Source: Promethearchaeota archaeon (lineage in GTDB: Archaea > Asgardarchaeota > Lokiarchaeia > Sigyniarchaeales > Promethearchaeaceae). From it: a stretch of DNA of 32,000 nucleotides. Within the stretch, counting starts at the first letter, position 1; every line of letters starts with the position of its first letter. Location of the stretch: NCBI GenBank assembly GCA_016933055.1, contig JAFGBS010000009.1, positions 300,001 to 332,000 on the forward strand. Direction: 5' to 3'. The notes under the pieces were generated by a model, which did no database searches, was not told the DNA's origin, and worked only from the letters and a program-made list of their open reading frames with translations. A program made the position numbers and the translations under genes. This document shows, piece by piece, positions 1 to 32,000 of the stretch.

Positions 1-1067
1 ATAAACATCAACAAAATTAAGGAAGCCAATGAAATCGCAGTTCTAGGATCAGAAAATAATTGGATCACATTCGCATCTGTGGGTGCTGAGAAATCAATCA
101 GCATGAACACTATGAATAAAATTACCGGGACTGCATTACATAATAAGGCAATCAAAACTTTTGATTTCCGGTTTTTTCGGAATGAATTGTCTCCGATTTT
201 TCCAAAAACTAAAGTCCCAATGATTCCAGCAAGGAAAGCAAATAGAACCAAATAAATTGCGAGTCCTTCTGGAATATTGTGGACTTTCTCTAAATACAGA
301 AAAATCAGGAAAAATATAATACCAGATGGGATGCAATCGATAAAATTGACGATCAACCAAAAATTGCTTCTGGCATCCCATACTTTTCTGAAATCCCCTT
401 TTTGAAGCTTAAAGACATATTGAGCCGCGCCAAGATCTTGTAATTCTACCTCCATAGCACCTCTTTGGGGTTCCTTAACAGCAATTAGGGTTAATCCTAC
501 CGCAATGCTTAGTGCTCCACCCCCCAAATAAGCAAATCTCCACATTTCTGGGCTTGCTAACAATCCTCCCATAAACATACCGATTAGTTGACCCAAGGCG
601 ATTCCTACAGAGATATAGGCAAATGACATGGTTCTTTTCGTAGGGGGGGTCAAATCCCCTACCATCGCAAAGATTGATGGTAATATTGCCCCGATTCCCA
701 CACCGTTAAGAGAACGCGTAGCGAAGAAAAACCAATATCCTGTTTTCCCTGTAGGTGTAAAAAATGAAATTAATGAAAGGCTTCCATAAAGCATAGTCCC
801 TATGAAACAGATCCATTTACGTGAAGTTCGATCAGAAAACACACCTGCGACTACCATAGCAATTCCGGAAAGGAATACAAAAACTGCTTGTAAAATCCCC
901 ATGAAGCGAACAGAAATCAAGGATTCCGATCCAAAAAATTCTACTAAAAGAGTATCTAAAAATGGACTTAATAAACTTTGATCGATATATGAAAATACGA
1001 TAATAAAAAAGAACGCAAGAATTGTGAAAAACACCGTGGTTCTCGAAAATGTAGTGGTTCTTGTCAT
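1..1067 (-). CDS. MFS transporter (3' end truncated by window edge; absent from the ORF track)
   Basis: Manual translation from ATG at 1067: MTRTTTFSRTTVFFTILAFFFIIVFSYIDQSLLSP... with motif-A-like GVFSDRTSRK, RSLNGVGIG, second-half GKIGDNSFRK and many hydrophobic helices; open through position 1. Confidence 0.9.
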   Translation of the reverse strand, partial: MTRTTTFSRTTVFFTILAFFFIIVFSYIDQSLLSPFLDTLLVEFFGSESLISVRFMGILQAVFVFLSGIAMVVAGVFSDRTSRKWICFIGTMLYGSLSLISFFTPTGKTGYWFFFATRSLNGVGIGAILPSIFAMVGDLTPPTKRTMSFAYISVGIALGQLIGMFMGGLLASPEMWRFAYLGGGALSIAVGLTLIAVKEPQRGAMEVELQDLGAAQYVFKLQKGDFRKVWDARSNFWLIVNFIDCIPSGIIFFLIFLYLEKVHNIPEGLAIYLVLFAFLAGIIGTLVFGKIGDNSFRKNRKSKVLIALLCNAVPVILFIVFMLIDFSAPTDANVIQLFSDPRTAISLASLILLMF

Positions 1068-1118
1068 AATAGAGTATATTCTACCATATACTACTTAATT
1101 GTATTGATACAAGAGATC

Positions 1119-2039
1119 TTATTTTTTCTCTTTTCTCTTACTTGTATATCCAAGATCATCTAACACTTCCAGCATAGCTTCGTCATCAAAATCTTCGTAT
1201 TCATCTGCTGCAAATTGGTTAAAATTTAGACCATCCGGTACTGGGGGCTCCTCTTCAGAGCTAGTCACTTTTGTTGTGCCTATTTCTAGTGCTTCCACAT
1301 CATCCAATGGAATAGGAGGGACCTCGTTTTCATAAATTGGGAAATCTTGGTCTTCAATTCGAAAATGATAAGAGGAATGCGTAGAAGATGTTTCGGAAGC
1401 TTCTGGTTCAATATCTTGTCCTATCATATAATCTTCACTAATTGATACGATTCCTTTTGTGGAATCTTGATTGGTCGAAGATGGCACCTCATCTCCCTCC
1501 CATTCATCCAAGAAACTAAGCACATCTTGCATAGCGACAATATCATCACTCGCAGACACATCAGATTCAAACATTTGTGCTGCTTTTTCATCCATTTTCT
1601 CTTTTTTTACTTTTTCAGCTTCTAATTCAGCTCGAAGTTCTTCGGTGACTTTTCCTCCTGCAAGAATATAAGAAAATTTCTTACAACGGATTCGTAATAA
1701 CTCAAGATAATATCCTATACGTGCCAGATCGGTTAAACCCGCAAAAGTGAGATAATTACTGTCGATATGCATCAATATTGCATATCCTTCTTTACCTCGA
1801 ATCAGGATCTCCTTGAGATCACCATGATGGAGGTTTTGAACGAAATTAAGACCCACATCAATTAAGGCTGCAGAAGATGCCGCTAGTGGATCCACATCGA
1901 TATGATGAGATTTACTTGTTGCGATTTTCATGCCATTACGAGATAATATGGTTAGATTTTGCAGATCGCTTGTGCTTTCGATTCTAGCCAGTTCATTCAT
2001 AAGATTACTTCGAATTTCATCGTTCACATCTGTCGACAT
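1119..2039 (-). CDS. Roadblock/LC7 domain protein with long acidic C-terminal extension
   Basis: N-terminal ~125 aa has the roadblock pattern (ILSRNGMKIA..., LAASSAALIDVG, LKEILIRGKEGYAILMHI, IGYYLELLR), followed by a D/E-rich low-complexity tail. Confidence 0.85.
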   Translation of the reverse strand: MSTDVNDEIRSNLMNELARIESTSDLQNLTILSRNGMKIATSKSHHIDVDPLAASSAALIDVGLNFVQNLHHGDLKEILIRGKEGYAILMHIDSNYLTFAGLTDLARIGYYLELLRIRCKKFSYILAGGKVTEELRAELEAEKVKKEKMDEKAAQMFESDVSASDDIVAMQDVLSFLDEWEGDEVPSSTNQDSTKGIVSISEDYMIGQDIEPEASETSSTHSSYHFRIEDQDFPIYENEVPPIPLDDVEALEIGTTKVTSSEEEPPVPDGLNFNQFAADEYEDFDDEAMLEVLDDLGYTSKRKEKK

Positions 2040-2142
2040 TTTTTCACAACATTATAGTTTGAGATTATGATGTAACTCTATGGTAAAAAATTTTTGTGAT
2101 ATAACTCGCTACATTCATATTTATGTGAGTACTGTATAGAGT

Positions 2143-2493
2143 ATGAGTGAAGATTCATCAGTCTCATATAAGGATTTTAAGAAATTGGATATACGAGTGG
2201 GATTAATAGTTGAAGCAGAAGATCTTGAAAAATCTGATCACTTATTACGTCTAAAGGTGGATATTGGTGAAAAAAAACCACGTCTGATCATCGCGGGATT
2301 GAAAGGATATTACACTCCCCGACAATTAAAAAACAAGAAAGTAATAGTACTTGCTAACCTCCAGCCTCGTAAAATGATGGGTTTGGAGAGTCAAGGAATG
2401 CTCCTTGCTGCCGATGTGGATGAAAAACCATTTCTCTTGAAATTTCACAAGGATGATGTCGATAAGATACCACCAGGGACACCGATTTCTTAA
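2143..2493 (+). CDS. Stand-alone OB-fold tRNA-binding protein (Trbp111/CsaA/MetRS C-terminal domain family)
   Basis: DFKKLDIRVG..., SDHLLRLKVDIGE, IIAGL, VIVLANLQPRKMMGLESQGMLLAA are hallmark motifs of the family. Confidence 0.92.
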   Translation: MSEDSSVSYKDFKKLDIRVGLIVEAEDLEKSDHLLRLKVDIGEKKPRLIIAGLKGYYTPRQLKNKKVIVLANLQPRKMMGLESQGMLLAADVDEKPFLLKFHKDDVDKIPPGTPIS

Positions 2494-2554
2494 ACTTCAT
2501 GATTTATCTTTTAGAAACCCCTTTATATACACTAGACTACCATTATTGGTTTTC

Positions 2555-3685
2555 ATGGAGATAAACGTGAAAAAATCGAAAATACCAGTTCGGGAGTATA
2601 CTTGGTTAGAATTACTCAAGCAAGATTTTGTATACGGAATCCCACTTTTCTATAATGGAACCCCATCATCATGTGCATCTAAACATGATAAAAACTTATT
2701 ATATCGAGGGATTATCCATCGTTTTCCTTCCTTTTTACGATGGAAATTTGCATACCTTGGTGAGAGATCCCGTTGTACAAGCGGAGTTAGAATAGAATTT
2801 ACCACGGATGCAAGCGCAATTAAATTACTAATAAAAACTAAGTATATGAAGCATCGAGAAAATTTTAGTAATATGGCACAAGCTGCTATGGACATCCTCG
2901 TTGATGGAAGATTTTGGGCTCTCTACTATCCAAGATGGAAAAATCTGGAAAAAATTTACCTCCCTGATGATGGCATGGTTCATAGAATATCCCTAGTTTT
3001 TCCTAATTACGCGAGCATAAAACTAGAAAAAATTATTCTTTTCAATTTGACAGAATTTGTACACCGTTCTCCAGAATATTTACTAAATAATCGTCCTATT
3101 ATCCACTATGGATCTTCTATTACTCAAGGAGGGTGTAGCAGCAGACCCGCACTAGCTTTCCCCCATCTTTTAAGTGAGACCTTTTGCGTCAATCACATAA
3201 ATCTTGGAATATCGGGAAACGCGAGAGGGGAACCTGAAATCGCTGATTATGTTGCCAATTTCTCTAATGCTATTCTTTTCATACTAGAATGGGGTGCAAA
3301 TTTACTGGATTTAAAATGGGACGATTTATTAGAACAGCGATATGAAAAATTTTGGAGAACAATTCACAATTCTAATCCTAATACACCCATATTATTTGTA
3401 GGATTACAGAACTTCTCATATGATATATGTGGGATGCTTGAAATCCGTATGAATATTCAAAAAAAACGAGAATTCATCCAAAAACAAGCATTAGCAGCAT
3501 GTAAAGAAGTAAATAAAAACGGTTTAAAATTATTTGATTACATTGATGGTACTACGATAATCAATTCATCTCGCCTTGATCTGACTATAGAAGGTATCCA
3601 TCCCAATGATAAAGGACATCGAGCATATGCAGAATCAATGAAATGCAAAATTATTAATCTTCTAGGTAATCACATAACTGCTTAA
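2555..3685 (+). CDS. SGNH/GDSL-like hydrolase
   Basis: Block I YGSSITQG, block II NLGISGN, block III EWGAN, block V EGIHPND. Start moved from 2453 to ATG 2555 to avoid a 41-nt overlap with the upstream gene. Confidence 0.82.
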   Translation: MEINVKKSKIPVREYTWLELLKQDFVYGIPLFYNGTPSSCASKHDKNLLYRGIIHRFPSFLRWKFAYLGERSRCTSGVRIEFTTDASAIKLLIKTKYMKHRENFSNMAQAAMDILVDGRFWALYYPRWKNLEKIYLPDDGMVHRISLVFPNYASIKLEKIILFNLTEFVHRSPEYLLNNRPIIHYGSSITQGGCSSRPALAFPHLLSETFCVNHINLGISGNARGEPEIADYVANFSNAILFILEWGANLLDLKWDDLLEQRYEKFWRTIHNSNPNTPILFVGLQNFSYDICGMLEIRMNIQKKREFIQKQALAACKEVNKNGLKLFDYIDGTTIINSSRLDLTIEGIHPNDKGHRAYAESMKCKIINLLGNHITA

Positions 3686-4899
3686 TTCAGTAGACTTTGG
3701 AATATCTCACTTATGGATTTTACCTCTCCAGGAGGATCATTCCATTTATGCAAGTTCAAATTGATACCATCTAATCGAATTGCTGTCCCGTTTGCTTCAA
3801 TTCCCGGGATGGAATATGGAATAGTGACACTTGCCTTACTACTAAAGGAGGATTTGAAATTATCGAATAGAATCACTTTTTTTTCGGGAAAATTTATTTG
3901 AGGAGGATTGAATTCATCTCGCAAATATTCTCCCCCAAAAATGATGGCTAAATCTGCTGGATCTTGGCTCTTTGGAGATATGGATGCAATTTCTTCGCCA
4001 AACGTCATAAATAATGCAGAAGTCAACCCAAAATCATTACTCATAGATGGTAATGCTAACAGTGAAAATCTTCCCTTAACATAAGTGTTCAATTTTTCCA
4101 TCAGCAGATTCAAATCTGTAATGCTGATGTGATCTTGGATTGGTGTATTACAAATAATTATGCCATATTCTGTAGCTTGTAGAAAAGTTTTCAATTCTCG
4201 TAAATTATCTTTTGAGAGATTTCCGATTGAAATTTCATCCAAGCTTTTTCCTTCTAACAAATGGATTAGCCCAGTTACTAATTGGGAACTGGATTGAGTT
4301 GAATTATCAATAAGAATATCTTTTAATCGAGTGAGATCCGATTCTTGCTTTTGGATCAGAATAAATTTCTTCATTTCTTTTCCTGATAAGCGGAACATAC
4401 CTCGACTGAATAAGAGTTTTCCAAATAGTTTAGGATGCGAGTGGGTAGGATCTACATTCCAAAATATAAACACATCTGCATTATTAATTCCCTGTCCAAT
4501 TCCTGTTAAACTGGGACTTAGTAATACATCATTGTTCTCTGAAATTTTGTCAATTTGAATCGTTTTTTTCTCTTCATATAATTTTCGAGCCACATTAAGG
4601 ACTTGCAATTGATCTTGATAGGAAATGGCTCCTAAACCGTAAAATTTTATAGAGGAAGCTTTCAGTAATTCCTCTTTAAGATTAGAAACCACCTCTTCGT
4701 GACTCAGAAGAATTTCTAATCCCGATTGTTTTTGTACTGCTTGCTGTAATCGGCTTTCTGACAGATAATTCTTAATAAAACCATTTCCACGAAAGCAAGA
4801 ATTTATAGTATTTTCCACAACACCGTCTTTAGTTAGTTTGATATATACATCATCACAAAGTAAAGCGCATCCATAACATTGAATTTTCTTGGTTCTCAT
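3682..4899 (-). CDS. fwdB: Formylmethanofuran dehydrogenase subunit B homolog, apparently catalytically degenerate
   Basis: N-terminal CxxCxxxCDD...C cluster motif, NNADVFIFWNVDPTHSHP (cf. NRAD..YWG.NP...HP), C-terminal PGIEANGTAIRLDG (cf. G.EA.GTAYRMDG); adjacent to fwdF/fwdG-like genes. No Cys where the CHG metal-ligand motif is expected. Confidence 0.8.
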   Translation of the reverse strand: MRTKKIQCYGCALLCDDVYIKLTKDGVVENTINSCFRGNGFIKNYLSESRLQQAVQKQSGLEILLSHEEVVSNLKEELLKASSIKFYGLGAISYQDQLQVLNVARKLYEEKKTIQIDKISENNDVLLSPSLTGIGQGINNADVFIFWNVDPTHSHPKLFGKLLFSRGMFRLSGKEMKKFILIQKQESDLTRLKDILIDNSTQSSSQLVTGLIHLLEGKSLDEISIGNLSKDNLRELKTFLQATEYGIIICNTPIQDHISITDLNLLMEKLNTYVKGRFSLLALPSMSNDFGLTSALFMTFGEEIASISPKSQDPADLAIIFGGEYLRDEFNPPQINFPEKKVILFDNFKSSFSSKASVTIPYSIPGIEANGTAIRLDGINLNLHKWNDPPGEVKSISEIFQSLLN

Positions 4900-4909
4900 T
4901 ATACTCTAC

Positions 4910-5395
4910 TTAAAAAATTTTGATAGCCTCTTGGGGACAATAACTTTCGCAAATAGAACAATTTCGAGCTTCTGCATCTCCTTCTTCCAATCGTCTACAA
5001 TGATCTAACTTCACAAGTTTTGCTTTACCATCATAAATCTGAAAGATTAGGTGAGTTTCTAAGGGATACTTTGGACATTTTCCGCTCATCACATTATCAC
5101 TATATCGAGCTTCAACGGGACATGCAAGGATGCATACACTGCAACCGTCGCATTTTTCCTCATCAATTTCGATATGAGTTTCATGGTCTCCCAGTACTGG
5201 AGCAAGGTAATCTTCTAATTCCTGTTTTTGCTGTATAAATTTAGGTTCTAATAAATAGGGACATTCCTCAATTTTGGCATTACCTTTCGCAAGATCTACA
5301 GCGAATGCCATACAACTGGATCTCCCGCATTCTTTGCAATTCGTTTTTGGAGTTAATTGATATACTTTCATTACCGATATCGAGCCCATTTTCAT
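4910..5395 (-). CDS. Fe-S protein: N-terminal (Fe-S)-binding domain (CdhE/AcsC N-terminal type) fused to a 2x[4Fe-4S] ferredoxin, FwdG/FwdH-like
   Basis: TPKTNCKECGRSSCMAFA...CP, then CDGCSVCILACP and C(x12)CSICESYCP; lies between fwdF and the fwdB-like gene. Confidence 0.78.
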   Translation of the reverse strand: MKMGSISVMKVYQLTPKTNCKECGRSSCMAFAVDLAKGNAKIEECPYLLEPKFIQQKQELEDYLAPVLGDHETHIEIDEEKCDGCSVCILACPVEARYSDNVMSGKCPKYPLETHLIFQIYDGKAKLVKLDHCRRLEEGDAEARNCSICESYCPQEAIKIF

Positions 5396-5399
5396 TCAC

Positions 5400-6509
5400 T
5401 TACTCACTGTGTATTTGTTGTTTTTTTAGATACTTCCGTAATTTGTCCTTTTTTTTATGATGGATGAAAATTCGAACGTTTGCTTTATCAAAATTATCTT
5501 TCATTTTCTGAATAACTGGTTCGTTTTTGGTTCTTATTTCAGCGTAAGTTTCTATAGAAAATGGGATTTCTGGAGTGATTTTATCATAGTCAAAATCGAT
5601 TTCTCCATCATCAGGTTGTATTATAACGAATTCCTCTTCCCGCTGTAAATTTTCCAATAATTCCTCTCGTGAAAGAGTTAAATCATTGAATTGCTTCTTC
5701 CAACGAGACATCCATGGTTTGTTCTTAGATTGTTCAGGTATTATTAAATCTACAGAAAATCTCCTCACAATAATGATTTCTTCTGGACAGGCATTCTCGC
5801 AAGCCCCACAATACATGCAAGTTTCCTCATTGCATGCGATTTTTCCATATTTTACTACCTCTTCAGCAGTTTGAGGAATAAAAAATGATTCAGTAGGGCA
5901 AATATTCACACATGCTTTACATCCATTTGGGTCACATTTGTATAGCTGTTCCTTTAATATGACTACTTCCCCCTCGAACGGACTGATAAATGTCATGGAT
6001 TGCGTGGGACAGTTATTCACAACCTGAATTAACTCTTTTGCATGATGACGACCTCGCTCTATATTGACAGGATCTCGAATTTCACTGCATTTTTTGCACA
6101 TTTCATTTTTTTCGTCCTTTTTACAAGTCGACTTATCATACACCCACATCTGTCGTAAAAGTGGGAAATCAACATTATGGATGGGTTGTCCGAGCTCGTC
6201 AGCTATTTCATAAACAGAATTGATGCAAACACTCACGCACATAAAACAGAAGCTACATTTATCAGTATCAATTAGTACGGCGGGCATATCTTCAATGAGT
6301 TTTTGAGCAATATCAGGTACAGGTCCCATTTCAATTGCACGTTCAGGACAGACTACATAACACAAACTACAACCTACACATTTATCCAGATCATAAATCA
6401 GGTATTTTTTATGGTCCATAAACTTCCAGCGTTCAATAATCAGATTTTTATTAACATCCATATCTTTTTCGACTTTTCGATTTTCCAGACTTTCTGAACG
6501 CTCCGTCAT
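5400..6509 (-). CDS. fwdF: Polyferredoxin, FwdF-like
   Basis: CVGCSLCYVVCP, CSFCFMCVSVC, CDPNGCKACVNICP, CMYCGACENACP; MGPV.DIAQ..I and FEGEVVI segments typical of FwdF. Start moved to ATG 6509, which has GAGGAG just upstream. Confidence 0.8.
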   Translation of the reverse strand: MTERSESLENRKVEKDMDVNKNLIIERWKFMDHKKYLIYDLDKCVGCSLCYVVCPERAIEMGPVPDIAQKLIEDMPAVLIDTDKCSFCFMCVSVCINSVYEIADELGQPIHNVDFPLLRQMWVYDKSTCKKDEKNEMCKKCSEIRDPVNIERGRHHAKELIQVVNNCPTQSMTFISPFEGEVVILKEQLYKCDPNGCKACVNICPTESFFIPQTAEEVVKYGKIACNEETCMYCGACENACPEEIIIVRRFSVDLIIPEQSKNKPWMSRWKKQFNDLTLSREELLENLQREEEFVIIQPDDGEIDFDYDKITPEIPFSIETYAEIRTKNEPVIQKMKDNFDKANVRIFIHHKKKDKLRKYLKKQQIHSE

Positions 6510-6610
6510 TGCTTTCTCCTCGTGCAATCCAAAAAAATGAAATTTTTTACAGTTATAAGGATATTCCAAACCTATTTTAGAATTTTAAAAAAGTTTCAAG
6601 AAACATGTAT

Positions 6611-7651
6611 TTATATTTTTAATACAATTTTCCCGAAATGATTTCCTGAATCCAGATATTTTTCTGCTTCTTTAGCTTCCGATAATGGAAACTCCTTTCC
6701 AATGATAGGTTTCAATTTTCCCTCGAACACGAGATTCATGACTTCTCGGAATTCTCTTTGATTACTCATAGTACTACCCAAGATTTCTAATTGATTCCAA
6801 AAAACCATATTTAAGTTGATTTTAGCTATTGGTCCACTGGTTGCACCACATGTAACTAATCTTCCTCCTGGTTTGAGCATCCGCAAACTGGTGGGAAAAG
6901 TCGCTGCACCCACACTATCAACTACAATATCGCACCCTTGTCTGTTCGTAATCTCTTTAAATACGTATTTGGGGTAATCAGGATCTTCATTATAATTGAT
7001 CACATAATCTGCACCCGATTCTCTGAGTTTTTGGGCTTTTTCCTCCGTACTTGTCGATACTATCGCGGTTGCTCCGAAAAAATTTGCAATTTGCAATGCA
7101 CAAAGAGATACTCCTCCACTCCCTCCCTGAATAAAGACAAAATCTCCTGTTTTAATCTGAGCTTTCGTAGTGAGCATTCTCCATGCAGTTAAAAAGCTTA
7201 AAGGTGCTGCAGCTGCTTCATCCAATGGAAAACCCTCTGGAATTTTTAACACATTGGCTGCTGGAACAGTGAATTGCTCTGCAAAAGTTCCACGTTCAAA
7301 TTCCCCTTTAATAGAAAATTTTGTACAAAAATTATGATTTCCCGATAGACAAATATCACATTTTCCGCAACTAGTTCCAGGATTTATAGTAACCATATCC
7401 CCTACATTTATTGGGATATTTTTCACCTCTGAACCTAATTCAACAACCTCTCCACATCCATCACTACCAAGAACATGGGGGAATTCCAATTTTAACCCTA
7501 CCCATCCCGCAGTAACAAATATGTCCAAATGATTTAGTGCACAATAAGCCGTTTTCACTAACACTTCATCTGGTTTGCATCTTGGAGGCTCTAAATTTCC
7601 GAATTTTATCTCATCCAAAGTACCATGTTTTTCTATATAGACTGCTTTCAT
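6611..7651 (-). CDS. Medium-chain dehydrogenase/reductase (zinc-binding ADH-like / quinone oxidoreductase-like)
   Basis: ALNHLD, GSDGCG, structural-Zn motif CGKCDICxxxxxxxC, nucleotide-binding GGSGGV, LKPGGRLVTCGAT, HFGKIVL. Confidence 0.92.
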   Translation of the reverse strand: MKAVYIEKHGTLDEIKFGNLEPPRCKPDEVLVKTAYCALNHLDIFVTAGWVGLKLEFPHVLGSDGCGEVVELGSEVKNIPINVGDMVTINPGTSCGKCDICLSGNHNFCTKFSIKGEFERGTFAEQFTVPAANVLKIPEGFPLDEAAAAPLSFLTAWRMLTTKAQIKTGDFVFIQGGSGGVSLCALQIANFFGATAIVSTSTEEKAQKLRESGADYVINYNEDPDYPKYVFKEITNRQGCDIVVDSVGAATFPTSLRMLKPGGRLVTCGATSGPIAKINLNMVFWNQLEILGSTMSNQREFREVMNLVFEGKLKPIIGKEFPLSEAKEAEKYLDSGNHFGKIVLKI

Positions 7652-7726
7652 ACATAGTGATTCTAAAAACCGTAAAATAAAGCTTCTTTTTTGAGAATTA
7701 AAAAGTTATAGGGAATTTTAACTTGT

Positions 7727-8209
7727 TCAATCTTGTTTTTTTTGCTCTATTCTATTAATATCATATTGAAAAACGACACGATCGACAAACCACAATTTAA
7801 ATAAAACTGAAATTGTTGAACAAAAAACGTAAGCCCATTTCAAATCACTTCCAGATTTCACTCCCCAAGGCAAAAAAGCAATAACTAATGATGGGATAAA
7901 GGCCAGAAGTGCAAAGATGTTACAGAGCATGGTGTAATCAACTATCAACTTTCCCTTCATTTTTTGAATCCACCATTGTTCAGCCAGTACGCCCTTGGAA
8001 ATCCACCTGTCCATTTTTTTAGGCTTTCGGAAAATCATAGGGTTAATTATAGCCCAGATTATGATAATAACGAAGGGTATCCATGTATAAGGACCAAAGT
8101 TTACGAACCATAATGTTACTGCAAAAAATGGAGCAGTAGCAACTCTACTCCATCCACTCGCTGGATTTGCATGGCGTTGCCAGAAATCAAATTTTGCCAT
8201 ATTCTCCAT
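7727..8209 (-). CDS. Small membrane protein, DUF6653-like
   Basis: N-terminal WQRHANPxSxWSR motif, NPMIFRKP, W.SKGVLAEQWW and 4 hydrophobic segments; start is ATG 8209 or 8200. Confidence 0.6.
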   Translation of the reverse strand: MENMAKFDFWQRHANPASGWSRVATAPFFAVTLWFVNFGPYTWIPFVIIIIWAIINPMIFRKPKKMDRWISKGVLAEQWWIQKMKGKLIVDYTMLCNIFALLAFIPSLVIAFLPWGVKSGSDLKWAYVFCSTISVLFKLWFVDRVVFQYDINRIEQKKQD

Positions 8210-8297
8210 AAAAATGTCTACCTTTAAGAAATTATTGGCTCTCATAGATCCACTGAGGGAGAAAGAATTATTAGATGAAATTAAGATAACTAGAATA

Positions 8298-8954
8298 ATG
8301 CCTAGAATTGAATTTTACATTATTTCCAAGACTGGTCTAATGTTGCATAAGTTCTCCGTTAAAAAAACACAAGATGATAATAAGGATCAGCTCGTGTCGG
8401 GATTATTATCTGCAATTAATTCTTTTGCAGCTGATATTGGTTGGGCTAGTGGAGTTTCAATGATTCGTTCGGGATCGATTGAAGCACGGTACAGTCAAGG
8501 AGAGTTTGTATTTGGAATATTGATAGTAGATTATTATAAACCAGGAATTGCAGATTCTGAATCCGCATTGGATGCTTTTGCCAGCGATATCACAGAACGC
8601 TTTGAATCTGTTTATAAAAAAGAATTAGAAGAAGCAAAGCAGTCTAATCGTTATAACATAACTCTATTTCAAGATTTTGGGAAACAAATAGATGAGATAA
8701 TCCTTGAAAATAATGATCAAATTGCGGAAATCTATCAACAACAAATTTTAATACAATCTATATATGCTGACGTGCCCCAAGAGATAATATTACCTTTGTT
8801 ACATCGTTTGAAATCTGGAGAAAATATTCTGGATGAACTACCGGATTTAATTTTGGAGTATCCCATTATGTTAAAAGCAATAGAGAAAACTAACATGGAT
8901 TATGAGCCTGTATGGACGATTTTTAAGGTACCTCTATTGAAGAAAGAATCCTAA
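8298..8954 (+). CDS. Longin-like domain protein
   Basis: FYIISKTGLMLH...QLVSGLLSAINSFA...FGILIVD...ITERFESVY matches the longin beta-beta-alpha-beta-beta-beta-alpha-alpha pattern. Start at 8214 would leave only 4 bp to the divergent gene, so ATG 8298 is preferred. Confidence 0.6.
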   Translation: MPRIEFYIISKTGLMLHKFSVKKTQDDNKDQLVSGLLSAINSFAADIGWASGVSMIRSGSIEARYSQGEFVFGILIVDYYKPGIADSESALDAFASDITERFESVYKKELEEAKQSNRYNITLFQDFGKQIDEIILENNDQIAEIYQQQILIQSIYADVPQEIILPLLHRLKSGENILDELPDLILEYPIMLKAIEKTNMDYEPVWTIFKVPLLKKES

Positions 8955-9859
8955 AAATCAAAAAAGATATTCATTTCCTGAGAATCTTTATCATATAGAG
9001 TTTTAATAAATGAGATTTCATTAACAATACGCATTAGTGTTGCTTTAATCTCTTTTATTCGATTTCTTTGATTTATCATGGATCTAGTGATGTCTTTCTC
9101 ACTTACTCCCGCACGGGAACCTTTATATCTTAAATAAATATCTTCAAGAAATTTATTGACACTGATACCAGAATCCAAGGATTCAAACAATCGGTAGAAA
9201 AATGAAAAGATTATCTCTCGTTCTAATGGTTCATCCACAAAATTAGAAATTACTTCTTTAATTCGAGTGGTTATTTCTTTTTTTTCTGCAAAAAGATTTT
9301 CGCGATCTTGCTCAACACTTCTTAAATTTAACTCAATAGTACGTAATGCTCTTCCTAATTGGATCAAGGCTGCATTTTGTGCACGGCGTTCAGCCAATTC
9401 TATTGAATCCTCGGCATCCTTCTTAACACCGTAAATAGATACTTGAAGAGGATATTTCGATTTCTTTTTTTCTAAACGTTTGTATACATCTTGAGTAGCT
9501 TGAGAGACATTTTTCACCGAATAATTGAAATAGTTTAAAGAAAAATCAAGATTAAGGGATAGGCTAATTTCGGGATTTAAACAGTAGAAAACTTTCTTTT
9601 TATCTCGTTCATCTTTAGAATATGGAATGATTAATCCCACTTGCAATAAATTTTCAAGATGCTTTTTGATTGCAGGTTTACTAATTCCAAGGTCTTTAGA
9701 TAAATTCGTTGCTATACTAGGAGTCTTTGATAATTTCATTAGTATTTTCCTATCGATCTCATTTCCCAAGATATTCATCAATAACTCGATATTTATTGAA
9801 CCATCTTCTTGTATAATTTTTAATGGTTCATTATCCGTTTGTTCTATTTCTGTTCCCAC
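8951..9859 (-). CDS. ArsR-like winged-HTH transcriptional regulator with C-terminal coiled coil (Phr/HSR1-like)
   Basis: ILGNEIDRKILMKLS...LSKDLGISKPAIKKHLENLLQVGLI...KKKVFYCL, then a heptad-rich helix (LRTIELNLRSVEQDRENLFAEKKEITTRIKE); directly downstream of cdc48. Confidence 0.8.
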   Translation of the reverse strand: MGTEIEQTDNEPLKIIQEDGSINIELLMNILGNEIDRKILMKLSKTPSIATNLSKDLGISKPAIKKHLENLLQVGLIIPYSKDERDKKKVFYCLNPEISLSLNLDFSLNYFNYSVKNVSQATQDVYKRLEKKKSKYPLQVSIYGVKKDAEDSIELAERRAQNAALIQLGRALRTIELNLRSVEQDRENLFAEKKEITTRIKEVISNFVDEPLEREIIFSFFYRLFESLDSGISVNKFLEDIYLRYKGSRAGVSEKDITRSMINQRNRIKEIKATLMRIVNEISFIKTLYDKDSQEMNIFFDF

Positions 9860-9879
9860 TTTCCATCCCTAAATATGTG

Positions 9880-9894
9880 TAAATCTTTTGTTAA
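9880..9894 (-). promoter_or_regulatory. Putative operator box upstream of the HTH regulator
   Basis: taaatcttttgttaa matches taaacctttagttaa (12777-12791) at 13/15 positions and lies 20 bp upstream of the GTG start at 9859. Confidence 0.5.
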
Positions 9895-9901
9895 AAAAAA
9901 A
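9893..9901 (-). terminator. Oligo-T (T9) tract immediately after the cdc48 stop
   Basis: Nine A on the + strand abut the TAA at 9902-9904; archaeal intrinsic terminators are typically U-tracts. Confidence 0.4.
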
Positions 9902-12124
9902 TTAGGAAAACATTGGATTAGGCAATGCACCTTCTAGCTTCTGGTAGGTTTTATTGGTACGTTGTGCTTCCTTTTCTACCGATTTCATAGCTTCCTCAAA
10001 ATGCTTCATTTCAATTACTAATTCACTGACATTTTTGTCAGAATCTGCAAAATTCTTTATCATAATTCCTTCCCGAATTGCAAGAATTGTTGCTTCTTGG
10101 CATAGGGCTTCAATGTCTGCACCAGTTTTACCCTCCATTCGTTTAGCTAACTCTCGGTAAGATATTCCTTTAGCCACCGGCCTTTCTTTCATATGTATCT
10201 CGAAAATTTTTTCTCGTGTATCAAGGTCTGGTAATGGCACCTCGATATGTCGTCCAAATCTACCTGCACGTAATAATGCTGGATCGATAATATCTGGTCG
10301 ATTGGTCGCTGCTATGATCACCACATTATTTAAAGCTTCCAAGCCATCCATTTCTGTCAATAATTGGGAAATAACGCGCTCTGTAACCTGACTATCGGCT
10401 CTACCCCCCCGCACAGGAGCTATCGCATCAATTTCATCAAGAAATATAATACAAGGTGCTGCAGAACGTGCTTTTCGGAAAGTCTCACGCACGGCCTTTT
10501 CACTTTCTCCAACCCACTTGGATAGAAATTCAGGTCCTTTGACGGAAATGAAGTTAACTTCACTTTCATGCGCTAATGCTTTGGCTAATAAGGTTTTTCC
10601 TGTGCCGGGTAATCCCCATAATAATATACCTTTTGGAGGTCTGGCTCCCATATGTTTGTATATATTCGGATATTTCAATGGCCATTCTATGATTTCGCGA
10701 AGTAATTGCTTTGCTTCCTCTAACCCGCCAACATCGTCCCATGTTTCAGGGGGGGTCTGAATAAACACTTCACGTAATGCAGAGGGCTCTACTTCTGTTA
10801 AAGCTCCATCAAAATCAGCTTTTGTCACAGATAGTGATTCTAAAAGTTCCAGAGGGATTTCATCCTCTTCAAGTTTCAAATCGGGTAGGATTCTGCGCAA
10901 AGTTTTCATCGCAGCTTCTTTTCCGATCATTTGAAGATCTGCACCAACAAATCCATGTGTTTTTTGAGCATAATAATTTAGATCTACATCATCGGCTAAA
11001 GGCATACCTCGGGTATGAATTTGCAGAATTTCCAGTCGGCCTTTCTTATCCGGTACCCCAATTTCAATTTCTCGGTCAAATCTTCCCGGTCGTCGAAGTG
11101 CTGGGTCTAATGCATTCTGACGATTGGTTGCACCAATTACTACAACATTTCCTCGTGGATCTAAACCATCCATTAAGGCTAACAATTGTGCAACTACCCT
11201 TCTTTCAACATCACCTTGAGTCTCTCCTCGTTTTGGTGCTATAGAATCCAGCTCATCAATGAAAATAATACTAGGTGCTTTTTCTTGTGCTTCCTTAAAC
11301 ACATTTCGTAAATTCTCTTCCGATTGTCCATAAAATTTAGACATTATTTCGGGTCCTGATAAATTAATGAAATGTGCATTCGTTTCATGTGCTACAGCCT
11401 TCGCCAGTAAGGTTTTACCAGTTCCTGGGGGTCCATAAAGCAGAACTCCTTTTGGAGGTTCAATTCCTAAGCGGTTAAATAACTCCGGATGTCTTAAGGG
11501 AAGCTCAATCATTTCTCGCACCTTTTGGATCTCTTCAGTTAGACCACCAATATCATCATACATAACCCTCTTATCCATTTGAAGGTCTTCGGGGCGGATT
11601 ACTTTGTCTTCAATAATAATTTCGGTATCTCGGTTAATTTGTACAGCTTCCCCTCTCGGACGAAATCCAACGATCGCAAAATCAAGGTCATAGTTCATGA
11701 TATGAAACCTGAGTAAATCTCCGGGAGATACTACCCGATTTTCCAATACTTGAGCGAAATATTGAGTATTTTTTAATCGCATTGCTCGGTCTACCCATGC
11801 AAAAGTTACAGATTCGGCAGGTTTAACCGTAATTTTCCGTACATAGACGCGTTCATCTAGAGAAGCATTCAAATTCCGTCTAGTGCTTCCATCTATTCGG
11901 ATAACTGCTTTTCCTGCGTCATCTCGGAATCCTGGCCATACTAAACATGCTGTTTTTTTTCCCATCAGAGGATTTTCTAGTTGAATAACATCTCCCGATT
12001 TAATTTGATATGCTGCTGCTAAATCAGGATCTAACCGAGCGATGCCTCTCCCCACATCTTTGGATCGAGCATCGGCAACTCGTAATGAGAGTTTGTCCTT
12101 ATCCTTTTCATTGGTTTTACTCAT
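9902..12124 (-). CDS. cdc48: CDC48/VCP/p97 family AAA+ ATPase
   Basis: N-domain ([19 protein letters not shown]), D1 Walker A GPPGTGKT / Walker B IIFIDELD / [10 protein letters not shown]2 GLPGTGKT / IIFLDEID / LRAGRFGR. Confidence 0.97.
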
Positions 12125-12131
12125 TCTTTTT

Positions 12132-12722
12132 CTATTCCTTTACTATTTTTATTTGATATATGTTATTATTACCATCTATTACTGTTTTCGTCTTATCTAG
12201 ATTAAAGTCTATGTTAAAATCTACCTTATAAGCAGTATACTCATTTTCACCGATAATAGTCACTTTATTTCCAGATTGGGATAATATTATTTGGTCTTTT
12301 TCAACGTTTGGCAATTCAATGGTCAAGAGTGCGGAATTTTCGTCTCTTTCAACTTCAAAAAAAGTATCTTCATAGTTAACAATATCATTATCGGGATTTT
12401 CGTTGATGGATACATTCTTAGCGTCCAGTACAGGTAAATTTATGGTCGGATTATAATTTCTACGAATAATTGCATTGGTATCGAATTTCATTCCTTTAAC
12501 CATGTCAAGAAGTGTTTTATCATCAACTAGTTCTCCATTAATTCGTATTTCGGGTTTGTCCATTCCTGTTCCAAAGCGGTATGATACTGAATGATGATGC
12601 ATATTCGGATTTATATCACTCAAATTAGGCAAATTGGCGATATTTCCAAATAATCGTTCAATCATTTCATCTAAATCTTTAAAATCAAATGGATCAAAGC
12701 CATCAATATCATTATTTTTCAT
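12132..12722 (-). CDS. hsp20: Small heat-shock protein (archaeal Hsp20, divergent alpha-crystallin domain)
   Basis: Acidic/Phe-rich N-terminus ([16 protein letters not shown]), SVSYRFG...KPEIRING, C-terminal [25 protein letters not shown]...NNIYQIKI; 7 bp upstream of cdc48. Confidence 0.7.
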
Positions 12723-12742
12723 ATATATTATTCCTCTTTTAA

Positions 12743-12809
12743 TTAACTAAAGGTTTACTATCTTATAAACCTTTGGTAAACCTTTAGTTAACAAGAAACC
12801 TTACGTTTT
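12743..12809 (-). promoter_or_regulatory. Putative hsp20-cdc48 promoter (TATA TTTATAAG at 12769-12762) overlaid by four AAC-N5-GT(T) operator-like boxes
   Basis: Boxes ttAACtaaagGTTta 12743-12757, taAACctttgGTaaa 12766-12780, taAACctttaGTTaa 12777-12791, gaAACcttacGTTtt 12795-12809; perfect 16-bp inverted repeat 12743-12758/12776-12791; SD-like GAGGA at 12736-12732. Confidence 0.7.
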
Positions 12810-12949
12810 TAAAAAACCTGAACATTATAAAAGAATAACTCCAACAAGTAACCTCACTCAGATTTTTATCATTATTTTAAAACAACCTAACTATTCTCAA
12901 TTGTTATTCATAAATTTTAACTTTTAATCTTAATAGATCTGCATGAGAG

Positions 12950-14245
12950 ATGCTTGAATCAATTTTTTTGGTCAAATTCAAATTCGATGATTTGGAAGAA
13001 TGCCTGAAATCCATGGACAATCCTTCCGAACAACCCGAAATTCCGGGTTCTCATGGCACAATAACTCATTTTTATCCCCAAATTTCCATTTCTCTTAATA
13101 ATTCTGGAGCAATTGGACGGATCATTCTACAACATCTTAACAAAATCCGCACTTCACAAAATTCAACATATCCTTTTTTTGAATCAAAAATTACTTCCTC
13201 CCTAGAGAGACATTCTGGTAAGAATTTAAGGGAAGATGATGCAGAAGAACGCTTATATGCGAAGCTATCTGGAAGTTATTTGAGTGGAAATTCTCCCATT
13301 GAAGATAATCCTATCCGATTAATCTCTACTATAGATACAGAAATATTATCAGATCATGCTTTACATTATCCTCAAAAACCAAAATCATCTCAAATTGATC
13401 TTCATCCTCAAAATATATATGATTCCTTAGTATATTCTTGTTTTCTGCCTTCTGATAAGATACTATGTTTAGTTTTCAGTAAAAATGATAATCCTTATGA
13501 TTACACAAAAGATATTGAAGATGCTATTGATGTCTTTATTTATTCTAATCTCGAAGAGTTTCACATCTTACCTGATAATGAAATTGAAACCGCATTAATG
13601 TCAGTTTATATAGATATCCGATCCCGCTCACTAATTTTAACCGAGGATTGTTCTTTTTTTATCGGTCAAGATGAATTACGAGAGCGATTGATATCAGATA
13701 GTATCAATAAAATAATTAAGGTTTTCTTATACGGTATTGATAATGTGGGTAAGAGTTCCTTTATGCGTTATTTGAAAACCAACAAGTTTGATTTAGACTA
13801 CTTCAGTCCCACGAAAAAATTCATCGTTCATAGAATTCCTCTACCCCAAGGATATAAGATCATCTGCTGGGAAATGCCGGGTCAGAAAAAGTTTCGACGA
13901 GTATGGCTAAGAGGAGTTCAAGAAAGTAATATTCTTCTCTTCATGCTTGATGCTAGTGATGAAGAGCGATTTCTTGAAGCCAAACGGGCATTTTGGTCCA
14001 TTGTTACTCGGTATGAAGTAAAAAATGTTCCCGTATTATTCATAGCAAACAAAATTGATCTAATTGATAACAAAACCAAATTAAGTAAAATTGAACCTTT
14101 TTTTTCCCTACCGGAGTTACAAGATCGGAAATGGTCAATAAAATTCACAAGCCTAGTTACGAAAGAAGGGATAAAAGATGTAATTGATTGGATTACGGAA
14201 ACGGTTAAAGAAAATCTTCTCGAAGACATTAAAAAAGTAATATAA
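12950..14245 (+). CDS. Fusion of an uncharacterised N-terminal region (possibly longin/uDENN-like) with a C-terminal Arf/Sar-like small GTPase
   Basis: G1 GIDNVGKS, G2 SPT, G3 WEMPGQ...FRRVW, LLFMLDASDEERF, G4 NKID, G5 TSLVTKEG. The N-terminal fold call is only a guess from SCFLPSDKILCLVFSKNDNPYDY. Confidence 0.85.
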   Translation: MLESIFLVKFKFDDLEECLKSMDNPSEQPEIPGSHGTITHFYPQISISLNNSGAIGRIILQHLNKIRTSQNSTYPFFESKITSSLERHSGKNLREDDAEERLYAKLSGSYLSGNSPIEDNPIRLISTIDTEILSDHALHYPQKPKSSQIDLHPQNIYDSLVYSCFLPSDKILCLVFSKNDNPYDYTKDIEDAIDVFIYSNLEEFHILPDNEIETALMSVYIDIRSRSLILTEDCSFFIGQDELRERLISDSINKIIKVFLYGIDNVGKSSFMRYLKTNKFDLDYFSPTKKFIVHRIPLPQGYKIICWEMPGQKKFRRVWLRGVQESNILLFMLDASDEERFLEAKRAFWSIVTRYEVKNVPVLFIANKIDLIDNKTKLSKIEPFFSLPELQDRKWSIKFTSLVTKEGIKDVIDWITETVKENLLEDIKKVI

Positions 14246-14258
14246 TATTTTTCCTCTA

Positions 14259-15143
14259 TCATACCTCTAATATCACGGGTTTAAATTGATTTTTTTCCGG
14301 CATAACACATACGTAGTGTCCATATTTCATGTATTTCTCTACCATAAAATCAGAAATTCCGTGCCAGTGCCCATAACAAAAATAATGAAGATGTGTAGTA
14401 TTGAATTCCTTAATGAAGTTCATGGTTGGAGGATTTCGATGCTGAAGGATTATTATTTTATTAGGATTCATTTTATTTTGAGCATATTGGACGAATGAGA
14501 TATAATCGTGCACTATTTCTTGTTTATACATTGTCCATGATTTAATCGAGTCATTTTTTTCATACCAAGGTAAACCATAAAGTAATACATCTCTTAGACA
14601 CATTCCAGAATTATGCAATAATATAATATTTTCACCCAGCTTTATCTTGGAATCCATCCCAACAGGGCTGTCTCCAAAATAATCTACTATTGTCTGGAAA
14701 ATCTGGGTGTTTTTTGTTCGAGACAGTGCGAATTGTTGAAGATAATGCTCAAATTTTCTGATATCTAAATACAATTCTTTCGTTCCATTATCGTTTATTG
14801 GATTTACTACCAGTTCAAACCAAAAATCATGATTTCCTTTAGTAAATATTAGGGGGATTCTTTCATCCACGAGATTCCGAACGATGGATACTTGAACAAA
14901 CGGATAAAAATACCACATGGGATCCATTTTTTCTAAAATATTCTCGGAAAAAGGAAAGGAAAACAGATCCCAGCCAAAATCCCCATTAATTATAAGTGCA
15001 TCGACTTCAAAGGTGCTGATTTGTGAATAAAATAACTCTAAATTCGAGTAAAAACTCTCCGTGTATCCATAGTGACTTGCTAATACTGATAATTTTGTCA
15101 ATTTCCATGGATAATGTGAATCGGAAATCAGAGCTAAACGCAT
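14259..15143 (-). CDS. Calcineurin-like metallophosphoesterase
   Basis: DSH, NGDFGW, KGNHDFW, HRNP and YGHWH metal-binding motifs appear in canonical order. Confidence 0.88.
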   Translation of the reverse strand: MRLALISDSHYPWKLTKLSVLASHYGYTESFYSNLELFYSQISTFEVDALIINGDFGWDLFSFPFSENILEKMDPMWYFYPFVQVSIVRNLVDERIPLIFTKGNHDFWFELVVNPINDNGTKELYLDIRKFEHYLQQFALSRTKNTQIFQTIVDYFGDSPVGMDSKIKLGENIILLHNSGMCLRDVLLYGLPWYEKNDSIKSWTMYKQEIVHDYISFVQYAQNKMNPNKIIILQHRNPPTMNFIKEFNTTHLHYFCYGHWHGISDFMVEKYMKYGHYVCVMPEKNQFKPVILEV

Positions 15144-15175
15144 ATTTTAAGTTAAGAATCATCCTTTATCATATC

Positions 15176-16531
15176 ATGTGCGACACTTTAGTAATTCTTG
15201 GTCCGTATACGAAAAACGGAAACACACTATTTGGTAAAAATTCCGATCGAGAACCGGATGAGGTACAGAACGTAATTTTTATACCAGGTGAAACCCATCC
15301 TCCACAATCTCAAGTCAGATGTACTTATATTACTGTTCCCCAAGTGGAGCAAACATATGACATTATTCTTTCTCAACCATTTTGGATGTGGGGTGGGGAA
15401 ATGGGAGTGAACCAGTTTGGAGTCACCATTGGCAATGAAGCAGTATTCACTATAGAATCTTTAAGTGATAATGGTCTATTGGGAATGGACATGCTTCGAT
15501 TAGCTCTCGAACGCTCAAAAACTGCCAAGGAAGCATTACTGATTATTATCGACTTGCTGGAAACCTATGGTCAAGGAGGAAATTGTGGATATAAATCCAA
15601 ACTCAACTATCACAATAGCTGGTTGATTGTGGACAAAAATAACGGATTCGTGTTAGAAACTGCTGGAGAACATTGGATTTGGAAAGAATTTACACGCAAC
15701 TACAGTATTTCAAATGTTCTTACGATTGAAAATCAATATGATGAAATATCGGAGGATGCAATCAATAATGCCATTCGTAACGGTAAATGCAGCTCGGCAC
15801 AAGATTTTTCATTTCGTAAATGTTATTCGGCCAAGGGCTTGAAATTTTTGATGCGCTCATTGTATAGAAAACTAGGAAGAGGACAATCTCGTCGGGATCA
15901 ACATTACAATGCTGCTTGTACCCTAGTTGAGAAAAGCAATGCTACTGTTCAATCATTAATGACTATTTTACGTTCTCATGCAGTCGAAGATTATGATCCT
16001 GAATTCGGAACAAATAGGGATATTTGTTGGCATGCAGGCGATAACCTAATTCGTAATTCACAATCTGTAAATTCTTTTATTACTGAAACCAGTTCAGATG
16101 ATATAACTTCGATTTGGACAACTCTAGGATCTTCCCCTTGTATCCAAATCTATAAACCATTTTTCCTAAAGAGAAATTCTCCAAATAAATTTCCCAATGT
16201 TGGATTTGGATATAAATACTACAATTCAGATGCGGTTTGGTGGCGAAATGAGGTATTACATAGATTAGTCCTGAAAAATTATCCGGATCGTTTACCAACC
16301 TATGAGAGGGAAAGACAATCCTATGAATCTAAATGGTTAGATCAAGTGGAAAATGCCATTCGAGATAAAAGTGAACTTTTTGGATTATCGAGTGATTTAT
16401 TTGATTTATCGCTGGATCTAACAGAAAAATGGATTGAAAGAGTGAAATTAGTACCTGAAAAATCGAAATTAAAACACGGGTATGAGAAATATTGGAATAA
16501 ATTATCCAAATCAAATAAAATGGAAAATTAG
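15176..16531 (+). CDS. Peptidase C69 / secernin-like Ntn-hydrolase
   Basis: Start corrected to MCDTLV (N-terminal Cys nucleophile, ATG 15176); FGKNSDREPDE, WMWGGEMGVN, IGNEAVF, GMDMLRLALERS, YGQGGNC, VLETAG. Confidence 0.9.
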   Translation: MCDTLVILGPYTKNGNTLFGKNSDREPDEVQNVIFIPGETHPPQSQVRCTYITVPQVEQTYDIILSQPFWMWGGEMGVNQFGVTIGNEAVFTIESLSDNGLLGMDMLRLALERSKTAKEALLIIIDLLETYGQGGNCGYKSKLNYHNSWLIVDKNNGFVLETAGEHWIWKEFTRNYSISNVLTIENQYDEISEDAINNAIRNGKCSSAQDFSFRKCYSAKGLKFLMRSLYRKLGRGQSRRDQHYNAACTLVEKSNATVQSLMTILRSHAVEDYDPEFGTNRDICWHAGDNLIRNSQSVNSFITETSSDDITSIWTTLGSSPCIQIYKPFFLKRNSPNKFPNVGFGYKYYNSDAVWWRNEVLHRLVLKNYPDRLPTYERERQSYESKWLDQVENAIRDKSELFGLSSDLFDLSLDLTEKWIERVKLVPEKSKLKHGYEKYWNKLSKSNKMEN

Positions 16532-16538
16532 AAAAAAA
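16532..16538 (-). terminator. T7 tract after the stop of the 16546-18186 gene
   Basis: A7 on the + strand, 7 bp beyond the stop, in a 14-bp convergent gap. Confidence 0.3.
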
Positions 16539-16545
16539 GATAATA

Positions 16546-18186
16546 TTATATTAATATAAACAATAACGCGGCTGCAATTGCAATTAAAATTGTTACTCCC
16601 ATAAAAATCACACGAAAAGTCCAGTCGCGTGATTTCATTATTTTCTTAAACGGCTTTTTAAACGGTCCAAATTTTTCTTCACTAAGAGGAATTTCGTGAT
16701 AATGGGTAAAAGTTTCACTTTCTATCTGTAATTGATTGATTGGAACGCAGAAATAAAGGAAAAGCATGAAAATTAGTCCAATCGTTAAAATAGTAGTCCC
16801 AATCGTTTCTAGGATAAGAATAAAACGCGAGAAGTCGCCATACACATAAGCATAGATTGTTTGCATCACTGCGAGGTCCATAACCCACATTGCCGAGAGT
16901 ACTTCAAAAGGTTTCAATTTTCTCAAATGGGGAGTTAGGGATACCGATTTTGTTTTGAATGCAGCCACATGAATTTTTTTTCTGCCAAATTGCGCATTTA
17001 AGAAGAATTTTTTATCTGATTGATTATAATACACCCTTTGGGTCGTGTTAAAATCCGTGAATAATGCCATTATTATCAAACCAAGACCAAATACCATACC
17101 CCCAAACCAGAATAGGGCGCCATATATAATCTGGAATGCGTAAGAAACCAAAGATATCACAAGAATGGTCAATCCCATAATTAAACGAAAATATTTATGC
17201 TGTTTTTCTCGTGTGATTAGAATATCGTGTTCTTCTGAGTTCAAATCTCCGTAAGCGAAATCACCTCGACTGTCCATTTGCTTAGAAACACATTCCAAAA
17301 CACTCAAAATTTCTGTTCTGGCTGTAGCCTTCTGTGGATTAAACCACATTTCATAATATTTATCAGCTGACACCAATTCTAGATAATCTTGAGGATACAC
17401 GACTAGCAAGAATAAACAAATAAAATGAATAACGGCTGTTAATGTCATCATGATAGGAAATTCATGAGTTTCAGCACGCGGTTCATCAAACATCGGAACT
17501 CCATATTTCAACATTAAAAGAGCTGTAGGAACAAAATAAATGATCCATATAATACGGTGTCCGATATTCGTATTCTGATAACGCAATGCTTCTACGTCAG
17601 TTTTGGCAATTTCAGTTAATTTGGGAAATAATAGTCTCCGTTCATGTATATAGTAGATATTTTCACTTTGAGAAATATTTCCGGGATATATGGTAAGTAT
17701 ACTATATACCAGCATAGCGGCACCTATAATAAATGCGGGAAATCCTACCAACCAGAAAAATGACATATTCCCTAATGTTAAAGCAGTACCATGGTATTGC
17801 TCAACTGGAATGTCTTCAGGCGGTCCAAAATATGCTCCGAGGAAGAAATAATTTAAAATTCCGATAGAAATAAGCAAAATCGCTGCATAAAACCGTGTCC
17901 ATGGAATGGACACAAAACGAGTCTCTGCAATCACTTTTTCTCTATACTTGTCTGATGTTTTATACGTCCACACCCCTTCCGATAATTTTTTCGGCGAAAG
18001 AGAAAAAAACATTCCAATTAAGAGAGCTCCAAGAAGGAACACAAGTGCTGCGAAGAAATATTGAACCACTTGATATACAAAAATAACCATGAATACTGCT
18101 ACAGCAAGGAATACAATTCCTAGTAAAAGATAGGTATATCTCCTGCGCTGATTCTTCATACTGAACTGATTATAGGATTCACTCAT
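16546..18186 (-). CDS. Polytopic membrane protein of unknown function
   Basis: About 11-12 hydrophobic segments. Start moved to ATG 18186, which overlaps the upstream stop (TAATG) and has GGAGGG upstream. Confidence 0.75.
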   Translation of the reverse strand: MSESYNQFSMKNQRRRYTYLLLGIVFLAVAVFMVIFVYQVVQYFFAALVFLLGALLIGMFFSLSPKKLSEGVWTYKTSDKYREKVIAETRFVSIPWTRFYAAILLISIGILNYFFLGAYFGPPEDIPVEQYHGTALTLGNMSFFWLVGFPAFIIGAAMLVYSILTIYPGNISQSENIYYIHERRLLFPKLTEIAKTDVEALRYQNTNIGHRIIWIIYFVPTALLMLKYGVPMFDEPRAETHEFPIMMTLTAVIHFICLFLLVVYPQDYLELVSADKYYEMWFNPQKATARTEILSVLECVSKQMDSRGDFAYGDLNSEEHDILITREKQHKYFRLIMGLTILVISLVSYAFQIIYGALFWFGGMVFGLGLIIMALFTDFNTTQRVYYNQSDKKFFLNAQFGRKKIHVAAFKTKSVSLTPHLRKLKPFEVLSAMWVMDLAVMQTIYAYVYGDFSRFILILETIGTTILTIGLIFMLFLYFCVPINQLQIESETFTHYHEIPLSEEKFGPFKKPFKKIMKSRDWTFRVIFMGVTILIAIAAALLFILI

Positions 18187-19835
18187 TACAATCCCTCCAA
18201 ATACCCGAAGTATTTCAATATATAATATGGCATTGTGTAACTTATACCAATGCGCTCCCTTACAGCCCAAGATACAGCTCTACTATGACTCCAAACATCC
18301 GTTGGAGCATAAGGATTCGAATTCCATATGAAAGTATCAATACTTTTCATGGATACTGTTTTTGGCCTAAGATACCTATCATCTAACATTCCGTCCATTA
18401 GTTCCCCAGGTAACCATCGGAATAAAATTCCAATCGGGTTGGTGTCAAAGAAATTTTTCCATTTCTGTATTTTAGGGTCCAAAATCGTCCAAGTTCCCCC
18501 TAAATCTTGACGCAACACAGACTTATTAACGCCTCCATAACTATCGTTGTAGATTGGATATGCCGTAAACTGATGCAATTGATCAAGTGTATCCCATAAA
18601 ATCTCATCTAATTCAGCTTGAGAATATCTGGTACTGGGAGTAGAACGTAAGGCATTGAATGCAAGGAAAATCGAATTAACCTGAGCATTCCTCTGGTATC
18701 TATAGAGTTTAAACTCAGCCTCATAATTATTGATAAACCTATCGAGTTTTATAGGATCATCCTCAACAAGCGCGTAGCCCATAAGTAGGTTATTTCCAAA
18801 CCCATTTGCATAATATTCATCCACTGTGTTTGATTCTCCAATATGAGGGGAATGTGGTTGATACATTTCTCGTGTACAGTAATAATTATAGAGTTGCGCG
18901 TATCTTTGATTCTCTGGATATGCTATCAATGCCATTTTCATTAATATCATTTTCCACTCACCCGTTAAAGTGAACATATTCTCCAAATGTGCTCCACAAG
19001 GATTTCCATCACCATGAATCTCTTGATACATAGAATCTATGAACCCGTTTGCTATTTGACCGATGATCTTCTTGATAACATCTTGCACCCATGGGTCATC
19101 ACAGAGCTGTAAAGCAGCAGCTAATCCAAAAAAGTAACCACCCAGTTCATCTTTTGAAGTATACAGCCGAACCCGCCATTGACTATAATCTTCTCCTCCC
19201 ATGGCGGTTCCATCCGTGCCATTGAACATTTTATAATGGTCACCAAACATGTATGAATAATTTGCATCATTCACCAAGTCCGGCATTGCATAAAATCTAG
19301 CTAAAGTCTGTCCAGGAAACTGGGGACCTAAACCACCATTGGGAACAGCCATTAACAGCGATAGACCTGTGGTGAGTTTCTTAATCAATTCTAATGATAC
19401 CGCTCGTTCACCAGGTTCCGTTAAAGTCTGGTAACGGAAGCACTCGGTAGCAAGCGATGCTCCTGTATAGAGACCAGCGTTATCCGTCAGATCGTATTGA
19501 AAAATACCCGAAGGATCCACGGCATTATTATACAGCCAGCAATTAACCGATAAATTAATCGGGGTATGGTAATCTATCTGTCGAATTTGGTACGTATTTG
19601 CTAGATCATCCATTAGATCTAGATCTGCTGTAATATTTTCCATCGAGTTCCATGGATAATCCGGATCATACGGATTATAGAAATTTAATTCCCGATCAAA
19701 TGCGTGCGATGCAAGATCAGTGAATAAATAACCGATAAAACCTCCAAAAGCCCCAAACAAGACTAGCGGAATAAAGCAAACTATAGTTAATATTGTGTAT
19801 CTTAATTTGATGGTTTTTCGTTTGGTAATTTTCAC
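18186..19835 (-). CDS. Membrane-anchored or exported protein of unknown function, possibly an (alpha/alpha)-barrel enzyme
   Basis: GTG start with GGTGA upstream; basic N-terminus plus one hydrophobic helix; Tyr/Trp/Asp-rich helical body (DNAGLYTGASLATECFRY, LARFY, TSKDELGGYFFGL). Confidence 0.75.
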   Translation of the reverse strand: MKITKRKTIKLRYTILTIVCFIPLVLFGAFGGFIGYLFTDLASHAFDRELNFYNPYDPDYPWNSMENITADLDLMDDLANTYQIRQIDYHTPINLSVNCWLYNNAVDPSGIFQYDLTDNAGLYTGASLATECFRYQTLTEPGERAVSLELIKKLTTGLSLLMAVPNGGLGPQFPGQTLARFYAMPDLVNDANYSYMFGDHYKMFNGTDGTAMGGEDYSQWRVRLYTSKDELGGYFFGLAAALQLCDDPWVQDVIKKIIGQIANGFIDSMYQEIHGDGNPCGAHLENMFTLTGEWKMILMKMALIAYPENQRYAQLYNYYCTREMYQPHSPHIGESNTVDEYYANGFGNNLLMGYALVEDDPIKLDRFINNYEAEFKLYRYQRNAQVNSIFLAFNALRSTPSTRYSQAELDEILWDTLDQLHQFTAYPIYNDSYGGVNKSVLRQDLGGTWTILDPKIQKWKNFFDTNPIGILFRWLPGELMDGMLDDRYLRPKTVSMKSIDTFIWNSNPYAPTDVWSHSRAVSWAVRERIGISYTMPYYILKYFGYLEGL

Positions 19836-19984
19836 CTTAATTTCACCTTATTTTCTTTCTTGTTCTATCTATAAATAATCATTGTCATGTGTTCGAATTA
19901 ACCAAAGAATTCAGTTTGATCAACAGATATTAAGCAAAAAAAAACCTATCACCCATATCATCAAATATTACTGAGGTTTGGAAA

Positions 19985-21091
19985 TTGAAAATATATATGG
20001 TAAATCAAGGTGTACTTGAGGAAAAACCCGAGCTTATTACGTATCCAATATTTAGTACAGGAGATGTTTATATCGTTGACACCTTTGATACAATTTGGAT
20101 TTGGATAGGTGAAAAGTGTTCGGTTGATGAAAAAGCAATAGCTGCCGCAGAAGCTCGAAGGATAGATGAGGAACGTGGCGGTTCTGCTAAAATTATTACG
20201 GTGGACCAGAATTTTGAAGCCCCCGAGTTTCTTACTTTATTAAATGGGTTAAAAATTGTTCACAAAAACCTCGCCCGAACTATGTTAAAAGATGTGTCTA
20301 CTGGAAGCTATGCAGGTCATGAAGAACATATCAATACATTATACAGAATTTCCTCTGAAGAATTCGAGGGCATAGATACTATGAAGTTCACACAATTACC
20401 GTGGGATATTTCATCATTAGATAGTGAGGATGCTTTCGTAGCAGATCTTGGCGATTACATTTGGATATGGCAAGGTCAAGATTGTAATATTAAGGAGAAA
20501 GTCAAAGCTCGCAGTTTTGCTACCCAATTTGATGCGGATCGAGCAGGTGTGCAACAAGTGAAAGTATTTGAAGAAGGAGATGATGAGGAATTTTTAGCGA
20601 TCTTTGAAGGAGAACTTCCAGGAAAACGTACTATAGGTCCAGATTTTAAACCCGAACAAATGGAACCCGAAGAACCGGAGATGACTTTTTCGGAAAAACC
20701 TAAACCCCGTCCATTACCATTACCTGGACAAACAATTGTATCTGAATCTGTTCCTAAACCAACGCCGTTAGAATCCAAACCTATGCCTATAGTTGCTCCA
20801 GAACCAAAATATACTCCAACTCCTGAACCAATTCTTGAATCAGATTCCACAGAAAACCCACCATCCTTCATGGAAACAGAAGATAATGAATCAAAACCAA
20901 TTATAAGCTCTGACGGAATTTTGGTGCAAAGAGATGGGGGAAGACTTCGATGTCCAAAATGTGGTAATATAAAAGTTGTAATGATTCGAGAAGTGCAAGA
21001 CAAGGAGCACATCTTAAACGATTATCCCTTAATATATGCTAAGAAATATATTTGTGGTGTTTGCGGTTCCCACTGGCGAGTGGAAGAATAA
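19985..21091 (+). CDS. Two-domain gelsolin-family protein with Pro-rich linker and C-terminal zinc ribbon
   Basis: Two gelsolin repeats (FSTGDVYIVD..IWIWIG....DEK..AA and LDSEDAFVAD..IWIWQG....KEK), Pro/Glu-rich segment, CPKC...CGVC; TTG start with GAGGT upstream. Confidence 0.9.
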   Translation: MKIYMVNQGVLEEKPELITYPIFSTGDVYIVDTFDTIWIWIGEKCSVDEKAIAAAEARRIDEERGGSAKIITVDQNFEAPEFLTLLNGLKIVHKNLARTMLKDVSTGSYAGHEEHINTLYRISSEEFEGIDTMKFTQLPWDISSLDSEDAFVADLGDYIWIWQGQDCNIKEKVKARSFATQFDADRAGVQQVKVFEEGDDEEFLAIFEGELPGKRTIGPDFKPEQMEPEEPEMTFSEKPKPRPLPLPGQTIVSESVPKPTPLESKPMPIVAPEPKYTPTPEPILESDSTENPPSFMETEDNESKPIISSDGILVQRDGGRLRCPKCGNIKVVMIREVQDKEHILNDYPLIYAKKYICGVCGSHWRVEE

Positions 21092-21105
21092 TAACATTAT
21101 CGTCC

Positions 21106-21133
21106 TTTTTTCAATTATTTTTTTCAGTTTTTT
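21106..21133 (+). terminator. Triple oligo-T tract after the gelsolin gene
   Basis: T6 (21106-21111), T7 (21118-21124) and T6 (21128-21133) within about 45 bp of the stop. Confidence 0.5.
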
Positions 21134-21171
21134 AAAAACATATTTTACAACTTACTTCTAGTTTTGCTTTA

Positions 21172-22134
21172 ATGAGTAAATTCCTTGAATTTCCAGTTAT
21201 TGATGGTCATATAGATACTTTAATGTCAATAGATAAGCGAAACTTTCATGAACGATCAGATTTAGGTCACTGTGATTTACCAAGAATGCGGGAAGGGGGA
21301 GTAAATAGTGCTCTTTTTGCTATTTATCCTGCTAGAACTCGCAAGAATATAATCCAAGGTTTAGATAAATGGCTGAAATTAGTATATCATTCTCAGAATG
21401 AATTATATCACATAAAATCAATTCAGGATTTTAAAACTGTTCGTTCGAAAGATAAAATCGGTGCTATCTTACATTTCGAAGGTGCAGGAGGGATAGATAA
21501 AGACCTCCAATTACTTCGCATATCATATCACATAGGATTACGTACAATTGGATTATGCCATGCTAATAAAAATAAATTCGCATCGGGGGTCTTATTTCAG
21601 GACAGACAATATGAGACCGGACTATCTGAATTAGGCAGAAATTTAGTACTAGAAGCTCAGAGGTTGGGTATCACCATCGATGCTTCGCATCTTAATGATC
21701 CATCATTTTGGGATTTGATGGAAGTTACTACTAGACCAATTATTGCATCTCATTCTAATAGTCGTAAAATCGCCAATCACTTGCGGAATTTGACAGATGA
21801 TCAATTAAAAGCAATTCAAGAAGTACATGGTACGGTAGGTATAAATTTTGGAAGTATGTTCTTGAAAAATGTGAATCCTAAACAACAAGAAAATGATTTG
21901 ACTTTAAATGATATTAAAACGCATATTGACCATATTGTAAATGTTACGGACATTAATACAGTTGCAATCGGAACGGATTATGATGGTGCTAAAGTACCAA
22001 ATTGTATGAAAGATGCGAGTTACTTCCCGAAACTCTGGCAGTTTCTTTTAGAGAATGGATATTCAAAAGGAGATCTTGCGAAAATTTCCCATAATAACCT
22101 TTTACGAGTTTTCAATGATACATGGAAGTCCTAA
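21172..22134 (+). CDS. Membrane dipeptidase family (peptidase M19)
   Basis: IDGHID, CDLPRMREGG, HFEGA, IDASH, IASHSN, NLTDDQL, IGTDYDG. Confidence 0.93.
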   Translation: MSKFLEFPVIDGHIDTLMSIDKRNFHERSDLGHCDLPRMREGGVNSALFAIYPARTRKNIIQGLDKWLKLVYHSQNELYHIKSIQDFKTVRSKDKIGAILHFEGAGGIDKDLQLLRISYHIGLRTIGLCHANKNKFASGVLFQDRQYETGLSELGRNLVLEAQRLGITIDASHLNDPSFWDLMEVTTRPIIASHSNSRKIANHLRNLTDDQLKAIQEVHGTVGINFGSMFLKNVNPKQQENDLTLNDIKTHIDHIVNVTDINTVAIGTDYDGAKVPNCMKDASYFPKLWQFLLENGYSKGDLAKISHNNLLRVFNDTWKS

Positions 22135-22199
22135 AATAATAATGAAAAATAACAGAACATCTCAAATAGTGGGAAAATAATCAATTATTGGTGAATAGT

Positions 22200-22592
22200 A
22201 TGGTTGATTTTCTAAAAAAAGAAATAAATATGAGTTTTAATGATGCAGTGTCCCATGTGGAGAAAATCATTCAAGAAGAGGGATTTTCACACATGTTAAC
22301 CAAAGATATTGATGAAATATTCAAGAAAAAATTAGGTATTGACTACCATCGTTATACAATTATATTGGCATGTTCACCTGATTTTGCTAAGGGTGCTTTA
22401 GACGTATCATGGAAAGTGGGAATGTTATTTCCCTGCAGTTTTGTTGTGTTTGAAGAAAATGGGAAAGTGATGGTAGCTCATACTTCAATTATGAAAATTG
22501 CACCAGAAGTGGGGCTTGCTCCCTTAGAAGAAATGAAACCCGTTATCGAAATGACAGGAAAGGGTGTTCGCAGAGCATGGGATCGATTTTGA
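22200..22592 (+). CDS. DUF302 domain protein
   Basis: SFNDAV...EEGF...DIDEIFKKKLG..YHRYTIILAC.P..A..AL...G..FPCSFVVFE. ATG 22200 has GGTGA upstream. Confidence 0.85.
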   Translation: MVDFLKKEINMSFNDAVSHVEKIIQEEGFSHMLTKDIDEIFKKKLGIDYHRYTIILACSPDFAKGALDVSWKVGMLFPCSFVVFEENGKVMVAHTSIMKIAPEVGLAPLEEMKPVIEMTGKGVRRAWDRF

Positions 22593-22896
22593 TTTTAAAT
22601 GACTAGGGACGCGGTTCACTTACCACTTTCTTTTAGACATTATTCAGATAGAAATCATTTTGGAATGAAAATTGATTAGGATTAACTGAAAAAATGGATA
22701 ATCGTTACTGAATGCTCTATAAAAATTAAATTACTTTCACATTTTTTTTTACAGAATTCGCCTATAATTGCCATTACTAAATAATTTTTACTCGTTCGTA
22801 CTTAATTTACGGAAGACTTGAATTATCTTACTCGAAGGTGAAGTGGATTATAAATAAAAAACAAGATTATGGGATGAAAGATAAAATGGAATAAAA

Positions 22897-23433
22897 CTAA
22901 ACCATTTTAATAGTTGCAGTTCCGGGGATCGCAGTTCTTAGTCGATAATGCAAGATACCTTCGGCGACTTCCTCAGTTTTAATTAAATTTTGTGCGATAT
23001 CTTTTTCTGAGACCCATCCCCGTTCTTCGGCTTCATATTTCTTTATAACCACACCATCTTTTTCAATCTTAATCAGGGTTTTAGATTCTTCTACAAAATC
23101 AAAATCTACAAGATCTCCATTAATTTTCTTTACCGTTAAAGTAATGATCCATTCATCACCCGGTCTAACCATACCTCTCATTTGACCCGATAACTTCACA
23201 ACTTTCCCTTTATCACTCGCAATCTCACCTAAACATCTAGCTACCATCCCAAGACTGTATAATCCATGAGCAATTACTCCCTTAAGTCCCATTTTTTCTG
23301 CAAATTCATCATTTGTATGAATATTATTACGGTCTCCAGATGCAAAAGCGTATTTAATAATTCCATCACGCGTTACTGGTCCATAAACATATCGCAACTC
23401 AGTTCCTACTTTTAATTCTGATAATTGAACCAT
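22897..23433 (-). CDS. MaoC-family (R)-hydratase/dehydratase, catalytic hot-dog subunit
   Basis: YAFASGDRNNIH...AEKMGLKGVIAHG hydratase motif with the catalytic D and H, plus VRPGD. Confidence 0.9.
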   Translation of the reverse strand: MVQLSELKVGTELRYVYGPVTRDGIIKYAFASGDRNNIHTNDEFAEKMGLKGVIAHGLYSLGMVARCLGEIASDKGKVVKLSGQMRGMVRPGDEWIITLTVKKINGDLVDFDFVEESKTLIKIEKDGVVIKKYEAEERGWVSEKDIAQNLIKTEEVAEGILHYRLRTAIPGTATIKMV

Positions 23434-23434
23434 A

Positions 23435-23965
23435 TTAAAAACCTCCTTCGCGTATTACAACCATCACTTTAGTTTGTACTACGAGTTTTCCATCTTTTGT
23501 ATGGGTATCAATATGCGATTGTAGCCATAATCTGCCTTTTTGGATATATGCTTTTTCTAAATACCCTGTGCTGTATAATTTTTGCCCATGTTGGATTGGT
23601 ACTTCCGCTTTAGTATAATCGTAGCTTTGTGCGGTATGCAATACTTTACCATAGTTTGTGATTAATTTTCTAGCTTCAGTTTCTCCTTCCTTTAAAGGAT
23701 ACTTCCAATTTACAATATCAAACGCCGCATCCACCGTAAAACAATTTGGATAACTTGGGTGTGCAATTATGGTAGAGTAATCGGGTTTCCCGTCAGCGGT
23801 CATCCCAATTTTCACATATTTTGGATTCGTGTCACCCAATGCTTCAGCAAATTCGACCATATTCTTACCCTTAACCCTATGAATGGATTTATTGAGTTGT
23901 TTTCCAATAAATATTTGATATTGCTCGGATTGTTTTTCTTCTTCAGATGTTAATCCCATGTTCAT
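23435..23965 (-). CDS. MaoC-like N-terminal / FAS1-like hot-dog protein (HadA-like partner)
   Basis: EFAEALGDTNPKY, IAHPSYP, VLHTAQSYDY...PIQHGQKL; 1 bp upstream of the MaoC gene. Confidence 0.8.
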   Translation of the reverse strand: MNMGLTSEEEKQSEQYQIFIGKQLNKSIHRVKGKNMVEFAEALGDTNPKYVKIGMTADGKPDYSTIIAHPSYPNCFTVDAAFDIVNWKYPLKEGETEARKLITNYGKVLHTAQSYDYTKAEVPIQHGQKLYSTGYLEKAYIQKGRLWLQSHIDTHTKDGKLVVQTKVMVVIREGGF

Positions 23966-24184
23966 TAACCCTATGAAAATTTAGTTAAAATCAAGTGAAG
24001 TTTTTTTTCTTGACTTAAGAACATATATTCACTCTTATTGTGTAAAAATAATAAAACTCAAGTAAGTTTTTAAGTAAAAAGTAAATGCCCAGAAAAGAAA
24101 TGAGAATATTATGTATATTCCCGCATAGGATCTTCTTCAATTTAAAGATAAATTTAATAAACTGGGTTTTTCAACGATTCAGTA

Positions 24185-25564
24185 TTAAAAAAGATCTTTA
24201 GCCGCATTTTTAATATTTTCCACACACTGAGCAATCTGATCTACGGGGATGGAACTGAATGCGATTCGCAATGCATTTACACCATTTTTTTCATCTACAA
24301 TGGGAATAAATCCTGTTTGATACCGTCTAAGTAAGTGCTCATTGAATTTGATTGCTGAAACTTTTCTATCTAAATTAAGTAATAGAAAAAATGCGCCTCC
24401 GCTGGGATCCATAGTGATTCCAGGAATAGGAACAGAAAGGAGTGTTCTCATTAATTCATATCGTTCTTGAATAATCTTCACAACTTTTTGACGACTTTCT
24501 AGTATCTTATCAAATCCTTGCTGAAGCATTTTTAGAACTACGGTTTGAGTGTATGTATTACTATTAGAAATCGTGGATCGGATGGTACCTTTTACCTTAT
24601 TTTCAAACTCAATACAATATTGTCTTAATTGTTGAGGATTAGACCAAGAATCATGTAATCCCAATGCTATTGCTCCTATTCTTCCCCCATACATAAGCAT
24701 TTCTTTTGTGGCACCGTCAATTTTTATGGGTATAATTAGCTCATGGAGGTTGGTAAGTTCATAAAAAACAGACGCATTCGCAGCTGAATCATCATACACA
24801 TATCCTTCATAAGCATCATCGCACAATACCACAATTGGTTTTTGAAGATTCTCTACACATTCTACCAGAAAATTTTTCATTTTTTTTATGGTTTCTGTGT
24901 CAGGAACATATCCTGTGGGATTACTGGGAAAATTTAGAAGAACCACGGCTTTCTGCTGTATAATAAAGGATTGCTCAATTTTTTCTCGTAATCCATCCAA
25001 ATTATATTGTTGTTTTCCGTTTAATTCCGCAAATGTCGGATATGTAGTAATTCGTGCACCGCATTGTCTTTCGATAATTGCAATATAATTTTCCCAATGT
25101 TTGTCTGGGAGAATAATTTTCTCTCCGGGATCAAGAAATAAGCGAACTGCAGTAAAAATACCAAAACTCAATCCTGGAACAATAACTGGTAAAGAAGTAT
25201 GACCAGTTAAATCAATAACTCCTGAGGGTAAATTTCTTGCATTTTTTCCCTTAAATATAATCCATTCCATCCATTTTTCTTGCAACTGGGGGTTTCCTGT
25301 AATAGGTGTGTATGGAACTAACTCTTGTGGGTCATTTTGAATAAATTCTCTGATCATGGGAATATAAAATGTAATTATTCGGTCCCTATCATTGTCTTCT
25401 AATTCCATTTCTGGTCCCAAAATTGCTCCTACAGTTCCATTAATTTTCGCTTCATTTTTAGCTCGACCTGACCAATAAAATACTCCATTTGGCTGAAAAA
25501 TATTCTTTCCATATTCTGAAAAAGCCTTCCAAATTGGAGTTCTCTCCAAACACGGGAAATCCAT
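24185..25564 (-). CDS. PLP-dependent aminotransferase, class I/II
   Basis: INGTVG, LNFPSNPTGY, LCDDAY, KIDGATKE (Schiff-base Lys), YGGRIG, GAFF, LRIAFS. Confidence 0.92.
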   Translation of the reverse strand: MDFPCLERTPIWKAFSEYGKNIFQPNGVFYWSGRAKNEAKINGTVGAILGPEMELEDNDRDRIITFYIPMIREFIQNDPQELVPYTPITGNPQLQEKWMEWIIFKGKNARNLPSGVIDLTGHTSLPVIVPGLSFGIFTAVRLFLDPGEKIILPDKHWENYIAIIERQCGARITTYPTFAELNGKQQYNLDGLREKIEQSFIIQQKAVVLLNFPSNPTGYVPDTETIKKMKNFLVECVENLQKPIVVLCDDAYEGYVYDDSAANASVFYELTNLHELIIPIKIDGATKEMLMYGGRIGAIALGLHDSWSNPQQLRQYCIEFENKVKGTIRSTISNSNTYTQTVVLKMLQQGFDKILESRQKVVKIIQERYELMRTLLSVPIPGITMDPSGGAFFLLLNLDRKVSAIKFNEHLLRRYQTGFIPIVDEKNGVNALRIAFSSIPVDQIAQCVENIKNAAKDLF

Positions 25565-25699
25565 ATTTTAATCACTTAATTATTGAGTACTTTCATTTTT
25601 TGGTATATTCCATAAATAATTTCTTTCCTATCCATTTAATAAAAAACCAAACTCCAAAAGCAAAATTCTATACATCTTTCCCTACATGATATACTTAGG

Positions 25700-26524
25700 A
25701 TGCAAACCATTCGATTAGGAATAAACACAACTTTTGCTCAAAGAAGATGGGAAAGACCAAAACAATGGATGGAAATTATTCATTCTAACTTAGAATTGGA
25801 TATATGCGAATTATCCTTAGATCTAATTGACCCGAATCTTCGTGAACCTACAAAAACTGCATACCTCCAAGAAATATTAGAATTGGGTGATGATTATCAA
25901 ATCGAATTACTCTCTTGTTGTCCAGGGATTAGTAAAAACAATCATGATATGTTACTCCATCCTAACTTCGGTTACCGCATACAAGCTATACAATGGATAG
26001 AAAATGCTATCGATATTGCTGCTTATACGAGAGCACGGTATTTTGGTGGATATTTTGGTGGATTAATCGTTCAAGAACACACTGATTCCACACTCTTAGA
26101 TTATGCAGTCTTCTTTCTAATTGATAGTATGACCTATATATCATCAGTTGCTTACGCTGCAGGACTAAACGGAATGTATTTCGAACCTTTTAGTTTTTTT
26201 CCTGAAACGAACAAAACTATTGATTTAAACTTACAGATCTTACAAAAAATCCAAAATTCTTCATCACTTCCAATATATCTTAGTCCATCCTCCCATCATG
26301 CCAAATGGATTCCTAAACTGCAAGAGAAATTTCATATTGCTCATATCAGGCATCCATCCGAAGCTGAACAAGTACACTTGCAATTGAACAATTCAAGAGT
26401 GTCGAACGAGCCTGTTAATATTGTACTTAATTGGATTCCCTCCATAAATGATACACGAGATATGGTTTTAAATAAACTCGAAAAAATAGTGGAAGATGTC
26501 AAAACAACTCTGAAACTAGAGTAG
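25700..26524 (+). CDS. TIM-barrel protein of the sugar-phosphate isomerase/epimerase (AP endonuclease 2) superfamily, divergent
   Basis: LGINTTFAQRRW..P..W, LLHP, AIQWIENAIDIAA, GGYFG and FEP resemble the family N-terminal half; the C-terminal half is poorly conserved. Confidence 0.6.
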   Translation: MQTIRLGINTTFAQRRWERPKQWMEIIHSNLELDICELSLDLIDPNLREPTKTAYLQEILELGDDYQIELLSCCPGISKNNHDMLLHPNFGYRIQAIQWIENAIDIAAYTRARYFGGYFGGLIVQEHTDSTLLDYAVFFLIDSMTYISSVAYAAGLNGMYFEPFSFFPETNKTIDLNLQILQKIQNSSSLPIYLSPSSHHAKWIPKLQEKFHIAHIRHPSEAEQVHLQLNNSRVSNEPVNIVLNWIPSINDTRDMVLNKLEKIVEDVKTTLKLE

Positions 26525-26676
26525 GAATTCTCCTTTCATGGTTTAGTGAGTAGATTTTTCTAAACTAGGTCATCTTCGACAATTTTGCAAATCCAAAAAT
26601 GGGCAAGATTTAGCTCCGTATAAATGTTGGGGGGATTGTTTATCCAAAAGTTTCTCAAACGGAAAGTTGTTGAAAG

Positions 26677-27951
26677 TTACTTTTTGAGATCCTTCTCAGA
26701 GCCTATTTTACGCCAGTCTGAGAATATCCACGAAAAGATATTGATAAATAATCCTATCATGGCACTAAGTAAATAAAGGAATCCTATTCCACCCATTGGA
26801 CCGGAAACTGGTGCTAATGCATCTGCAATGTAACCTGAAGCAATCATTCCTATGGGAGATGCAATACTCGAGAATACCATTAATAAAGATGCAATTCTTC
26901 CATATTTCTCTGGAGGAACAACCATCTGGATTGATGTGATGAGTAACACATTCGCTATTGGAATGAAAATTGCCATAAGAACCAATAAAACGTAAATCAA
27001 ATTAAAAAACACATCTGGAAGCAGTTTCGGTAATACCATTAACCCATAACAGACGTATACTACATTTAATCCTACAAATATCCATTTAGATTTATGTTTC
27101 CATTTTTTTTTTATCGATGTTATTAGGGATCCTACTAGAATACCTAATGGAAAGGATGCTGAAACGAACCCTAATATTTGCTGACTTTTACCAAACTCAA
27201 CAAGAATGTAATTGGGAAATAGAACATCAATAGGTTGGAGTAACATATTGATGATCATGGCTAAGGTCATAAGAGATATTAGACCAGGAATCGTCCCCAA
27301 TATAGAAAATCCCTCTTTCAAATCCATAAAAAATGAGTTTTTTTTGGATTCCTCAGTATGATTTACCTTTGGTATTCTGACAAAGAAGAGTGGAATCATC
27401 GCAAGAATATAGGATATTATATCAATCCATAATGCTTCTCTCACATCCAAAACAAGTAAAATTGATACTCCAACGACGGGTCCGACAATTCCTATAAAAC
27501 TAGAAAGCAAATATCCTATACCATTCATTCTACTGAGTTTCTCTTTAGGAACCATTAAAGGCGTCAATGCACTCACTACTGGTCCATGAAATGCTTGACA
27601 TATACCTCGAAAGGCTAATATTACATATATCTGCCATATCTGGACTATTACAGTATAATACAAGATAATTAGCACTAATGTTGCTAACGCTTGAAGGCTG
27701 TCAGTTATTATAATAATGATTTTTTTGTTTAATCTATCGGCGAATACACCTGCAATAGCACCAAATAAAATAGATGGAGCAAAACTCAAAATGGCCGCGA
27801 TTGATAAAACCGAATTAGCTCCTCCTGCTAATTGTAAAATAATGATAAATGCAACTATTGCACTTCCAAGATAAGAAAAATTCTGTCCAATCCAAAGCAA
27901 CAAATAATTCTGGAAAGTAGTTTTACTTGCTTGTTGTTCTTCCATTTCCAT
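26677..27951 (-). CDS. MFS transporter (MefA/DHA3-like efflux family)
   Basis: LLLWIGQNFSYLGS, AGVFADRLNKK, FRGICQAFHGP, MVPKEKLSRMNG, VPPEKYGR; 12-TM pattern. Confidence 0.92.
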   Translation of the reverse strand: MEMEEQQASKTTFQNYLLLWIGQNFSYLGSAIVAFIIILQLAGGANSVLSIAAILSFAPSILFGAIAGVFADRLNKKIIIIITDSLQALATLVLIILYYTVIVQIWQIYVILAFRGICQAFHGPVVSALTPLMVPKEKLSRMNGIGYLLSSFIGIVGPVVGVSILLVLDVREALWIDIISYILAMIPLFFVRIPKVNHTEESKKNSFFMDLKEGFSILGTIPGLISLMTLAMIINMLLQPIDVLFPNYILVEFGKSQQILGFVSASFPLGILVGSLITSIKKKWKHKSKWIFVGLNVVYVCYGLMVLPKLLPDVFFNLIYVLLVLMAIFIPIANVLLITSIQMVVPPEKYGRIASLLMVFSSIASPIGMIASGYIADALAPVSGPMGGIGFLYLLSAMIGLFINIFSWIFSDWRKIGSEKDLKK

Positions 27952-28013
27952 AAAAACACCATATACAATTGAAAATGGTAAACAGTATTTAAATAAACTT
28001 CAGACCAGTTTTG

Positions 28014-30008
28014 CTACTTTTCTACTTTATCGGAGTCATATAATTCTGAACCCGGAACTAAATAAACATTCCCACAGACGGGACAACTGTTATGTTTCTC
28101 TAACCACCATGCTGAACATAAATAATGGGATAATCTACCGCAAAATTCGCATTTAATATAATCCTCCGAAACAACATCTACCTTTTTATGACATATCACG
28201 CAAATTTTACTCTTAATATCCCCCTTTTTCTCCAACCGTTTTTCTAATAATGCTTTATAGGAGATCTTTGTATTAGTGTAGACATGTTTCATTCGTTCAA
28301 GGTCCTTGAGTTTTTTATCAATGTATTGCATTTGATTCCGAATTTGTTCATCTGTCAAAGTATCGGGATTTAAAATATTCGGTGAGAGCATAAGAGATAG
28401 TTTTCTCTCATCCGATCCAAATTCCGAAGAAGGTTCCATGAATCCTTCCTCTTTTTTCATGAGGATCTGGAATTTCTCGACAAGGGTAGTCAATAATTTA
28501 GTAATAATAAATTCAGCACGATGTTTTTCTGCAAAATATGTCTCTTCCCATCTTTGAATGGCATCATAAATGTTCACATTTTCTTTTTGGTATTTTTGAA
28601 ACACATGTTGGGCTTTAACATAAATTTTGTCAAATTCCTGTTGAAAATTTTTAATAATTTCGGATATCTGGTTGATCTGAGGGATCTCCTCTTCGACTAG
28701 TTTTAATGTTGTCTTTTGATAAGATGATATTTTATCATTCAAGAGCTGAAGGACAGAATCTAGTTCTTTCTCCACTGTTGCCCGAGTATCATGTTCATAC
28801 ACAATATCGGAATAATTTTCAAATTCTTCTTGTTTTCGGAGAATTTCCGCGATTAGATCTTCTACTATCTCCTCAAATTTTGCGGTAACATTTTCATAAG
28901 GTTTGAGAAAGGGTTTAAGGGATTTTAACCATGCACCAATAATATTGAGTTTTTTGAGCAAGGGAGAAATCCGTGCATTATATTTTTCTTCAAGTTTATC
29001 AGCAGGTAGATTTAATTTCGACAATTCTGCTTGAATATCATTCTCACATAGTAATGCAATTTTGGATAAGATCTTCATCGGTTCGTCTATTATGTCTTCG
29101 TATTTAGTATTTTGGAATAATTCAGTAACAATTTCAAAATACGCATTAGATATTAACCGTTTGAGGGCAGCCTTGGAATCTTTTACGATTATTTTATGTG
29201 GCACTTCCTGAATTATTCCAACTCGAAAATAAACCCATAATAACTCAGAAACAATTTGATTAAATTCTTCCGTGAGATCCTGCTTCTTTAGTATTTTTAG
29301 GATATTGTAGGTAATCTTGGTAACATCAGAAGATTTTTGAAGCTCTTGAAGACTTAATTCAGATTTTTGAATTGTGGGAAAAATATATTGTACCAACGAG
29401 TTTCTGGATGCATTTATTGTATATTTAGTCGCTTTTTCTAGGTTGATGGTATACCATTTTTGTGCAGAAGATCCTAAACTAGAAATAAATTCAACCGGTT
29501 CATAATAAATAAAACTATCAAGTTCTTCTAACTTAATACTCGAAGGAATTACGTCCTTTCTGTCTTTCAGAACAGATGATTGATGATCTTTAATAGCAAT
29601 TGCCGTTTTTTGATATCCTTCCAAGAGTTTTTGCATGATAATTTGAAAATTATAGGAAAGTTGGTTCTTCTTCGTTATTTTTCGTGCAGATCGTATTAAT
29701 GTATTGAAAGCATTGAATTCCAAAAAACGGGTAATTAAATTTTTCGTTAGTATTGCAGAAAGATAACTAGGAGGTTCAGTCTTAACAACCTCGCCAATAT
29801 TACTGAACAAATCAAATTCTTTAGTAAAATTCTCTAGTAAAGAAACTGATATAGATTGTGAATAATCTATTAATTCTTGTACTAATTCGGGTTGACTTTT
29901 TGGATCTAGAGAATTACTTGTCTTTTTCTTGGAGTTAATGAGATTTTCCAATTTAAATTTTAATTGATCAAATGCTTCTTTTAGGGATGACGAGTCGGTT
30001 AAATCCAT
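28014..30008 (-). CDS. Large helical/coiled-coil protein with C-terminal RING-type (C4HC3) zinc finger
   Basis: About 600 aa of K/E/L-rich helical sequence, then CVIC-x14-CEFC-x4-HxxC..WWL....CPVC. Confidence 0.8.
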   Translation of the reverse strand: MDLTDSSSLKEAFDQLKFKLENLINSKKKTSNSLDPKSQPELVQELIDYSQSISVSLLENFTKEFDLFSNIGEVVKTEPPSYLSAILTKNLITRFLEFNAFNTLIRSARKITKKNQLSYNFQIIMQKLLEGYQKTAIAIKDHQSSVLKDRKDVIPSSIKLEELDSFIYYEPVEFISSLGSSAQKWYTINLEKATKYTINASRNSLVQYIFPTIQKSELSLQELQKSSDVTKITYNILKILKKQDLTEEFNQIVSELLWVYFRVGIIQEVPHKIIVKDSKAALKRLISNAYFEIVTELFQNTKYEDIIDEPMKILSKIALLCENDIQAELSKLNLPADKLEEKYNARISPLLKKLNIIGAWLKSLKPFLKPYENVTAKFEEIVEDLIAEILRKQEEFENYSDIVYEHDTRATVEKELDSVLQLLNDKISSYQKTTLKLVEEEIPQINQISEIIKNFQQEFDKIYVKAQHVFQKYQKENVNIYDAIQRWEETYFAEKHRAEFIITKLLTTLVEKFQILMKKEEGFMEPSSEFGSDERKLSLMLSPNILNPDTLTDEQIRNQMQYIDKKLKDLERMKHVYTNTKISYKALLEKRLEKKGDIKSKICVICHKKVDVVSEDYIKCEFCGRLSHYLCSAWWLEKHNSCPVCGNVYLVPGSELYDSDKVEK

Positions 30009-30124
30009 GAAATTATCAGTTCCACAACTATACTCAAAAATAAACTATGATGTGATGAATAAAGACTGAAATTTTAAGATTATTAGTTCAACTGTTGAAA
30101 TATATAATTATTTTAGAGATTTAC

Positions 30125-31051
30125 TTAATCAGTACAATAAGGTGAAGATGAAAATTTACATGCACAATCAGGCGATTCCATTTCAATTGTACAATGTACC
30201 GAGATTTTCGTTAAATAGGATTTAATTTTTTGTTTAAGTTCTTCTAATTCTTCCATCTCACAATATTTGGCAACAGCATGCAAACTGATAATATTATTAA
30301 TTCCATCCAAAGACCAAATGTGCAAATCATGGATATTTTCCACACCTTTTATGGATTCTAATTCCTTTATCAATCTCTCAGATTCCTCCGTTGGATTAGC
30401 TAGTAATAATATTTTGAAGATTTCTACAATGTATTTACCGGCTTTATATAATATATATGCTGAAAGTATAAGAGACATGATTGTGTCAATGATGGGTAAG
30501 TCTACAAATAACAATACTGTACCAGTAATTAGAACGCCTATCCACCCGATCATGTCTTCTAAAAGATGCAAGGAGACAATTTTTTCAGACATTATACGAT
30601 TTTTTTTCTTCAGAACAAGCCATAACATAGAGGAACCATTTACTAGTACTCCAATGATAGCAATAGTGAAAATCCATATTCCCGATACTTCCGCTGGTTG
30701 AAGTAAGCGTAAAAATGCCTCTCTAATGGCAAAAACTGAACCGATAATTAAGGTCATGGAAGAAACCATTGCTCCCAGTAACGTGAAACGCTTATATCCG
30801 AAAGTATAATGTTGATTGGCTTCCTTTTTACTGATTTTTATCATAACCCATAATACAAGTATGGATAAGGTATCTCCCAAATCATGAAATGAGTCTGAAA
30901 ATAACGCTGCACTATTAGAGATATACGCTCCACCGAATTCCAGAACTGTAAAAAACATATTCAAAATTAATGGAACTAATAATAATTTAGCAGAATCTAC
31001 CGGAATATCATGATTTGAATGTCCATGATAGTGGTCATGAACGTGGTCCAT
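30125..31051 (-). CDS. Cation diffusion facilitator (CzcD/ZitB-like Zn/Co/Cd exporter)
   Basis: His-rich N-terminus (MDHVHDHYHGH), SDSFHDLGD, TFGYKR, LHLLED, IHDLHIWSL, HCTIE. Start moved to ATG 31051, which has AAGGAGG upstream. Confidence 0.93.
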   Translation of the reverse strand: MDHVHDHYHGHSNHDIPVDSAKLLLVPLILNMFFTVLEFGGAYISNSAALFSDSFHDLGDTLSILVLWVMIKISKKEANQHYTFGYKRFTLLGAMVSSMTLIIGSVFAIREAFLRLLQPAEVSGIWIFTIAIIGVLVNGSSMLWLVLKKKNRIMSEKIVSLHLLEDMIGWIGVLITGTVLLFVDLPIIDTIMSLILSAYILYKAGKYIVEIFKILLLANPTEESERLIKELESIKGVENIHDLHIWSLDGINNIISLHAVAKYCEMEELEELKQKIKSYLTKISVHCTIEMESPDCACKFSSSPYCTD

Positions 31052-31134
31052 AGGTACCTCCTTATATAACGAAATTAATAGTTTGTTATTAGTCCCAATA
31101 ATGGTTAACAATCTTTTCAATTTCAATTTATAAT

Positions 31135-32000
31135 CTATATAACAAATGTGTCAAACTTAAATCCTTTAAAAAAACTAGCTGCAGATAATTTTTCCTTATC
31201 ATTCATCCAGGAATCTCTCGGATAACTGACTGGATGATCAATTGAGTGTGCTTTTTCGATCCAAAGGGGATTATAAGGGAGTAAATCTATTAAAGATATA
31301 TTAAGACTTTTTAAGAATTGAGCAATTTCTTTCAAATTATCAGATTTAATCGTGATGTGTGGTATTAACGGGATTCTTGGGACTAGCAAGGGTTTGGATG
31401 CGGGTATTTTTAGTTCACTATTATTTTTCGGAAGAGTAACTAGACCCTCTTTCACCAACTGTTTTAAATTTTCAAGAATGGTTACATTATCCACACCACA
31501 ATATTGAATATGTTTGTTTGAATTCATAATTTTTACGTCATAATATATGAATTGAACCTGTTCAAGTATCTTCTTTGTTTGAGAATTTAATGGAAATAAT
31601 CCACAAGTTTCAATTGCAATTCCTATATTAATTTCCCTCAATCTCATGATAAGATTTAGAATAAATTCAGGGAACATCATAGGTTCACCACCAGAGAGGG
31701 ATATACCTCCATTGGAATTTCTATAAAATATCATATTCGATCTAAATCGTTCTACTAGTTCATTTACTGTGTATAGTTTACCTGCAACTGAAAATACGTC
31801 TGCGGGACAATCTATGGTGCAGCATTGGGATAATATACATACAGATCTATTCAATACCATATTAGGATAATTAAATGCATCATTCGGACAATGCACGAAA
31901 CACTGAGGAGTGCAATGAATACAATTTTTCGGTTGATACACTAATTCGGGGTTGACATTTTGTGCCTCAGGATTCTGGCACCATACGCACTTTAGAGCGC
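31135..32000 (-). CDS. Glycyl-radical enzyme activating protein (radical SAM with ferredoxin-like insert), 5' end truncated by window edge
   Basis: The frame extends past the ORF-track start to the edge and reads (C)ALKCVWCQNPE (CxxxCxxC); then Cys-rich insert, GGISLSGGEP, IAIETCG, YDVKIM, RIPLIP, LLPYN. Confidence 0.9.
   Translation of the reverse strand, partial: ALKCVWCQNPEAQNVNPELVYQPKNCIHCTPQCFVHCPNDAFNYPNMVLNRSVCILSQCCTIDCPADVFSVAGKLYTVNELVERFRSNMIFYRNSNGGISLSGGEPMMFPEFILNLIMRLREINIGIAIETCGLFPLNSQTKKILEQVQFIYYDVKIMNSNKHIQYCGVDNVTILENLKQLVKEGLVTLPKNNSELKIPASKPLLVPRIPLIPHITIKSDNLKEIAQFLKSLNISLIDLLPYNPLWIEKAHSIDHPVSYPRDSWMNDKEKLSAASFFKGFKFDTFVI

Follow-up and report, generated by a model that had tools for sequence, protein, structure and literature searches.

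Asgard archaea are read as hydrogen-dependent organisms of Wood-Ljungdahl type largely from gene lists, and such lists take 'fwdB' as a marker for CO2 reduction. The locus described here raises the question of what such a gene stands for when the protein that it encodes seems to have lost its active site. It lies in a stretch of 32,000 nucleotides from a Promethearchaeota archaeon (GCA_016933055.1 JAFGBS010000009.1:300001-332000), hereafter the window, and consists of three adjacent genes for a polyferredoxin (polyFd), a smaller Fe-S protein (FeSfd) and a FwdB paralog, which we call FwdB* (Table 1). Some sources annotate FwdB* orthologs as formylmethanofuran dehydrogenase subunit B.

Table 1. 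Features of the FwdB* locus, in positions of the window.
Feature	Positions	Strand	Evidence
FwdB* (405-aa FwdB paralog)	3682..4899	minus	ORF, profile search, alignments, AF2 model
FeSfd (161-aa soluble RnfB/CdhE-type Fe-S protein)	4910..5395	minus	PF04060 + Fer4
polyFd (369-aa polyferredoxin)	5400..6509	minus	multiple Fer4 domains, NF042909 match
A/T-rich 101-bp intergenic region, 5' of polyFd	6510..6610	minus	sequence reading

The relationship of FwdB* to FwdB was assessed against FwdB/FmdB references (chain B of PDB 5T5I and 5T5M, 8RJA_B, 7BKB_H, and the NCBIfam profile TIGR03129). Its sequence matches 5t5i_B with an E-value of 2.7e-23 and scores 142.7 bits on TIGR03129, below the curated NCBIfam cut-off of 327.8, while the genuine FwdB of the same genome reaches 592 bits. 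The AF2 model (pLDDT 88.5) has FwdB as its top fold match (Foldseek, 5t5m_B, E 5e-27, TM 0.79; FwdB structures TM 0.79-0.80), with ElpA (8rvu_D), FhcB (6s6y) and NuoG among the other matches, and FwdB* is predicted accordingly to have the FwdB fold. Also common to both are the four-Cys [4Fe-4S] motif, the F.RG.FR..G.E loop and the C-terminal G-I/V-E...R.D. The protein has cysteines at residues 8, 11, 15, 35 and 250 only; as a preliminary description had noted, the first four align with the [4Fe-4S] cysteines of FwdB, and they are invariant across orthologs. A selenocysteine hidden in the gene was considered and ruled out, in line with the same description, because the reading frame is uninterrupted and runs colinear with those of 24 orthologs, which leaves no UGA concealed.

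Two motifs present in FwdB/FmdB, Cys/Sec-His and G/R-G-H, are both missing from FwdB*, together with some 16 residues that are deleted after the former GH motif in every family member. In alignments with genuine FwdB, the active-site loop segment (residues 117-142, DKISENNDVLLSPSLTGIGQGINNAD) holds no catalytic C-H/Q-G motif, and the G/R-G-H-x-N motif is replaced by LPSMSN (residues 283-288), of which the Asn alone is kept. Both losses had been recognized in the preliminary description; its estimate of a loop about 7 residues shorter has to be corrected to a net shortening of 2 residues in the subclade studied here. Among FwdB* orthologs the W/Mo-ligand column is occupied by K, S, N, G, C, F or L, and the former ligand loop differs in both sequence and length. 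Motif loss was read from conservation columns: of 57 columns with at least 80% conservation across 51 Cys-bearing FwdBs, 23 are altered, including (numbering of the genome's own FwdB) G155, R164K, D191Q, D212S, G259, G261, D350E, P351Y and T378K. The conserved columns lost include Asp- and Gly-rich motifs of dinucleotide type. FwdB/FmdB carries a bis-pyranopterin guanine dinucleotide and is completed by a FwdD capping domain; no FwdD gene is linked to FwdB*. Alignment with genuine FwdB revealed no conserved repositioned Cys, although 6 of 10 deeper-branching members have, within N-C-[GSA]-N, a non-conserved Cys one position off the catalytic column (one residue after it by ungapped counting).

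These comparisons confirm that FwdB*, as far as its sequence can tell, is catalytically dead, its ligand and catalytic residues being gone with no conserved substitute. Reduction of CO2 by this protein is almost certainly impossible, and the pterin is very probably absent. FwdB* does keep some features of catalytic FwdBs, namely the C-terminal IPGIE..G.A.R.DG, N288, G291 and D346, which may contact the pterin or be structural; these persisting motifs, and the near-column Cys that survives in some deep members, count against a pterin-free reading.

Loss of the active site has not been followed by loss of the gene. About 24 intact, full-length orthologs, all from Promethearchaeota/Lokiarchaeota, form three 50%-identity clusters and have diverged down to 39% identity. 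About 60 columns are invariant among them, and the motifs THSHPK, GGEYLRDE and FDNFKS, specific to the family, are invariant or nearly so. The dN/dS ratio of the closest pair is 0.086, and the others lie at 0.13-0.16; for most pairs dS is saturated (>2) or cannot be computed, and the L041-L043 ratio (dS 1.07) is the only usable one. FwdB* is under purifying selection and is not a decaying gene; the relaxed selection that the preliminary description had named as the mark of a decaying paralog is not what the intact orthologs and these ratios show. Even so, FwdB* changes at about four times the rate seen for the genuine FwdB in these genomes, which fits relaxed constraint but also a role of low importance, and it is the fastest-evolving member of the trio (61% identity vs 82% for polyFd and 87% for FeSfd).

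The gaps within the three-gene operon measure 4 and 10 bp, and the A/T-rich region ahead of polyFd is likely to contain its promoter. For polyFd itself, the ATG at 6509 is the most likely start, rather than a TTG at 6569, because orthologs are 365-368 aa long. Across the order, orthologs are present at 42-44% identity. The protein scores 115.7 bits on the FwdF profile NF042909 (cut-off 375). Its 20 invariant cysteines would imply five [4Fe-4S] clusters, as against six to eight in FwdF, and it ends in a Cys-free, K/E-rich extension of about 110 aa; we infer that it works like FwdF. FeSfd does not have the FwdG-like character first proposed for it. It is made of an N-terminal PF04060 'FeS' domain (Pfam 5.9e-14), known from RnfB and also from CdhE, and then a 2x[4Fe-4S] ferredoxin with a long insert, and its 12 invariant cysteines imply three predicted clusters. 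The PF04060 + Fer4 architecture is shared with RnfB, but the match to TIGR01944 (rnfB; 43.7 bits, cut-off 68.7) begins only at profile position 37, so that the N-terminal membrane anchor region is missing from FeSfd.

Ortholog gene contexts were available from six loci, two of them short. The polyFd-FeSfd-FwdB* trio is intact in four independent loci, whose flanks differ. No FwdD lies beside it in the readable flanks (window, L041, L045, L046, and downstream of FwdB* in L044); genes for FwdA, FwdC or Ftr/FhcD are not adjacent in the window, L041, L042, L044, L045 or L046; and no Hdr, CODH/ACS or other redox enzyme was found in the window or in the variable flanks of the orthologous loci. An ADH/MDR gene (6611-7651) was rejected as a partner, being upstream in the closest relatives only and absent from that place in L046. 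The absence of adjacent fwdA, fwdC and fwdD, already reported in the preliminary description, extends to the whole window, and a genome search located the complete canonical set on contigs C11 and C27: FwdD-FwdB-FmdE on one, FwdA-HdrCBA-MvhD-ferredoxin-polyferredoxin-FwdC on the other. The FwdD adjoining the genuine FwdB is the only one in the genome.

A sister family of Lokiarchaeia points to where FwdB* comes from. Its single-copy FeSfd ortholog belongs to a FeSfd-FwdB2-FwdD-FwdA2 operon, in which FwdB2 (CQG/CHG; 327.9 bits) keeps both C-Q/H-G and G-G-H-Y-N. FwdB* shares with FwdB2 the motifs LFSRG and TTIG and the FeSfd partner, while lacking the FwdD and FwdA2 that follow in that operon; the two are 26-29% identical, vs 42-48% for the partner proteins (FeSfd 48%). 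Their distribution is complementary: beside a genuine FwdB, a genome carries either FwdB* or FwdB2, and FwdB2 is missing wherever FwdB* is present. Because its FeSfd partner has an ortholog in the FwdB2-FwdD-FwdA2 operon, FwdB* looks like a stripped descendant of the FwdB2 isoenzyme. FwdB* sits on a long stem branch (1.23 substitutions per site), and its grouping in the tree with other ligand-less lineages may be due to long-branch attraction; for those other Asgard lineages, screening 301 Asgard genomes with query P0041 at E 1e-50 gave no match.

Several functions could be imagined for a protein with these properties. A precedent for an inactive FwdB homolog is FhcB of Methylorubrum extorquens (PDB 6S6Y), which lacks Mo/W-bisPGD and acts as a scaffold (PMC10100899), and the preliminary description had suggested that FwdB* might be an alternative subunit of an Fhc-like complex. 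Its part would then be purely structural, in a formyl-methanofuran hydrolase/formyltransferase-type assembly, like that of FhcB in methylotrophs. FwdA and FwdC would be its companions, or else FwdA*, encoded on contig C2, the only spare FwdA-like gene of the genome and a relative of the FwdA2 of the FwdB2 operon. The suggestion is not supported, in spite of the fold match to 6s6y. FhcB is encoded with FhcA (FwdA-like), FhcC (FwdC-like) and FhcD (Ftr-like), whereas FwdA, FwdC and Ftr are unlinked to the trio in all loci. The 361-aa 6s6y_B aligns only from residue 62 of the FwdB-like query, and FhcB is therefore without the Fe-S domain that FwdB* keeps and that eight further clusters, encoded alongside, accompany. 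FwdA* is unlikely to hydrolyse anything because its HxH has become RxH and its carboxylated Lys a Ser, and a search of G301 at E 1e-20 did not recover it. We regard an Fhc-like role as very unlikely. An even smaller chance is left to FwdB* as a Mo/W (or other metal) enzyme that uses a Ser, an Asp or the near Cys as ligand and borrows the single FwdD. Enzymes of the DMSO-reductase family can indeed use Ser or Asp (PMC10100899), phmmer sets S119 opposite the catalytic Cys, and the C-terminal motif of catalytic FwdBs is retained; the variable ligand position, the vanished dinucleotide-type motifs, the unlinked FwdD and the fast evolution all speak against it.

That same fast evolution, together with the repeated loss of the near-column Cys, might instead mark FwdB* as a functionless leftover in slow decay that hitchhikes with the ferredoxin genes. 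Full-length reading frames in all three clusters, the low omega values (0.086-0.16) and the invariant columns are hard to reconcile with such a history, which we hold to be as improbable as a surviving metal enzyme. The invariance of the replaced motifs could, on the other hand, signal a new function, in which THSHPK, GGEYLRDE and FDNFKS would shape the old pterin cleft into a site for a new ligand or substrate, supplied by a nine-cluster chain. Decay would have left less of these motifs in a family at 39% identity, and the long stem branch followed by purifying selection also speaks for this reading. The conserved surroundings, however, offer no cofactor gene, no neighbour linked to a substrate and no candidate chemistry, and the invariant residues could equally fill an empty cleft or make subunit contacts, so that we consider a new catalytic or binding site unlikely, if less so than the three preceding readings.

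Pterin-less members of the fold that take part in electron transfer are known elsewhere. The C-terminal domain of NuoG/Nqo3 in complex I is a pterin-less MopB fold that serves as a structural or Fe-S-bearing part of an electron-transfer arm; FwdB* matches TIGR01973 at 1.1e-13, and NuoG occupies Foldseek ranks 8-12. Unlike FwdB*, NuoG joins this domain in one polypeptide with ferredoxin and hydrogenase-type domains, is built into a membrane complex and is encoded among unrelated genes. Another parallel is ElpA of the Elp-Hdr complex of Methanothermobacter marburgensis (PDB 8RVU chain D), an FdhA-derived, molybdopterin-free protein in the arm that supplies an Hdr complex with electrons. ElpA is truncated, has no MopB domain and is encoded alongside ElpB, an FdhB homolog that binds F420, and ElpC (MvhD) (PMC12350162). 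FwdB* would resemble ElpA in lacking a pterin, but it is full-length, descends from FwdB and has ferredoxins only alongside; neither an FdhB-like nor an MvhD gene stands beside it in the window.

We therefore favour, with somewhat better than even confidence, the view that FwdB* descends from FwdB2, is no longer catalytic and very probably contains no pterin, the trio forming a relay or docking arm for another redox enzyme. Such a role is the most likely one because the metal site is lost, the Fe-S cluster is kept, and two multi-cluster ferredoxins are always encoded alongside. The pterin-free Fe-S wire or scaffold of the preliminary description gains support from the ligand loss, the altered columns, the missing FwdD and the conservation of Fe-S cysteines and ferredoxins. 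FwdB*, with its FwdB fold and one [4Fe-4S] cluster, would be co-expressed from the operon with the three clusters of FeSfd and the five of polyFd. The sequence data show which genes are present, which residues have been lost, how far the family is conserved and under selection, and where it comes from; from these we infer that the three proteins form a complex and transfer electrons. In FwdF-FwdG-FwdB, the order of the names is that of the electron path (PMC11656701), and the gene order of the locus, with FwdB* after ferredoxin and polyferredoxin, matches it. The resulting chain of about nine clusters would be arranged in the same way but would terminate in a protein that lacks a site for CO2 reduction; as a 'wire' capped by a structural end-piece, it would be at the service of a different redox enzyme. 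The most plausible partner may be the cell's Hdr-type bifurcating machinery; in other Asgard families, FeSfd-FwdB pairs face HdrA-polyferredoxin genes. A bolder variant, which we put forward tentatively and rate as rather doubtful, holds that the trio, possibly with FwdA*, which has likewise lost its metal ligands, makes up a 'pseudo-Fwd' complex without CO2 reduction, which either passes low-potential electrons from Hdr bifurcation to another acceptor or binds a new ligand in the cleft rebuilt with THSHPK, GGEYLRDE and FDNFKS, and that FwdB* belongs, as a single branch, to a broader and so far undescribed radiation of FwdBs without the ligand in Asgard archaea.

The relay or docking role would make FwdB* a natural example of the catalytic subunit of a CO2-fixing complex turned into an Fe-S relay, with input ferredoxins that are nearly unchanged and a catalytic intermediate, FwdB2, that survives in a sister family. 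The case parallels that of ElpA, recently solved in methanogens (PMC12350162). Since FwdB* is almost certainly unable to reduce CO2, metabolic reconstructions should leave it uncounted as an fwdB marker.

The trio formed by a polyferredoxin (polyFd), a small Fe-S protein (FeSfd) and the ligand-less FwdB paralog (FwdB*) lies in a 3.76 Mb assembly of about 35% G+C; the database matches of the window's proteins carry the names Promethearchaeota or Lokiarchaeota. The three genes are tightly packed, with gaps of 4 bp between polyFd and FeSfd and 10 bp between FeSfd and FwdB*. An alternative TTG start of polyFd at 6569 is less likely, since its orthologs measure 365-368 aa. The middle gene, initially taken to be FwdG-like, encodes instead a PF04060 'FeS' domain, of the type also found in RnfB and at the N-terminus of CdhE/AcsC, followed by a two-cluster ferredoxin. 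From their invariant cysteines (20 in polyFd, 12 in FeSfd and 4 in FwdB*), about nine [4Fe-4S] clusters are predicted. The end of a convergent GDSL/SGNH hydrolase gene overlaps that of FwdB* by 4 bp, which leaves no space for a terminator between both genes. Directly upstream of the trio, a zinc-type MDR dehydrogenase resembles PIG3/acryloyl-CoA reductase, under every equivalog cut-off; its position next to the trio is kept only in the closest relatives (loci L041 and L045). Elsewhere, the window holds eukaryote-signature genes typical of Asgard archaea and three large ORFs with no Pfam match at E 1e-5.

Features of the window, of other contigs of its genome (G000) and of a sister-family genome; C, contig; L, locus
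Feature	Location	Strand	Remarks
Roadblock/LC7-domain protein	1119-2039	-
GDSL/SGNH hydrolase	2453-3685	+	overlap 3682-3685, FwdB* stop codon
FwdB*	3682-4899	-	405 aa; FwdB homolog
FeSfd	4910-5395	-	161 aa
polyFd	5400-6509	-	ATG start
polyFd with regulator genes	5400-12722		also L061-L064
MDR dehydrogenase	6611-7651	-
Large ORFs (574, 549, 664 aa)	16546-19835; 28014-30008	-
Gelsolin-repeat protein	19985-21091	+
FwdA*	G000:C2:94022-95485 (L036:1468-2991)	+	507 aa; FwdA-like amidohydrolase
FwdA to FwdC operon	G000:C11:134969-142715 (L065:5969-13715)	-
FeSfd-FwdB2-FwdD-FwdA2	L028:7482-11383 (G204:C19)		likewise G147:C1, G040:C3

FwdB* matches Methanothermobacter wolfeii FwdB at E 2.7e-23, and its AlphaFold2 model (pLDDT 88.5) finds FwdB as its top fold match (TM 0.79-0.80), followed by NuoG, ElpA (8rvu_D) and FhcB (6s6y). 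On TIGR03129 it scores 142.7 bits, far under the 327.8-bit cut-off. The preliminary observation on its active site is confirmed, with some corrections. Cysteines are present at positions 8, 11, 15, 35 and 250 only; the four N-terminal ones align to the [4Fe-4S] ligands of genuine FwdBs, the canonical Cys-bearing copies, and are invariant in the family. Comparison with genuine FwdBs also confirms the absence of the C-H/Q-G ligand motif and of the G/R-G-H-x-N motif, and the segments quoted for these losses are found at residues 117-142 and 283-288 (LPSMSN). Selenocysteine offers no explanation, because the reading frame is open and colinear with every ortholog. The active-site loop, described as about 7 aa shorter, shows a net shortening of 2 residues; all family members carry a deletion of about 16 residues after the former GH motif. 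A Cys one residue past the catalytic column occurs in 6 of 10 deeper-branching members and is absent from their close relatives.

Among 51 Cys-bearing sequences, either FwdB or FwdB2 (a second-isoenzyme subunit of a sister family), 57 alignment columns reach a conservation of 80% or more. FwdB* keeps 34 of these, including the Fe-S ligands, the F.RG.FR..G.E loop and the C-terminal G-I/V-E...R.D motif. The other 23 have changed, among them the ligand Cys, G155, R164K, D191Q, D212S, G259, G261, G295, H296, D350E, P351Y and T378K (numbering of the FwdB of the same genome), while the replacement segments THSHPK, GGEYLRDE and FDNFKS are near-invariant among orthologs. Several changed columns are Asp- or Gly-rich positions following beta-strands, a pattern expected for the dinucleotide-binding parts of Mo/W-bisPGD enzymes, and we infer that these changes would fall in the corresponding parts of FwdB*.

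Such losses could also reflect relaxed selection on a decaying paralog, a reading that the rapid divergence of FwdB* might seem to invite: it is 61% and 44% identical in genome pairs whose genuine FwdBs are 91% and 67% identical, and among closer relatives its operon partners reach 82-87% identity. Every copy is intact, and dN/dS is 0.086 for the single pair with unsaturated dS and 0.13-0.16 for the remaining pairs; judged by these values, FwdB* is not a dying gene. The family is narrowly distributed. A search of 5.8 billion proteins returned 23 relatives with identities of 39-62%, each from a Promethearchaeota or Lokiarchaeota MAG, below which identity falls abruptly to the 24-26% of genuine FwdBs; a profile run against 1.84 billion cluster representatives gave only three full-length 50%-identity clusters of the family, beyond which the score falls from 617 to 199 bits.

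It had also been proposed that FwdB* is an alternative subunit of an Fhc-like complex. This is not supported, as no FwdA or FwdC adjoins the trio at any locus examined. FwdD, too, is nowhere adjacent. The trio recurs in a congeneric MAG (L041), in another, less closely related MAG (L042, trio only) and on metagenome contigs (L045, L046). Two loci, L043 and L044, are incomplete, and outside the closest relatives flanks are readable at L044 and L046, where they contain an Arf-like GTPase and an MFS transporter, unlike the GDSL hydrolase flank of the window. At L046, the Arf-family GTPase comes after the trio. The window contains no obvious redox partner such as Hdr or CODH/ACS. A complete canonical system, for which a genome search had been suggested, is encoded on other contigs: FwdD-FwdB-FmdE on C27, whose genuine FwdB scores 592 bits, and on C11 the operon FwdA-HdrC-HdrB-HdrA-MvhD-ferredoxin (82 aa)-polyferredoxin (235 aa)-FwdC, whose genes are those of a methanogen-style Hdr-Fwd supercomplex, here carried by an Asgard archaeon. 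Only one copy of FwdD was found in the genome, and genuine FwdB is present in all three genomes carrying FwdB*.

Evidence on the origin of FwdB* comes from the sister family, which belongs to the same order. In 68 of its 69 genomes FwdB* finds a match, the best being the 431-449-aa paralog FwdB2 at 26-29% identity, which retains C-Q/H-G (mostly C-Q-G rather than C-H-G) and G-G-H-Y-N and scores 327.9 bits on TIGR03129, exactly at the cut-off. FwdB2 is absent from genomes with FwdB*. Its operon, FeSfd-FwdB2-FwdD-FwdA2, lacks FwdC, and in FwdA2 the final metal-ligand Asp is apparently replaced (TTDHP to SLNFP). FeSfd is single-copy per genome, and its sister-family ortholog (48% identity) is the very gene adjoining FwdB2. 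The full-length polyFd ortholog (42-44% identity) adjoins hsp20-cdc48-regulator genes, a neighbourhood common to the window; across the order, polyFd stays beside these hsp20-cdc48-wHTH regulator genes with or without downstream FeSfd-FwdB*.

In the simplest history, an ancestral second Fwd isoenzyme would have lost its metal site, FwdD and FwdA, after which the FeSfd-FwdB* pair would have joined polyFd in one operon. The A subunit was seemingly stripped too, since FwdA*, a diverged FwdA-like protein whose best match in sister-family genomes is the FwdA2 beside FwdB2, has RxH in place of HxH and Ser instead of the carboxylated Lys; with later His residues missing, its binuclear-metal ligands are apparently gone. 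FwdA* has a counterpart of 51% identity in the congeneric genome; at E 1e-20, none turned up in genome G301. FwdA* may represent another stripped subunit from that former isoenzyme.

In a maximum-likelihood tree, FwdB* forms a clade with full support and a long stem (1.23 substitutions per site), nested in a group that includes FwdB2 as well as further ligand-less FwdB-like proteins of Asgard archaea (P0034-P0041; Sigyn-, Loki- and Promethearchaeota), although its joining of other long ligand-less branches may be an artefact. Ligand-less paralogs seem widespread, since a large share of the best 150 FwdB-like cluster representatives (P0034-P0043 and many of P0051-P0175) keep the four Fe-S cysteines and have lost the catalytic one, the nearest coming from Sigyn-, Loki-, Prometh- and Helarchaeota MAGs. 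In other Asgard families, FeSfd accompanies Cys-bearing FwdBs, either in FwdD-FwdA-FeSfd-FwdB operons or, in two families, as FeSfd-FwdB pairs facing HdrA-polyferredoxin genes, which argues that it is the Asgard equivalent of FwdG.

NuoG and FhcB are known as relay or docking subunits. Pterin-less ElpA has, by experiment, the same function in the Elp-Hdr complex (PMC12350162). FwdB* would be comparable to all three. The gene order of the trio mirrors the electron path of the solved Fwd enzyme, from FwdF to FwdG to FwdB (PMC11656701). The trio would thus form an electron-transfer arm whose end-piece, FwdB*, would no longer reduce CO2 and would serve as a relay or docking subunit. Convergent evidence from sequence supports the original reading, in which FwdB* would be a relay or scaffold that carries Fe-S but no pterin. 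Cofactor-less MopB-fold subunits are already known, and FwdB* is a new, lineage-restricted case among them, in which the transition to metal-site loss is unusually traceable because the catalytic sister form, FwdB2, is still extant.

Follow-up and report, generated by a model that had tools for sequence, protein, structure and literature searches.

Three neighboring genes in the window, the 32,000-nt stretch of DNA analyzed here, raise the question of whether an Asgard archaeon controls its chaperone genes through the repressor-type system known as Phr/HSR1. The host is a Lokiarchaeia-type Asgard archaeon whose 3.76-Mb genome is 91%-complete. An earlier interpretation of the letters alone, the sequence-only reading, had proposed an operon of hsp20, "the p97 ortholog" and, in last position, a Phr/HSR1-like regulator, naming a profile search and a comparison of synteny as checks. 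The comparisons reported below indicate that the cluster probably represents, in Lokiarchaeia, the repressor-type stress system that other archaea run through Phr or HSR1.

Organization of the gene cluster

The open reading frames of the window include three co-directional ones on the minus strand (12722..12132, 12124..9902 and 9859..8951). The gaps between them, read from the letters, measure 7 bp (12125-12131) between the hsp20-like and cdc48 genes and 42 bp (9860-9901) between cdc48 and the regulator gene, in agreement with the layout given by the sequence-only reading. Directly after the cdc48 stop codon the sequence carries a run of nine T, oligo-T being an archaeal termination signal. 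The elements of the transcribed region are as follows.

12132..12722, minus strand: first gene, small heat-shock protein (sHSP; HSP20/alpha-crystallin domain), 196 aa; assigned from the ORF, Pfam, NCBIfam and the family profile
9902..12124, minus strand: second gene, Cdc48/VAT-type double-ring AAA+ unfoldase, 740 aa; assigned by TIGR01243 and Pfam domains
9893..9901, minus strand: T9 tract, a possible leaky archaeal terminator; read from the sequence
9879..9894, minus strand: half-site TTAACAAAAGATTTAC, box-like, lying between cdc48 and the regulator gene, 20 nt ahead of the regulator GTG; candidate autoregulatory site
8951..9859, minus strand: third gene, Phr/HSR1-like regulator, 302 aa, GTG start; assigned by HTH_5, NCBIfam, PDB, profile and AF2 comparisons

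Identity of the encoded proteins

The 196-aa product of the first gene is identified by its family profile as a divergent small heat-shock protein. Taken alone, it scores 22.5 bits with Pfam ArsA_HSP20, a borderline value equal to the cut-off, and matches the archaeal Hsp20 model of NCBIfam at E 1e-5. The alpha-crystallin domain (ACD) is detected through the profile of the orthologue family, which retrieves the Hsp20 ACD 4rzk (E 2.6e-23) and Hsp16.5 (E 4e-11) from the PDB, with Pfam HSP20 detected in 10/20 family members. The protein combines a lineage-specific N-terminal module, of consensus SYxFxxGMDKPEIxIxG, with a short C-terminal ACD.

The 740-aa product exceeds the cut-off of TIGR01243 (984.6 bits against 802.65) and carries the Pfam domains CDC48_N, CDC48_2, two AAA and AAA_lid_3, displaying the N domain (double-psi barrel plus beta-clam) and two AAA modules over cut-off that characterize Cdc48/VAT/p97. 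Its top PDB match is VAT, 5g4f, at 748 bits, with p97 at about 648. The genome holds three paralogs above the TIGR01243 cut-off, only one of them in the cluster, scoring 648, 654 and 634 bits to p97 and 748, 781 and 774 bits to archaeal VAT. Calling this gene the p97 ortholog was an overstatement, because the cluster Cdc48 is one of three VAT-like paralogs, all nearer VAT than p97, among which none stands out.

The 302-aa regulator contains an ArsR-type winged helix-turn-helix (wHTH), detected by Pfam HTH_5 at residues 37-77 (30.5 bits, cut-off 22) and modeled by AF2 at about residues 24-94 with pLDDT 76-91, followed by a beta hairpin (102-115) and a long helix (150-207, pLDDT 80-90). An extra C-terminal domain spans about residues 208-302 and ends in a conserved FFDF strand; it is modeled at pLDDT 76 with weak matches to winged-helix-type folds, none significant by sequence or fold, and is probably itself a winged helix. 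No conserved Cys or His suggesting a metal or redox sensor was found among the invariant columns of the regulator family alignment.

Phr is the closest characterized match at every level of comparison. Single-sequence searches return Phr_regulator as the top NCBIfam model and 2p4w (Phr) as the top PDB entry (E 2.9e-9), and Foldseek with the AF2 model also ranks 2p4w first. The profile of the regulator family scores 81 bits against Phr, followed by SurR at 49 and ArsR proteins at 42 or less, and its match to 2p4w (E 7.4e-22) aligns profile positions 15-183 with Phr 5-172 across the wHTH, the linker and the long helix. This alignment and the predicted helix identify the long helix as homologous to the coiled-coil helix of Phr, and the protein is presumably a dimer built on a wHTH and a coiled coil. 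The profile check thus upholds the proposed Phr/HSR1-like identity against a generic ArsR. The narrow "exception" model NF053602 Phr_regulator gives the regulator 37.7 bits against a curated cut-off of 320, with none of the tested Asgard homologues above 84 bits; this score and the extra domain make the protein a relative of Phr and not its equivalog. Phr_regulator is also the best NCBIfam match of 10/10 regulator representatives from outside the Lokiarchaeia, picked by length among the nearest homologues. Deep branches of the regulator tree are without resolution.

Conservation of the cluster across Asgard archaea

Twenty loci around regulator homologues were fetched from the same order, Sigyniarchaeales. 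A Cdc48-type AAA gene lies immediately upstream of the regulator gene on the same strand in all 20 (a 710-aa version in locus L052), and the adjacency of the two genes is not due to chance. A complete sHSP-like ORF stands ahead of the Cdc48 gene in 15 of these loci, and in a sixteenth (L034) the contig breaks off within the sHSP gene. Promethearchaeum syntrophicum MK-D1 and Lokiarchaeum ossiferum share this arrangement of sHSP, Cdc48 and regulator, and the trio or the pair is also found in scattered other Asgard families. Wherever a linked Asgard locus contains a Cdc48 gene, the regulator lies 3' of it. The synteny comparison accordingly sustains both the trio, which is kept throughout the Sigyniarchaeales and found again in other parts of the phylum, and the last position of the regulator. 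In other Asgard classes, certain regulators linked to cdc48 reach equal scores with SurR and with Phr.

Promoter and candidate operator boxes

Upstream of the sHSP gene, inspection of the sequence and a repeat search revealed a perfect 16-nt inverted repeat and additional copies of the same box around a TATA-like element.

12795..12809, minus strand: fourth, weaker box, AAAACGTAAGGTTTC, core AAC-N5-GTT; from a sequence scan (contig position 312795)
12776..12791, minus strand: candidate operator box A, TTAACTAAAGGTTTAC, core AAC-N5-GTT; upstream arm of the inverted repeat
12765..12780, minus strand: candidate operator box B, TTTACCAAAGGTTTAT, core AC-N5-GT; repeats box A in direct orientation at an offset of 11 nt downstream, from the repeat search
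12763..12769, minus strand: TATA-like element TTTATAA, between the arms of the inverted repeat; read from the sequence
12743..12758, minus strand: candidate operator box C, GTAAACCTTTAGTTAA, box A in inverted orientation, 21 nt ahead of the ATG of the sHSP gene; from the repeat search

The usual archaeal spacing of about 26 nt between TATA box and transcription start predicts a start for the sHSP gene at about 12740. Box B overlaps the TATA-like element and box C sits between this element and the predicted start, so that a palindromic feature with an AC-N5-GT core is present at the core promoter; it is conserved, and its binding by the regulator is a prediction. The published HSR1 site is CTAAC-N5-GTTAG (PMC9133787), compared with TTAAC-N5-GTTWA here; a palindrome overlying the promoter and resembling a known HSR1 operator gives further backing to the Phr/HSR1-like reading. 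The half-site of box A has only 8 matches with at most two mismatches in the genome. One of them, agreeing with the box in 14/16 letters, is the half-site in the 42-bp gap, which is weak evidence for autoregulation because it is not recognizable in the corresponding gap of the same-genus sister ortholog. RNA-library contigs were genome-like or too short for a reading of expression.

Recurrence of the box and predicted regulon

TTAAC-N5-GTT occurs within 100 nt upstream of 22 genes of the genome, four of which are chaperone operon heads, all with the box at 20-23 nt before the start codon: besides the present cluster, these are dnaK-dnaJ-grpE and two further hsp20 loci. Genome-wide, the strict palindrome shows no enrichment, with 22 sites as against 13-26 for other spacers, and the regulon argument is post hoc. 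In the same genome the box is missing from all three thermosome genes, both remaining cdc48 paralogs and a further three hsp20 genes. Among relatives, five other genomes of the family have AAC-N5-GTT boxes ahead of the sHSP gene, in four of them on the downstream side of the TATA box, and in four other genera such boxes stand ahead of dnaK; other Asgard classes show TAC-N5-GTA palindromes at the equivalent position.

Comparison with known regulators

Both HSR1 and Phr act as repressors of hsp20 and of an AAA+ ATPase, and both regulate their own synthesis (PMC9133787, PMC5852551, PMC10746257). The operon of HSR1 (AF1298, arCOG01684) in Archaeoglobus fulgidus resembles the present cluster in its co-directional wHTH regulator, cdc48-type AAA+ ATPase and hsp20 genes, in a palindromic operator with an AAC-N5-GTT core, and in a regulator gene placed inside its own presumed target operon (PMC9133787, PMC5852551). 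The genomic link to hsp20 and a Cdc48-type AAA+ ATPase that marks this family is thus found here as well. The two differ in gene order, which is reversed here with the regulator last, after the T9 tract, in the length of the regulator, which is about 100 aa longer through its extra domain, and in the host, a mesophilic Asgard whose predicted regulon includes dnaK-dnaJ-grpE.

Phr (PF1790) of Pyrococcus furiosus, the best match in sequence and fold over the wHTH, linker and long helix, has an operator at the transcription start, blocks recruitment of RNA polymerase, and counts hsp20 and the adjacent VAT/Cdc48 gene among its targets (PMC9133787, PMC10746257). In contrast to the present regulator it lacks the C-terminal domain, its operator, flanked by TTTA and AAAA, extends over a longer 29 bp, and its target genes each have their own site and start.

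SurR (PF0095; PDB 2quf/2qlz) is the second-best match, and its N-terminal wHTH, helix and second winged-helix domain resemble the two-domain layout predicted for the window regulator, although the alignment covers the N-terminal part only. The regulator has a single, non-conserved Cys and so no CxxC redox switch.

Bacterial HspR/HAIR and HrcA/CIRCE offer an analogy only, a repressor acting on an inverted repeat at chaperone promoters, as the protein families are unrelated (MerR-type HspR; HrcA) and the promoter logic is bacterial. In Streptomyces, the dnaK operon controlled by HspR ends with hspR itself, giving feedback.

Proposed mechanism and alternative explanations

In the proposed mechanism, the last gene would supply the wHTH and coiled-coil regulator, presumably as a dimer, which would bind AAC-N5-GTT palindromes. 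With three boxes flanking or overlapping the TATA-like element and reaching near the point where transcription of the hsp20-like/cdc48 operon is predicted to begin, the operator, once occupied, would block recruitment of TBP/TFB or RNA polymerase, and the single boxes 20-23 nt before the start codons would bring dnaK-dnaJ-grpE and the two further hsp20 loci into the same regulon. Heat or other proteotoxic stress would release the repressor from the DNA and derepress the chaperone genes, and read-through of the T9 tract into the regulator gene at the operon end would restore repressor levels, constituting negative feedback.

Cultured relatives are slow-growing mesophiles that grow at about 20 C, so that "heat" may really be general proteotoxic stress. 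The same repressor-controlled proteostasis regulon could respond to general proteotoxic, osmotic, salt or starvation stress, sensed by the C-terminal domain or by the chaperones. The domain is one that Phr does not possess, DnaK-DnaJ-GrpE, sHSPs and Cdc48 stand together in the predicted regulon and respond to many stresses, and no ClpB was detected in the genome, which is 91% complete. The family alignment shows no conserved ligand, metal or redox motif, however, and both characterized family members respond to heat (PMC9133787, PMC5852551), leaving a signal other than temperature a possible, though rather unlikely, reading.

It is improbable that the boxes are bound by another factor, the regulator having other targets and its linkage to cdc48 reflecting co-function. 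The genome does encode other wHTH and helix regulators, several matching the Phr model weakly, and one of them, a SurR-like paralog (G000:C17:135281-136003), lies near a canonical hsp20. Yet box type changes with regulator clade, family f1 having AAC-N5-GTT, f3 boxes of the TGTCAAT..TTGACA kind, and other classes TAC-N5-GTA; moreover, the operon of the regulator is the sole constant neighbor of the boxes, and one box-like site lies directly ahead of the regulator gene.

The 16-nt inverted repeat could also act in RNA: in a transcript begun at a promoter further upstream it would form a leader hairpin, its extended stem pairing with the GAGG ribosome-binding site and serving as an RNA-thermometer-like switch for the sHSP gene. 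The RNA of 12715-12806 (minus strand) folds at -22.8 kcal/mol (z -4.7, 0/200 shuffles as stable), its outer stem pairing GUUUCUU with GAGGAAU, and a second TATA-like element, TTTTATAA, is available at 12826-12833. The first TATA-like element, however, lies inside the hairpin loop, which probably places the start of the main transcript beyond the hairpin on its downstream side. The long repeat consists of two inverted box copies, relatives retain single 15-nt palindromes at the start site without the long hairpin, and the same box stands as a single palindrome ahead of dnaK and other hsp20 genes, making an RNA switch very unlikely.

Some archaeal wHTH regulators, SurR among them, activate or repress according to site position, and the box lies upstream of the TATA box at the sHSP gene of locus L041 and at dnaK of MK-D1 and Harpocratesius. 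That the regulator activates the chaperone genes, or acts in both directions, is nevertheless the least probable reading, since the boxes of the window, like those of most relatives, lie over the TATA box or beyond it up to the predicted start, as in the repressing geometry of Phr (PMC9133787).

Significance

A repressor-type Phr/HSR1 system therefore remains the favored reading of the cluster. Most likely the cluster is the Asgard counterpart of a system known in Archaea; no paper was found that describes a Phr/HSR1-type heat-shock system for Asgards. Two cultured relatives, MK-D1 and L. ossiferum, carry the same gene order. As a long shot, the Lokiarchaeia-specific, winged-helix-like C-terminal domain may be a handle for the co-encoded sHSP-like protein or Cdc48, either of which, while not engaged with damaged clients, would hold the repressor, extract it or unfold it, closing a chaperone-titration feedback loop in which a stress-specific Cdc48 would stand in for the ClpB/Hsp104 that was not found. 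If true, the archaeal lineage closest to eukaryotes would possess a titration loop comparable to those of HspR-DnaK, sigma32-DnaK or HSF1-Hsp70.

Organization of the locus and its surroundings

The window (G000:C17:300001-332000) derives from a 3.76 Mb, 91%-complete genome. The named genome most closely related to it is the MAG 'Promethearchaeota archaeon AMARA_1', and the same family includes Ca. Harpocratesius repetitus, Ca. Lokiarchaeum ossiferum B35 and Promethearchaeum syntrophicum MK-D1. The Asgard/Lokiarchaeia context assumed by the sequence-only reading is therefore correct. That reading had also described three co-directional genes separated by gaps of 7 bp and 42 bp, an arrangement borne out by ORF coordinates and sequence.

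Genes of the cluster
12722..12132, minus strand: sHSP-like gene (ORF, 196 aa)
12124..9902, minus strand: cdc48 gene (ORF, 740 aa)
9859..8951, minus strand: regulator gene (ORF, 302 aa, GTG start)

On the plus strand, a convergent 246-aa ORF (8214-8954) overlaps the 3' end of the regulator gene by 4 nt (8951-8954). Pfam and NCBIfam gave no match for it, and a same-genus genome carries a counterpart at the same place with 78% identity. At the other end, a gene transcribed divergently from the cluster (12950-14245, plus strand) encodes a 431-aa protein with a C-terminal Arf-family GTPase domain (residues 252-418; Pfam Arf, 107 bits) and an N-terminal part of ~250 aa that matches no family.

Cdc48 and sHSP-like proteins

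The middle gene product is, from its sequence, unambiguously Cdc48/VAT, scoring 984.6 bits against TIGR01243 (cut-off 802.65) and containing CDC48_N, CDC48_2 and two AAA modules. Its description as the p97 ortholog does not hold, as the genome encodes three paralogs above this cut-off, all scoring higher against archaeal VAT (748, 781 and 774 bits) than against p97 (648, 654 and 634 bits). ClpB (TIGR03346) was not found in the 91%-complete genome, although DnaK-DnaJ-GrpE is present; the role of stress unfoldase or disaggregase could thus fall to a Cdc48 paralog.

Taken alone, the 196-aa protein matches ArsA_HSP20 exactly at the cut-off (22.5 bits). Alignment with its syntenic orthologues reveals a short alpha-crystallin domain (ACD) and, at the N-terminus, a conserved module specific to the lineage. 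The family profile matches the solved Hsp20 ACD 4rzk (E 2.6e-23) as well as Hsp16.5, with half of the family members passing Pfam HSP20. At four loci from L. ossiferum, MK-D1 and relatives (L036, L037, L039 and L040), an extra sHSP-like gene, whose ~210-aa product carries an alpha-crystallin domain, lies between the sHSP-like gene and cdc48.

Identity and structure of the regulator

The 302-aa regulator contains an ArsR-type wHTH (HTH_5, 30.5 bits). Among NCBIfam models it matches Phr_regulator best (37.7 bits, E 1.5e-9), far short of NCBI's narrow 320-bit cut-off for that family, and its best PDB match is 2p4w, Phr of P. furiosus (E 2.9e-9, residues 25-196 against 6-173). A profile built from 18 orthologues scores 81 bits against 2p4w (E 7e-22), spanning wHTH, linker and long helix, compared with 49 bits against SurR/PF0095 and 42 bits or less against ordinary ArsR proteins. 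In the AF2 model (pLDDT 69), residues 24-94 form the wHTH and residues 150-207 a helix of 58 residues, alongside a beta hairpin and an additional C-terminal domain; Foldseek ranks 2p4w first for this model. Phr thus heads the NCBIfam, PDB profile and Foldseek rankings, and the proposed Phr/HSR1-like character of the regulator stands. A metal- or redox-sensing ArsR/SurR reading was rejected because no Cys or His is conserved among the orthologues.

Modelled alone (pLDDT 76), the C-terminal domain forms four helices and a beta hairpin ending in a conserved FFDF strand; it has no PDB sequence match, and its Foldseek matches are weak (E 0.16 or higher) and consistently of winged-helix type. Public annotation names the Asgard regulator proteins 'ArsR/SmtB family' or 'hypothetical', and the nearest non-Asgard Phr-like representatives belong to clusters with members named 'ArsR family'. 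In a tree taken without true Phr and HSR1 sequences, Loki-type regulators form one clade (support 98) whose sub-clades follow genome taxonomy, while the deep branches give no support to orthology with Phr, HSR1 or the cdc48-linked regulators of other Asgard classes.

The same genome encodes a 240-aa paralogous regulator (locus L119, G000:C17:130000-141000, ORF 5281-6003, plus strand), for which SurR, not Phr, is the best NCBIfam match (39.6 bits, full length). It lies ~660 bp from a canonical HSP20 gene (4085-4621, minus strand; Pfam HSP20, 87.9 bits), apparently with another minus-strand coding stretch between them.

Conservation of the cluster

The regulator is present in 33 of 41 related genomes. 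A Cdc48-type gene lies directly upstream on the same strand at all 20 retrieved loci (encoding a 710-aa protein in L052), and at 15 of them a complete sHSP-like ORF precedes it; at a sixteenth, L034, from the same genus as the window, the sHSP gene is truncated by the contig end, and one genus has no sHSP gene at its regulator loci. Outside the order, shorter Phr/SurR-like relatives (~180-260 aa) occur in 169 of 201 Asgard genomes, covering most families sampled. Among 19 such loci read for context, the full trio is present in the order seen in the window at three, Cdc48 followed by the regulator at two, and an sHSP gene beside the regulator at three (two before, one after). Synteny is therefore conserved within the order and recurs as trio or pairs in other Asgard families, a recurrence on which chance adjacency was rejected. 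The regulator is always 3' of the Cdc48 gene wherever the two are linked at the Asgard loci examined, confirming that it comes last rather than first; the A. fulgidus HSR1 operon has the opposite order (PMC9133787).

At six loci of family f3 (L043, L046, L047, L049, L050 and L051), a conserved ~166-aa ORF beginning MNLQ/MDLY..LK..MP.IF..VK.DV immediately follows the regulator in every case, on the same strand; it has no equivalent in the window.

Predicted operator boxes and regulon

The sHSP-like gene is preceded by a perfect 16-nt inverted repeat, TTAACTAAAGGTTTAC-N17-GTAAACCTTTAGTTAA, and a third copy of the box, in direct orientation, overlaps a TATA-like TTTATAA between the arms. Every copy is a pseudo-palindrome, TWAAC-N5-GTTWA. 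With the transcription start placed by the usual archaeal TATA-to-start spacing, the downstream copy would occupy about -18 to -3. The same geometry serves Phr to block polymerase recruitment (PMC9133787), the position here being relative to a predicted start. The published HSR1 site, CTAAC-N5-GTTAG, differs from the window box by one base per half-site (PMC9133787). The boxes are 141-193 nt from the start of the divergent 431-aa gene and so probably do not serve it.

The 16-mer has only eight matches in the genome at two mismatches or fewer. Two are the inverted repeat itself, another falls within the 42-bp gap at 20 nt from the regulator GTG, and the remaining ones include sites preceding a proteasome beta gene, a second hsp20 and a tandem triplet of hsp20 genes. 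Of about 3,300 ORFs, 22 have TTAAC-N5-GTT in the 100 nt upstream, and four of these are chaperone operon heads, each with the box 20-23 nt from the start codon, an enrichment that is post hoc and backed by footprinting across relatives.

Chaperone operon heads bearing the box
Window: sHSP-like/cdc48 operon
Contig C22: hsp20
Contig C30: three tandem hsp20-like genes
Contig C35: dnaK-dnaJ-grpE

Five other genomes of the family have AAC-N5-GTT boxes before the sHSP gene; in four of these genomes the boxes follow the TATA box by 25-35 nt, whereas in L041 they come ahead of it. Direct inspection of dnaK upstream regions found such boxes in four other genera, MK-D1 and L. ossiferum included. A genome-wide pattern search with the relatives' box in MK-D1, L. 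ossiferum and Harpocratesius returned noise, with fewer matches than the reversed control. The strict palindrome TWAAC-N5-GTTWA shows no genome-wide enrichment, and its only informative feature is its position before chaperone genes. At the same place, family f3 carries a different palindrome, TGTCAAT..TTGACA, and other Asgard classes carry TAC-N5-GTA; box type therefore changes along with regulator clade.

Within the genome, the thermosome genes have no such box, and neither do the other two cdc48 paralogs or three other hsp20 genes. A separate motif, (T)GACTTAGAC, is found upstream of all three thermosome genes and of a second Cdc48 paralog, where it sits 2-4 nt 5' of the TATA box, and is absent from the window's cluster; ACTTAGAC is rarer than expected genome-wide (40 sites against about 146).

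Sites of (T)GACTTAGAC, all outside the window
G000:C17:363498
G000:C6:106341
G000:C17:272257
G000:C6:324856

These promoters form a putative second stress regulon, whose different motif suggests two separate stress circuits.

Proposed mechanism and alternatives

The best-supported model, and probably the correct one, is a Phr/HSR1-type repressor regulon with feedback, in which we infer binding, repression, signal and read-through alike. The repressor would sit on boxes over the core promoters of the hsp20-like/cdc48 operon, dnaK and further hsp20 loci, and stress would release it. Its level would then be restored by read-through of the T9 tract after cdc48, by a weak internal promoter with a box-like half-site, or by both.

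Within this scheme, the signal could be non-thermal proteotoxic stress, a possible but rather unlikely variant. Binding of the boxes by another factor, for which the SurR-like paralog near a canonical hsp20 offers a candidate, is more doubtful. An RNA-level role for the inverted repeat appears slightly less probable again, although the repeat folds as RNA at -22.8 kcal/mol (z -4.7) and a leader from the upstream TATA-like element (12826-12833) would form a 17-bp hairpin (window 12731-12799, minus strand). If transcribed from that promoter, the leader would have an outer stem pairing GUUUCUU with GAGGAAU, the region of the GAGG ribosome-binding site, in an RNA-thermometer-like geometry. Activation instead of repression by the regulator is very improbable.

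Two RNA datasets were set aside as expression evidence. In an MK-D1 'transcriptomic' run the locus lies within a 24.6-kb contig, the longest contig being 89.5 kb; such genome-like contigs may contain DNA, and the run was rejected as proof of transcription or of an operon. A sediment metatranscriptome yielded pieces of 58-318 nt, mostly from relatives' conserved cdc48.

Comparison with known systems and significance

Phr and HSR1 belong to hyperthermophilic Euryarchaeota. They are the only two archaeal heat-shock regulators characterised, according to a 2022 review (PMC9133787); both fall in arCOG01684 and target hsp20 and a Cdc48-type ATPase, and a Methanonatronarchaeum regulator also adjoins CDC48 (PMC5852551). 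HSP20 and VAT1 are neighbours in P. furiosus, and a Phr site precedes each (PMC10746257). The Asgard cluster shares with these systems the wHTH, a homologous long helix, the hsp20/cdc48 linkage and a predicted AC-N5-GT operator at the promoter, and Phr is the regulator's best match. Its gene order is different, the regulator has an additional C-terminal domain, and the predicted regulon takes in the DnaK system.

The Asgard cluster is real, conserved and coherent. The literature search turned up no paper that connects Asgards to Phr or HSR1, and the terms 'heat shock', 'chaperone' and 'Cdc48' are all absent from a 2026 Asgard review; as far as found, the cluster is undescribed for Asgards. Given arCOG-based reconstructions, it is expected rather than surprising, and current views are not overturned, since the HSR1 family and Cdc48 were already placed in the archaeal ancestor (PMC5852551).

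The regulator family, operator core and hsp20/cdc48 linkage of Phr/HSR1 are conserved in Asgard archaea, including the two cultured species, which makes the prediction directly testable. The cluster gives a baseline for proteostasis control among archaea related to eukaryotes, prior to HSF-type activation. In these archaea, the bacterial-type DnaK-DnaJ-GrpE system is predicted to be wired into an archaeal Phr-type repressor regulon.

Follow-up and report, generated by a model that had tools for sequence, protein, structure and literature searches.

Characterisation of heat-shock regulators in archaea has been limited to two proteins of hyperthermophilic Euryarchaeota, Phr and HSR1 (PMC9133787). 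Both are repressors (PMC9133787, PMC10746257) that control hsp20, cdc48-type genes and their own genes (PMC9133787; PMC5852551; PMC10746257). HSR1 binds the site CTAAC-N5-GTTAG, is encoded in an operon with hsp20 and autoregulates (PMC9133787). The Phr site, 29 bp long, lies across the start site, and Phr blocks the recruitment of RNA polymerase (PMC9133787); palindromic Phr sites are found before HSP20 and before VAT, the Cdc48 homologue (PMC10746257). Phr and HSR1 both belong to arCOG01684, and the circuit, with hsp20 and CDC48 as targets, has been suggested to be ancestral in archaea (PMC5852551).

Literature searches for an account of such a regulon in Asgard archaea found none. In bacteria, the dnaK and groE operons are preceded by a palindrome, CIRCE, which is a 9-N9-9 repeat bound by the repressor HrcA; the repressor is released upon proteotoxic stress.

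Here we report on a window of 32,000 nucleotides (C17:300001-332000) from the genome of an Asgard archaeon found in sediment. The assembly amounts to 3.76 Mb in 36 contigs, with 35% GC, and its 3264 called ORFs were taken as the gene total. A first-pass annotation of the window had described four tandem boxes with an AAC-N5-GT(T) core lying over the promoter of hsp20 and cdc48 genes, and had read them as a cooperative repressor array homologous to the euryarchaeal heat-shock element.

The operon and its regulator gene

The locus comprises three genes on the minus strand, preceded by promoter elements that were predicted by reading the sequence:

12132..12722, (-) strand: sHSP-like gene, 196 aa, operon gene 1, with a C-terminal alpha-crystallin-type domain
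9902..12124, (-) strand: Cdc48/VAT AAA+ ATPase gene, with Pfam domains CDC48_N, CDC48_2 and two AAA domains
8951..9859, (-) strand: Phr/HSR1-like winged-helix regulator gene, 302 aa, last gene of the operon, recognised by Phr homology
12762..12769, (-) strand: predicted TATA box TTTATAAG, preceded by CCAAAGG, an A-rich BRE-like sequence
12733..12736, (-) strand: Shine-Dalgarno-like GAGG, 10 nt before the ATG

The sHSP-like product matched Pfam ArsA_HSP20 (E 8.4e-5) and, under the cut-off of that model, the NCBIfam archaeal Hsp20 family (E 9.8e-6). The cdc48 product reached 984.6 bits with TIGR01243 (NCBIfam), which is over the cut-off. Only 7 nt separate hsp20 from cdc48, and 42 nt separate cdc48 from the regulator gene. 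The boxes sit in the 227 nt of intergenic DNA that precede hsp20, the ATG of which is at 12722; on the other side of this region, an Arf-family GTPase gene starts at 12950, divergently from hsp20. About 25 nt before the ATG of this Arf-like gene lies TTTTAATC (12922-12929, (+) strand), from which the mRNA would be leaderless. A second good TATA-like box on the hsp20 side, TTTTATAA, is found at 12825-12832 (-), ~100 nt before the hsp20 ATG.

The genetic context given in the first-pass annotation, an hsp20-cdc48 promoter with a candidate regulator encoded at 8951-9859, was recovered: the sHSP-like gene is followed downstream by cdc48 and by a winged-helix gene whose best matches are to Pyrococcus Phr. 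Compared to PDB entries with phmmer, the regulator gave 2P4W (P. furiosus Phr) as best match, with an E value of 2.9e-9 over residues 25-196, a stretch that runs from the wHTH domain into the following helix. An AlphaFold model built with 20 orthologues (mean pLDDT 65.8) contained a confident wHTH (24-94) followed by a long helix (150-207), and had 2P4W as its top Foldseek match (E 2e-6). The top NCBIfam match was Phr_regulator (E 1.5e-9), at 37.7 bits for a cut-off of 320, and identity to Phr was ~23-25%. As judged by sequence and model, the protein belongs distantly to the Phr/HSR1 group and does not qualify as an equivalog. It was also the sole strong match when the source genome was searched with the regulator as query, the other match having an E value of 2.2e-4.

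A phased array around the predicted TATA box

On the gene strand, the promoter reads GTTAAC-TAAAG-GTTTAC-CAAAG-GTTTAT(AAG), 6 nt, GTAAAC-CTTTA-GTTAAT, then GAGG and ATG. All four boxes of the first-pass annotation were present at their coordinates. They are listed below with their scores on a 17-nt matrix, for which five sites served as training set, boxes 1 and 3 among them and box 2 left out:

12742..12758, (-) strand: putative operator copy 1 (box 1), GTAAAC-CTTTA-GTTAAT, matrix score 19.9, one arm of a 16-nt inverted repeat
12765..12781, (-) strand: putative operator copy 2 (box 2), GTTTAC-CAAAG-GTTTAT, matrix score 15.2
12776..12792, (-) strand: putative operator copy 3 (box 3), GTTAAC-TAAAG-GTTTAC, matrix score 21.9, second arm of the inverted repeat
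12794..12810, (-) strand: box 4, doubtful as a binding site, with the AAC-N5-GTT core only, outside the 11-nt register, matrix score 2.0, which is background

Boxes 1 and 3 were said to form a perfect 16-nt inverted repeat, and they do, with arms at 12743-12758 and 12776-12791 and 17 nt between them. The distance of 11 nt given for boxes 2 and 3 was also correct, and belongs to a wider register: five GTTAAC-like hexamers start at 12742, 12753, 12765, 12776 and 12787, with spacings of 11, 12, 11 and 11 nt, and all five lie on one face of the helix. The middle hexamer is overlapped by the predicted TATA box TTTATAAG.

The three putative copies differ in their position relative to the promoter elements. 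Copy 3 is directly upstream of BRE/TATA, where other genera of the family have the site in most of their dnaK promoters and in several hsp20 promoters. Copy 2, whose left hexamer is common to copy 3, overlaps BRE/TATA. Copy 1 follows the predicted TATA box and precedes the start codon; its centre is 28-29 nt from the ATG, a position matching that of the sites before dnaK, hsp20B and hsp20C (see below). The arrangement initially described, with box 2 over TTTATAAG (12762-12769) and box 1 between it and the start (ATG 12722), is in agreement with these positions. The centre of box 4 is ~26 nt downstream of the TATA-like box TTTTATAA.

Definition and rarity of the motif

The AAC-N5-GT(T) core that had been used to define the sites turned out to be too loose. 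The sequence AAC-N5-GTT occurred 7 times in the window, for 8.0 expected, and 844 times in the genome, 11.8% of these being intergenic for an intergenic DNA content of 11.9%. Intergenic enrichment was sought genome-wide for AAC-N5-GTT and for its spacer variants N3 to N7, and none was found. Because of this chance frequency and lack of intergenic bias, the core was abandoned as a genome-wide signal in favour of a 17-bp palindrome. From the sequences compared, the motif is GTTAAC-N5(A/T-rich)-GTTAAC, with three credible copies in the array (1, 3 and 2), not four. The notion of four operator boxes therefore holds for boxes 1, 2 and 3, which fit the 17-bp palindrome, and fails for box 4, with its background score.

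By these more demanding measures the array is rare. Perfect 16-nt inverted repeats with a spacer of at most 40 nt number 2 in the whole 3.76-Mb genome, the array included. The other one, at C34:10872-10905, has the arm TCACTAGTGAGTTCAC and a 2-nt spacer. At least three AAC-N5-GTT within 70 nt are found at the array only, genome-wide, and the array is one of two places with at least four AC-N5-GT. Matrix scores of at least 15 were obtained at just 7 positions of the genome.

A small predicted regulon in the source genome

In order to keep the search for other targets non-circular, the genome was queried with the 16-nt arm of the window alone. With at most 2 mismatches, 6 other matches were obtained, of which 4 were intergenic; the genes that these precede are hsp20B, hsp20C, the regulator gene and one for a proteasome subunit. 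Allowing 3 mismatches added dnaK, a second site at hsp20C, and box 2. The two further sHSP genes behind arm matches were identified by Pfam; the copies before the proteasome subunit and regulator genes are weak matches. Five of the 7 foreign promoters matched belong to proteostasis genes, and we estimate the chance of such an outcome to be of the order of 1e-8, assuming that ~40 of the 3264 genes belong to this class, which was set post hoc. Perfect TTAAC-N5-GTTAA sequences are found 4 times in the genome, and both intergenic copies precede genes of the set, dnaK and hsp20B, at 27 and 30 nt. More generally, the site centre is 27-31 nt before the start codon in six promoters, and in the promoter of the paralogue hsp20B the succession of TATA box, site, Shine-Dalgarno sequence and ATG is identical to that at the hsp20 of the window. 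Downstream of dnaK, dnaJ and then grpE follow on the same strand.

The small sHSP gene at C30:59081-60300, which stands behind a regulon site, has a second HSP20-family gene downstream of it in the same orientation, and its own promoter has an extra, weaker copy of the arm ~100 nt upstream.

Recurrence of the motif in front of other chaperone and protease genes had been put forward as a check in the first-pass annotation, and the genome scan bore this out for the dnaK and other sHSP promoters, but not for the thermosome and most proteasome genes. In a check by gene class, which covered thermosome, proteasome and Hsp20-type genes, the 3 thermosome genes, 4 of the 5 proteasome genes, the canonical Hsp20 gene and two more sHSP genes were without the motif, their best matrix scores of at most 8.3 being background. 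The absence of the motif from thermosome genes, 4 of the 5 proteasome genes and canonical Hsp20 means that it marks a small regulon and is not a general heat-shock element. All three thermosome genes share GACTTAGAC, located 3-4 nt upstream of a TATA-like box (C17:363470-363560, C6:106283-106370, C17:272210-272303), which may be a second, separate chaperone cis-element.

The arm copy before the regulator gene deserves a separate description:

9879..9894, (-) strand: weak candidate autoregulatory site, arm copy with 2 mismatches, 28 nt before the regulator GTG

In the region between the two genes (9860-9901), a T9 tract comes directly after the cdc48 stop codon, and the arm copy follows. The T9 tract may act as a partial terminator. 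In G001, a genome of the same genus, this arm copy was not conserved.

Conservation of locus and motif across the order

Among 41 related genomes, the hsp20-like gene was found in 33 and the regulator gene in 36, the two sharing contig and strand at a distance of ~3 kb. Synteny of the hsp20-cdc48-regulator trio extends across the order, in the family of the source genome (f1) as well as in its sister family (f3). Fifteen further Promethearchaeota loci had the order hsp20, cdc48, regulator wherever the contig was long enough.

Conservation upstream of orthologous hsp20 genes, which the first-pass annotation had put forward as a check, was then scored on distinct promoter windows of 230 nt. The pattern GTNAAN-N5-NTTNAC was present in 24 of the 36, compared to 3 matches in the remaining 149 kb of the same loci (~0.005 per window), a contrast that is somewhat optimistic as the pattern was chosen after the sequences had been seen. 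In f1, hsp20 promoters contained GTTAAC-N5-GTTAAC or variants of it, such as GTGAAC-N5-GTTGTC. In f3, all hsp20 promoters had a 6-5-6 element of the form GT[CA]AA[TG]-N5-[GAC]TT[TG]AC, and in its 22 genomes the centre of this element is ~27 nt downstream of the centre of a TTTTTATA-type TATA box, where the Phr site of Pyrococcus also stands.

At dnaK, palindromes of the form xxxAAC-N5-GTTxxx were detected in 12 of the 13 other f1 genomes (GTTAAC..GTTAAC, GACAAC..GTTGTC and GCCAAC..GTTGTC, for example). The 13th, G007, has GTCAAC-N5-GTTGAC ~177 nt upstream of dnaK, making 13 of 13 if it is counted. The f3 dnaK promoters, used as a negative control, had the pattern in none of 16 cases. Several of them (L224, L226, L228, L231, L234 and others) contain a palindrome ATGATC-N5/6-GATCAT, ~120-150 nt before the dnaK start and beside an A/T-rich TATA-like run, which suggests that the f3 dnaK operon is under a different regulator. 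As far as the sequences tell, the placing of a bacterial-type chaperone operon under an archaeal Phr/HSR1-type site appears to be specific to f1.

The location of the site relative to the promoter varies within f1. In most other genera of the family it is 0-14 nt upstream of the TATA-like box, and in most dnaK and several hsp20 promoters of these genera the palindrome lies ~100-112 nt before the ATG. Across relatives, the half-sites keep their base identities (GT.AA. and.TT.AC), while complementarity between them is often lost. Since it is base identity that is kept, not complementarity, recognition by a protein rather than a hairpin is indicated. The recognition helix of the regulator reads SKPAIKKHL or SKQAIKKHL in f1 and SRQAVHSQL in f3, for half-sites GTTAAC/GACAAC and GTCAAT/GTAAAT respectively. 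Helix and half-site may thus have changed in parallel, though a single contrast between two families makes this a weak indication.

The closest relative, G001, has its hsp20 gene at a contig end, with the promoter unassembled. A BLAST search of this genome with 12600-13300 gave spurious matches only, inside a membrane-protein gene. Metagenome contigs were searched for related loci, and no relative was found. A pattern scan of these contigs for three phased hexamers returned 120 loci, which were discarded as an unrelated conserved element, having no hsp20, cdc48 or regulator gene nearby. A ~40-nt element, GGAGTTGGGTATGTTAACC...GTTGTTTAT, is near-unchanged in more than 80 unrelated metagenome contigs (L088-L207), often near contig ends, and has no relation to hsp20 or cdc48. 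Lastly, a regulator alignment scan of genome contigs retrieved loci of the Promethearchaeota type, one labelled Odinarchaeota and one mislabelled as bacterial, and no euryarchaeal HSR1/Phr locus.

Comparison with described systems

Compared to the published description of HSR1 (AF1298 of A. fulgidus), the locus has the same three partners, as an autoregulated operon of regulator, cdc48-type AAA+ ATPase and hsp20 genes; here, autoregulation would follow from co-transcription. The likeness to the HSR1 site noticed in the first-pass annotation is real: both are palindromes with a 5-nt spacer, 8 of the 10 specified positions are common to the two, and the shared part of CTAAC-N5-GTTAG and the present motif is TAAC-N5-GTTA (PMC9133787). 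The differences are that the regulator gene is first in the A. fulgidus operon and last here, that the outer bases are C/G in the HSR1 site and T/A here, and that the protein has 302 aa with an extra C-terminal part. Moreover, three overlapping or adjacent copies bracket the TATA box, the predicted regulon includes the dnaK-dnaJ-grpE operon, and the host is a sediment Asgard archaeon instead of a hyperthermophilic euryarchaeon.

Phr (PF1790/TK2291; 2P4W) is the best match by sequence, fold and NCBIfam model, with a wHTH followed by a long helix in both proteins. It also has a palindromic site near the start site, which is a predicted one in our case, and targets that include hsp20 and VAT (PMC10746257). 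However, its 29-bp element, TTTA / TGGTAA / AAAA, is unlike GTTAAC-N5-GTTAAC, the identity of ~23-25% goes with a score far under the NCBIfam cut-off, and the target genes of Pyrococcus have a site each, with the regulator encoded outside the operon. As for HrcA/CIRCE, the palindrome before a dnaK-dnaJ-grpE type operon makes it a functional analogue, with a protein family and a motif that are unrelated to those found here.

We conclude that the locus is very probably a new example of a known archaeal switch, and not a new kind of system. Judging by sequence, the TAAC-N5-GTTA common to Archaeoglobus and the present genome fits, and supports, a circuit that is ancestral in archaea (PMC5852551).

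What binds the array, and to what effect

We consider it likely that the boxes are an operator array for a winged-helix heat-shock regulator of the Phr/HSR1 family, most likely the 8951-9859 product. The heat-shock element proposed in the first-pass annotation is supported by the Phr-like regulator, the HSR1-like motif, its recurrence and its conservation, to which we add binding and repression by analogy.

A real operator might serve an activator or a dual-function factor that recruits TFB/TBP from sites upstream of BRE/TATA. Archaeal activators, TFB-RF1 and Ptr2 among them, have their binding sites upstream of the BRE, and this is where, 0-14 nt from the TATA-like box, the palindrome stands in most dnaK and several hsp20 promoters of other f1 genera, as well as copy 3 in the array. 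We nevertheless regard an activator as unlikely, given that the sites before dnaK, hsp20B and hsp20C of the source genome and copy 1 are downstream of the predicted TATA box, that copy 2 overlaps it, and that the f3 site is, in 22 genomes of 22, ~27 nt downstream of the TATA centre, as for Phr. The two characterised members of the family are, in addition, repressors (PMC9133787, PMC10746257). Another possibility is that the operator belongs to some other transcription factor, the neighbouring Phr-like gene being there by coincidence or binding other DNA. The distant match of its wHTH to Phr leaves some room for this, but the two families with the promoter palindrome both keep the regulator gene in synteny with hsp20-cdc48, no second strong match to it exists in the genome (next E 2.2e-4), the motif agrees with the site published for its homologue HSR1, and half-site and recognition helix shift together between families. 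We hold such a coincidence to be quite improbable.

The array could also act at the level of RNA, if a transcript started upstream, for instance from TTTTATAA, and folded into a 5'-UTR hairpin working as an RNA-thermometer-like sHSP switch. Bacterial sHSP genes are classic targets of RNA thermometers, the fold of 12715-12800 (-), with an energy of -22.8 kcal/mol (z = -4.7), pairs GUUUCUU with GAGGAAU, in which the GAGG ribosome-binding site is contained, and the two arms are identical even at spacer positions, which vary among the other sites. Such a stable fold is however automatic with two inverted operator copies. It would require a start upstream of 12800, while the proximal layout of TATA box, site, Shine-Dalgarno sequence and ATG is the same as at hsp20B. 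The other promoters of the regulon have a single 6-5-6 palindrome, which would fold weakly and would probably be interrupted by the start site, and the half-sites of relatives, as mentioned above, often do not pair. A purely RNA-level switch is thus very improbable. A combination of the two levels is hardly more than speculative: the five hexamers would serve as a DNA platform on which the regulator oligomerises across the TATA box, and a hairpin in RNA from the upstream start would mask the ribosome-binding site. If true, an RNA-thermometer-like element would be proposed for an archaeal sHSP gene for the first time, on top of an operator going back to the ancestor that Euryarchaeota and Asgard archaea have in common. 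Finally, a functionless origin, by chance likeness or by recent duplication within this A/T-rich intergenic DNA, would account for the chance frequency of AAC-N5-GTT in window and genome and for the background score of box 4. It is contradicted by the genome-wide and comparative results, as the inverted repeat is one of 2 genome-wide, the three-core cluster is unique, five other proteostasis promoters have the motif at a fixed distance, and it is conserved across two families. We give it next to no credence.

Returning to an operator array bound by the Phr/HSR1-type regulator, the following mechanism can be proposed. The recognition unit would be the 17-bp palindrome, whose hexamers, 11 bp apart on one helix face around an A/T-rich spacer, suit a dimer. 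Dimers of the operon's own regulator on copies 3, 2 and 1 would cover the promoter from BRE/TATA down to the expected start site. Under normal conditions, by analogy with Phr and HSR1, the bound protein would bar TBP/TFB or RNA polymerase from the promoter, and upon proteotoxic or heat stress it would be released. The same regulator would also control dnaK-dnaJ-grpE and two more sHSP loci, by way of single sites located 27-31 nt ahead of the start codon, and co-transcription of the regulator gene with the operon would close an autoregulatory loop.

In this scheme, we infer what binds, whether it represses, whether binding is cooperative and which stress acts as the signal, whereas the anatomy of the sequence, the rarity of the motif, its recurrence at proteostasis promoters, its conservation and the homology of the regulator to Phr are observed. 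The choice of repression over activation, as read from site positions, is less certain than the rest. A position upstream of TATA can also serve activators in archaea, so that in most other f1 genera, where the site is 0-14 nt upstream of the TATA box, the bound protein could either block TFB or recruit it.

Significance

The analysis provides a concrete cis-element and a small predicted regulon for Lokiarchaeia-type archaea, conserved with drift across the order. The regulon would comprise three sHSP loci, cdc48, the regulator gene, dnaK-dnaJ-grpE and possibly one proteasome subunit gene. The bacterial-type dnaK operon, which has the site in f1 and is without it in the sister family f3, would represent a case of regulon rewiring. 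For cultured Asgard strains, these promoters and their candidate regulator may offer ready material for stress reporters and for genetics.
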